Of a stretch of 64,000 nucleotides of DNA, positions 1 to 64,000 are shown piece by piece. Within the stretch, counting starts at the first letter, position 1. The number at the start of each line of letters is the position of its first letter. Origin of the DNA: Catajapyx aquilonaris (taxonomy: Eukaryota); contig KZ538381.1 in assembly GCA_000934665.2 (NCBI GenBank), positions 1 through 64,000 of the forward strand, given 5' to 3'. The translations under genes and the position numbers were made by a program. A model generated the notes under the pieces. That model was not told where the DNA came from. It saw nothing but the letters and a program-made list of their open reading frames with translations, and did no database searches.

Positions 1-304
1 TTTGCCGGGCACCTATAGTCGCCCATATCTCGAAAACGCTTGGCTAATGCAACTTTTTACTTTCACCAATGAATTTCTGGCCTGCGATTTACCCCTATAG
101 TGTCATTTTCGGGCCGATTGGCCGATGGCCCTACAGACACTTCCCTTGTAAGACCCATTTAAATTCAAGGTTTGGATATAATATGATTTAATTTGGCCTC
201 ATATTAGCAGATACAATAATACATTTGATAACTACTAAAATGTAACTATTCAAAGTAACAGTTTAAAAATGAATAACTTAGTGCCAAAGAATTTCTGACC
301 ACTC

Positions 305-328
305 TATATATATATATATATATATATA
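305..328. repeat. (TA)n microsatellite
   Basis: Read directly. Confidence 0.95.
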
Positions 329-2856
329 TGGACATTTAAGTTGCAACTAACTGTAAACCCCATGTTTCAGTATTAAGCCCACATTGGTGGAAATGTGGCA
401 AACGGCCCTTTCGTCAAGTTGGTACTCTTGTGCCCAAGTCTATTCACCAATTACGAGCAAGTTAGAAGAAGCAAAGGCGCACTCACCCAACCGCAATTAT
501 ATATAGTCCCCCTCGGATTCCAACGGGACTTTCATAACGCAAGTGACATTTTCGTGGATGTGAGGTAAATTCTGAAACACACTGTAGTTGTATTACATGA
601 GAGATGTTGTATAGCAGCCCATAACTTTTTAAAAATATTATGATGGATAGCATGTTATTATTTACTGCACGACAATCACCCAGAACAGTATATGATCGTG
701 CACATTTTCGAAAGAGGGACGCATACTTATTGAAATAGGGAACATAATGTTTTCAGCATGTATATCTGTGAGTTAAAAAGCTATTTACACGTAAATATAG
801 GTTCAAATAGGAGGACATGTTACGGGACAATGCTGGGTCTGTTTGTCCTGTGTCCCATTTAGTTTGCCCATCCAGAAAATGTACCATACAAACATGAGAT
901 GGAGACTATTTTAGATTTGGTTTCAATGCAAAAATGTGTACATCTTTTTGAGTGCTAATGATTGCTTTTGGTTGTCCGAATAATTTGTTCTCAGTTACAT
1001 TAGGAATGGTGAAGCGGATAAGGAGTTAGGCTACCCCCGCCGTTCTGTCCACCAATTCCTCAAGATGTGCAGCTAAACTCGCGTCCCAAGAAGGAAGAAT
1101 CCATAAAACCGTAATGAAATAATCACTTCAGCATGCAGGCATGCATGCATTTGGGCGGGGCCACCTTGCCAAATGAAAGCACAGAACGAAGGGGAGGTAA
1201 TTAGATTTCTTTCTCACGATGCAAAAGCACACCATTTAAATGAGGAAATCCGGACTCATTCTCATAATTATATATAAACATGAATTTAACCTGGCTTAAC
1301 CTCCATGAAAAAGCTGCATATCATATTTGTGCTAAATCCGATAATTCTCCAATTTTCCTCTTCCCCCTACCTCTCTTACATGATTAGGCTAAGCGAAAGG
1401 TGTTCTCGATATTGAACCAGCACATGTTGAATAAGGCATTTTCCCATTGTAAGCCCATTAAGTCTTTGTGCTCAATGATGCTGATTTGCCAGGATATGTA
1501 GACCAGGAGCCTGGTATTTCGTTTCTAAAGAGCGTGTAAACCACCAGTCATTGAGTATGGAAATTATATGGGCGGTTACAGTGAAGGGACGCAGGCCTTT
1601 TACGGGTATGGAGGGGATTCATCAAATGAGCTTACCAAGCTCATATGACATGTAAATGCAATGTTTTTACTTTCAAAATTTGTATTGTCATCATCAATAG
1701 ATTATTAGCAAATAAGAGCAATTCCGGCTTGCGAGCATCATATTAACGTCACTATTTATCCTTGCATATAGCCTATTTATAAATAACCTGTTTTATATAC
1801 GGAATGCATAAGTGTAACAAACGCACTCCTGATGGTAATGTTGGACGAAATTATGAACCAAAAACAAGTTGTTAAGGGAGAAATTTACAACTATAAGGAT
1901 ACCTACAAAAAAATGTTTTGATTCTTGGTTTGTTGTTGAAGTAGTGCAGTGGAGTGGCGAGGCCTCTATACGCCACTCTGCGCCCTTGAGAATTGAAAAT
2001 CATCAGTCTTATTTGACAAGTCGCTCATTTTTCGGTATAAGTGATGGATAGAGTATACTGTTGCCGTGGGAGGGCTTGTTTATAGGCAGGGCTGTCCTGT
2101 ATCGTGTGTTTTATAATTTAGCAAATATTTTATCATGTTCGTTCATACAACCGGCTATGCATCCTCATATCTGCGTATATCTGAATGACCTAATGTAGCA
2201 AGTTAACATTCCTGTAGGAAATAAAGGATTTAAAAGTACATCGGAGTAATACTTACAAATTGTTGGGCCGATGGCCATTTCAGACTTGTATAAAGTCTTT
2301 AGCTTTGACTCAGGAATTCAATTAAATTCTGAACCCCCTGCCATTTCCCCCCTGCAGCTGAACTCAGGCCTTCTTCTATTGGGCCCTTCATTTGGTAACA
2401 TACTACACGTATATACCATGCGTTTAGAAGCACCTGGTATAACGGAACGGAAGGAATGGGAGGGACAACTTTATAAAAGTTTCTAAAAATATAAGTAAAA
2501 CTTTTAATATGCATTTGGTGCACGTTTGGCCACCCATCCATAAGACCTGCGCATAAAAATACACTGACGGTAGGCCTAAACCGGATATTCCAATTGAAGT
2601 CATTTTCAGTTAGGACTTTTGGGCAGTAAGCTGCTTATTTTTAAGAAATTTCTTTGGTGTAGTTACTCTGAGTGGTTATCAAAAGCATTAGCTGCTATTC
2701 TTAGATTGAAAGGGGGTTACAAGGGGTTACAAGGGGGCCTGGCTTGAAAAAATTACTTGTATCATTGACATGAGATGACAACTGCTCAAATGGGCCATTA
2801 CCTATAATTAAAAAATTCTTTGCAATTTACAGATTAGATAGATTGATCAATTCGCC

Positions 2857-2860
<4 letters not shown>

Positions 2861-2902
<42 letters not shown>
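2861..2902. repeat. (TA)n microsatellite
   Basis: Read directly, one interruption. Confidence 0.95.
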
Positions 2903-2903
<1 letters not shown>

Positions 2904-3114
2904 TATAGTTTTAGTTTATTGTTATTGGGCAGTAAATCGTATTTCCAATGACCTCTGCAGCATGCAGCTATACAACCTGCACTAATAGGGCAAGTTGTAG
3001 CTATACTGGTATAACAGACTGTGGATTAAGTTATAGGCTACGATACCATCAGGGTGTAAAAATGTCAATAATGTCAATTTTTAATTCAGGATACTCTTCA
3101 TCATTGGCTGCAAG

Positions 3115-3444
3115 TTTTTTTTTTTGCATTACCCCATTGGGATTTACCATATCCTTTAGGGGGGTGGATTACCACCATCGGAAATTGGAGCCATATACGA
3201 AGATCTTATTTAATTACTCCAGGGTAGGTAGGAGGGGATGTGCAAAGTGCAAGTGCAATGTCTCTAATCGTCATTTTGTGAACTCCCCCGGGTGGCTTAG
3301 TCTATCGGAAATTGCCACCCGAAATGAAGCCAGAGATGGCCCAACTCTGCACGGATAAAGGTGGGAACCCCGGGTGGGGATCGAACCCGGGACCTTAATA
3401 TCCGTGGGCGCGAGCGTTACCGCTGCGCCACTTCACCTCCCTAA
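3115..3444 (-). mobile_element. tRNA-derived SINE, family A copy 1
   Basis: Minus-strand head with A box TGGCGCAGCGG and B box GGTTCGATCC, poly(A) tail (T-run from 3115), flanking direct repeat GGCTGCAAG at 3106-3114 and 3445-3453; aligns with copies at 4667 and 9418. Confidence 0.9.
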
Positions 3445-4153
3445 GGCTGCAAGAATATTATGAGACATATATCTTCAAATACTTTCAATCCTGGCCTACG
3501 TTAGAGGCGTCAGAATCCCAATTGTGGCACTCATACCAGGGTATATGCCATGTGTACAAAGTTCAGGCGACCACATGTGGCACCCATTACACTGCATCCA
3601 CCTTTTTTGAAGACAAAATGTCTAAAATGGGGCACAACACCAGTTATTTCAAGTTACAAGTAATAAGTTATTGTTCGGGCATGTTGTACCATTGTTACAA
3701 CTTGCCCCACCCCCACTCTAGAAACGAATTCATTAGATGGCAGTTTTACTAAAGACTGCACTTGTTTCAAGCCATGCTATTAGATTCTACATGATTCGAG
3801 CTCCAAAGTAATAAATATCTCACTAACTTGCCACACAACATTACATCTGCAGCATAGCAAAAATGGAGAGAGGAAAAAATTTACTCAGGTGCTTGAACAG
3901 CACAAAATAGGCGATATCTCCTGAGCTCCGAAATACACGCCGACCAAGCTTCCGCCACAGTTAGAGAGGGGTGTTATTCGTTATTCAGACCAAATTCTAT
4001 AGGTTGGTCAGAAAACCAGTTCCGAAGAAAATGCGAGTGATACAACTTGCCTCACGGTACAACTAGCCCCAATATAGCAGCACTCTCCCCTATATAACTC
4101 TTGTAGCACATAACTATTATTTGTAATACATTCTAAAGCACCACATTCGACGG

Positions 4154-4218
4154 GTTCTCCCCGTGTTTGTGTGGGTTTTCTCGGGATTCTCCTGTCTCCT
4201 TCCACTTTCAAAAGACAT
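4154..4218 (+). mobile_element. V-domain-like SINE fragment
   Basis: GTTCTCCCCGTGTTTGTGTGGGTTTTCTCGGGATTCTCCTGTCTCCTTCCACTTTCAAAAGACAT resembles the V-SINE central domain as I recall it. Confidence 0.6.
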
Positions 4219-4666
4219 CAGTAAGCACAATCATCAATGATTAAAGCTGTACCTATAAACTTATATGAAAGAAGGTCTCCTGTACGACCTCATTATATTG
4301 GCCTATATGTCACGGGTAGCCATCAATATAATTATTTTAAGTAAGTGAATCCATAAAGCGGAGGATAGTAAAATATACGTTTAAGTATTATATCTGGTGA
4401 TTTTAAAAGTCTGAGTATTTAAGGTCAAGATTCTGAATTATTAGCTGTAGATTAGCTGTTTTACAAGTTGTGTCTATTGTGTTGTATTTTATATGCCTCT
4501 AAAATACACTTAATATAGCATCAATTATTATTATTGCTCCATGTTTTAAACAACTTAAACAAATTGAGCAATTATTGGATTTATTTTCATACTGTGCAAT
4601 GTATAGGCCACAACAGCTTATGTCGCAGAATTATTAAAGTATAGGCCTACTATATACTTATTTTAG

Positions 4667-4995
4667 TTTTTTTTTTTTTACTGTACCCCATTATCGGGCC
4701 CTGGGCCCTTATTAGGGGAGTGGGATACCACCATTTGTTGGAACCATATACTGGATATGTTTAGTTGTTCCAAGGGTAAGTAGGAGGGGATGTGCAAAGT
4801 GCAAGTGCAATGTCGTATATTGGTCATTTTGTGAACTCCCCCGGGTGGATTAGTCTAGCGGAAATTTCCACCCGAGACGAAGCCAGAGATGGCCCAACTC
4901 TGCACGAGATGAAGGGGGGAACCCCGGGCTGGGATCGAACCCGGGACCTTAACATCCGTTGGCGCGTGCGTTACCGCAGCCCCACTCCGCCTCTC
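4667..4995 (-). mobile_element. tRNA-derived SINE, family A copy 2
   Basis: Aligns end to end with copy 1 (e.g. GGAGGGGATGTGCAAAGTGCAAGTGCAATGTC, GGGATCGAACCCGGGACCTTAA); poly(A) tail at the left end. Confidence 0.9.
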
Positions 4996-5048
4996 TGCAG
5001 TTTAATATTACTATACTGTATATGAAACTGTTTCCTAAGATGTAAATA

Positions 5049-5335
5049 CAGTCGGCCCGATTATCCGCGGTTTCAAAACATCAAATAAATATGAAATAAA
5101 AACATTACATACTATATACAAAAATCCAACATGTATCTTATGATATTCTTAGATGACTGTATTGTTTTACCGGTATCCAATTTTATTGTTAATTGTTTTT
5201 GTTGATGTCTCTATATGTGCCGTATAATTTGTCAATATTATGTAGGCCTATATTTACAAACACATATTGTACTACTGTGTAATATAATTATCAGCTTCTT
5301 GGAACCAATAAGAACGGATAACCGGAGGCTGGCTG
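5049..5335. mobile_element. pogo/Tigger-type MITE
   Basis: TA|CAGTCGGCCCGATTATCCG ... CGGATAACCGGAGGCTGGCTG|TA: imperfect TIRs with TA on both sides. Confidence 0.7.
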
Positions 5336-5895
5336 TATAAGCACTGTGTTCATTTTTCAGCTATACAACTTGTACTTGAACTTGCCGTTTTATGCCAACT
5401 TCATGCCTCCTGGGTAACTAACCATCAAACCGAGAAACCGGAGATTGCTTTAAGATTCGACTGTGTTTGCGAATTACCACCAATTCAACATTAACTCCCC
5501 AGCAATCAAACAACAACAAGCTCGCATACGCCCGCAATTTCTCACCTGTTTCTCTAATGGCCCAACATTTTGCATACTGCAACCCGTCTCACAACACGTG
5601 ACACAAGTGACACTCAAAGACAAAAAAGGACAATCCGCGGGTGCATCGGCAGCAAAGGGCTGTTGTCCGGCAGACCAGTCTGTCAGAAGCGAGGTGCGAA
5701 TCTCAAAAGTCCATGTAGTATAAGGGCTGGCTGCATGACCAGCTGCCTTCACAACTTAATCACGAGTTTCCCACTGCAATCTAGCCGCATTGTCTTGAAA
5801 TAAAAAAAAGGAAAGAACAGAAAAAAAAACTGGCTACTCATGGAGTCCTCGGGGGCGCCTGGCAGAAATTTGCACACTTGACGCCCCTTTTTGCG

Positions 5896-6797
5896 GACCA
5901 CCCACGATGATCTAGCAGATGTTGCCAAATTGGACCTGAATGCTTGCATGCTCATGCTGTTAAATGAAAGTGTGTTTTTTTGCGATTTTTTGTGTTAAAT
6001 ATTTCTAGTGGCTCTGGCAATACATATGCAAATTTAAAAAAAATCGGTAAATCCTAAAAATTAAAAATAAATTTGAATTCATAAATTTTGCTGGTGTTTA
6101 TTAGGTGGTAATTGGATGTATGATTTGTATGCAAATATTTTGGCACGACATGCCCATTTGGGAACTCCTTAAGCGTTCATCTTGGTGGCACTTGGACCCT
6201 TCTATTTAGCATTCAATTATTTCTTGGGCCACTTGGGGCTGTCAAATGGGGCATAACAAGCCACCTGACAGGATACAGTATTGGGGCAGTAAGAAAAGGG
6301 AAGGGAGGGCAACAGTGGGGGTCGAGCCAGTCGAAAAATAAGAAAAGCAGTTTCGGCATGCTTGGAACTACAAAGGGTGGAGATACAACCATATCCCCTT
6401 ATCGCCTAATTGTCGCCCAGCTTGTCGGCGAAGGTAATCTCATCCCAGGAATGACCCCGGGTCACCAGTCAGAGCTTAGTGAGGGTCATAGTTAAGCCTG
6501 ATGGACATGGGCAAGGCGGAGATGGGGGTGTGGGGGTGTGTAGGGATAGTGTCGGACCACTCGGGCTGGAAAATCCGGTGCTGCTATCCAGTGAGACATC
6601 TTACAAAGAAGACCCGTCCCCGGATCCATCCACCGGTCACTTGACTTCCCACGATTCCACTCCGAGGGGACAGTCAAGATTTTCTTTTGGAGATAGGCGG
6701 CATCTTGGCATTCACACATCATAATCACTTAGGCACCAACTAAGGAACTGAATCATATGCAACCAACTTGCTATACACTTGACATACAAATTTTTCA

Positions 6798-6867
<70 letters not shown>

Positions 6868-8739
6868 TGGCCCTCTTACGATTGTGGCTGATTATTTCTG
6901 ACAGGGTAATAGGTCCTAAATGGGATACAATAATGTTGGTGTAAGTGATTGGGCGGTGGGGGTTAGTGGAAGTCATAAAGGCGGTAAGCGTGAAGCAGAA
7001 AACACCGACACAGCCAAGATGAGGTCCTAATTGCCCTGCTTTGCCACTCCGAAAGGAGGGGTTTATTTTCGCCGCGTCTGTCTCGACCTATCAAAATATT
7101 TGTGGAAGGGGAAACCCCAGGGCCCTTCACATAAGTTGTTCTTAGCCCTGATGACCGCAAAGTCCTTGCACGTGTAGGCCAAATGTAGGAAGGAAGGTGG
7201 AGGGAAGGGGAGGCTAACCAGTTGGTGGTGATGGGGGGTGTCCCTTAGACTAATGTTGCACTTGCGCTCTTTTCCACCTCAACCACCCAGGAAGCTCACC
7301 ATCTGAAAGAAATCATAGGACACAGAAGAATAAGCAACTATGTCCTCTCAACGCCCCTTAGTCGTTTTTTCCACCAAACCTTCATATGGCTGAACCCCAG
7401 AGTCTTCATAAGGAGGGCAGCGCAACAAGGGCCTATCCTTTTCCACATTCCTGTCTGCCTGTACCCGGTGGGTTCCTACCCACAGATGAACCCACTTAGC
7501 GCGCCGGCAACCCCAGCTGCTCTCCCCCCCCTTCCCGCTACTCCCTCCTACCATTTTTCCTGACTCGTTCCTCACTCCCATGCCCACCTTGGCCTCAGAC
7601 CACCCACGTTGAGTACAGGCACCGACTAAATAATGCGCCCAGCCGCCGGATTAATCAATCCCCGCCTGACATTACAAGGGGAAGGTGGAGGTGGGCTGGA
7701 GGAGGTAAGGGTGGAGGGGGTGAAGTGTGCTTTTGTGGAGGGAGATCCTTTCCACGCCCAAAGGCAGTTGGAAGAAGATTGGGGGGGAAAAAATTATTTT
7801 TTTATATAGATATTTTATACAACCTGGGTCATTATGCGTCATATCGAATACGCCTTTTAGCTTATTTTTTGGGGGGATTTTGATTGAACCAGTTGAGGTG
7901 ATTAGCAATATAAGGAGGCTGTGTGTACATAACGCCTCTTATTTATTTGGAGCTAAGGAAGTGGTGTGTGATTGCGCGATTTTTATTAGTGGATTCTGTT
8001 TTATAATGATGCATTCTGTTTCTTAAGAAAATATTTTTTTTCCCCGTTCTTCTAGTGTATCCGGGAGATGAGAGTGAGTTAGCTCCGGGATTGCTACCCC
8101 TCCGCCTCCGCACAGGAAAATTTATGTAGCATTTCCGGAATTTTGACCGGTTTTTGGGAAAGCTGCAGATGTTGAAAATTATGACGTAGGGGGCGGTGAC
8201 ATTTATGGTCAATTTCCTAACCGCAACACACTTGGTTCCAATTCCAAAATTCCTGACGGGGGAGCAGCTGTCGCAACTTGTCTAAGCAGATACCGATTCT
8301 AAGAAATTCTAATTAATAATGCGATGTGACATCGCAGCTAAATTGCGCTCTTTAACAACATATTTGTCGAGCCGCATAATTAAAGCAGAATTACGTCGAT
8401 GTACACTGTAACTGGTTGATCATGAAATACTAATTAGTTTTCCACCTGCTGTATTTTGGGGAAAAAAATTTATTGAGTGACAGTAGTGCGTATAAGTTTG
8501 GACTTATGTTGAATATCATGCAGTGACACGAGGGTTTACGAATGGGAGTGGAGGAAGAGTCATGTGGGAATATGGTGAGAGTGGACTTTGTAAGGCAAGT
8601 CTTGCTGTGTGGCCACCCGCTGGGGTCACCTGGGGTCAGTGATGACCCCACTTTCGCCCCCTGCCCACCCCGTCTTCCCCAGCAGCCTCCCTCCTTGCCT
8701 GCCTCCTAGCCACCCACCCCCCATCAGTGCTGGGTGGTC
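5896..8739. promoter_or_regulatory. Three perfect Gli/Ci consensus sites (candidate Hedgehog-responsive enhancer region)
   Basis: GACCACCCA at 5896-5904 and 7598-7606; TGGGTGGTC at 8731-8739. Confidence 0.45.
6798..6866. repeat. (AAT)n microsatellite
   Basis: Read directly; explains the poly-Leu ORF at 6740-6976. Confidence 0.95.
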
Positions 8740-9154
8740 CGCCCTATTCAAGACGTTGAAAAACGCCTGCCAGATATCTGGCAGGGGCGACAAATGGCCT
8801 CATCACTACCGACTCCTTCTCTTTCTAATCACGGATTCTCTTTTTTGCTTCTTTACTTTTTTCTTTCTTCATTCCCAATCATGCACGACTCACCATTACA
8901 ATGTAGACATACATACTCATCATCCCACCAGGGGTTTTAAAAAAATACTATTCATGCAGAACAGGTTCTTTTTGGATCTTCTTTTGTCTTTGCACATCGC
9001 TCATAATTGGCATAATTATATAAGAGCATTTTCATCGGACTTAAAGGACAATATTTTATGCCTATACGAGTGATATATTCTGCAAAGTTATCTTAAAATA
9101 AATAAAATAATGTAATAGGCCCCTTCTCATGAAATGTGTGCTCCAGGCAGGTGT

Positions 9155-9190
<36 letters not shown>
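9155..9190. repeat. (AAC)n microsatellite
   Basis: Read directly. Confidence 0.95.
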
Positions 9191-9417
9191 GACACCGAAA
9201 GCATATATAACATACAATAAATACTAGATGAGTATGATGTCTGAATATTGCAATTCACCATATAATATATTAACAATGTGACCTAATTCGGATTCAAAGG
9301 ATTATCTGTAAATTTAAAATATCTGAATAAATGAGAAAAGTTGGCAAATTAACAGTTAAATGAATTCATGATGAAATGTAATTTGTGTAATTCGCTGTTC
9401 TCCTTTTCACTTACCAT

Positions 9418-9766
9418 ATAATAATAATAATAATAATCCGGGTAGTGCACGAACTCCTTACGAGTTATATGGCACGGACCTTTATTATTACTCATATAGA
9501 GTATACATAGGAGCTGATGACGTAGCGCCCGGGCCCACGGGCAGGATGACAGGAGGGGATGTGCAAGGTGCAGTGCAATGTCTTAATGTGGCCATTTTTA
9601 GTGAACTCCGCCGGGTGGTTTAGTCTGTTGGTAATACCACCTGAGACGACGCCAGAGACGACCTGAACTCTGCACGAGATGAAGGGGGTGTCCCCGGGCT
9701 GGGATCGAACCCGGGACCTTAACATCCGTGGGCGCATACGTTACCGCAGCACCACTCCGCCTCCCC
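9418..9766 (-). mobile_element. tRNA-derived SINE, family A copy 3 with a different (ATT)n-ending tail
   Basis: Head and core align with copies 1 and 2; perfect 16-bp TSD CCTTTTCACTTACCAT at 9402-9417 and 9767-9782. Confidence 0.92.
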
Positions 9767-10340
9767 CCTTTTCACTTACCATTTGTTATGTGAGTGCCCA
9801 TTGTTTCTGACAATCACAAATGTCATTTTAATTCTAATTCCCTGCTTTTCCTGAAGATAAAATATACCTGGGGAATTTTGCTGAATCATGGTGAAAATTC
9901 TCACCGACGACCACCGTGACCGGAGTTCGATCTCTCCTGATTTGTATGCTCAAGGCTATATGATGTATAGTTGAGAGAATTTCCGCAGCTGGGCAGGGCC
10001 TTCTCTGCTGTAACTATAGCCACATAAGGGTATATAAGTGTATTAATTTTAAATATTTTTATTCATATGTGCATGACATTGGTGTCTGATAAGCTTTTTG
10101 AGTAACGTATTATTCACTAAAATCGACATTTAATGAACCAGATGATTGGGAAATCATCTTAGAGGCACCATGTGGCCCACGGGATCATCAATCAAGGTCA
10201 TAAACATAAAATGTCATTTGGGTCATTCCATAATTAAGTTGTTGTCATATAATTGGCCGAATAAAAATTAATGTAGGTAACGGACGGGACATATTTGTCC
10301 TTGGGTAATACATGCCATTTCCATAACCTTGGGTATGCAG

Positions 10341-10573
10341 CAGGGTGTTGCAAATTCGTTTGTCGTTTTATTATAACTGATATCTCCCGATAGCAGTTAT
10401 TTTTGTAGCTTGTTGTGCCCCTAACCAAGTGCCCCATTATAATTATAGCAACTGCTTTATTCGACCCCCTGGGAGTAATGTGGAACCTGTATCGGGGCAC
10501 AACAAGCTACAAAAAATAGCTGCTATCCGACGATATCAGTTGTAAAAATGACTCAAGAATTTGGAACACCCTG
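10341..10573. mobile_element. Tc1/mariner-type foldback MITE (CAGGGTG TIR), long form
   Basis: CAGGGTGTTG...TTTTTGTAGCTTGTTGTGCCCC pairs with GGGGCACAACAAGCTACAAAAA...GAACACCCTG. Confidence 0.85.
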
Positions 10574-12305
10574 GTATATAATATAGTCGAAGATTGATCC
10601 ACGCATGCAGTTCGGGAAAAGGTGGAGAAACAAGATTAGGCAAATCATGCTGCCAGCGTGATTCGAGTAGACTTTTTCTAATTGGACAGCGGGAAATGAG
10701 CTTGACAAACCCGATACGACACGGTGAGGATTCTAATTGGATAATCAATGACATTCATTGTTGTCAGTCTCATTCCCCTTTGCCAAGTTATCTGCCTGGA
10801 GATTTGACCTTGGCGGATAGAGTGAACCCGAAAAACCGGAAGTGGCCAGTCGCCGGAACTTGGCCATAAGACCTATTTTGGTTACACTTAATCCGAATCC
10901 GAAAACCGTTTGTCGCTATATTTTGCGGTTTAGGCACTGATAACTGTACACAGACAGACGGACGGACAGAGCCGTTCGAGAAGACATCTTTCATATGAGA
11001 AAAAGTTTAAAAGGGGGAGTTAGTCTTCGGCAATGCTCGCGCGGTGCAAACTGTTCAAATGCTTAACATACTGTGGCTGATGCTGGGCTGATGTTAATGC
11101 CTTTATATGACTACGTAGATAAATGGGTTTAATTACCGGCGGGTTACCGTACGATCTACAAAATAGTTTCCGTGGGTTCCGGACATTGGGGATTTTTCCT
11201 GGTTTTACTTGGCGGTCTGATGTGGGGGATTGTATAATTAATTCCTGATGTGTGACTGATTGGCAAAGACACAATAACGTTCGTTGGCCTGCGGCGACAC
11301 AAGACGGACACTACATGTTGCGTATGCACAACCCACAATGAGCGCCCAGCTCGATAACGCTCGCAATTAACTAAAATAATCACGAAATGCGACGTACCAT
11401 GCCTGGCAGGGCGACAAGACGGACAGTACTTGGTCCGGTCAACCAAAGCTATACAGCTACGACAGTATGACCAACACAAGCCTATAAGCGGATAATTATT
11501 ATGTCTGGTAGATTTATTTAAAAAATATAATAGATCAGAGTCCATATACAGCATATTTGGTCACAGTCCGGGTTACGGTGTAGTATATACAGTATGTACT
11601 GTGTAGGCCAACTGTATGTTATTTTGTTTAACGATGCGTGATGGCATGTAAATAATCTAAAATCTCAGGAATTCTTTTGTATTCTGAAGGATTTCAAGGA
11701 TATACCTAATGGAAGTGCAGATGCATATCGGTGGAAACGTAGCAGGAGGTCCAGAGTGCAATTGGCACTTCAGCATCAAAGTGGCTCAGACTTCAGGTAG
11801 GCTACCGTACAGTACACGTATAGTATACCAACAGCAAGACATAATTATTTTGTCCAGAATGTCAACTTGATTCAGAAGCATAATGAGGGATTTTCACTAA
11901 TATGCAAATTTTTACCATTTTTAATTTAGTTCATATTTTGGGTTAGCTTGTGGTTCCCGTCATCGCTGACTACCCCTTTATAGGGAAATGTCGTGATGGT
12001 GTTGTTGTTGTTGTTGTTGTTGTTGCAAATCTATAGCTGAGCTGAGTGACTTTTGTATGCTATACACATTATATACACGAAATAAGTTATTGACAAAGTT
12101 GACTTTATTGGCAATTATTTTTATTGTAAAAACATATTATTTAAAGAACAGTTATGGAGACACTTTAAAACCACGCGGTAACATGATTGTCTGATTGGTA
12201 ACGCGATGTAGGCCTATAAGCCTGGTGCCATGTCTACATCGCCTATGCAGGAAAAAATCGTATTAATATCAAGTCATAGTATGTGCCATAAATCATTATC
12301 AGTTT

Positions 12306-12651
12306 GGGAGTGGTGGCTGAGCTGGTAACGTCTCGACTTGCTGAGCGGATAGTCCCGGGTTCGATCCCCGCCATGGATTTCCCTTTCGCCTGAGTCAGGA
12401 GGGTCTGTGACCCTCGCCTTGGAGGCGTCTGGGAACCTAACCTCCAGGGAGACTGCACATGACCCAGTATTCCGACATTGCACCAGCACCCGTGTCTCCT
12501 CCCCAAAAAATCTCCATCCTTATACCCCCATGTCCTTTCTTCCCTACATGGAGTTTGAAGAAAAAAAATCACTAGAAAAATGGAAAATATGGTGGTGTTC
12601 CACCCCCCTCAAAGGGCACAGTTCCCTCTAATATAGGATACAAGAAAAAAA
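12306..12651 (+). mobile_element. tRNA-derived SINE, family B copy 1
   Basis: A box TGGCTGAGCTGG, B box GGTTCGATCC, poly(A) end, perfect 16-bp TSD AAATCATTATCAGTTT at 12290-12305 and 12652-12667. Confidence 0.92.
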
Positions 12652-13590
12652 AAATCATTATCAGTTTCAAGCAGCTTAGAACTCCTGGGCAACAGAGGGT
12701 CCATTATGTCAGTTTATCTAGACTATACTTTATGTGTATGCATATATGTGTCATTTGATCTCCGTTGCATCTTTATACGGTATCACAATAAAATTATGGG
12801 CTTCACACACGAGGTCTGTATATAAAATATCCTGGAAGGTATGCTTCCCTTCGTGCGACCTTGCTTTTAAAATAAAAACAACCTGAGCTACCATCCATTA
12901 TGCAGAAGCTTCTGTATAGTAACTTATAAAATATTATTGCCTCTACATGCTGGAGTGATTTTATATACTCAAGTTTCTTGAAATTAGACTTGGTATCATT
13001 TTTTGAGTAATTTTTGTTCGATATTGTGTTCATTCAAGTTATATGACTGAAAAATGCCGCACAAAACAACAGGAAACTTACCGATTCTGAATGGTGTCCT
13101 TTGCCTGTGGTATATCACGCTGGTATAGCATATTGTCCAAATCCCTGCATAATGATTCTTAAAAAAATAATACACTCCTAATCACCGTGAATGAAAAATT
13201 GCACACAAGAATTTTCCTATTAAATATCCGAAATATCAACAATTTGCTTGTAATTATTTTCATTTATTTGTTAGGGCTGGTGAAATAAAAGCGCAAGTAA
13301 GTTATTCGAAAACCAGTTTTTCCACTCGCCTCTCATCAGCAGATTCTTTTCCTTCTGGTGTCGTCGCCCCTGAACTGTCCAAGTACTTTCTTTTGAGTCA
13401 GGGACTGATCCGACGTGATGGTCATAATGAATGCAAGCATGTGAGACTCAATGGGTACTTACTGCAAGTTATTATACTGATTTGCTTTGTGCAAAATGTG
13501 GGAAATATTGTAATGTTTCAAAGAGTTCACTAATTTTTAATGTAAAGCTCTCACCGTGTTTACATATTACTCTACACAGAATAATGTGTA

Positions 13591-14348
13591 CAGTAAAACC
13601 TGTCCCTATATACGTTGGACACTGATGGTTCCGTTTAAAATGTCCAGCATAGGGAGGTGTCCACCTTATTAGGATTTCAACATAACGGGTTGCATAGTGC
13701 AGCACAGTAATGTACATAGTATAATTATTCGTCAACTAAGTAAGTACTTCTGTATACAGTATATGCATACAGTATAGTCAACTTCCAATGTTTATGTATT
13801 TTTTAAAATATTGTCAGTATGCATGGTCTACATACAATTTCTGGAACTGGCCTACTTTTTGGTATAAAAAATCGGTAACAAGCGACTGTTTTAAATTTAC
13901 CACCCTCTTAATTAGAGAAATTTCAATTGACTCTCAGACAGCAAAAATCTGGTCAATAATCTTGCCGGCGCTAAAATGATTCAGGCAGCATGCTTCACAA
14001 AATGTATTAAGACCTCAGCATGGTTCAATTTTAAGGAAAAACGAAAATTAATAGTAAGTATTAATAAAACTTTATCCTGGTCTTGCCGCAACCCTTCACA
14101 TCACACACATACCTCCTCACCGTGTGTGAAGGGTTGCTTCAAGACCAGGATAAAGTGGCCAAAACAATTTGAGCCCCATAGTATACATGTCCAACTTAAA
14201 GAGGGAAAAAGTGTCCAAATTCCAAGATAGAGAGGTGTTCAACTTAGCAACATTGCAAGGGATAGGCTTTTTGACGGTTCCAAAAAAGAATCTCCAACAT
14301 GGAGAGGTGACCAACTGAACAAGGGGTCCAACTTGACAGGTTTTACTA
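13591..14348. mobile_element. pogo-type non-autonomous DNA transposon containing a nested MITE
   Basis: TA|CAGTAAAACCTGTC ... GACAGGTTTTACTA|TA; internal repeats of GAGGTGTCCA-like motifs near both ends. Confidence 0.75.
14069..14185. mobile_element. Short hairpin MITE (left end truncated), same family as 35782-36285
   Basis: ACTTTATCCTGGTCTTGCCGCAACCCTTCACA pairs with TGTGAAGGGTTGCTTCAAGACCAGGATAAAGT. Confidence 0.8.
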
Positions 14349-16582
14349 TATTATGGAACAACGTTTTTTTGCATAAAAGTAGAGTTATCATTCAAAGTGT
14401 GAAATGTACAGGAAAAATGATATGCAAAGCTATATTCAAAAGTTGTTTAAATTTATTTCTTTTTAACTTTTTGGGGACAACAAACAAAGAAAAAGAAATT
14501 ATGGCCCATAATTTCAGAAGCATAACAGTAAAGCATTGCAGGGTAATTCTATTTCAAATCATTACGCAGTGATATTCGTACATTTAATATAAAAAACAGC
14601 GTATGCAAGCTACATCCAGTTGTAGTCGTCTGGTACAGCAGGCTATGTAGTTTTTAAAAACAATAAAATTCAATCACGAAGAAAATATTTTTTGCTTGGG
14701 TATCAAAATAGAATTTTGGGGAAATGACACTTTTTGAGGTCGTATAATTATCCTATACATGTGTATTGTATTAAGTGCCATTTCCAGTAAATTTTAATCA
14801 TTAGCTTCTCCATGTAGTCCTTTGCAGGAATTAGGCCATATACAGTATATTGGCCTTATAATATATTGGTGCAGTTGGCTTCAAAAAAGTGTTCAAACGT
14901 TGTTTTTTTGCTCAAAATTAACTTATTGGTCATTTAAGATGCCGTTCGGATGAAGGGTGCGTGTACGACGATTATATTTTATGAAACACTGTGTACTAAT
15001 TTTAAAGCAGACCCAATGGCTACTATACCTCCGAGCAAAGGGGACTACTAAAGACATATGGATGGTCAATGGCGCTAACATGCTGACATTTTGTACAAAA
15101 ATACATACGATATTTCAAGAGGCATTTTATGGTTGTAATTTTAATTTTTTAAAACCCTAAGGTAATGTGAAACTTGGTAATTTTGGTATTAGGCCTATTA
15201 CGTTGTCTCGTGAATAAAGCAGCAGCTTTTCTTAGTTTCCAAAAAACTAAGTAAAATTTTATTTCCATAAGCAAAGTTTTGTTAATGTTTTAAACGAAAT
15301 GGGATATGTGATCTACTTTTGTGACGGTCATATTGGAGATACGTAATTATACGCTATTGGGCATTTCATCACAACTGCGTAACTTATTATAAATAGCTCA
15401 ATGTTAATTTTGCACAAGAAATGAAGATTTAACATTTTTCTGAAGGCGAATGTACCATTTTATAAGGCAAAGTACCCTATACACGGATGAATCCTTTTAA
15501 AACTATTTACTTATGGTGGTTTACAGATATCTGACCTTAAATCTTTTTAAATTATATTTTGATACTCCTGCAAAAAAAAAACTGCATCTAAAGATTATTT
15601 TTAGAAACTGTGCTACATGATTCATGATTGTGTACCACTTGACTTCATATATTATACCAAGTACAACTGATGGATTTGCGTCAGGGTACGGTTTCTTTTT
15701 TTTAGAAAAATGTGTGATTATAATCACACAGAAAAAGTATGAAATGAGCATACTTCAAATGAAAGTGACTTGTCCATCAGGTGAATGGCATTTCTCTTTG
15801 CCTAAATATAATCTGAACATTAGTTTATTTCCACAGTGCTATACGCTCAATAGTACAGCCGTTGCATTCCCTTCCATATAATTTATAGTAGTAAATATAT
15901 TCGACCAAAAGGGTTTATACTTACCCCATAAACTTCAAAAGGCCACTTTTTTCACAGCCAAAGTTTTGAAGGCCGGTGTTAACATCCCAGAAAAAAGTGA
16001 TGTATCCATTAATTCAGGGACCCTATGCTTGGAACACCCCCCCCCCCCCCCCCAAAAAAAAAAAAAATCCTCCTATTTTTTTCAATGCATTCCTATCTGA
16101 TACTCTTTCAAGGCTGGCGTCGCACAACTTGGGTGGCTCAGAATAAAATTGTCGCTTTTCAACCCACGTGAGGCTTCAAATCAAAACCTCATCTAGCGCT
16201 ATAAATCAATTTTACCCCTAATGCAAAAAAAAGGGGGGGCCAACTGAAAGCAAGAGGGGGGGCAGAAGCCAAAGAAAAGAATGAGTGTAAAAAAAACAAA
16301 AACAAAAAAAACGAAGAAAGCCAGGCAGACCATGCATGCAGACGCCTCGTAGGCTCGTAGGCACAGGCAGCCTATCACGCGGGGCAATTTGTTCTTCCCG
16401 CACTTGTCCAAATAAAGCCCACAAATAAATCGATACCCAGAGGGCGAGAAAGGGTTTAGTGCGAGTCCATTACGAGTCCCTTTAGGCCCTTGTAGCACCC
16501 AACCCTAAGGAGCTGGTCCTATGCTCGTAGGCAATGTGACACATGGTAAAAAGCGCCTACGAGTCAAACGAGAAGGATGGGC

Positions 16583-16760
16583 CCAATAGGGAGGCGCGTT
16601 TGAAAAACGGGTTGTGATTGGTGGGTGTGTGGGTAATGGGAGGGGCTAGGTAGGGACCAATCGGATATGGTGCTTCTGGCGTGTTGGGGGCGTGGGGGGG
16701 TGCGAGGAGGGCTCCGCCTTTGCCGAACCTTTATAAGAATGAGGGTTCGGAGTTGTGATC
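16583..16760 (+). promoter_or_regulatory. Probable proximal promoter of engrailed gene 1
   Basis: CCAAT boxes at 16583-16587, 16617-16621 (reverse) and 16657-16661; GC box GGGGCGTGG at 16687-16695; TATA-like TATAAGA at 16732-16738, about 125 nt before the ATG; locally GC/CpG-rich. Confidence 0.65.
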
Positions 16761-16858
16761 CGAACGCGCGCCTTTCACCAACTGCCAGCGGCAGCGAAAG
16801 GAAGGGGGGAGGGTGACCTGAGGTGACCCTGGCCGGCCAGGTTGAAGACTGCACCAGG

Positions 16859-17099
16859 ATGGGAAGCGGGGCGGAATCGGGCCGGAAGACTCCGACGGCG
16901 GCGCCAGCGTCGCCGGAAGTCCTCAGCTTCTCGGTGGCCCGGATCTTGTCACCGGAGTTTGGAAGAGACGCGCTTAGATCCAGGGAAAGGCCGGCGGGGA
17001 ATAGCCCGGAGCCAGAGGTCAGCGGGGTCAAAAACAAAGGACCCCTGGTGTGGCCGGCGTGGGTCTACTGCACCAGGTATTCGGACCGGCCTTCATCTG
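16859..17099 (+). CDS. en: Engrailed-family gene 1, coding exon 1 (EH1 Groucho-binding motif and EH2 Pbx/Exd-interaction motif)
   Basis: ATG at 16859 is the first Met after an in-frame TGA at 16814. Translation MGSGAESG...LSFSVARILSPEFG (EH1)...LVWPAWVYCTRYSDRPSSG (EH2). Ends at donor TCTG|GTGAGT (intron starts 17100, phase 1), the conserved engrailed intron position. en versus inv assignment is tentative. Confidence 0.95.
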
Positions 17100-19599
17100 G
17101 TGAGTTGTCGGATTGTTTACTTATCTGTCTAAGGTGTCACATTCCTTCTGGTCACTTGACGATGCCGCATGTCACGTTGTCCCAAGTAAAATGGCGCCTG
17201 GCGCTTCCATAGAATACAATGTGTGCCCACCTACGTTGACATGTTGATTCAAGCTGTACTATGGGTATACAGACGGTGAACGTTGACAGCAAACATCAAT
17301 ATCGGCCTATAAGTGTCAGTTGTTCTAAAGTTACAAAACACGAGTGCATGATTGCTAACGTTGTGTATCGTCGCGTGCCTCTGATTAGAACCTTGCAGAT
17401 CAACGTTTGTTCCCAATGGAGATTTACCCGCATTGATTGAGGCGTGTGGAAGAATATATAGTGCCAATAACCACCATTCCTTGACAGGACTGTGTCCTCT
17501 ATGAGGCCTTCATCAGGATAATATCAGCAAACTATGTGGGTTAGTAACATGCGTAGTCTAAACTATATTCTCCCCAGCGCCTCCGATTTTCACAACTATA
17601 TACAGTTACAGGTTGTTACGGACAATATAATTGCGAAATATCGAACCGTAACTCCTAAACTGCGGGTGTTTGTATATATGATGGGTTGATATGAAATGCT
17701 GCAGAATTACAGGCCATGAGTGGTATAGGACTCGGCATACGAGCAGATGTGTAGATATAGTGGTAGTAGTATAGAATATACTATTGACAAGTATACAGCC
17801 GTCCTTATATATACCTATATTACCATATGCGCTCTTTAAGAAATGAGGCCACGAATATGTAATAAATCAGTATAGGGAAGTCATGTACATGAATATTACC
17901 AACTTATATACTGTCAAGTCTGTCCGAAGGGTCGTGATAGTGCCAAAGCTATTATCAATAATGTCGTAATTTAAATACCTGTCACATGAATTATGACGAG
18001 ATCAGTCTATGTTAATGAAGTTTTTGGGACCACGCTCGTGCTGTTGTGCATCTGATTGTAACACATTCATTCCTATACTGTACATGAACTTTTTTAAACA
18101 TATCGGTCTATAATATGATTTGTCTGTATAACTAATATAGATGGTTGTGCAGCACTGTACTTTTATGCGTCACCACATATGCTATGCGTGACATGAAATT
18201 ATTTTGTGAAGGCCTCTGCACATGCATGGTGTCATGAGGCTTTTATGCCATTTATGGCTTCTTTTGAAGTTATTCAGGCGGATAATTACTTCGTTCATCT
18301 ACCTTTAATACTTATGGCTCTACTATACAGAACGTGATATTTAATAGTAAGATTTATTACCAGGCCTCAGTTGTATAGCTATTTAGGTTGTATCAAGATC
18401 ATAGTGTGTCCGTGTCATCTCTGCGTAACTCAGTGATTGCCAATGATGAGTCTTATACAGCCACGGAGGAATTCAAACAATACGAGACCTCTTGCAGCAT
18501 GGAAGGGATGGGGAGGCACAGGAGGGAGGGGAAGATGCAGGTATACAGTATATTATAAGTGAAAGCGCGGGAGGGAGTCTAGAAGCACTTATCAGTGGAT
18601 GCGAGAATGCTGGAGTTGGAGGACACAGGCATCTTGCCACTTATAATGAGAAGGGCTTCAGGCCTCTCACCTGTAAGGTGCAATATAGGGTTGAGTTCTC
18701 CGACCCTCAGAGTAGTGGATGTGGTGCTCTTCCATGCATATTTTTTTTTTTACGGATGGGAAGTTCCTACTTCCTGATTCCAAGTAAAGCAGCACTGATA
18801 GACTGATATACAGGTCACTGTATTGCCCGAGGATGACAAGCTTATAGAGCATATCAAAATTGAGTCATAATAGCCTACCTGCAATTTTTCTGATTCGTGT
18901 TTTGCTTGGAGTTAAAATTACTTGACACATTTGCATCACTATATAATGTATTATGCACTCTCCCTCACGTTTGGTAATGTCACGTTATAGCGCTCTCAGG
19001 ATATGCTGATAAAATTATGAATCATTTGACTTGCTGACTCCCCCCTCCCTCTACTGCATTCTTAAAAGATAATGCTGAACATCTCGAAATCGTGACACTT
19101 CTTTTTATAAAAGGAGGCAACGAACTGGGAATTGGATTGCAGTTTTTGAGGAGACTTTATCTGATTAAATTTTTAATCGCGCAGATGAAATCCAGTAGCT
19201 CTTTTTTATGCCGGAAGTTTACATCTGAATAAACTTATCAATATACTTATGGAATAGATCATGATGAATTTTTGCAAGCCAAGATGCTTATTAATTATGG
19301 ACAATTGATAGTCCAGAGTCACGCGATGAGGATTTATGGGTATAGTGCTCCACCTACCGGATATTTGTTACACTCTACAATATGATTGGGGCGATATCAA
19401 TGCAGAAATCTGTGCCTGATCTACACCGAGTACACCAAAACGTTTGCAATTCATAAGTATATTTTACAATCGAATAAAATTTATATTCATGCTCGTACAG
19501 GCTATATACAGGCAGGTAATATGATATAGAATGTTTGAATTTCATCATTTATGTCACCAATATGTACAAAAAATAGGCTTTTAACAAATTGGCGATGTA

Positions 19600-19689
19600 C
19601 TATCGGCCAACTATATGGCCTTATTGCGGGCACTTCTGTCGTATATCCTGTGAGTGCCATTACTGTCCGCAATCCTATTTGGCCGATAG
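19600..19689. mobile_element. Small MITE in gene 1 intron
   Basis: TA|CTATCGGCCAA ... TTGGCCGATAG|TA, with inner ATTGCGG/CCGCAAT pairing. Confidence 0.7.
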
Positions 19690-22600
19690 TACGTAGTAGC
19701 CCTAGGAAATTGCCGCATGTTCCAGCTAATTATACAGGCAAGCTAGTTGTTTGTCCTATCAAACACCTCTATAAGGTACTGTAACTTCCCTGCAATATAG
19801 ATAAGACTGAAGATGGAAAGCGATAAGGACACTAACCCTCCTCCCAACCCCCCCTTGATTCCAGCCCACATCTTGGCTATTTTGAGGCCTGGGATAGAGC
19901 ACAAGCTGTCATCAGAGGCGCCACGCTATACACAACCAATAGACCTGGCGAGTCGTGAGCTACTTGACCAACGGCTCAATTACTATAATCCGCAGACAAG
20001 TAGCCTACAGCGGTCGAGTGCTGGTCGATACTCGCTTCCCATGCATATATTGGAATAGATTTCCCCATTCTTGTCCACAGCAACGCTTAATCCAGTAGCA
20101 GCCTGGCCATTAGCTGTGACGGCTGAGTTATGACCCGCAGCGGAAAAAGCAATATAACTAGGGGAGTTGAATCTGAACCCAGCAAATAGTGGTGCATTCT
20201 GCAGTCAAAAGGCGGGGGGTGCAATCCGGCGCCTGCTACATGTACACAAAAGCCATGCCAGACAATTACCGGCTGAATAGCGAACAGTGTTTCTGGTTCC
20301 GCCCGCTCCCCTTTCAGCAAAAGCTCAACAGAGCACAACAAAGGGGTCCGCCCATCAGCCACCCCTTCAAACCAATGCTGCTGCCACTCTGCTCAATTAT
20401 TGACGCCCCAACGAGTTTCGGCCGGAGTTTTCATTTTTCGGTTGGCCGCAGACGATTGGCCCGGGACCCGGGAGGGAATCGCAGACTGTATCGCGGATAG
20501 GGCCGCATCTTATATGCAGCTCATATATGGACATTCGCCAAGGATGCACCAATATTATAATTTGCTAGGATGTAATGTTTCAGTGTTCTAATTAAGACAC
20601 TTGTCAGCATACATTCAGGGCATCGTGTACAGGATTAGGCATCAAATTCAATATGCTAATTAATTAAACAATTGAAAGCGTCTAACGTACTAACGCCTTT
20701 CATAGAACGACATGTGCCATACATATTGCTGGTTTTCAAATGAGGGATAAGTTTATAATCAGTTGAACTGCAAACAGTGACTTACCTTTCACACTCTGTA
20801 TTGCCTACGACCACATTAGCTTCTTTATTTATTTATAAGAGGTGTCACATGATGAGGCTTCAAAAGCAGCGGCTTCTGAAAGGTTTTATATATTATAAAG
20901 AAGCCAACAAATAAGTTTTAGATGAGGCAGGTTTTTTGGATAACCCTGTATATAAGTTAAGGAGAGACGAATGGAGCAGCAGCAGGCAGGGGAAGAATGA
21001 TGGGGTTGTCAGAGAGTTTGACGAAGAAAAGCGGTGCCGGGAGAGGATTATGAGATAGAAAGGGATGCATCCCTTTGTTGCAGGCCAGGTGAGTGACGAG
21101 ATGGGCTGCCCCACGTTGGACTCACGCCAGGTGCCTTAGCTCCACCGTAATAGAAAGCCCACATTGATTACTCCACTGGGCAACAGCCTATCATTTTCCG
21201 AACTAGGAAATACTAGATCGCCCCCCCCCCCCCTANCCCCCCCCTATATTGAAAGAATGACGACTCAATATTTACTGCGAGTATATAGTAGATGACTTTC
21301 GCTTACAAAGTGCGTCAGTGTCCTTGCCTGCTGGTTGCCTGCTCTTGTTATAATGGGCCCTCTTCCCTCCAGAATATGAAACAGGCAGCACCCCTTGATT
21401 GACTGAGTGATTGATCTGTAGGCTGGAACCCACTCGGCCAGAATGCTAATGAAGCCGTAGTAAAAAAAAAAAACGCGACTGATAGGCGTCGGATATAAGG
21501 CCTAACCTTGCTCACTTGCTGTTGCATCTACCCCATAACCTACACACGTCTTGATTAAGTCCTAAGATGAAGTAATGAAACCTTAGCTTGGAAAATTGAT
21601 GGAAGTTGCAGCTGCAAATGAAAGTGACATCACGCAGGCGCTTAATTAGAACCCTAGATGCTGACAGGTGGTTTCCAGATATAAAATCGTGCACACATGA
21701 AAGGCACGGTTCTTGCACCCCCCCCTGTGGCCACACCATTCGAACACTGTTATAGGCCCATGGGTACCCAATTTTTGGAAGGCTGGTTATGAGAAAAGGC
21801 AGCATCCAATAAGAAGGCACAAGCTAGCCCGTTTGAATCAGAGCCGCCCTTTCTACAAACTAAAAAAGTGTTTCACACCCCCCCCCCCTCCCCCTCCTCC
21901 CCTTGAGCAACAACAACGGGCGCCGCCAACAACCCCGCGCGCAACCTTTGGGGCCAATTAGCGGTCGACCCTAATCACAACGCTCGCTGAGCCCGGTTGC
22001 TATGGCACCCACCCTGCTCGTTTTTGCGTGACGTCAGTCGAGGTGGGTGCCCCCCCTCCCCCTCTATATATACCTACCTATAGAGACTCACACCTATAAT
22101 AGTTTCCCACCTACATTCAAAAAATGAGCATAAATCTCGGTATAGAGGTGGCAAAAATTGGGGTTTATCCACAACCCTGCAAAAGGAGAGGAGATTTATA
22201 TTGTTGCCCTGCAGTTGTGCAATGCATAAATTATTTGTATATACCAGCAGCTTTTGAGTTAGAGACGCGTGGAAATTAATGAGATAACCTGTAGACTGGC
22301 GTGTGGGAATGAGTTGTAATTACTCGTGGAGGCAGCAGATGCTGCCTACTCCCTGTTATTCACCAGACGATAATTAAGCTGTAAAATATGTGCATATATT
22401 AATTCGGCGCTCACATAAATCTTGGACTAGTTGGACTTGAGTGATACTTGTACATTCATTGTATAATTGCGCTTCGACATCGTGAGGTGTAACTAAACAT
22501 GGAAAAACCTTCGACTGCTCTCCGTCATTTTACAAGACATTTAAATATGCCCTAATGACAGGGTTGTTAGGAGCCAGTTTATGCATTTTTTGATGGACAT

Positions 22601-23178
22601 GCAGCAGCACATTAATATGGAGGTTATGATAACCAGTCGTAATCTGAACGGAGTGTAAGATTATTATGCGTGTAACTCAGCTTAGAAGAAGATGTAACTT
22701 TCCTATAGGGACTTTGTACGAATAATTTAATTATATTATTTGCTATCCGAAACATTTCCTAATTGCCTTAGCCTAAGCCTTTTCCCCAATCATGAGCCGA
22801 CTCATTAAAACGTATACTGTGTTCGTACCTAATTCCTTATGTAAGCGCATTTTACGACCACTGCTGACATATGTATGGTAACGAGCTGACTTCCTCATTC
22901 CATTGCTAATCACCTCTGCATTATTAGTTGGAGACAAGTTGATTGCAAGTGATTACACTGCAATAGGCCGTAAATGACCTGCAGGATCAGCAGGCGAGGG
23001 CAATGAAAGTGGGTTGCCTATCAGGCAGGATAAGCATGCTGGGAGCAGACTCTTGAAAGTGTATACGGGTGAGTTGTCCCCCTGCAGACAGCGACTGCTG
23101 CAGTAAATTATCCGCATCCGCATTGATCCTCTTCCTTTTTCAACCCCATAAGACCCGGATGAGGAGAGACCAAAAATT

Positions 23179-23550
23179 GTCCCCGTAGCTCAGTGGCAGA
23201 GCGCTCATCACAGGCGTGATGTGGTCCCGGGTTCGATTCCTGGCGTGGGCATGTGTATTGGACTATCTCCAACAATCCTTATTTCCTAATCCTAAACCGG
23301 GTACAGGGTGAGTCTATTGACTCTAGAGGACATGTTGACTCCCCTTGTACAGCTCACGCAGTCGCTGCTACAGGAAAAGGGCATGTACGTGCACTAACTG
23401 CTGCTATCTTTCACTGGGTTGGAATGAAAGCAGTCACATTCGTTGGCTGAAATGTCGCTTCTAATTTTACACTCTACTTGTGAAGGCTCAGTTTGGAGGA
23501 GGACTACGGTTATTCGTTTGCACAACTGTTCCACTTTGCTAGATCTTTTT
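23179..23550 (+). mobile_element. tRNA-like cloverleaf plus about 300-nt body (SINE or Pol III ncRNA) in gene 1 intron
   Basis: 23179-23251 folds as a cloverleaf: acceptor stem 6/7 pairs, D stem GCTC/GAGC, T arm CCGGG-TTCGATT-CCTGG, non-canonical anticodon arm. T-run at 23546-23550. The 3' boundary is uncertain. Confidence 0.6.
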
Positions 23551-25399
23551 ACTGGGAAAAGTCGCCTTGCTGCATGCTGTGCCAGACACGATTTTGATTG
23601 GTTGCGCCATTGATTTCTTGCATGCTGCCTACATTTACACGAATTATAGGCTGGTCCAAAATTGCGGGGATTAAGTTCTTGTCCGGCTTGTTATAAATAA
23701 TGTATCTTTCCACTGCACTATATTTACTGACTGAACGCAATATAGTGTACGATAGCACCCACTTAACATGCTCGTGGCATAACTTATACATCATGTTATA
23801 GAGATTACAGGTTTCACTATAGTGAATGTGGCTCGGGAGATATTTTTACTCTTCATGGCCGAGGTGCACCAATGCGACCCCATTTTGTTATTATATTGTC
23901 AAAAAATATTTCTGACTGATGGCAGTATAATTTTCAGCCGAATGTCTTACATGCATGCCATTGAAGGCCTGAAATGTAGAACGATCGCAGTCATTTTGGT
24001 CAAAATAGAGTCATAAGAAATGTGTATAGTCCTCAAAGTGTATGTACCTATTGGTACTTTCTGGTGGTTAAAGCAGTTTGAAATTAAGAAACAATGACAT
24101 CATCAAACTACTTTTGAAATCATTCCAGTGTGACTCGGATACTTCTGCATTTAATATCTTCAGCTGACTCAGTCTATTGCCTAAATGTGTAGGGCGTGAG
24201 ACCAGACCATGATTACAAGCTTCACCACCATGAAAATGATTTTTTTTGTCCTTGCCTGACGTGATAGTGTCTCTTTCCCGTGCTAAAACTGGTTTCGAAA
24301 CTAAAGAGAGCCGTTTACGTAGGTTTTCCGTGTCATTGGCATGTGAAACATGAGTCGCCGTTGTTATGTGGCTTTGAATGAGACAATATCACACCTTCTC
24401 CCGCACTTCAATTGTCACTGCATACAATAAACCAGCCAAACAATCACGATTCACCGGCATCTCGTTTGAATATAGGTGACTGTATTTATAGATGGAATGC
24501 ATTTCTTATTTAAGAAAGTTTGGGCTATTGTTATGAGCAACCCTGCTTTTGGAGGTTTTTCAATATTGTGTTGCCAATATACGTGCGCTTGTAATTCTAT
24601 CAAAAAGAAGCCTTTCGCGCAGGAACCGCAAGTATTTTAGGCGCATTTTTGAAGCCTACAGCTCCAACCCCTATTAAGAGAATTTACCAGCGAGAAGCAC
24701 CACAGAGTAAAAGTGTGCATAAAAATCGATCGTATTGCTCGTTAGAAACATCACTGCGCCGCTATTTAGTTTACACGATAAAATACTGATTATTAAATTA
24801 ATATTGCAAACTGACCTCTATAGGCCTACAATGATATTGTAAAGCTCTGAAGGAAGTAAAATATCTGCAAGCAAGTTTTATGTCGAGGTCTCAAGTTGTT
24901 TAATATGCTTACCACCTTAGTCTATTTGTGTCTAATAATAGTTACGGTAAGCATAATAAAATGCACCCTGTAAATAACTGCTCAACTTTCCCCCGACCCC
25001 TTATACGACAGTGCAGCTATTTTTAAGGCTAAATGACCAGAAAAGCGTAATGGGTGGTATCCACTGATTATTTGATTACGCCAAAATCAATCATACAGTC
25101 GTATATCACCAGACTGCGCATGCCACCAACCACACACGTAACTTGCTGTCAGCCAAAGCCGTGATTCGTCGCCGTGACATATTCTTCTACTGTATATTGA
25201 CTACCTGTTCTGCCTTTATTTGTTTTCCTCGTGTGCAAATGAAGTTATGTAGCTCTGATAATTATTTGAACAGTGGCCTCGGCATCAATTTTCTGCTTTA
25301 CGTTGAGAGACCTGTTCTTCATACCCTAACTGTATAAGTTGTGTTGATCTGTTGTGGAATAGATAGGGATAGTTGTTTTGCTCTTTTTTATTTGTGCAG

Positions 25400-25743
25400 G
25401 CCCCCGCTCTCGTCGCGCCCCCAAGCGAGAGCCGCGTCGGCCGGAGGAGAAGCGTCCCCGGACAGCGTTCACTCAGGAGCAGCTCCAGCGGCTGAAGAGA
25501 GAGTTTGACGAGAACCGATACCTGACAGAGAAGAGGCGGCAGAGTCTGGCCAGGGAACTGGCACTCAACGAGAGCCAGATCAAGATCTGGTTCCAAAACA
25601 AGAGGGCCAAGATCAAGAAGTCATCCGGACAGAGGAACCCTCTCGCGTTACAACTCATGGCGCAGGGACTCTACAATCACTCCACCGTTGCCGTCGACGA
25701 GGATGATGAAGAAGAAGCAGAGGGGGATAATTCCTCCACGTAG
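25400..25743 (+). CDS. en: Engrailed-family gene 1, coding exon 2 (EH3, homeodomain, EH5, acidic tail)
   Basis: Acceptor ctcttttttatttgtgcag|GC joins exon 1 in phase (G|GC = Gly). Encodes PRSRR...[59 protein letters not shown]...[17 protein letters not shown], stop TAG 25741-25743. Spliced CDS 241+344 = 585 nt, 194 aa. Confidence 0.97.
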
Positions 25744-27109
25744 CCACCTCCTCATTCAGGTTAGAGACAGCATGTTTTTCTATGATATGTGTAACTAACT
25801 GGCAAAATTGAAGGTGAGACGACAGCAAGAGCGAGTGCCGGATGTTTACTGATACGGATGTGAGCAAACTTTTTGAAACACGCGGTACCTATTAAATAAT
25901 TCAGAAAAAAGAAATATACGATGAAGTATATTGTTCTGTTGTTCAATTTCTGTTAGCGTATACGGTGCTGCAAATTATACAGTATAACCAAATGATCTTG
26001 ACAATATGAAAATGTTAAAAGATAGGGGTTCTGACATCATCATCATCATCGTCGTCGTCGTCGTTGTTGTTGGCTCATCTACAAGTATAGCTCCTTGTAA
26101 TTCGTGTGTCATGACTAATTGGATCCATTGGCTTCTCTTGTCTTCTCTAAATCAGGGTCACAAAGAATGACCGATGGTCTGAAGGCCAAAGGTCAGAGTA
26201 GGGGCACCGGGGACAAGCTGGGATGAGGGGAAGGGGAGAAGGGTGACGCCATGGAATCTGCATATGATTTCAAGCAGGCCACTGCTGGAAGTAGGTAAGT
26301 TCACAATACATGCTGTTCCTTCATTCAATTATTGTTTTATTTCTTTTATCGAATATTATATTATCTGCAATATTTACACCACAATATGCAGTATGTAAAT
26401 TATAGTCTAAGCTGCTGATAGTGCACGGAATTTATATGCAAACTGTTGTTTTTACAGAATACTCGGCTTCGGTGCTTGCCTGCAGGCGCATCAACATTGT
26501 TGCCCTCTTCCCTTCCTCTAAATAACTGTACATTATTTTGTACATAAACTGTCAACCTCGCTTTGTACTGTATACCTGTATAGGATACAAACAATCCTTG
26601 TAAATTATGTGTTCAAATGAAAATACATGGATAATTTAATGAAACTTCAATTTTGCGTGATCACATTGTGATATTAAATGCATTTTATGACTCCAATTAT
26701 TATAGACCATGGCACGTCTTCAGAGTATGTGGAAGGAGTTTCCTTCATGTACTGTGCAGCTGTAGATATATGCCTGTTGTGAATGTACGCAAGATAATTA
26801 TTTGGTGTCACTGAAACAGTAAAAAGTACCTCTACTGCCTATCAAGGCGTCTATGCAAGCGACTTATTTTATTTTACACCTATTCATCCCTGGCAGCAGT
26901 ATACCTCGGAAGTTCAAAATAATATTTTATTTCCGTCATTCTAGGACAGTGTCAGTGTGTTTTTTTCCGGCCTCTTACGTTACTATGTATTACCCTATCC
27001 CTAATCACTAAAGGTCATGCAATAGTCGGTTTCATGATCGATAGTAAATTCAGAACAAGTGGCTTTTCTTCTGGATTAACAACATGTTCTGAATTTAATA
27101 AATTTTCTG

Positions 27110-27370
27110 TATATTTTCTTCGAACTCCGTGCAGGGAAGAAAGGACATGAGGTATAGGGATGGGGATTTTTGCTGGGGAGGAAACATTGGTGCTGGTGCA
27201 ATGTCTGAAACTGGGTCATGTGCAGTCTCCCTGGAGGTTAGGTTGCTAGACGCCTCCAAGGCGCGGGTCAGAGACCCTCCTGACGCAGGCGAAAGGGAGC
27301 TCCCGTGCGGGGATCGAACCCGGGACTTTCCGCTCAGCAAGCCAAGTCGTTACCAACTCGGCCACCATCG
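27110..27370 (-). mobile_element. tRNA-derived SINE, family B copy 2
   Basis: Reverse complement aligns with 12306-12568 (CCTTGGAGGCGTCT, CCTAACCTCCAGGGAGACTGCACATGACCCAGT, CATGTCCTTTCTTCCCT). Confidence 0.88.
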
Positions 27371-27719
27371 TAAAGGGTGCAATATTGTCACTGACATGTC
27401 TTCTCAGCGGCGAATTCAATAAAAGATCAATTATGCACATCTCTGGTAAGTGTTAGTCAGAGAGAGGGGGGGGGGGACGCAAGATAATAAAGTATTGAAT
27501 ATTACTTATTTCCCATGGCATAGGCGAATCTAATGGTTTCCGATTTTACGCAGCCGATTTTCAGATTGAAAACATGCCCAATGGAGGCTACATCGTGGAG
27601 GATAATGTTTCCCCGGAATACAAGGTAAGGGACGAAATAAACTTTTGTTCATCAGCCGTTGATCAGGATTAAAAATACTATCGGTGGCCCATACTATATA
27701 TCAATACCCCTGCAGTATA

Positions 27720-27810
27720 CAGGGTGTTCCAGATTCGTGGGTCACTTTTTGATAACTGCTATCGGCGATATCAGTTATGAAAAAGTGACCCACGAATCTG
27801 GAACACCCTG
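27720..27810. mobile_element. 91-bp near-perfect palindromic MITE, short form of the 10341 family
   Basis: CAGGGTGTTCCAGATTCGTGGGTCACTTTTT ... AAAAAGTGACCCACGAATCTGGAACACCCTG; TA on the left, CA on the right. Confidence 0.9.
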
Positions 27811-30800
27811 CATATGCCAAAATATGTTCCATAATTATTAAGCTTACATCTCTATCGGTAGAACTGTCACGTACGCCCACAAGTTCTGTTGGCACCCTGA
27901 AGGGGAGGAAAGGAAAAGGGGGGGAAATGAGATTGGAAAGATAGTCTATACTATAGAACTAGAAAGATGAAGTTTGCAGAGGGGCTGCGCACTCGGCTGC
28001 GCACTCAGGAATACCAACTTGACGCAAAGAATCCGGAACATTTCAACAAATGCGGATGATAACTAAATTAACTTATACTGTCGGTATAACACACGATATA
28101 TGCCCACTTGACCATAAAGACTCATAATACTAATATACTATAACGCCAATCGTTACTAAAATATTGCATGCCGTGGCAAAATCTGTTTGCCTCCTTTGCA
28201 ATGCACAAAATTCCAAATAGGCTATATTACTACACAAACATAATTTAATACTATTAAAATTGGTGCCTTCAGGCAAATATTTACACAATTTCTCAGTGGG
28301 AAATATTCATAATGGAAGGCTTGGCAATACGCAATGTAATAAAGATTTTCAGAAACAACATTTTGAATTAACTTTGTGATGCACCAGAGAGTCGAAAGGA
28401 ATTATTTTTTACCTATTGCATCCGATTTTGGTTTCCACATATGAAGTGGTAGCATCACATGTATTATTTGCGATTCCCCCAGTAGTTTGATGAATTTCGA
28501 ATTTTAAACTTTTAGGTGAACCATCAACATGCAATATGAGGTTTTTAAAAATGTGATTTAATAGTATGTGTTTATTTTTATATATACAGGTAATATGCAT
28601 AAGAACCTGCTTGTTGCATAATTCATAAATCAAAATAGGAAGTTTGAGTTGTTTTTTTAATTTAGACATTTCCATCAGTACATCAGTATCCAAATATGGC
28701 TGTGCATAACAATAAAAAACCATGTGCTGCAATTAATATTGCCCGCCTTCTAATTCGTCACACATCCTAAGTCAAAATCTTACATGGATTGAAAGTTATA
28801 ATATCAATTAGGAATAAAAGCTAATAATCGTAAATAAGGTTGTACAAAATCGGCTGTATATATTGGGCGGAAGGGAGTCAGGTAAAGAATTATATAGAGT
28901 TGAGCCTCAAGCTGCACCTACCCTCCCTATCATATGACAGATGTGAGCCATAAAAATAATAATTATAATGACAATATATTGCGGGAATGCTGCTGAGGGG
29001 CATCCATATTATTTGTACGCATCAAGATACGAAAGCATATATATATATGGTTCAGAATTGAGTGGGTCGGCGGAAGAAGGGCGTCAAAATCATTATGAAA
29101 CACCCTGTATAGAGAGGGTATAATTACGCAAGGGAATTTCTACAGTCTCGTTTCTGGCCTCATGGTCGTTGAGACGAATACATTGCTAACAGGGTTGACA
29201 TGACGTTTATCATTGATCAGCAGTGACTGGGCAATTGGAAACGTGAGGTTGGGGACTAGCAAGCAGCACCCCCTCCCCTTTCATTAAAAATAAGATTGGC
29301 ATGGGTGGCACGTGAACAAGCAAAAGAGGGTAGCTTGATTTAGCCAAACGAAGACTCACTTGGAATTTTCCATCTAAGAGCCTCAACAATGAGCACTCTG
29401 TATGTGTTACATGCAGCATCCGACCACCCAGCACAGCCTGAGAATCTTTTTTAGGAAATATGCTGCATACAATTATGACTGAGGGTCTCGGGTCATCGGA
29501 GATTTTGAGATATTTGATTTTAAAAGACACGGTACTGATCCCTTTTCTATAACAGCAGGAATGAGGAAATATATTATATATAGGCATTTGGATGCTCCGG
29601 TGTACTGTACGTACACCTTGAGTGGTGCTCCGGTTTTACTATCAGCCTTTCAAAATTTACGCCGATTATAGGTCATGAGCTGGTTCAGCGAGAATATTTA
29701 GAAAACTATATGGGAACATAATAAGCCCTTTCAAAGTGATTGCAGGAAAGCTCATTATTGTGAAACACTCAATCAAAAAATCACATGTCACTCGGATGTC
29801 ATAAATGAATCATATGGATGTCACGTACCGTATACTTATTAAAATTGGTGTCTATATAATATGTGACTACCGCTCACAATCAGCTATTTTTTTGCAATGC
29901 TAAATTGGCACAGACATGACCTGACCATCATTACGATCCTGCCAACAAAATGAAACTGACATGGGGTGATGCCAGTTGTTATGTATAGGTCTAATTACAT
30001 ACTAATTTTGCTAAATAATAAAACCTAATCCTTTGAAAAATATAGCACATTATGCACATCCGGGTGTACACTGCTGTCAAAGTTGTCGGTTCAAGAGGGG
30101 GGTGTATTATATTGTATATTATTATATTGTATATAAAGTGAGTCTCTGAAGGTATAGCGTATATAAGACGCAAGCCTATAAACAAAGTGGATCAGTGTTC
30201 AACATGCAGCGAAATTCATGCCATTCTTTTAATCTGAAGTTCACGCAAATAATCAGCCAAACTCTATACAGCATGCGTGATGTATAAAATTGCACTGAAT
30301 CACACATACATTTTAATTTCTGGTGACATGGACCTTATGTTTACTTTGAAAATAAAATTATTTTGTCAAAAGGCCGTACATGAGATTTACACAGACACAT
30401 TACTTATATTTTTATAGGCGAATCTACTGCCCTGTTGTCATTATGTGAAACAGAGCATATTGAGGTTTAATACTTTTACAACAGTCATAATATAACTTAT
30501 TAATCTTTGTGGCAAAAAAAAAATCGGCGTTGTTATTCCATGCTGTTGTTTTTAAAACTAATGGAGTTATTTTCCACCTGCTTTATGAAGATGCATTATA
30601 AATACAGGGTTCGTTCCTTTATTTTACATGATGAGGATACATTTTAATATAGGTCAAAGGATCCAAAGGAAGTCCGGTTTCATCCATCCAGAAATCAAGG
30701 TTGAAATGCTGTAAGATTGTGAGGACATGTAGCATGTATTAATTGCGACAACCAACAAGATGCAGGTGACATTGACATTTTGACTCACCTTCGAGCACTG

Positions 30801-33800
30801 TATTTCAATTGCAGTAGACGTTTTAGTGAGCACTATTTTGGACATAAGTGGCTTATTTTAAGCAGTTATTTTTCTGGCTCTCAAAAAATATTAGCAGTTA
30901 TAGTAATGGATTCTCTTTAGGTCCTGCTGTAATGCAACTTTACTCGTGTTACGACATTGTGAATGCTAATAGGGATTCCCTAGAACCCCCTATATCCGAG
31001 GTCAAATGTTTCAAAAGAGTAACACATAAGAGGCCAAAATAAGGTGGCAATAGAAACACTATATTGCTCTGTGGCTCTGCAAATGACACCGTTACTTGTA
31101 TATTGTAGGACCCTGAATCCAGTGACAGCAGCCAATAGACGTAATAAGTAACCCCTATTCAGCACCTGTACCAAATAACCCTGCTTATTGTCGAGTCCTG
31201 TATAGGCAGGGTTAGGTGTTGTTAAGAACTGGAGTCAGGTAGGCGCTGTTGGTCGGGGCACTATGAGTGCCCTGATGGACTCATTATAGGGTGTCAAAGA
31301 GCCGAAGCCATATAGCAATTAAGGCAGTGAAGGTATATCGGTCGGTGAGAGTCCCACGGGAGAGTGGATGAGCCGGATTCCCACCGTGGCCACCAAAGTG
31401 AGGGTCCCGCCAAGGAGGGGCAACTCGACGGCCGCTGTCTTTTGACCACGGATCCAGCTTGTTGGCAAGCGGTGTCATAGCAAAGGCGCCAAATGTCCAA
31501 ACAGCCTCCCGCGCTGTTGCCAAAACACGTCACTCACCTGATTTACTACCCGCCGAGGTGGGAGGAGATGAACCGGGGTCTTCCTCGTCTTCTAACTTGT
31601 AAATCCCCCCCAACCTGTATAGAATCCGGGGGACCCCTTATGGTCTACGGATAGATCCCTCTTATCCTTCGAACCTTTGCCACCGCCACCACCACTGTTG
31701 CAATTCTTCACGCTGCCTGTCTGCAGACACCAACAGGGACAAGTCCGCATAGAAAAAGGTGTTTTGGTGACCACCCGCATGCATTGACCCCACCTCTTCA
31801 TTTTTCCCGGGCCTTTTGAGTGGAAAAGACCGATGACTTTTCCGCTCACTTATTGTGTCCTTTGTGGTCGGGACGGTTGAAACATTTCGCTCAAATTGAG
31901 GGGAATCCTATTCCTTACGGACATGGCTGCGTGGAGGTCATTTATCCTGGAGGAAGTCAAGCGGCATGCCAAAGGGATTCTATGGCTATAGGGAGAGGAT
32001 CCATCCCGACCTAGCAGGTGACACAAGGGCTTGGACTACGTGCTAGTGGATGGCTTTGTGCCGACACATTTGCCTCACCACTCAGTGAGTCCCGTTGGGA
32101 AGAGTCTGGAATAGATGGGGTTTGTCCAATATGGGAGTGTCGCCTATATTTCGTGATTTATATATTTTTAAAAAATTTGCGTTAATATTGCTAAAAGAAA
32201 CCAGCTGGTGGGTGCAGCGATATGGGCCTGAAAGGGTTAGCCCATATCAATGACGATTCTTTCAACACTTAATTTTATAATAATAAATTAAGGCCAATTT
32301 TAGCACCTTGATGTTCTGTTAGATCGTTCAATTTTTATTTTATTTTTATTTGGAAAATCACAGTCATTGGTCAGTTTTTTGTGTAATATCTTCCAAGTTC
32401 GTGAAAGCACAATTGGAGCTGTCTGACGCCTGAATGACACTTGGAATCATTTCGTTGCCCTATACCCCTCTATAATCTGTCATTAGCACCAATAATGGAA
32501 GCCATAAATTGAAAAGCCAGAAAGTCATTGTAATCTGGCCGTAAACCCAAGCGGAAACTAATTTATTACAGCAGGCAGCAGGAATGAAAGATAAGAATTG
32601 AAATTGTCTCAATCAAGCCCCAGATTTTTGGGTACGTTGGCACACATGAAGCGTGATGATAATTAAGGGGTTGAGAGGTGGAGAGGAATGGTTTGGGAAT
32701 GTGGTCCCTCTTACCCTTTTTTTTTTTTTTAAAAAAAAAAGGTCCCCTCTGTTTCGCTATCTTGACGAAGCAGAAGGCAATGAAGCTCGTTTCAGACCAT
32801 TAGCTCCAGGAGGTCACCCGGAAACGATTGTTGTCACCCTGAATCCCCCCTCCAGTTCTTCTCGTTAGAAGGCCGGTCTGCTCGTCACTCTTCTGCCTCT
32901 TGTATGCGGCGGCTCGGTTTGGGGGGAAACAAGGCTGGATGCCTTGCCTGGACGGCCACCCCTACAAGTTTGGGCCTCAACAAAGCGGCCGCCCTTTCAA
33001 CCTGGGGTCCCCCCTACGACAAAACACTGAGTGACAAGCACGGTGGCCATGTCCCATTATTTATCGGCCGATAAGCCGCTTGACACTTTATCACCTAGTG
33101 GCTCGTTCGTTGGTCCGCATTCGTTAGCTGGGTGGGATGGATGGGCAGGTAGGTTAGGTAGAGGTAGGAGAAACACAGAGGGGTTTGCTTTCTCATGTTG
33201 CCGATGGTTCCAATTAGAAGTTAATGCCCTTGTTTCCGGCCAATTGGGCCGGCTGCGCTTAGTTTGCGCCTCATTTTGATCGGTCAACTTCCTGTAAACA
33301 TTGCGACTTATCAGAGGGACAATAGGGGCCAGATGTTGCTGGAGGTGTTTTAGAGAGGAACATGGGTTACAGGTAACGGAAGGGATTATTTCAGTTGAGT
33401 TGACGGTCATTTATGTGCTGCATTATCGCCCCGACAACCGAGAGCTGGTTAGTTTGGGAATAATTAATTATTCATATCACATTGTAGGCTAATGACATCT
33501 ATCAATCATCAATGCCGGCTTGTAGCTACAATTAACAATTCCAATTCAGTTTTGTAAAAATGGCGAAAATTAACTGTGAAGTTAAAGTATGGGATAATAC
33601 AGTTATTGCACCTTGCTACAGAAACGCAGTCCTATTTTGGCACATGTTTATTACAAGTTGAAGACCATGAATGAGGAATATTATATCTATATCCACCATT
33701 AAGAGTCAATAGTAGCACTCTAACTAATTATCATGGTGTTGATCTGTGCACTAGATGGCTCAAACTACCGAGTAGCGTGGCCTTGATATTCTTACTTGAG

Positions 33801-35781
33801 ATTTTCAGTGTGAGAGTAAGTATAAACGTGTTACACCAGTATAGGGTAGTGAATGTGAAAACAACATATCCCCGTTAATCCTGGTGTAAAGTGGGAAGTA
33901 AAAACAAAGTAGCCCTAAGTCTCGTCCTCGAAATTGATGCACGAGCAACGAAAACACCAAAACGAAATTACGACGTACGTAATTATTGCAATACAGCAAA
34001 AATTTTGGCCCAAAAACCAATCAACGCATAACGGAGACTTGCATGTGAAGAAGATGCTCTTCGTGTCTCTCCTGCAGGTCTGACTTTGATGTTTGCCGGT
34101 GAGCTCTGAATTTTTTCGGTCCACCGGGAGTGCTTAGTGACAGCGACACTCCCACGAGTATCCTCCTGGGGACATCCCAAGCAGGGATTAAAATATTTCG
34201 GGGTCCCACAAATCCCTGAAAGTAAATGAGCGATCCACACCCCTGTCCCGTTAGGTGTCTGCAAAATTGACATCACACTCAATATAAGCTCTGACACATG
34301 GCCAGCGGTTCTCAACCTTTTCCGTGTAGCATGTATAGGCCTCCAACTTCCTAATTGCGGGATAAGTGTAGGCCTACTTGTTGAGTTAGTTACAGCTTAC
34401 CCTTCGTGTACGTGTGGACTGGGAGTGAAATCGACTTAATGAGCCCAGTTTGTGTCCAGGAATAAACCCTGCAGCGTGGTATGCTCTCCGCACATTCCAA
34501 GGTACTCTATAGAATCCAAATCTTGATCAACCCACGACACACCCAAATCACACTTGCTCATACGTGACTCAAGCCCAATGTCCGCTTCAGTTTTCACCCT
34601 TTTTGTCCAAATTACTATTTAGGAACGAAAGACATGAAATCAGTAGGGCCATTGCGTGCAGTCGCCTTTTTTTAAAAACAAAAATACGAGCACGTTTAGT
34701 AACCACATTTATTTACCAGTGGCTCATCCTAGTGTGCGTATCTACCTACCTATCTGTGTATATTGACTTAGTGTGAAAATTGGCTTGGCCCGTCTGATTC
34801 CTTCCAAGGGAGGGACCCCGCCCTGGTGTCCCCGGATGTTTCGGCAAGATATTTCGATTTATGGGGTTCGGCAGCCGTTCCGGGAAAGCCCGATAAGGCC
34901 CCAGTGCTGCAGGGAGGGTGGGGTGGCTGGATGGGAGTTGAGGGGGGGAGGCTAGTAGCATGCTGGGGTAGGCGCACTTTATCGGATGAGCCACGTGGTA
35001 GTGGGAGTGAGTGAGTGGATGGGGTAGAATGGGGGGCTATAATGGCCGCCCGGCACGGACAAGCTGGGGGGGCCAAAGGGGGGGTGCGGTGGGGGGCAGG
35101 CCCCGCCCTTTTCGTCTGCGTCACGCCGGAGGTTCCGCCTGGTGGAGGGAACCTATTATCATTCTGCTGCACCCCACCCACCCACCCACTCTGCCTGGCA
35201 CTCTATCGCAGACACCGACAATGTGAAAATTCACACGTGGGAATTACAGCTGGGGTGAGAGAATTGATTCAAACACTCGGATATTTGCAGCAGGTCCATT
35301 GCATTTATGACCCTCACTATTGCATTGGAGGAGGTCTGATCTGATTCTGTCAGGGCGTGTGAACGGATACAATTCATTGAACTGTGTTTTGTTCAGGTCA
35401 GGCCCGCAGCAGGTTGCTTGTAGGTGTCACCTCCAAGGAAGCACAGTCACACAAAGAGTGTTCATTCAAATGCTTATATTAGTCTCATTTGTAAGTTATT
35501 TTAAATATTTTTATCCAAAAATGAAATATTAAAGCATTTCTACTGGGGATTGTAATTACTCTATTAGAAAACTGACTCGAGCACCAAAAAGTAGAGCCGA
35601 TGTTCCATGGGCTACAGTAAGACTACACACTTCCTATAAGTAACTCAATATCGACCAAAATGCGACTACTCCTTCTGCATTTCAAGTCTTCATCAGATAG
35701 AACGTTAGAAAGACCTCGAAAATTACAATAATTGGAAACATTCCCTATCTCCCAACTTCATCAGTACATGTAGTACGTATA

Positions 35782-36192
35782 CTATATGGGGCTCAAATTG
35801 TTTTGGCCACTTTATCCTGGTCTGGAAGCAACCCTTCGCACAGGCACCACGTTGAGCAGGTGTGCGGGTGTGTGGGTATTCAGGTCTCGCATAGGGTCTG
35901 GGGACCAAGGTTGGTGTTTTGACTGTAGCTCTGGGGACATGCTCTATATTGTGGGGACATTTCGCGTCCCCACAGCAAAAACGCCTGGTGGGATACCGCT
36001 TCAGTGGGGACATGTCCCCACAATTCCGTTATGTAGGGTTTTACAAAAGTCAAATTTTCTCAGTCTAGGATAGGTAGGGTAGGGTATACGTTAGGGTAGG
36101 TTAGGTATGGTTAGGTTAGGTTAGATCAGTTGTTTATACACTCGCTTCGAAAATGTGTTTTTCTTGTCCCCAGCACAGCCTATTGGATCCCT

Positions 36193-36231
<39 letters not shown>

Positions 36232-36285
36232 GGGTTGCTTCAAGACCAGGATAAAGTGGCCAAAACAATATTTGAACCCGATTAG
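35782..36285. mobile_element. MITE with about 60-bp TIRs carrying an inserted element
   Basis: TTGTTTTGGCCACTTTATCCTGGTCTGGAAGCAACCCTTC at the left pairs with GAAGGGTTGCTTCAAGACCAGGATAAAGTGGCCAAAACAA at the right. Confidence 0.85.
35876..36195. mobile_element. Nested GT-flanked element with GGGGAC/GTCCCC motifs and a degenerate (TTAGG)n block
   Basis: Subterminal inverted repeat TCAGG..ATAGG..CTGGGGAC / GTCCCCAG..CCTAT..CCTGA; TTAGG/TAGGG repeats at about 36066-36124; followed by (GT)n at 36196-36229. Confidence 0.55.
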
Positions 36286-36435
36286 TACACAGTATGGATG
36301 TTATTCGTGAAAAGAAAGGGTCATACTGAATTGAAAAGTGAAAATGAGCACATATCCAATTATTATAACATTATTTTAAAAAGGGGTTTAATATATGTGG
36401 TTGAATATGCTCCGTCCAAAAGTGCTGACGAATTA

Positions 36436-36552
36436 GGACCAGTTGTATGAAAACAAATTACGGAAGACCTCCGATTATAGGTATTTTCAATACATAATCA
36501 TGCAGTCATAATCGGAGATTTCCTACTTAATTTGGGTTTATGCACCTGGTCC
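36436..36552. mobile_element. PIF/Harbinger-like hairpin MITE
   Basis: TTA|GGACCAGTTGTAT...CTCCGATTAT pairs with ATAATCGGAG...ATGCACCTGGTCC|TTA; TTA target duplication on both sides. Confidence 0.8.
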
Positions 36553-36897
36553 TTATAGTCACGCCGAAAAGCAATGATTAACCTATTTTTTATGATCGAC
36601 AACTACGCAACCACGGTTGCACAGCTTCCAGGATACCACAGCCAGGTTAGTCTGCATCTTATAAAAGCTTACAGGCTGCTGGTGCATTGTCCAAATGCCC
36701 CCATCAGTTCAAGAAGGGAAAAATAGTTACCATATCATGCATCACTGTAAAGAGAAACAATCCGTTTTATTGGAAGCAACCAATATGGTCCTGGTTGCTG
36801 GACGCAGCTGGGCAATTCATGGGTGTACAAGTATGTGCATATAGGTGTGTAAATTATGTATAACTCTGCATGCATACAATAAAATGTAAACATAGGC

Positions 36898-37003
<106 letters not shown>

Positions 37004-40000
37004 TAGGCTATATAATACACAGGTATAACGCAAGTTGCTTTGTATGTTAGATTGAGATGATAAAGGAGTATTTTTTTAAAATTCTTTCCACGTTTTTTGT
37101 TGTACTGTCTATAACAGTTTCGAAACAACAGCGGTACGGTATGTTACATAATTTAGGCTACGCATTTTTGAACAAGTTATTTATCATCTTCAAAAAATAT
37201 TTATGCGAGTTAGTCTTTAGCAGAACTGCCGGAAAACCAGTAGACAAGTATTGACTATATTTTGACTATACTACACTGTATTATATACTTTTGAACCCTG
37301 ATGCCTATGATATTGGAATAATTTAGCGGAACCTTAAAACATATAATGAGGTATGCATCTGTACGGGATAAACTTATACAGCATTATAGCGTAGTTTACA
37401 TGTAAACTACACTATAATGTATAAGTTTAGCGCTGTTCATAAAGAATTTACTGATTGATTTATTTATCACTATTGCTGACGTCATATTCTGTTGCGATAG
37501 TTTTCTTCGAGATCCACAGCCCTGCACATTGTTTGTCGCGTCTTCTACTTGTATAATCCTGGAACCCATACTTGTGTTGAAGTTTCTATACATAGTGCAC
37601 TTAAATAATATCCTTAAGTATACAAGTACGGTACACTGTAAGTTATACTTGTATACGTATTTGAGGAAGCTCTCGCGGGTAGAGGAATGGTATATAGCCT
37701 TCTACATATTGCATGAGAGGGATGAAACAAAAGAGGTCCATAACAATTAACTTTCAGAATAAAATAAATTCGACACTGTTGGCTCCCGGATGTAAAGATT
37801 CGATCCAGTCACAAACGACATCACCATCAAGGAAGAATGTCCTTATATGCTTAATCTCAGCTGCTCATTATTTTATGCGTAAAATGAGGTAACATATTTT
37901 AAGTGTTGTTTGTGATGCACTTTTTTCCTAGAATTATCCTGCACACTTTTTGGAACAACTGTAAGGGAATGGTCTTATAATACATCAGGAGTCATAACAA
38001 CATACAATACTGCTGTATATACTCTTTACCGTATGGTTGAAGTTACAAGATGCCTTGGCTGAATAGTCAGCTGGTGTGTAATGTCAGTATAGGTTACTAC
38101 AATCATAATGGTTCAGTTATTATTCGCCTTTTCTGCGTGCATCTGACCATATACTCCAGAAATTCGGACTGGTGGTTATATGGTGAGGTGTACCGCAAGG
38201 TATATTGCTTGATGATCTTTCGTCATCGCGGACTACCCTCTTATATATAGGAAAACGTCGTGATGCATTAAATTAATTAATTATTATTAAGACTTTTATA
38301 TGTGATGGGGTGGCACCTGCTGATGCTGATGAACTCTTACTAACCAGAAAAGCCAACGTAAGCCTATGCAGTATATACAGCACAATATTATGAACATGAT
38401 TTGAAGGGCAGTAAAAAGGTAAGTGCTGTATTGATGGTTTCACAAATGCAACGCTGAATGCAAAAGATTGCCGTGGAAATGTAGCCTATCTGCAATCTGC
38501 ACAATGAAAACCGGAGCCAGGCAGGCATCCAACCACACAAAATGCGCAAAGTGCGCCAATTATAAAGCGGGCAAGCAGCATCATTAGTGTCGGAATAGTG
38601 AGCCAATCCCTCCGTACAAATGGATCATCACAATGTAAAACCGGCATTGGGCGATAACGTGGGAACACTAGTGGCCAACTGATAACCTATCTGAATTAGC
38701 GCATAATTAATTGCTCCCATGACAATCAGGCCGGCCAGCCATCCTCGGATATAATGCCAACCATGCACCAATAGTTCTCATGTGTGTGTATGTGTGTGGA
38801 TCCAGCGTGGGTGTGATGGGGTGGGTGGATGGGCCGTTGAGTCCGGCGGCCACATGCGAGTACACGGAATAATAACCCTATAAACAGCGGTGGTCGTTTT
38901 TGCTGGATGGCGATATGGCAGCGCATATGTATGAACACTGCAAATAGGGCCTAATGCAATTGTTTCCCATTGGCCAGCTCGACCTCGCATGATTCACCCC
39001 GAATTACCCTCCCATAACCATAACGCAATGGAAACGTTCCACCCTGGCTCTTTTTTGTGCCCCTGCTGTGGTGTGTTTCTCTTCTTCTTTTTATTTCTTG
39101 CTGCCACCACCAGCAGGCCACCCATAGCCAGCACCCGTGATCAGCAGCCATGCAGCAGGCAGGCATCAGCCAACCCCCCTACATCAGCGATTATCCGGCG
39201 CTTAATAACCGGGTTAATTAGCCTAATTCGTTTTCCATTTTAAATCCGGGCTCGTGAGCCAGTAGAAGGGGATTGATAGCGTTTCCGATCATTATGGACG
39301 ATTATCCTCCCATCTGAGACAGATATTATTCTGGGGCAAATTGCGCTTTCCCACCTTATTAACTCTTCATCAGTTGGTGTATATATGGATGGGGGCCTTG
39401 CCAGCTCATTTGCACTGATTGGGGGGGAAGGAAGGAGGGACTCGCCCTCTACATCATGTATAGTCATTTCCTGACTATATATCCCATGCACCACCGAAAT
39501 GATCAACTCTCATTGCCCTTTTCATCGGGGTGCACCCTACCGACAGGCGAATGTTACTATGGTATCAATTAATTACAGCGTTGCATGATATGTGAGTAGG
39601 CCCCAAGAAGAGCCCATTCGTTGTTAGTGACAGCAGGCATGCCTTCATCCCCCCCACGCAAGACAAGACCAGATTCGTTTCCGGGAACAGGGCTGTAATT
39701 ATGCCCTCATCAGTTTCTTGCTCGCCTGCTTGATCATCACTTGAGCCTGGATGATCATCATCCGCGCCCTTCTCATTTCATCTTGCCTTTCAACCAATAA
39801 GTTACCAGACCAGAGGGTATAGTTTAACAAACGCGAGCATGGCTAACATGCTGCCTATATTGCGTAATGTGATAATGAGGCTTGTCGTCAGACTCTTGAT
39901 TGCACAATTTTCAATACAAAATGATTCCACTTGAATGTATGAAGAATATTAATTACTCGTTGTAACTTTAAAAAGGTGTCAGGTTTATCATAATGTACTC

Positions 40001-40638
40001 TGTCGTCCGGTGTCATAATATAGTTTGACGAATGCGTCTTATAACAAGGTTACAACACAACTTACAATCAAGGATAAGTTTGATTAAAACGCGATTCACA
40101 TTTAGGCTTACACTGTATCTAGTTAATGCAGGGAAATGCTTTTTGACATTGACGTCTTGCAATAACTTTTCTTAACTGAGATACGCATAATTTCGGAAGA
40201 CAGCGTCAAATGAATAATGCTGACGCTTGTCAGAAGCAAGGCCACGAATACGAAATGATCCGGGAAATGCTCGCCAACAAACTAGACTGCTGGGCTCTTT
40301 TTGTTAAAATATGTGCACCTATATTACCAACTTTTTATACACGTAACACTTGGCATGATGGTATAGACTGGTCACGAAAGGCCTATTGTCAACGAATTTC
40401 AGACGGGAGTGCGATAACAAATCCAACAATGACAAGGACTCACATTCACGTGTTTTTACAGGAGGTATGTAAACATGCAGCAAGAACTAGGTTTATTGCT
40501 GTTTGGAGTAGGAAATATTTGTATGCGAGTGTGGCCACAAAAACTTCCCTGAGGATTATGTATAGAATGATTAGAATGATAGATTATGTATAGAAGGTAG
40601 TTGATGGGCCTTATAAGTTAGATGCATGCGGAAACCTT

Positions 40639-40810
40639 TTGGAAATCAAGCTTGGAAGATATTGTGCAACATTTCATATTCTTGCACTTAAAGTGTTCCT
40701 GTCGAGGTTGCGGTGTTGCGAAGGAGACACTGCATGGGTGACAAAAATTGGCATACCTTATCTTATACCACAACGATTCAGCAAGGACAAGTTGGAACAC
40801 GCTCATCATA
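40639..40810 (+). pseudogene. Possible decayed P-element/THAP9-like transposase fragment
   Basis: YLIPQRFSKDKLEH (40759-40800) resembles the Y-x-x-x-x-R-x-S/N-Q-D-x-L-E motif around the catalytic Glu of P-superfamily transposases; no other domain recognised. Confidence 0.3.
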
Positions 40811-41439
40811 GTCTACAATCATACAGTCTATATCACTCACGAGAGGCATAACAGCAGTATACAGAGGGAGATTTTTTTTCTCTCTCTTGCAATGTTCTGA
40901 TTTCAGTTATATAGTGAAATTAATGAATCTGTTTTTGCTTAAATTGTGAGATGATTACCATTTAAAACATTTCCGACATGCGCTAAAAATAACATATTGA
41001 CGGAACAAACTGGTAAGTTATAACATAGCGATATTCCGAATTTTTATACATTATTGTGTATAATGTACTGTATTATACAACTTCAAATGGTTTTCATATT
41101 ATGAATAAAGAGTTATATGCATTATATGATAGACCCCAAGTACGTAATTTGAATTCACATAATATTTTTTTCAAAACACTGAATCGTTGCAGCTGATGAC
41201 TGTATAATAAACACACAGCTCCGAGACCACCCGCCATGTACTGTACAGTACCTTTCCAGTTTCAAGTTGTCATGGGCTTTTCATTGATACTATTTCAGTG
41301 ATAACTTATTATAGAGGGCTGTAAAATTTAAATGACCATTTCCATAATTTATATTCTTGTGCATCTTTTACGCAGTAATAATATTCCACATGTTTGCTGA
41401 ATCCTATCTCTTTTGTTCTCTACTCTGAAAAAAACAAAG

Positions 41440-41770
41440 CCAAACAAAATGGCTGCCCAATGCAACCGAATTTCCAGGTGCTCCCAAAATCCGTGTTCAC
41501 CGCACACATGTGATGAAAACCGGAAAAAAAGGTCGAATGAGTATTCTGGTGGCGAGGTAAACATAGTTGAGCGTGTGGGTAATTAGCAGAATGCGCCCCA
41601 ACGCCTTAATACACTGCACATATAATTTGGAATGGCATAATAGTTGAATTACATGGAATTTCCTTGGCGGGCCAGCGAAACACGGAACGAGCACACGACC
41701 GGCTCTGGTTGGCTCCTTTTCAAATGGTCCGCTTTGATGGACGCCCGCCTCAACTTGGGTGGTCCACAGT
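41440..41770. promoter_or_regulatory. Candidate intergenic enhancer (TCF, Gli/Ci and YY1/Pho-like motifs)
   Basis: CTTTGAT at 41732-41738, TGGGTGGTC at 41756-41764, AAAATGGCTGC near 41446. Confidence 0.35.
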
Positions 41771-43504
41771 CACGAGTCCGATCCATGGATCGAGTATGCC
41801 TACCCACCTACCTACCTACACGTTTGCTTGCCTGACTGCCACGCCAACAATATTCATTCAACCTGGTATATAGCTTAAGGGTCTTGCTGGCTTACATGCC
41901 GACCATAGACTATCTTTAGAACTCGTCTTTACAAAAAAAAACATGGTTTTTTTGCTGGTTGGGGAGAGAAGTCGCGATGGGTTGTTGCGTGGTGACATCT
42001 CTTAGGGATTAATTATGTTTTCCATCGCCTGACAGCGCATATTGCTTCATTGGGAGTTTCTACACCCTGCTTCTTATAAGGATGCGTGATTGGTTCACCT
42101 AGGTGATAGGCTATAATTAAGGGACTATTAATGTTTGCTGGCAGGTTGTGTTCCAACTTTTTTTTTATTTCCTCTTTCCGTCCCTCCCTGCTAATGGGTT
42201 CAAACTTGTTATGCTGACGAATATATGTTGGCGTCACTGCTAATTGAAAATTGGATTATTTTTTTCTTGAATAGGAATGTACTTGGCAGATAGTCATCGG
42301 TTTCCTCTGGGCCCATAGGGGTGGCATTTTATTACCAAAGAGCAATAGGACTTGGCACGAATTATTAATCACGGTTTCAAATCCATTTATTTTCATATAT
42401 GAGGGTTCATTACTTTCTTTGCAGATCGCACTATTACATGTGATAAAATGTTATAGATGCTAAAAAATATGGTCATGAAACACAATGTGTTTCACGACCA
42501 TACTTTTCTGTGGAGGCAATATCATTGCATCTCCTTTCTGGTCACACAAAAGTGTAGGTATACTGTAGGAATCACTGTCATGTAGGGTATCATTTATACA
42601 TAACTGGTAGTTTTGTTGTTGTAAACAAATCCGGATTTTATAGCAAATAAAAAATAATCCGAACATTACAAACACCAGCAGCAGCACGAGTATATATGAT
42701 ACAAAGGCATACTCCCATTATATCTATATTTACAACTCTGACGCAATGTGCTCAAAATGTGTCAGTATTTTATAGCTTAACACTTTCAGGGTAAAGCTGT
42801 AGTTAGTTGCGTACAGTGATAAGTTATTTCAGTCCCATCATAAGCATCAACGTTACGTAAACTTATAAATTGTGGTATAAAAAGTTCCTAAATAGACATG
42901 GACTCTCGCTCTTGTGTCAGGCATGCAATATGTTACTGTAGAGCATGATGTCACCCAAGTCGTAAGCTGTAAGTTAATTATGTAAACCGACCGTGAACGG
43001 AATAATATCGTACTGTACATATATGGTCCTAAACGATATATCAGTTTTACCACACTTCATGATGTGGAATGAGAAAATTTTTATTTGTCCTAACTTTAAC
43101 ACATGCATACCCATCATCAAACATACGCTCGTATAGTATATAGCACAGATTAGTCTTCTGGACTGGATTTTGTTTATTGGTATCGAAGTGAGTGAAATGT
43201 CAATTCTTGTGGGAGGAATAATCGAAAGTTGGGAGGAATGGTTCGACATCAGCATGACGTACCTGTACTTGGGGGAAGGGGGGGGGGGTGATTCGGCACA
43301 TCGTGACTGCACATAACATGGGGAAGGGTATATAGCGCGTGTAATTAAGCATATTTGAAACCTTGTTGAAATCTCATGTGGCCTCTATAGGACTATATAG
43401 GGGACCACCTCTTAAATGCTAACTTTATTCAATAATATTGCTGCCCTGTTGATGATATACAGGCAGCCTCCGACTTACGTAAGTCCGGAAAAGCACGGGG
43501 AAGA

Positions 43505-43685
43505 TGCGGTTTTGGATAAGCGGAGGAAATTGGAGAACCCCGAGAAAACCCATCACGTGAACATGGAGATAATATCTTGAAAGTATTTCCACCAGAGAAA
43601 ATCATCTGTTCAATCCGAGTATCGAACTCGGGACCTCAGAGGTGAAAAGGCTGCAACGTTATCCACTATATGCACCAGTTCCGCC
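43505..43685 (-). mobile_element. tRNA-headed SINE with V-domain-like core
   Basis: Minus strand has B box GAGTTCGATAC followed by GGGTTTTCTCGGGGTTCTCCAATTTCCTCC; a head fragment of similar sequence lies near 60195-60240. Confidence 0.6.
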
Positions 43686-46534
43686 ACCCTAAACTCGCAT
43701 AATGATTTAACTTATGTAATTTCCTTTTGGTTGATAAAAATAACAGGAAACTCGATGCGTGAAGGGCTGATCCTTTGACGCTGTTGGCTGAATACATGCT
43801 GTATCGCATATGTATCACACTCTGCCATCATAGGTTTTATCTCTTTATAAAGCTATTCATCTATATGCTGCTTACCCAAATGTCTACACCACCAGCACAA
43901 CTCATGTTATGAAAGCTATGCCTCCGCACATCACGCTTTATTCTATCTGATGCCTCCATGTATGAATATATGAATACTTTTACATGATAAAAAATTGATT
44001 ACGTCAACAACTATATGCGTGAATGTAACTGTCGCGTGTTTATACTGCACACAAAAAAACACGGTATGACCCACATCAAATGGGACATCGGGAATAAGAG
44101 AAGAAAGAAGAAAAAGAAACGGGTGCTTTGCTTACCTCTCCTGTCCCGCGATGACACCGTATGTGCTTTTCTGTCAGCCAAGCAGTGCATGCGTCTTCAC
44201 TGTGTATAACAAGGCTATAAGGAGATAATTATATGTCACAGAGAAGCCCTTTCTCTGCCCGCTAAACACGGTTTGCACACTGGAGAAAAGCATCATGCAT
44301 CACGCACTGTCATTATTAGTCTCTTTCACCACTGAATCTGAATTTATGTTCCACTCTCCCATGCGCTTCTCGCACGTCAAGCAAGCAAGTCATGTATTTG
44401 CGGTTTCTTGGGATGGACTGGAGCGAGACAGCAGTACATATACCTATATTATACGCACTAGACCCATCAAAGCACCAAGCAGCTCACGCAATGAGAACAC
44501 CTTACCAATATGTGAATAAAGGTGAGTGAACGCTGGCTGTTGAGTCTAAGATGCATGACGCTGTATAGTGTGAATGAGAGAATAGAGCTAGAAAAGAAAA
44601 GGAGGGAACGAGGGTGTATCATCAGCAAGCGGTGAAGCCTAATCCATCGGAACCCTGCCGCTGTCTGTAAATGTCAAAATAGGAAGGTGGTGCAATAAGG
44701 CGGCTTTAACGCCTCTGTTTACGTTTTCGAGGGCAGCAAATTTGTCCCCGACACACGATCCATCATCTCTTTTGTCAGGGGAGGCAATGTGTCGCTTCTC
44801 TCTTCCAAAAGGTGTCAATCAAATCTCACACAACTTTTAAATGCTCCTCAAAGGTATCGATGGCCCCTTTTCCCCTTTGGCCTGTCCTTCACCGCTATAT
44901 CTATAGCCTGAGGGTATACCATATACACACTTGGTATACACACCACTAGAAAGATTATATAGACTTCATTTTGAAATCCTCTTACAAAGCTCAGGCGCAG
45001 TTCTTCTTTTATATTTTGTTATTTATGACTTCCAAGAACCCTTTTCAGTGTCCTGGGAAGGAATTTTGCTGTTTTCATAAATACTACATAGAAACTGTGC
45101 CAATGCAGGCAACGCAAACAACCGCATCTCAATAACATGAAAGCAGAATATTTAGTACTGTTTGAGTTTAGGTACCATGTTTTGCAATCACAAAAAGGAT
45201 GTCAACACATAAGCCATAATTTATTTACCACATCAGCTTACACGCAGCAATAATAATCAATAATAATTACAATCAATAATAATATCAACCCGGCGAGGCC
45301 TACAAGGAAGGAGAAAATGTTTTATTTCGAAGTAAAGATTTTGAGGTTTGCATCCTGAATGAACTAAGTGCAACTTATATTTGCTATATGTTGTTCGCCA
45401 ATTATATACTATAATATATTGTTATTTCTCAGAAAAATTGTAATTAGGTAGAGCCTATTATTTGTTTTAATACTTTACACCCGATGACTTAGGAATAAAA
45501 GTTTTTTCACTCACGACATTTGGACATTTGTAACACCTTATGATTTACAGGTTTGCAAATACTATTAATATTTTTTCTAATACGCGGGTTTACAACACTA
45601 CATAAGTACGGAATGTTGCAAACCATCGGCAGCTGCACGGTCACCGGAAAAACGTATAGGCATGAGGATTCTGATGATATGATTGTATCCTCTTGACAGA
45701 GGATGCCGGAATTATGATAACGTCCGCCTCTGCGAACATGAAACATCCAAAATATGATCGCCGCGTGGGAAGAGAATTTTTGACAACGTCTCATTCACGT
45801 TGGGCAAAGAAAGAAAAAAAATGAGGGTATACCGGTATAAGGAAACAGTTCTCGGAAGCCAATCTGGGGGAAAAATTACTATTCCAAATGCAATGGCTGT
45901 CAAGACAGACGTCCTGTTTAGAACTTCGCATCCTCTCCTACTTTTTGATAGGCCTACTATTTTATATGCTTTCTTCAAATTAGGGTATGGGTGACATGTA
46001 CCATCGTGCCCTTTTAACGTATCATATTAAACATTGAGGTGTGCAAAAAATGTCATTATTTTCTGTCATTTACACTTTTTTAGTCGCCACTTGCTTCATG
46101 TTTACAACAGAGGATATGGAGATCAGTCTCTAAGTTTGCATGTTACGACCTCGTTTCCGGATTCAGGAGATGTGAACGCCGTCACAGGGAAATCAAAGGA
46201 ACTTGGGATGGGGGAAGAGTGTACAAGAAGTCAACACGCTGGGCATATACAGTCTGTTTGGGAGCCACTTACTAAGCAGCCAAGTTGCCACCGTTCGTAG
46301 GAGGTAAATATGGCACCATCAGAGGGGAATGAGGGTAGTCGGCGCCAAAGGGAGCCATGCACATGACCCAACCGCCATTGACAGCGTCCTTCTCGCCCAA
46401 GACGTCGGGTGCGCCCACCAAATCACTGTTATGTATAAATGTGGCTCCACGGCGCCAACCTCCCCAACAACAACAAAAAGGCAATAAAATAATAAAATAA
46501 TAATAATTAACTGGAATGACTCAGATACACTTCT

Positions 46535-46914
46535 TCAAGCCTCCTTGGCCTCGTCTATAGGCTCCAGACAAGGTGTGGATGCGGCGGTGGGCACTCCGCC
46601 TTCCTCATCCTCATCGCCCCGAACAGGAATGGTGGAGTGATTGTAGAGTCCCTGCGCCATGAGTTGTAACGCGAGAGGATTCCTCTGTCCAGAAGCCTTC
46701 TTGATCTTGGCCCTCTTGTTTTGGAACCAGATCTTGATCTGGCTCTCGTTGAGTGCCAGTTCCCTGGCCAGACTCTGCCGCCTCTTCTCTGTCAGGTATC
46801 GGTTCTCGTCAAACTCTCTCTTCAGCCGCTGGAGCTGCTCCTGAGTGAACGCTGTCCGGGGACGCTTCTCCTCCGGCCGACGCTCTCGCTTGCGGGCGCG
46901 ACGGGAACGGGGGC
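46535..46914 (-). CDS. en: Engrailed-family gene 2 (possibly invected-like), terminal homeobox exon; upstream exon(s) not found in window
   Basis: Minus-strand acceptor tgccgttcccccgtag|GC CCC CGT TCC at 46914, same phase-1 position as gene 1. Encodes [22 protein letters not shown]...[45 protein letters not shown]...EA*. No WPAWVYCTRY-coding sequence seen at 46915-64000. Confidence 0.96.
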
Positions 46915-47562
46915 CTACGGGGGAACGGCACATGCCCAAGGCTTTTCTTACTTGGATGCATCTTTGCCTTTTTTCGCCCGAGTGTTCAGTGCAACCCGAT
47001 ATGCTTAAGGGACTCACGGAAACCCGTATGTGGTTTCAAGGAGTGATATATAATCTGAGTTTAGCAGGTTGGGTTGTCGTTACTAAATGAATCGTAGATG
47101 TCAGTATAGGACGCGGTAGTGCCACCGGAATTCAATGAGATTCAGTCCACAGCCGAATTATTCTAGGAAACGTATTTGTTCCTAGAGTAATTATTATCAG
47201 AATACTATATAGAGTCTAGAAGATTGCATGGAGCAATTTAGTGTCAATTAGCTTTATGGATGTAATTTTGAACAATTCTGCTTTAAAGGACAAGGTTGAG
47301 CCTGTCTAATAGGTATGGCCTAAACAAGAATAACCACTTTACGCTTATGAATGCTGCAGAGAGCAATGAGTGGGTGACTTATGTGCTTAGATTCGTGGCT
47401 GGAATTTACATTTAGCTGCTCAATTTTAGTCCACCTCTGTCCCGTACAAGGCCAAGTACAAGAGTTGAGATTATGTCTCTTATTTCTTTGTCAACGCGAA
47501 AACCAGTATGAAATACTGCTATAAGTACTTCACTCCATAAAGAGGTTCTAAACAGTCGTACA

Positions 47563-48432
47563 CAGGGTGATCCAACAAGGAAGAACCACTGCTTACGGAA
47601 ATTCTTATTTAGCGGATTTTCAGTAACCGTTAAGTATAGTATTAGGTTACTTATGTCATTGCAAAAAATAGTCGATTATCATTCCTCAAGTGGGCAAAAA
47701 AAAAGCAAAAGGGTCGGCTATACTTTTTTCGATCTCGTTAATCGATCATGTGTTAAATTACTTCAAAATATTGGTTTGGGATGCACATTTCCGAAGTAAA
47801 TAATGTTTAGTCATCTAAGGGGTCATTACCGAAGCCCATGGATTTTTTTGGCAGCCAAAATTTCAGATCGGAAAACCCAGGTTTAGACACCCTTTATAGT
47901 GACAGGTTAGATAACTAGACTAATGCCCGATTGCACCAGCCGAAATTACCGATCCGATAGCTCCTATAATGGATCGTTAGGAGCCCTTTTAACGTGTGCT
48001 AACGATCTGTTAGGAGCTATCGAATCGGTAATTTTGTTGGTGCAATCGGGCATGAACCTGGCTTCCAAAAAAAATCATACTTGATCAAGCTCTGCTTATA
48101 TAACACAAGGTCTCCAACCGGGGTTTTCCGACCTGAGCTTTTTGCTGCTAACAACATCCATGGGCCTTGGTAATGACCCCATTAGATATAACCAAACATC
48201 CATTTACTTTGGAAAAGTGTACCCCAAGCCGATATTGTGATGTAATTTTGACACATATCCGATATACACGGGATGGAAATATATAGCCGCCGGCCATTGC
48301 TTTCTTCTACCTAAAAGGGGAAGGGGAAGCGGTTATTTTGTAACATAATATTTTATGGTTATTGGAAATAAGTTGAATAAGCTGAAGATATTATGAAAGC
48401 AGTGGTACTTTGCTGTTGCCGGGGCCATTCTG
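47563..48432. mobile_element. Old long foldback MITE (CAGGGTG end) in gene 2 intron
   Basis: Paired blocks ACCACTGCTT 47585-47594 / AAGCAGTGGT 48397-48406 and GGGGTCATTACC 47819-47830 / GGTAATGACCCC 48169-48180; arms about 330 bp, diverged. Confidence 0.8.
47924..48052. mobile_element. Harbinger-like hairpin MITE nested in the loop of the 47563 element
   Basis: TAA|TGCCCGATTGCACCA ... TGGTGCAATCGGGCA|TGA; about 55-bp arms. Confidence 0.85.
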
Positions 48433-51400
48433 TATATAATGCATTCAGCCTTAGGAATGCCGGTACTGACGTTACAGTAGCGACAATGTCTGTCAACTTA
48501 TCAACAATGTATCTGACAATTAAAGGCTTGTTACATCAGTATACTATTACCGGTACTCTGTTATAAGGCAGAATACATTATGGTATGTCTCCTCTTATCT
48601 GTGTTTTTCCGAATGCACACTGCAGGCAATATTTTAAATATTTGATTATGTATTGTTATTCTAAATATTGAAATGTTCTGCATATTGTACTTTCACATTT
48701 GCGTTTATTGTATAGCATGGTTCGGTGACTAGCGACTGGAAATGACAGTATATTCAACACTAATGTTAAATTCATGGCTCATTTCCACCTCTTAGCAAAT
48801 GATTGCTAGCCCTTATTTAGCTTGAAAAAAAGGGAATAGGCCTACGTCTCAGGAAGTTGTAATTTATACTTATGATATGTACAGTACGTGTGAAAAGTGT
48901 AAAGTTTTCAAAACAAATGTGGAAAAGGTGCAGATGATTGTAAAATATTCTAATTGTGCACATGCAGGGAGTGAGAGTGATCACAACTCCTGTTTGGTCT
49001 GACACCTCTTCCTCTTGCCATGTGATCAAACCCACTAGCAGTAATTCAATTACTTCTGGTAACGTACGATTTAATGTTCATTGTATAGGAATTCCAATGG
49101 AGCTAGATGATTCGTATATACCGTAGTATTTTTGTAAAAATGATCAATACAACTTTTCCATGTAAGAATGCCAATTTTCGACTGCATATTATATTAATTT
49201 GTGCGACTTCAATGCACTGGGCAACTGATAACGTTATAAATAAAAGTATCAGAAAATACCACCGCAATATGTCACCAGAAGTAATTATTAGCATATGAAA
49301 ATAATACACTACAATGTATCATGTTGTGTCCTAACAGTTGTATAAGTGAGCATCCTTGACGTTATGCAGCATGTTTGAAAAATAACCTGTAGGACACGTA
49401 TGTATAAAACCTTCCCAAGCCCTCCTATCTCATTAATTTTGCTCTAAAGAATGTGTCAGGTCTCATGTATATTTTTAAAATTATGCGTGCAACTCATAGT
49501 TATGACAAAACAGTGCATGACCTACACACAGTGTCATCTATTATTTTGCACTGAAAAAATGAGAGAATACGGTACGATTAGGAGTGTATTGCTCATTTTT
49601 TTCAAGGCCATGTTTAGACTCAACCAAGGACTCAACAACATGTTGCACAACGTGCTGCGGTGCCTCATAAATAAATTGGAGTCATATTGGGCTGCACACA
49701 GAGGCTGATTAGAATTTCAGCGAGTCGAGTCATATTATTTCAGTTATTTTGAGGGTGTGTATAGGAATCAGCCGCCTCATTCTACCAGTCACCACAAGCA
49801 GATATTATGGAGTGATCAGTGGAGTATAGCAGCATTCTTATGGTCTGGTCTGGTATGTTATACTGACTTTTGGGTTTTACTTTGTAACTCATAAGTTATT
49901 AAGTGTCATTTACATTGCATGTCATTAACATAATAATTAAATAATATTTTAGAATATGGTCAATCTATTATCATCTGCTTGACAGAACAGCCCATACTGT
50001 AGGTCTACAGTATAATTTGCAACAAAATAGCTGAGAGAAAAAAAATGTGCAGTTTCTGGCCCATTAGACACCTTACATGTGGGATCTGGAAAGTTAGACT
50101 GTCACCATATAGAGCTATCAACTCTGCTGTGCACTGTAGCTGCCATCCGCTGATGGTATAGAATGAAGCTTTGTCGCAAGCCACTTTACAATTCGAGTAC
50201 GGATTGACGCTGTAACTTGATCTAGTGATACATTACACCCATTCATGCTATGCAGTAAACACACAATAGGCAGGACACTCTCTGTAATTTTCTATATGGC
50301 CTTTTGACTAAGCAGATAGATAATTTTGACATTCAACACACCTTCAAACGGATATTTTTAAATTTAATATTGCACAACACGTAGGTTGTAACATGAATTA
50401 AAACAACTATGCCCCGCCTTTACTTTTCAAAAGGATTGTCCAAACGAAATGCTGAATATAAAGGAGCTCTACAAAATATGTCAGTACATGTATATAATGT
50501 CAGAAGGACACTGAATGTATGAGATGGATTGAACTGATTACAGAGAGTGGTTGAGCTGGTGCCCAGGTCCGAAACCTTGCTTGCTGCCATGAAAGCTAAT
50601 TACAGTCGAAACTTCTTATCGAGATAAGCAAAACACTCAGCTGCGCTCTCGTCACTGAATGCCAGATTGTACCGCTATCTCCACTATGTCGAAGGCTCTA
50701 GACCTCCCCCCTGCATGACCTGTACGTGAACAGTAAACTGGTTTACATCTCTGACTATTAATAGCAAGATTATATCATTTCATAATAATGAACTCAGTCA
50801 TTTGCTGAAAGCATTAAATTATTGCCCCAGTCGCAGTCTTACGATTCATTCATGCGAATATGTTTTACTGTATAGTTTTGATTTCCTTCTGATAGTTATA
50901 AAGCATTTAGGGGTGGAGCTCTGAATCCAGGTGACAACACAGTAACATACTATCATTTTCATCTTCAATTACTTATGAATACCGCCACATTGTGTGGCTA
51001 AAGATCGATGAACCTAATTTTGTATATTTACGTAGTCGCACTATCGCGGCATCACAACGACTGCAGCATATGAATGCCATTTATGATGTTTCACAATCGT
51101 ATAATTCTATAATTTTTCTCTCTAGAATTACTCTATAATTGCACTGGAGGATATCGGCTATAATCAAGCTCTTGTTCCGCAAATTATTTATAATTCCATT
51201 TGCTAAATTCTGCAGGTTATATCTGTAATTTGTAAGCACCTAAACATCACATATTAAGGAGTGGTTATCATAGCACGGATTGCACTGAACACATATGAGC
51301 ACAATGTATGAAAATGTAACTGCTATATTGCACATAATACAAAACCATTCCATACGTAAAGCCCGCCATCAAATTTATAATTGATACACTCTTTTAGGCT

Positions 51401-54129
51401 CCAAGTCTATTTTAAAACTCTTGTTTTGGTCCACAAATTGCAGCCATCCGATGCACATTCGAACATTTAAAATTCCTCCCGAGATAAGCTCGATATATCC
51501 CCATAAAAAGCAAGACGGATATGCGTGACTATTATTCGGGGGGCGCCGTCAGAAAAAAGAACTATTAAAGTCCAGGCATAAATGGTGTGCATCAAGCATG
51601 GGCCTAAACGAGCTCATTTGATGGGTGAATCCCGTGATGAGGCTCCAAGGGCCCCCACTTTGGACGATTTTTGTTAACGAGCTCGCGACAAGGCAAGCGC
51701 CAGCCACCATCCATCGACATCGTACCACTTGACCTCCATTGTTTACAAAAAGCTTAACAGTGGATGCGAGCCCTTGTAGGTCCCCAACAAGTTCCCAGAG
51801 TGCGCATTCCTCACTATCACTGTAAAAAGGGTAGCACAACACACACACACTCACCTGTAATCACGCAAATAGTACACTTGGCTCGGCACCTATTAAAACT
51901 CCGAGAGTGTCAGCGCTTACACTCGTGAAACTTTTTACGACCCAATGTACTGTATTGCAGGTGTCACGCTGACAGTTACTTGCTGCACCTTGGGGACATG
52001 CCAATTTGGGCAAGGCTTCAATCAGGGGAAGCCATCACGGTGGAATTGCCATACCAAAAGGCTGAACTTAATTAGTCTTCAGATAATTTGGAGGCATAAG
52101 TTGCACAATCAGAATGTTATGGTAAATATGCAACAATAAGTTTTTGCATCAGTTTGTCACTTTTTCAGTAGCCGGACAGCATAATATACAGTATGTTTCA
52201 AAATGAATCAGCAAACAAAATTGCGATGTGTACTTGGCCACTTTATGTAATACTTGTAGATATGTCATTTGGTCAAACATTTGCTGAAATATCCTGGCAG
52301 CTATGCGTCCCACCGCACGACCTTGGCTTTTTTTTTATTTCTACAAAATATAACAGCTGCTACCATGCAGCTTTAATTTCTCATTCTAACAAGCAGTGGT
52401 CTACGGCGACCAAATGACACCTCCGCATAAAGTTGATCCTCGGATGTCCAAAACTTGAAGTTTGTCTGAATCATAACGAAACGCCCTGTATATGCAGATA
52501 GTAATCAGATCAAGTTGTTTTCCCTGAGATATATACCCCTGATGACCCCTCCATACAGGTCATGAAGCTGGCCTAAACACACACAAAGAGTGCAGTCCCA
52601 TTTGGAACATCCCTCCAACAGATAGCCCGCAATTGACCCCCGTCAATTATTCACCATGTTTGTTTTCGTCCTTGCCATTCGGCCGGACCGGTCACTAAAC
52701 GACCGGCCTGGAAATGACTGTGGGGGTCAAGTGGAGCATAATTTTTGGCTACTCCCAGACCTTATCACGATGTCCTGTCTGTCACTTGTCTACTGTTGGA
52801 GACGGTATACGCTCCCCAGTCTGGCTCAACAAGGCGCATCATTCTGCTGGCCACCACTGATCAAGTTCTCTGCTGGGAACGCTGATTAATTGTCGCCTCT
52901 ATCCCTTCATGTAAAAAATGTCACGTCATTTTTGGGTGGCCGCTTTATTAATAAATTGGGTGATAGAGCACGGCTGCTGCGTAGCTACAAAAATTAGGCT
53001 GTTCGAGTGATCCATTGTTGCCGGACTGGAGTGGTTCCGGATGACATCCGTCAACTTGATCCACGAAGTGAAGTCTGAATACTCGGAAGTTTGACCCAAG
53101 GATGAAATGTTTGCAGAGGATGCAAATTGAACCCCACCCTTTGGTTTTTTTTTGGGGGGGGGGGGTGGGAGATGAAGGGTTGGATTTGGTAGACGGATGA
53201 CATGCGATTGCTGACACTGCTGAACTAGGAAAGGTACGAGGCTTTTAACTTTCTTGACAGCTTCACGCAACATGTGATTCCTCTGCTCTCTAGCTTTCCT
53301 TTCCTCATTTTTTGCTCTTATTGTTCGCTTATGACAGGGGACAGGCTGCCTACATGGAAACATTGATAACTACTCTTCCTCTCCTTCCTTTCTTGAATAG
53401 TGACATACATATCTTGCATAACCTCTCGTATTGTACTATTTCAAAAGTTCGTGCTTTTGGTCCGGTTGTATGAAGCAGCATATTTGAGCTGATCAAACCG
53501 GCACGTATAGGTCAAACAGGACCCTGAGGTGACATCTGGCATCCCTTTGCCTCCTTTTTTTCCGACAATGGAGCCACACTTCATCTTGAGGGCGCAATTA
53601 GGCACCTTTCGTGAGGATGGATTTCACTCTTGAAAAAGGTGACATAACACCGTTAGGGGTGCACCCAGTGGGGTAAGCCTTGTCACCTTCGAAAGTGCCG
53701 TTCGGCACCTGCTGTGGTTGTTAGAGTAGTCTTGATCCAAAATATGTCATGTCTCAAATTGGCATATCTTCCCAAGGCGCAGATATGAAGTTTTACTGAT
53801 GCTATTTCGCAAGTATAATATGGCAACACTATGCAAAAAAAACTGATTGAACCCAGTGGCAGCAATATACTGTACTTACAATTGTACAATTGTGTAATAA
53901 CCACATATTTAACAAAGTTAAGTTGCGAATCACTCGCGATCGTTTCCTCAAATTGTTAAGTTAAACCGTAATATAGCAAAGTACATGAATATCTAAACAT
54001 TTGAGGACACCGTATGGTTTAGTGCTCAATATTTCATTTTGAAAATTGACAATCATGCAAATCGACCGGATACAATATTGGCAAAATGTTTGCAGAACGC
54101 CTTCTCATCGATTGGGCCCCGAAGGTGGA

Positions 54130-54279
54130 GCTCCATCATTATGCCTGGAATGATAACCCATGTAAGTTGTAGGGATGTTTCTGTTTGCACAGGTGGGCAA
54201 CTGGAGGGACCATGCTCCCGCGGGGAATCGAACCCAAGATCTCATTAAATGGTGATTGCTCTGCCACTGAGCTACAACC
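54130..54279 (-). mobile_element. tRNA-derived SINE remnant
   Basis: Minus strand GTAGCTCAGTGGCAGAGC...GGGTTCGATTCCCC (A and B boxes); left boundary approximate. Confidence 0.65.
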
Positions 54280-57200
54280 TTCTCTTATATAGGATAGCGA
54301 ATATAGCACATATGGATACAGTCGTGACACCTGCAATTGGGTAAATGGCTCCCGAATATATCGGCCTCCCAGGCGACATCTACAGGAGATTGAGTATTAC
54401 TATTTTGGCACCTTGGAATGGTCTGAAGTGGAAGGCACATCCTCCAGATATTGTACTAAACCTGCCAAAAATGATCGGACCAGTCGAAAATAAATAGCGC
54501 GACCGGAAGCTGTGCCTCCAATACGCTACCAATACAATACAGGTCGCCAGGGGCAGAGGATGTGTTGGTCGGCCCCAGCGCCACCTGGCCGCGCACATTA
54601 AATATAATTTCGACTGTGCCATTTTTTTTTGTGTGCCAAGCCTAGTACAATTATAAATTCGTCATTTTTTTCGCGGTGTCCTGGAGAAGATGGTAACGAG
54701 CCCACACATCTCCGGCCTTACTTTCGATCATATGAGATTGATGGTTGTTGCGGCGCTCCTAAATGGCGCCAGGGAGACTGGCTCGAAGCCATCTGGTGGG
54801 GGAGGAACGTTGGTTGGATGGGGCTACTTACTTCTTCCTAAGAGGCAAAGAAAACAAAAAAGATCATAAAATTAAACATTTGATCATGTGTGATAAATGT
54901 GTACACAATATGAACGGGGGCATGACAATCGATCATTTTTCTTATCATAAATATTATTGTATAGGGGTCTCTTAATAAATAAGTTCCTCAGCTGCGGGTT
55001 TTGGGTCATGCATATTCAACGCAGCTCAAGAAGAGACATCGGTTTGGCCAATTTCAACCGTTCCTCACAATTTATATGTTACGGCTGAATTCACAACAAC
55101 GCAACGGAAGGAAGGTATAGTCTTCCTGCATTTTAAGCAGAAAATATGTATATTAAAAAAAAACCATCTTCCAACTTGGCATTTGTACAAATATTTGCGG
55201 GCTTCTTTATGCACTCCTTATTCTTGGATTGTGATTTAAAATAATACGTCAACCATGAATTGGTGAAAATAAGTGCTGGCTCAATTTACTTATACCGTAT
55301 AATTATTTTTAAATATGCCAAAAATGTAGTGTGTCGCACATTAAATATAGTGGACTCTCGTTTGAACCAGAATGTAGCTCGCAAATGGGGAATATAAACT
55401 GAAAAATATCGTTTTGAAGTGGGCTAAATCCCTTAGTCAAACGTTCAGACTTCCAGAATGAGGGAGGTGGTGAGGGAGGGAGGCAAAAAAGTGGAGAGGC
55501 AGGTGGGGGAGGGGGGGGGGGTAGCAGAGTGGTTGACCCCCCCACCACCCCTCCCGCCCATCCGTACCTCCCACCCACCGAGATTCTACTTGTGTGGCCC
55601 GGCTACGTTGCCAAATTAGGAATATATCCCGAGTGGACCCGCCCGAAACGAATCTCCCGAATTTTTTGCATAAATAAATTCATACATTAGACGCTTTTAA
55701 AAAAGGTGGAAAAAAACCACGAGCGGTATGTGCACTTGAAAGTTGCACGATACGACATGCAACATACTGAATCTACTATATAATATTTGTCAGTAATCAG
55801 CATATGGCTTTACCACCTACTGCCGTCTCATTCAAGCATTCAAATCACGTGTTGGCCGCCTTTATTTCGCACGCGATCTTATTTTTAGTGACGTATAAAA
55901 TATTAGAATCGTACCATTATGCTTCGGACTGAAACGTGCCAGGGTGATAGGTCCCACATTGCACATTGTCAAGTTGGAATGAAAAGTACCAATTTGGTCG
56001 ATTTTTCTTCTTCAGCACTGCCAATATTTTTTTTTTGGTATTAACTATGGATCGTAATCGGCACTTACAGTAACAGGAAGCAATTATTTTTGTCTAGTTG
56101 ATATGCCATGCAAATAGCTTTTGCAATGGACATTTACGTGAGTGCCAAACGGCATGTACCCATAATTATTCAGTAGTTATTATTTTAAAAACCTGACAAG
56201 TAATAAACCTGCATTTTGCGACGCTCCTGTGCTACCGCGGCATAAATTATTTCAGACACATTTCGCTTTGGATATCACATTTAACTGATGTTACACCCAT
56301 TTATCCAGCTCGTTTTATTTTTTTAAACAAAAATCTTATTCAAATGCACTCACCCTACTGAAGAAAAATCTGCAATGTGAATCAGATTACTTTGACACAT
56401 CAGGTCCATTTTATGTCACCAATTATTCATTTACCACCCATACCAAAAAGGTCACCTACAAATAATTTTTTTTGACCAATCCATCCAATATTTGCCAGCT
56501 TTTCCAAGACTGAATGACTATACCAGAAAGAATCAATGGTGTAAATGAACAGGTCCTGAATCTTGTTTCGGGGTGGGCCAAAACCGGCAACCTCTCCAAC
56601 CTTCCTTTTCATGATGAAGACGTTAAAGTTTTTGACGCAGCGACAAAAAAGCAGGCGGAGGTTTAGCGTGGAAGGAAATGTTCGCGTTTTTTTATATATA
56701 TATTATTCCAACCCATCCCCCCCACATCCGATCATCCCGTGCCAATTGCCATGTCCGGAGGCCACAGATACACCAACCGGAAGGACACCGGACACGAGCT
56801 ACCGGTCTTCCTGCCTAGGTCCTGCCAACCCTAAACATAAAAGAGGGGCCAAAATTCGGCTCAAGTCTCCCGGCTCTATTTTATCTGCTGCCACCCACAA
56901 CAAGTGGCCGGGAGTAAAATAAAAAAAATATAATAATAATAAAAAAAATGGGAGAATGAGCTTGAATGGCATCTGGACGATGAGCGGCATTGTCGCGGCA
57001 ATTATTGTCAAAAAAGAGGGGTAGAAAGAGCAGAGTCACTGCCACCAGGTGGGGGGGGGGTGGGGGGGGGGATGTTGTTTTCAACTAATTATTGACAATA
57101 TTCCAGCCTTGTAAATAATTAATAATTACAGGACAATTCACGGTGAGAACTTGTAGAAAGTGAGTTATGGCCTAATTGGGCAATAATTATCATGTCAGGA

Positions 57201-60200
57201 CAATGCATGACAGCCATGGCAATTATATTACAATGCGTGATTATGACGTCAGTTCTGGCAGTGTTGGTTCGTCTGAAGAGTCAAATTATGGAGGAAACTT
57301 TATGTACCGCGATAATCTTATATGGTAATTTTTTTTTTTGCGAATTAAAATATGACGAATATCTTTCCAGCCAGGGTGTATGATATGCAATATATTTCAG
57401 TGTTGCTGAAATAAGTGTTCCACTTCAAAAGCCCAAGTTTTCCAACGTGACTGACTTCGTTTCCTTATCTTGTTATAGAAGAACCAAAAGGGTTTTTTAA
57501 AGCTAATCGTGCAGGCTGGATCTATATAAGGGTCTAATTAGGTCTTAGTCATGTAGCTAATGCATGTGTCATGACCCAGACATGTTTTCGGCTTTGAAAA
57601 AACTGAAGCTCTTTATAAAAGCCCAACCACCCCTCCTTGAAAAAAAAAACACTAATGAGATGGCCAGTCGATAAGAAATCGGTTAATCTCCCGGCCAGGT
57701 AGGAAGGGAATCGCAAAAATCCTACCTTCTTCCACCTTTGCAAACAGTATAATGAACGCGACCCGGTTTATTGATTCCCCACGAAAGCGTAATCGTCAAC
57801 TCAATCTTGATGTCACAATTGAGTCACTGATTTGGCTAGGCAGGTCAGCGTATAGAGCAAGCGTATACTTCTTGCGGCAAAAAAAAGAAAGTCTGATGCT
57901 ATAGTGCATATAATATTATAGCAAAGACCTCATCATTCACTTACTCAGAATGACGACAAAGGGTGCATGGTCTCTTATATGGTTCTTTTTTTTGACATGG
58001 GCTATTGGGTGCCAATTTTGGTTGGGTGGTATATTATAGATTTCTGTCCTTCAGAGTAGTTACATAATAGTTGGGTTCAACGTTTCGGCCCACAGACGGT
58101 AACAATTCGTATATTTTGGGTTTTTGGTTGAGTGGGGATTGTTTGTCATTTGTATCAGTTTTGTAATATTTGAGATGGTCACGGCCGTTTCATCGCACAT
58201 TTGTCAGCGATATTTCGTCTGAGTCGATTACATTGCACTAACCAACGTCCATAATAAGATTATAAGTACCAATCTGATGGTCAAATTATCACGTTTGTCT
58301 CGCCTACTCAACTAAAGCGTGAAGAACGAGATAGAGGCCAGAACGAAGATCACCCGGAATTATAATAAAAAGGCCCCCAAGAATCCTGGAAAGTGAGTGG
58401 TCATAAACAGTTTTAGTATACTACTGAACACACGTTGTTCATTTTGTTGGCAAGTTACGGTTCACGCTGTTGGAGACAAGATAATCCCAAAGATACATAT
58501 AAATCACCCACCAAACTTTCTAGACCGGACATGAAAATGGAGGCGTCCTTTAGTGTGGCTCAATCACCTGAGGATCTGACTGCGTCCCCCTCTCCCATTT
58601 GGATGCATATTATGTTAGCAAATGGGATGGATCATCGCCCGCTGATCTATTCCGGACTGAAAGCGTGGGGTGCGCGTTACAATGTGCCGTTGGGAGGTTG
58701 TAGTTGACCTGTGACCCGTGAATGGGGTCGCGACGCATGCGCAGTCACGTACTTACAGAGCTCGTCCATGTCTAGGAGATAATCTGGGAGCCTACCCCTC
58801 GCGCGACTTATTTTTTCATGCTGCCATCATTATTTTGAAAGCGAACATCTTCTCAATCAATCATTTGCGAATACATAATTCATCTCCTCGCTTCGGCCTC
58901 CGTGGGAGATTTTTAACCCCCTTTTATTTACACCCACCGCCCTCCCCTTATATGCACCCCCCTTCTTATGTACTCAACAAAAGGGTGTGTAAGAGACACC
59001 GGCACAGGATCCATATTCACGGCAATAAACTCTTAAACTTATATACTTAGCATTAGGTAAGGTTGGTCACATTCGAGGTGAAAATTGCTTAATTTATGTC
59101 GCCCAAGGTGATTGATTTCACTCTTCTCGGGAACCTGCAGTAAACACCGTATCTTGGCCGCTCAATCCCTGGCTTCCAAGAAGAGGTGTATTAATCACAC
59201 TCAGCCACTCAGGTATATAAAAAGGGGCTATGAATTACACCTGCGTCTGGAATCTTTTACAGTTTAGCAAATCGGAAATTAAATTTTAAAAATTTCAATT
59301 TTGCTGATATAGCTGCTGCCAGTTGGATTCACATAGCCGGCAAAGATGAATGTGCTTTTAAAAGCTATATTTTTCTGCGTTGGTGAAAGAGCTGCTAATG
59401 TGTTATAAGGTGAGGTGGTAAGCACCTGTAAGCCTCAGCTGTAATTAGGGATTATCATTTGGTCGGGAGTTTAGGGAGACGACTGGCCTTTTCCCTCCAT
59501 CCACTGGGACTAATTATGATCCTTAAGTAGAGCTAACTGCGGGTCCAAACATATCCACAAAAAAGGAGAAATAAAAACGAGGAGAGGTTGTCCTTATTGC
59601 ACGCTTTGTGCTTGGTGGCGACTCCGCCCTCTATCTACCGGCTCTAGAAAAAAAAACTGCCTATTTCGCTACGGTTTGAGGTCAAATGTTCCCTTTTATT
59701 GCCTATAACCCTCTTATAGGTCCTGCCATAAAAATGTCCATCATCATCAGAAAAAGTCAAAATTTCGATACAAAAGAAGAGAAAGGATTACGCCCTTCCC
59801 CAGGATGGTCTTTTTCTGCGCCTTTTTAGAGCACGAGTCAGTGGAATTTTTTTCTTTAATCTGCTTTCCGCGCCTTTGTTCCCACGGCCCATTTCGAATT
59901 TTGCTTCATAAAAATCTTTTAACTTTGGATGGAGGATCCAATAAAATTCTTCCGAAAGTCCCCTATCTTCTTCAGACATCCACCTATAGAGTCAATCAGA
60001 TTGCAATGTAGTTCGTAAAATAATATTTATTATTTCCACTTTTCTGTTGCAGTTATACATAATACAATCATGTAATACTGTACATATTGTGTACGTCTCA
60101 GAAAAAAAATCGATTTGTTTTACTAAATTAATTGAGCCTCTTAATACTGAATAAATCAAAGCGACGAAAATGCGCATGGCGATAAGTTATCCGATCCTCG

Positions 60201-60552
60201 GCTCGAACTTGGGACTTCAGAGGTGGCGTGGCAAAGGCGGTTAGTAGATCTCGGTATAGCCTGCAACGCAACTTTCGTTTTTATCTTAGGAACCTATCAG
60301 GGTTCAAACTGAGACGCTTTAAAAGCCCCCAAAAAGGACCACAGTGAAGGGTCAGAAGTAAAGTGGGCGGCAGAAGTCTTTCTGACCGACAAGAATCTAG
60401 CCCAGAATCGGCTCTATTTACAACACGAGATAATAAATCTCAACTTGAATACCGGAATATGTATAGAAACAGTGTAATTGTTATTTCAAACCAATTTTTG
60501 ACGCACCATCCAATTCCTACCATATATAATGTTGGAAGCACATGTAGTCCCC

Positions 60553-60706
60553 NNNNNNNNNNNNNNNNNNNNNNNNNNNNNNNNNNNNNNNNNNNNNNNN
60601 NNNNNNNNNNNNNNNNNNNNNNNNNNNNNNNNNNNNNNNNNNNNNNNNNNNNNNNNNNNNNNNNNNNNNNNNNNNNNNNNNNNNNNNNNNNNNNNNNNNN
60701 NNNNNN
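60553..60706. other. Assembly gap (154 N) flanked by C-runs
   Basis: N run in the sequence. Confidence 1.
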
Positions 60707-63700
60707 CGTCCCCCCCCCCCCCCCAAAAAAAAAGCACTGGCAGAAAAAAAATAGGTTTGATTGAATCACGAACACATTATTTGGTCTCGCATGAGCGAAA
60801 TGGCCTTAAATAAATATCATTCCGGTGGCGGACGAGTGAGTGCTTTACCTGGCTCCCCTTTTACAACATCACAACTTAGGTCCCCTCTCGTAACGCATTG
60901 CCCACGATAATAGTTTGTAATGGGACCCAATTTCGGAGCGAAAATTGTTTCTTGCAAGAAGAGATGTGTCTTTATCACAACCGAGTACTGTACGACTCCT
61001 TCTCTAAACATACCTTTCAGAAAGGATGAAAAATAATCGTGGAAAAAAAACAACAAGCAGCCGGCTTGATTATTTTCTCATGGGAAAATTGGACCTCGTT
61101 AGGGTACAGCTATTACCCGGACAAAATAATGATGCACGAGTCACTAGCTGGGACACTGACGATACAATGTAGCCTAGACATATAAATTAGTCCTCCCACT
61201 ATAGCAAACTTCTAATTCCGAAACTCTGCAAAGGACCAGCAATAATACTGCCTGCTGCAATGACTTTGTCCAACCAACCCTGGCCGAATGTGACAGTCTG
61301 AAATTAATTAGCGGTCGTAAATGGGCCAAGTGACGTAGCTGGTGGGTGAGTCCGCAAATGGGGGGTGGAAGGGGAGGATGGGTGGTGGGTCCTTAGTTCC
61401 TTCATGATCCTTGCCATGCGAAAGAGAATGATGGCTGTGGGGCCGTAGGGGCCCTCGGGGGCCACCGCCTCTCCGTGTGTGGTCCTCGCCGTCAACCAGG
61501 TGCCGGTGACGTCACCCGCTCGGCCACCACTGGATCTTGGGAATAAGAACAACTAGGAATGCGGCCTACCTGCCAAACGGAACCTGGTACACTATAAACG
61601 TAAAAGTGTGGATGGCTCCAGTGCTCGGACGGACCAGCCAACGTCCACTGACAGACCTCAATTTTTGGGGGGAAACTACTTTTTTTTTTACCTTTGAGGA
61701 AGGCCCCCCTTCTTTTTTGGGAGATGGACGTGGCCAACTCATTTGGGCCCTTGCTTGTTTTGACAGGCGAGCGACCCCCCGCCAAACTACAACCATTCTT
61801 TTTCTTCCTCTTCGGAGACTTCAGCTCTCGGCTGGAAAGGTAACCAGGATTGGTAAAAAAAAAAAGGGGATGGAAAGACGCGTGTGAGACGCTGCGACAT
61901 TTTGGATGCTCTAGTATTCACCTGTCACATGGTCCGTTTTTTAAAAATGGTGGTTTTAATCATGGGGGACGTAATAAATCATGGATGTGTATACAAAGCC
62001 GGCATGTATAATTTAACTGGTGCATATATGTAGAATGAACGGTTTGGATGTATGTAATTAACTTGTCCGCGTGGCTTGCGGATAGGGTATTTTTCCTGTA
62101 ATTAAGTTATACAGGAGGTTAAATTTTATGTTGCACAGTGTATGGGGTGGGAAGAAAGGTGTGTATACTTTGTCTCGGAATTTAGGCGCTTCTTGCGTAT
62201 TTCTAATATGAGATTACCCTAGTTGATTTTGGCGGTTTCGGCTTCAATGTACTGGTTAAGTTTTGAATGACAACATATGCTGCTGATACAGGGTTAATCC
62301 TGCACGCCAGGTGACCTACTCGTATGTGGTATATGTTACCTGGTGCGTACACAGTATGATCCATAACACCAAAGTGTATTGCAATTCAAAACTCAACAAT
62401 CGATTATTCCCGTAATGAAGGGAAATCGCCAAAATAAACTAGGGTAATCTCGTATTAGAACTTCGCAAGAAGCCTAAATCTGTGAGGAAGTGCGCCTATA
62501 CTACCTCGTATAGGCCTATAGTTGTTTTTTTTCCGCCGCAGCTATTATTCTATATGAAGTATTATTTACCCCTTAATGTGATTTACTATTAACTTTATTT
62601 TTAACAATTCTCACTTAATTACTAACTGCTGTATTTGCTGCTAATATTACCAACATAAGTATCGCTCTTCACAACTTTTTCTAAATGATGCATATAATCT
62701 TCCATCTTTATTTGAAAGGGAGAGCGTTGTAAGGCAATTACTCTAGACGTAATTGTAAATTCCCTTTGACATCATCAGGGCGCGGTTTTTCAACCCCTCA
62801 TATAAATGCACAAACGATAAGGTTACTTCACCGCTTAAAAAACTGTAAGCTATCTGATGATGATATTTGAGATAGTGTCTTTTAACCGACCAAGTGTGCA
62901 TGATTTAACTTAATGTGAAGCAGCAGTGCCGGTATTGTCGATGTGAATATGCGATAAAAACTATATACCGAATATAAATATCAATTCAATGAAGCAAAGA
63001 ATTAGATATACACAGGATAGCACTACTGATTATATTATCAGACCCAGCGCAATATGGCAATATGAAACACTGTGCGTAGTAGCGAATAAGTAAAAGCTAT
63101 AAAGCGATTCTCAAGTACATTATTCAGTCTCGGGAGTTGGCCATGAGTTCCATGGCCAAAAAGGCCACACGAAAGTTGTTTATGCTTCGGACAATAACAA
63201 AATCAATTCAACGTATTGGTAGGGTATATGCTCAGATGTTGTCATCGTGACTGCTGCAGCATGACCAACTCCTTCATCCAAAACTACTGCAGGGTGTGAT
63301 TATTAAACCCCAGCCTTATTTTTCCAACCTATGGGTAATTTTTTAATTGCCTGAGACTGATGCAGGGATTTAGCAATGACATTTCTTTCGTCTCGGTGAT
63401 CATATTTATTCATCTATTTCTTCTTACGCAACACGATACACCAATACAGTACGTTACTCCTCAAAACGGTGATGTGAAACGCCATCTGATATTTAAAAAT
63501 GCAATAATTAATGGTAGGCCGACATAAATTATTCCTACTTCCATCTGATAACGCCCAGTCCCAACGTATTGCACACTGTCCCACGCCAAATATTAGCCCA
63601 TCACACATTACCATTTGAACCTCGTTACAGGTTCTCATGCAGGCGACAATTAAATTATTCCCTAATATCACGCTAAACTTTACATCCGTTTGTTATTCCA

Positions 63701-64000
63701 TTCTATCCCAGCACCACTTACTCCCTATTGTATACGGTGTGAGAATTAACGCCAAAGTGCAAATGTATTACTAATGATTTCCTTTTCCCGAGTGTTAAAA
63801 TGAGCAGTGAATCGTCTGCTGCTTGGGAGAAAAAGAATGGAATTGGCACGCATATTCCTTCAGGGCTTTAAACTAAAAAAAGCGACATACGAAGGCCATT
63901 CACTTCCTTCCCCATTGACTACAACTTGACCTCTTGTCCCCATCATCGGATATGTGCAAAAAGACTAGCGATAATCAATGAGGTGTCTTTCTGAAAGAGA

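Follow-up and report, generated by a model that had tools for sequence, protein, structure and literature searches.

The genes engrailed (en) and invected (inv) form a paired cassette in hexapods. Concerted evolution of their homeoboxes was proposed by Peel, Telford and Akam (2006). That proposal, named in an earlier sequence-only reading of the DNA studied here, is indeed in print according to a portion of PMC6444547 that cites it, and a portion of PMC3199776 cites it as well. Text from PMC6444547 also describes tail-to-tail orientation, ongoing gene conversion and an RS exon in insects. In Capitella teleta, a conversion tract of 150 bp was detected in Dlxa/Dlxb by GENECONV (excerpt of PMC3199776). 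A divergence peak under conversion in exon 5 of the human red/green opsins is treated in a section of the review by Fawcett and Innan (PMC3924837).

Here we describe two paralogues from a japygid dipluran, Catajapyx aquilonaris, located in a 64-kb window (the whole stretch of DNA analysed). The host is a wingless, soil-living hexapod whose cox2 is 92% identical to that of Japyx. We interpret the locus as a hexapod en/inv cassette that arose by an old duplication and whose homeobox was later overwritten by recent or recurrent gene conversion, with a probability of roughly 0.88. Homeobox conversion is already known for en/inv in insects; here it is seen in Diplura. No paper on dipluran en/inv was found in the literature searched, and no named dipluran engrailed is among the 240 protein matches listed.

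Results

The anatomy of the pair was observed directly. Genes A and B are closely linked, tail-to-tail paralogues on opposite strands, as in the en/inv cassette, with stops 20.8 kb apart and homeobox exons about 21 kb apart. Both follow the engrailed-class order of EH1, EH2, EH3, homeodomain and EH5. The best protein matches of both, among the matches listed, are engrailed proteins. The genome contains at least two EH2 exons and at least two EH5 motifs. Gene A (+ strand) is engrailed. Its coding exon 1 (16859..17099, +) has a putative ATG start, encodes the en-type EH1 LSFSVARIL and the EH2 WPAWVYCTRYSDRPSS, carries the pre-EH2 motif KGPLV shared with Pedetontus en, and ends at a phase-1 GTGAGT donor at 17100. 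Exon 2 (25400..25743, +) encodes EH3, the homeodomain, EH5 and the en-type tail VAVDEDD before the stop, and the protein is 194 aa. The last exon of gene B (46535..46914, − strand) encodes EH3, the homeodomain, EH5 and an inv-type tail before the stop. Both of these exons match PF10525 above the cut-off.

Gene B (− strand) is identified as invected by a predicted 6-nt RS microexon (54837-54832) and by a second exon 1 located on a different contig. The predicted microexon, GAAGAA (54832..54837, −), is flanked by TAG and GTAAGT, with a pyrimidine tract (18/20). Its inclusion would produce PSSG-RS-PRSRR, the invected RS motif. The 36 kb of intron in gene B hold no other match; none was found in the gene A intron or on the other strand, and 200 Markov simulations gave 0 matches. 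Splicing of this exon, predicted from these signals, would give gene B alone the small internal RS exon of the cassette. The RS motif also appears in proteins of Chamberlinius and Artemia; it may therefore be an ancestral feature, and by itself it does not prove orthology. Gene B exon 1 is absent from the window and from the rest of its contig. The candidate exon 1 is on the other contig (G000:C968:6992-6392, −), no overlap between the two contigs was found, and the join to gene B is putative. The predicted gene B protein, microexon included, is 328 aa.

The homeobox exons share a 187-nt tract that is identical at every position, as the sequence-only reading had claimed: 25434..25620 (+) in gene A is the reverse complement of 46697..46883 (−) in gene B (187/187 nt). 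The tract consists of 1 nt plus 62 codons and encodes RRPE of EH3 and homeodomain residues 1–58. No other exact repeat in the 76,651-nt contig is as long, the next non-simple one being 54 nt, within a dispersed repeat. Out to 25686/46631 the match is 249/253 nt, also as claimed. Its four differences (25621, 25623, 25626 and 25638) fall in an 18-nt island (25621..25638, +) where S59 (TCA) in gene A faces A59 (GCT) in gene B and the codons for S60 and N64 differ silently. Identity then resumes in a 48-nt run across EH5 (25639..25686, +). On the 5′ side, the EH3 start (25400..25433, +) is about 90% identical to gene B; the silent changes and codon indel reported there are two silent changes, one replacement and a 3-nt indel at the edge of the tract. 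This segment, with its rare shared PRSRRA, is probably an older conversion tract.

Beyond the exons the two genes diverge. Introns and UTRs are unalignable apart from a tRNA-like dispersed repeat; the C-terminal acidic tails, first described as non-aligning, do align weakly to about 25711. Exon 1 is deeply diverged and alignable only at EH2 (52/65 nt). A 69-nt intronic match (23185-23253 versus 54275-54211) was considered as a shared enhancer or older tract and was rejected, being a tRNA-like repeat that has at least 25 matches in the genome.

Silent sites agree far more closely in the tract than in the flanking coding sequence. Degenerate codons differ at 0/61 positions in the tract and at 13/33 in EH1, EH2 and EH3, which are under equal constraint (Fisher p 1.9e-7); EH2 alone differs at 8/16. 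An identical run this long occurred in 20/300,000 permutations, and homeobox tract dS is <0.074. GC enrichment at silent sites is common in gene conversion and is not required by it. GC3 is 49/61 (80%) in the tract versus 194/272 (71%), so a signal of GC-biased conversion is not significant (p 0.20).

Collapse of the two copies during assembly or polishing would also produce identity, if homeoboxes differing at several silent sites had been given one consensus. The assembly is fragmented (20,583 contigs), and k-mer re-assembly of four runs, all from one sample, merged paralogue bubbles, such that the island at 25621-25638 is present in the B form only; the re-assembler is therefore able to hide paralogue variants. 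The shared contig has a depth of 1.19–1.74x its flanks versus 1.78x expected for full identity, and falls below expectation in 4/4 runs, clearly in three. The higher GC of the tract (57% versus 40–43%) may cause this shortfall. Depth allows up to about three hidden differences in the tract (four at the lowest depth ratios). Against collapse, the genome assembly retained the four differences just past the tract. Both unique flank pairs join one shared 253-nt contig in 4/4 re-assemblies, the unique flanks end in identical 30-mers at both edges in this independent assembler, and no other letters were found within 25434-25620 in any run. With divergence as high as in EH2, hardly any 31-mers would be shared and this junction would not form. 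With three hidden SNPs assumed, the excess of silent identity is still p 4.8e-5, and a weak form of collapse with a few hidden SNPs leaves the conclusion unchanged. Collapse, which the earlier reading had named as a refuter, is weakened by the recurrent joined structure; it is very unlikely, and depth still permits a few hidden SNPs.

Five rare homeodomain residues are present in both copies. Among 239 other engrailed homeodomains, S33 occurs in 0, A39 in 1, Q14 in 6, Q10 in 9 and D21 in 16, and none has more than two of the five. These residues bear on whether the copies could have been held identical, without exchange, by purifying selection acting at the DNA or RNA level (exonic enhancer, splicing, structure or codon bias). 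Ultraconserved coding exons do occur in developmental genes, Ubx microexon I being an example in an excerpt of PMC4989106, and the high tract GC3 could suit such constraint. However, constraint of this kind cannot yield the same rare replacements (S33, A39) in both copies. The tract draws on a mixed set of codons (five Arg codons), with a chance identity under local codon use of about 1e-22, and other homeoboxes of the genome match only 33/37 and 42/52 nt. Such selection is an extremely improbable explanation.

Separate trees were discordant between homeodomain and non-homeodomain regions, as conversion predicts and as the sequence-only reading had anticipated. In the non-homeodomain tree (48 columns, 19 rows), gene A is inside the en clade (support 85/86) and gene B is beside Pedetontus inv (86/73); the branches of this tree fall short of the starred support level, and the motifs on which it was built also supplied some of the en/inv labels. 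Outside the homeodomain, each copy groups with its insect orthologue with moderate support. A sister relationship of A and B is rejected there (p-AU 0.024). With homeodomain and EH5 together, it is an en clade containing gene A that is rejected (p-AU 1.8e-7), and in the homeodomain tree the paralogues of Pedetontus and of Orchesella likewise cluster within each species. The trees omitted the Eriocheir (homeodomain insertion) and Tetranychus pairs, and the non-homeodomain tree also omitted Schistocerca, Artemia, Daphnia and decapods. At the protein level, the paralogues combine region-specific discordance with shared derived states.

A recent, non-recurrent duplication of the gene or of its homeobox exon, the latter by one unequal crossover or retro-copy exon replacement, would also yield a perfect tract and shared derived residues, and one genome cannot count events. 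Whole-gene duplication is excluded by exon 1, introns, UTRs and tails that are unrelated or saturated and by the rejection of A+B outside the homeodomain; the limited exon 1 alignment disposes of the recent duplication that the earlier reading had set as a refuter. A single exon event is at odds with the nesting of identity (about 90% in EH3, 100% in the tract, then the island, then 100% in EH5), which needs more than one event, and with the species-wise grouping of Pedetontus and Orchesella. A one-off duplication is highly improbable. Silent identity, shared rare residues, the grouping of A with en and B with inv, and the rejection of A+B together argue for an old duplication followed by recent conversion, the reading first proposed from the sequence and now strengthened by the diverged exon 1 and the discordant trees.

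The tract halts at homeodomain residue 59. Confinement of all four differences to 18 nt has a post hoc p of about 0.001 by nucleotide and 0.008 by codon. Residue 59 is S/T in en versus A in inv in 5/10 hexapod lineage pairs (Diplura, Collembola, Archaeognatha, Ephemeroptera and aphids), always in the same direction, and differs in more lineage pairs than any other of 66 positions. It is A in 43/43 inv-type neopteran records and is not A in 18/84 en-type records; the records of both types are non-independent. In the other 5/10 lineage pairs both genes have A, the difference is reversed in the Penaeus monodon pair, and Drosophila inv has S. We regard it as unlikely, and offer it tentatively, that residue 59 (S/T versus A) is an ancient en/inv difference protected by selection from conversion since the base of the hexapods. 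If true, such selection would account for the separation of the 187-nt and 48-nt tracts within the converted region and would mark a functional difference between proteins usually credited with the same DNA-binding domain, for example a hypothetical phosphorylation site that En alone would carry where helix 3 ends. The island is a concrete candidate, open to testing, for the feature that maintains the difference between En and Inv.

Discussion

A duplication older than the Diplura–insect split would have given paralogues transcribed towards each other. The only long homologous DNA they retain is a stretch of roughly 300 nt spanning EH3 to EH5, kept alike enough for pairing by protein constraint. 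A break in one homeobox could then be repaired from the inverted copy, overwriting the tract without crossover, by ectopic gene conversion through fold-back or sister/homologue pairing. Crossing over would leave the interval inverted; such events are presumably rare or eliminated. Each tract would extend no further than the homology, up to the indel on the 5′ side and the divergent tail on the 3′ side. Repeated conversion would leave nested tracts, older in EH3 and recent over the homeobox and EH5, with the 18-nt island between. Both proteins would thus keep one DNA-binding domain while N-termini, RS microexon and tails stay distinct. This repair mechanism, and recency in years, we infer from the pattern.

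With these results, the range of the tail-to-tail cassette, the predicted RS microexon and homeobox conversion reaches beyond the insects to Diplura. They back one duplication predating the hexapod radiation, with homeobox trees overcounting duplications. The paralogues are presumably several hundred million years old, and the pair illustrates with unusual clarity how conversion still operates when only about 300 nt are shared. The two genes had been described as indistinguishable by homeobox probes, RNAi and short reads. Homeobox probes, dsRNA and single short reads do hit both, so gene-specific work has to target exon 1 or the 3′ UTR; read pairs reaching unique flanks can separate them.

The locus resembles exon 5 of the human red/green opsins, as covered in part of PMC3924837, in having differences tightly clustered about a replacement site between homogenised flanks; the en/inv peak differs in being 18 nt with one replacement (S59/A59), for which selection is hypothetical. 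Like Capitella teleta Dlxa/Dlxb in the excerpted PMC3199776, it has tail-to-tail linked homeobox paralogues, a homeobox-centred tract and a divergent remainder. Dlx belongs to another gene family and phylum, and its tract takes in intron sequence, whereas the en/inv tract is wholly exonic. With the hexapod en/inv cassette it shares two tail-to-tail paralogues, a small internal RS exon in invected only (predicted here), homeodomains that group by species and flanks that group by paralogue. Compared with described cassettes, the host is a dipluran and the identity is perfect over 187 nt.

Identical tract

The two engrailed-family genes are engrailed (en, gene A, + strand) and invected (inv, gene B, − strand). 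As the sequence-only reading had stated, 25434–25620 in gene A is the reverse complement of 46697–46883 in gene B at 187/187 positions, and 249 of 253 nt agree as far as 25686/46631. The tract is the longest exact repeat of the contig (76,651 nt, window plus remainder); the runner-up, simple repeats aside, is 54 nt. Its 62 codons begin with RRPE in the EH3 linker and end at homeodomain K58. Directly downstream, four differences fall in an 18-nt island (25621–25638), after which identity resumes for 48 nt across EH5. Homology is interrupted on the 5′ side by a 3-nt indel in EH3, the codon indel already described, and gives way to the divergent tail on the 3′ side. Beyond the indel, the upstream part of EH3 is ~90% identical between the genes, and both have PRSRRA, otherwise found in 1/187 records having that motif, which suggests an older conversion tract. 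A genome-wide DNA search gave four matches, namely both copies and two unrelated homeoboxes (77–80% over 61–70 nt). The homeobox exons L003 (on C7342) and L004 (on C1122), with weak matches to helix 3, are presumably rough-like and NK1-like.

Four of five listed sequencing runs contain the stretch; these four derive from a single sample, and the assembly itself may have been built from two of them. The layout is shared by 4/4 k-mer contig sets: a single 253-nt contig covers 25434–25686, joined at 25434–25463 by two unique contigs (one carrying gene B upstream letters as a loose end) and at 25657–25686 by two other unique contigs. This structure supports near-identity of the two copies. No alternative letters occurred within the 187 nt in these four sets from one sample, which show the island in B form only; the k-mer assembler therefore merges paralogue bubbles. 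Shared contig depth relative to flank depth was 1.23, 1.19, 1.44, and 1.74, against 1.78 expected, or 1.65, 1.51, 1.37, and 1.23 with one, two, three, and four hidden SNPs. The tract's higher GC (57% vs 40–43%) could lower depth. Because bubbles are merged and depth is below expectation, perfect identity lacks independent proof; assuming three hidden SNPs, the excess identity still has p 4.8e-5.

Gene identification

Cox2 on a mitochondrial contig of the same assembly best matches Japyx solifugus (92% identity), then Occasjapyx (85%) and Parajapyx (79%), with the remaining named matches at ≤76%. This identifies the host as a japygid dipluran, provided that contig belongs to the host. A frameshifted cox1/nad2 copy (L011, C5905:1–3017), alongside the intact mitochondrial contig (L012), probably represents either mitochondrial DNA inserted in the nuclear genome or a contig rich in errors.

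Gene A comprises exon 1 (16859–17099, +), containing EH1 and EH2, and exon 2 (25400–25743, +), and encodes 194 aa. The last exon of gene B is at 46914–46535 (−). The genes lie tail-to-tail with 20.8 kb between stops. Gene B exon 1 was absent from the 76,651 nt of its own contig. Elsewhere in the genome, a single EH2 exon was found, on contig C968 (minus strand, 6.4 kb from the contig start). As only two EH5 motifs were found genome-wide, it is the putative exon 1 of gene B.

A predicted 6-nt, AG-flanked gene B microexon (54837–54832), which would encode G-R-S, is the one match in 36 kb of intron. Its donor is GTAAGT, and 18/20 nt before the acceptor are pyrimidines. None was found on the opposite strand or in gene A's 8.3-kb intron, and 0/200 Markov simulations gave any. 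With it included, the gene B protein would read PSSGRSPRSRR. The Oncopeltus genome paper treats an RS motif encoded by a small internal exon as diagnostic for invected and describes the tail-to-tail arrangement (PMC6444547). Gene B resembles Pedetontus inv (EH1 LKFSIENIL and a 10-residue tail), and gene A resembles Pedetontus en (EH1 LSFSVARIL, KGPLV, tail VAVDEDD). By these motifs gene B is assigned to invected.

The RS motif after EH2 also occurs in engrailed proteins of the millipede Chamberlinius (P0048) and the branchiopod Artemia (P0061), so it may be ancestral and predate the en/inv duplication; the en-type features of gene A weigh more for orthology. One decapod engrailed type (P0014, P0109, P0255) has an EH1 and tail like hexapod inv (LKFSIDNIL, IPIREE), whose counterparts in the other type (P0024, P0087, P0034) are like hexapod en (tail VPVDED). 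The duplication may predate hexapods.

tRNA-like elements lie in introns of both genes, at 23178–23252 (+), called tRNA-Leu(CAG) by ARAGORN, and 54211–54275 (−). At least 25 genomic matches at 75–86% identity point to a family of tRNA-derived SINEs or pseudogenes. Dispersed repeats (82–88%) are 35777–36291 with contig C684 75832–76446, 12311–12564 with 27114–27367, and 3156–3442 with 4712–4996 and 9551–9765. The repeat at 35.8 kb bears terminal inverted repeats and is MITE-like.

Transfer and constraint

The comparison covered codons at which the two genes encode an identical degenerate amino acid. They differ at 3/8 in EH1, 8/16 in EH2, and 2/9 in EH3, bearing out the silent changes claimed there, and at 0/61 in the tract, 2/5 in the island, and 0/15 in EH5 (tract vs EH1–EH3, Fisher p 1.9e-7). 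When all 15 silent differences were placed at random among the 114 codons, an unbroken run of ≥61 arose in 20/300,000 trials. None of the tract's ~40 synonymous sites has changed; thus dS is <0.074 at 95%. At insect rates, the tract would have been homogenised between a few million and perhaps 15 million years ago, against presumably several hundred million years for the en/inv duplication. GC3 is 49/61 in the tract vs 194/272 in exons 1 of both genes (p 0.20), so there is no clear GC bias.

Both homeodomains have S33, found in 0/239 other engrailed homeodomains listed. They also share A39 (1 of the 239), Q14 (6), Q10 (9), and D21 (16), and none of the 239 has more than two of these five residues. 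The closest other homeodomain among the matches listed differs at 6/58 residues. In a non-homeodomain tree (48 columns, 19 proteins), A falls within the en clade (85/86) and B beside Pedetontus inv (86/73). Supports are moderate, and some en/inv labels derive from the same motifs; the label-free test on these columns rejected A+B grouping (p-AU 0.024). The homeodomain plus EH5 tree rejected an en clade including A (p-AU 1.8e-7), and separate trees thus disagree, as conversion predicts. The shared rare residues and these trees point to transfer, not constraint.

A 36-row homeodomain tree shows clustering by species for the japygid, Pedetontus, Orchesella, Cryptotermes, and Timema. Six Hymenoptera and, in part, two decapods cluster by paralogue instead, and Neocloeon does neither. 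This variation indicates that en/inv homeodomain homogenisation is lineage-dependent. Residue 10 shows a fixed A/G difference in P0076/P0056 and five other Hymenoptera pairs. These homeodomains contrast with those of basal hexapods, which may mean that conversion has ceased or is blocked in Hymenoptera.

Island and residue 59

All four differences fall within 18 nt (post hoc p 0.0009 by nucleotide, 0.008 by codon), among them the sole replacement, S59 of gene A versus A59 of gene B. A survey of 10 hexapod lineages, one en/inv pair each, showed residue 59 to differ in five (S/A in Diplura, Collembola, Archaeognatha, and aphids; T/A in Ephemeroptera); the other five have A59 in both genes. It is the most often different of 66 positions, and the direction is constant in the survey. 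Among neopteran-type records typed by tail, which are not independent, inv has A59 in 43/43 and en is not A in 18/84. The difference is reversed in the Penaeus monodon pair, and Drosophila inv presumably has S. A divergence peak inside converted sequence is treated as a sign of selection in PMC3924837. Selection maintaining the residue-59 difference is nevertheless an unlikely explanation here: two separate conversion tracts happening to end at the island, or relaxed constraint in en, would account for it just as well.

Comparison with known systems

The silent identity excess, shared rare residues, and tree discordance support an old duplication with recent conversion, as first proposed. Recurrent ectopic gene conversion between these linked, inverted paralogues, through a presumed repair pathway, explains the data best; it would be limited to the ~300 nt that protein constraint keeps alignable. 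No publication on engrailed, invected, and Diplura together was found in literature that lacks most subscription papers, and the accessible portions of PMC4989106 and PMC9632033 have nothing on the 187-nt tract. According to PMC6444547, which cites Peel et al. 2006, the origin of en and inv preceded the hexapod radiation, and the orientation of the genes allows conversion between them to continue, in agreement with the concerted evolution mentioned in the sequence-only reading. Tribolium RNAi studies already steer clear of the homeobox (PMC10455198). The feature is real; homeobox conversion in en/inv is already known, and this case is a further example, with a parallel in Capitella Dlx (PMC3199776).
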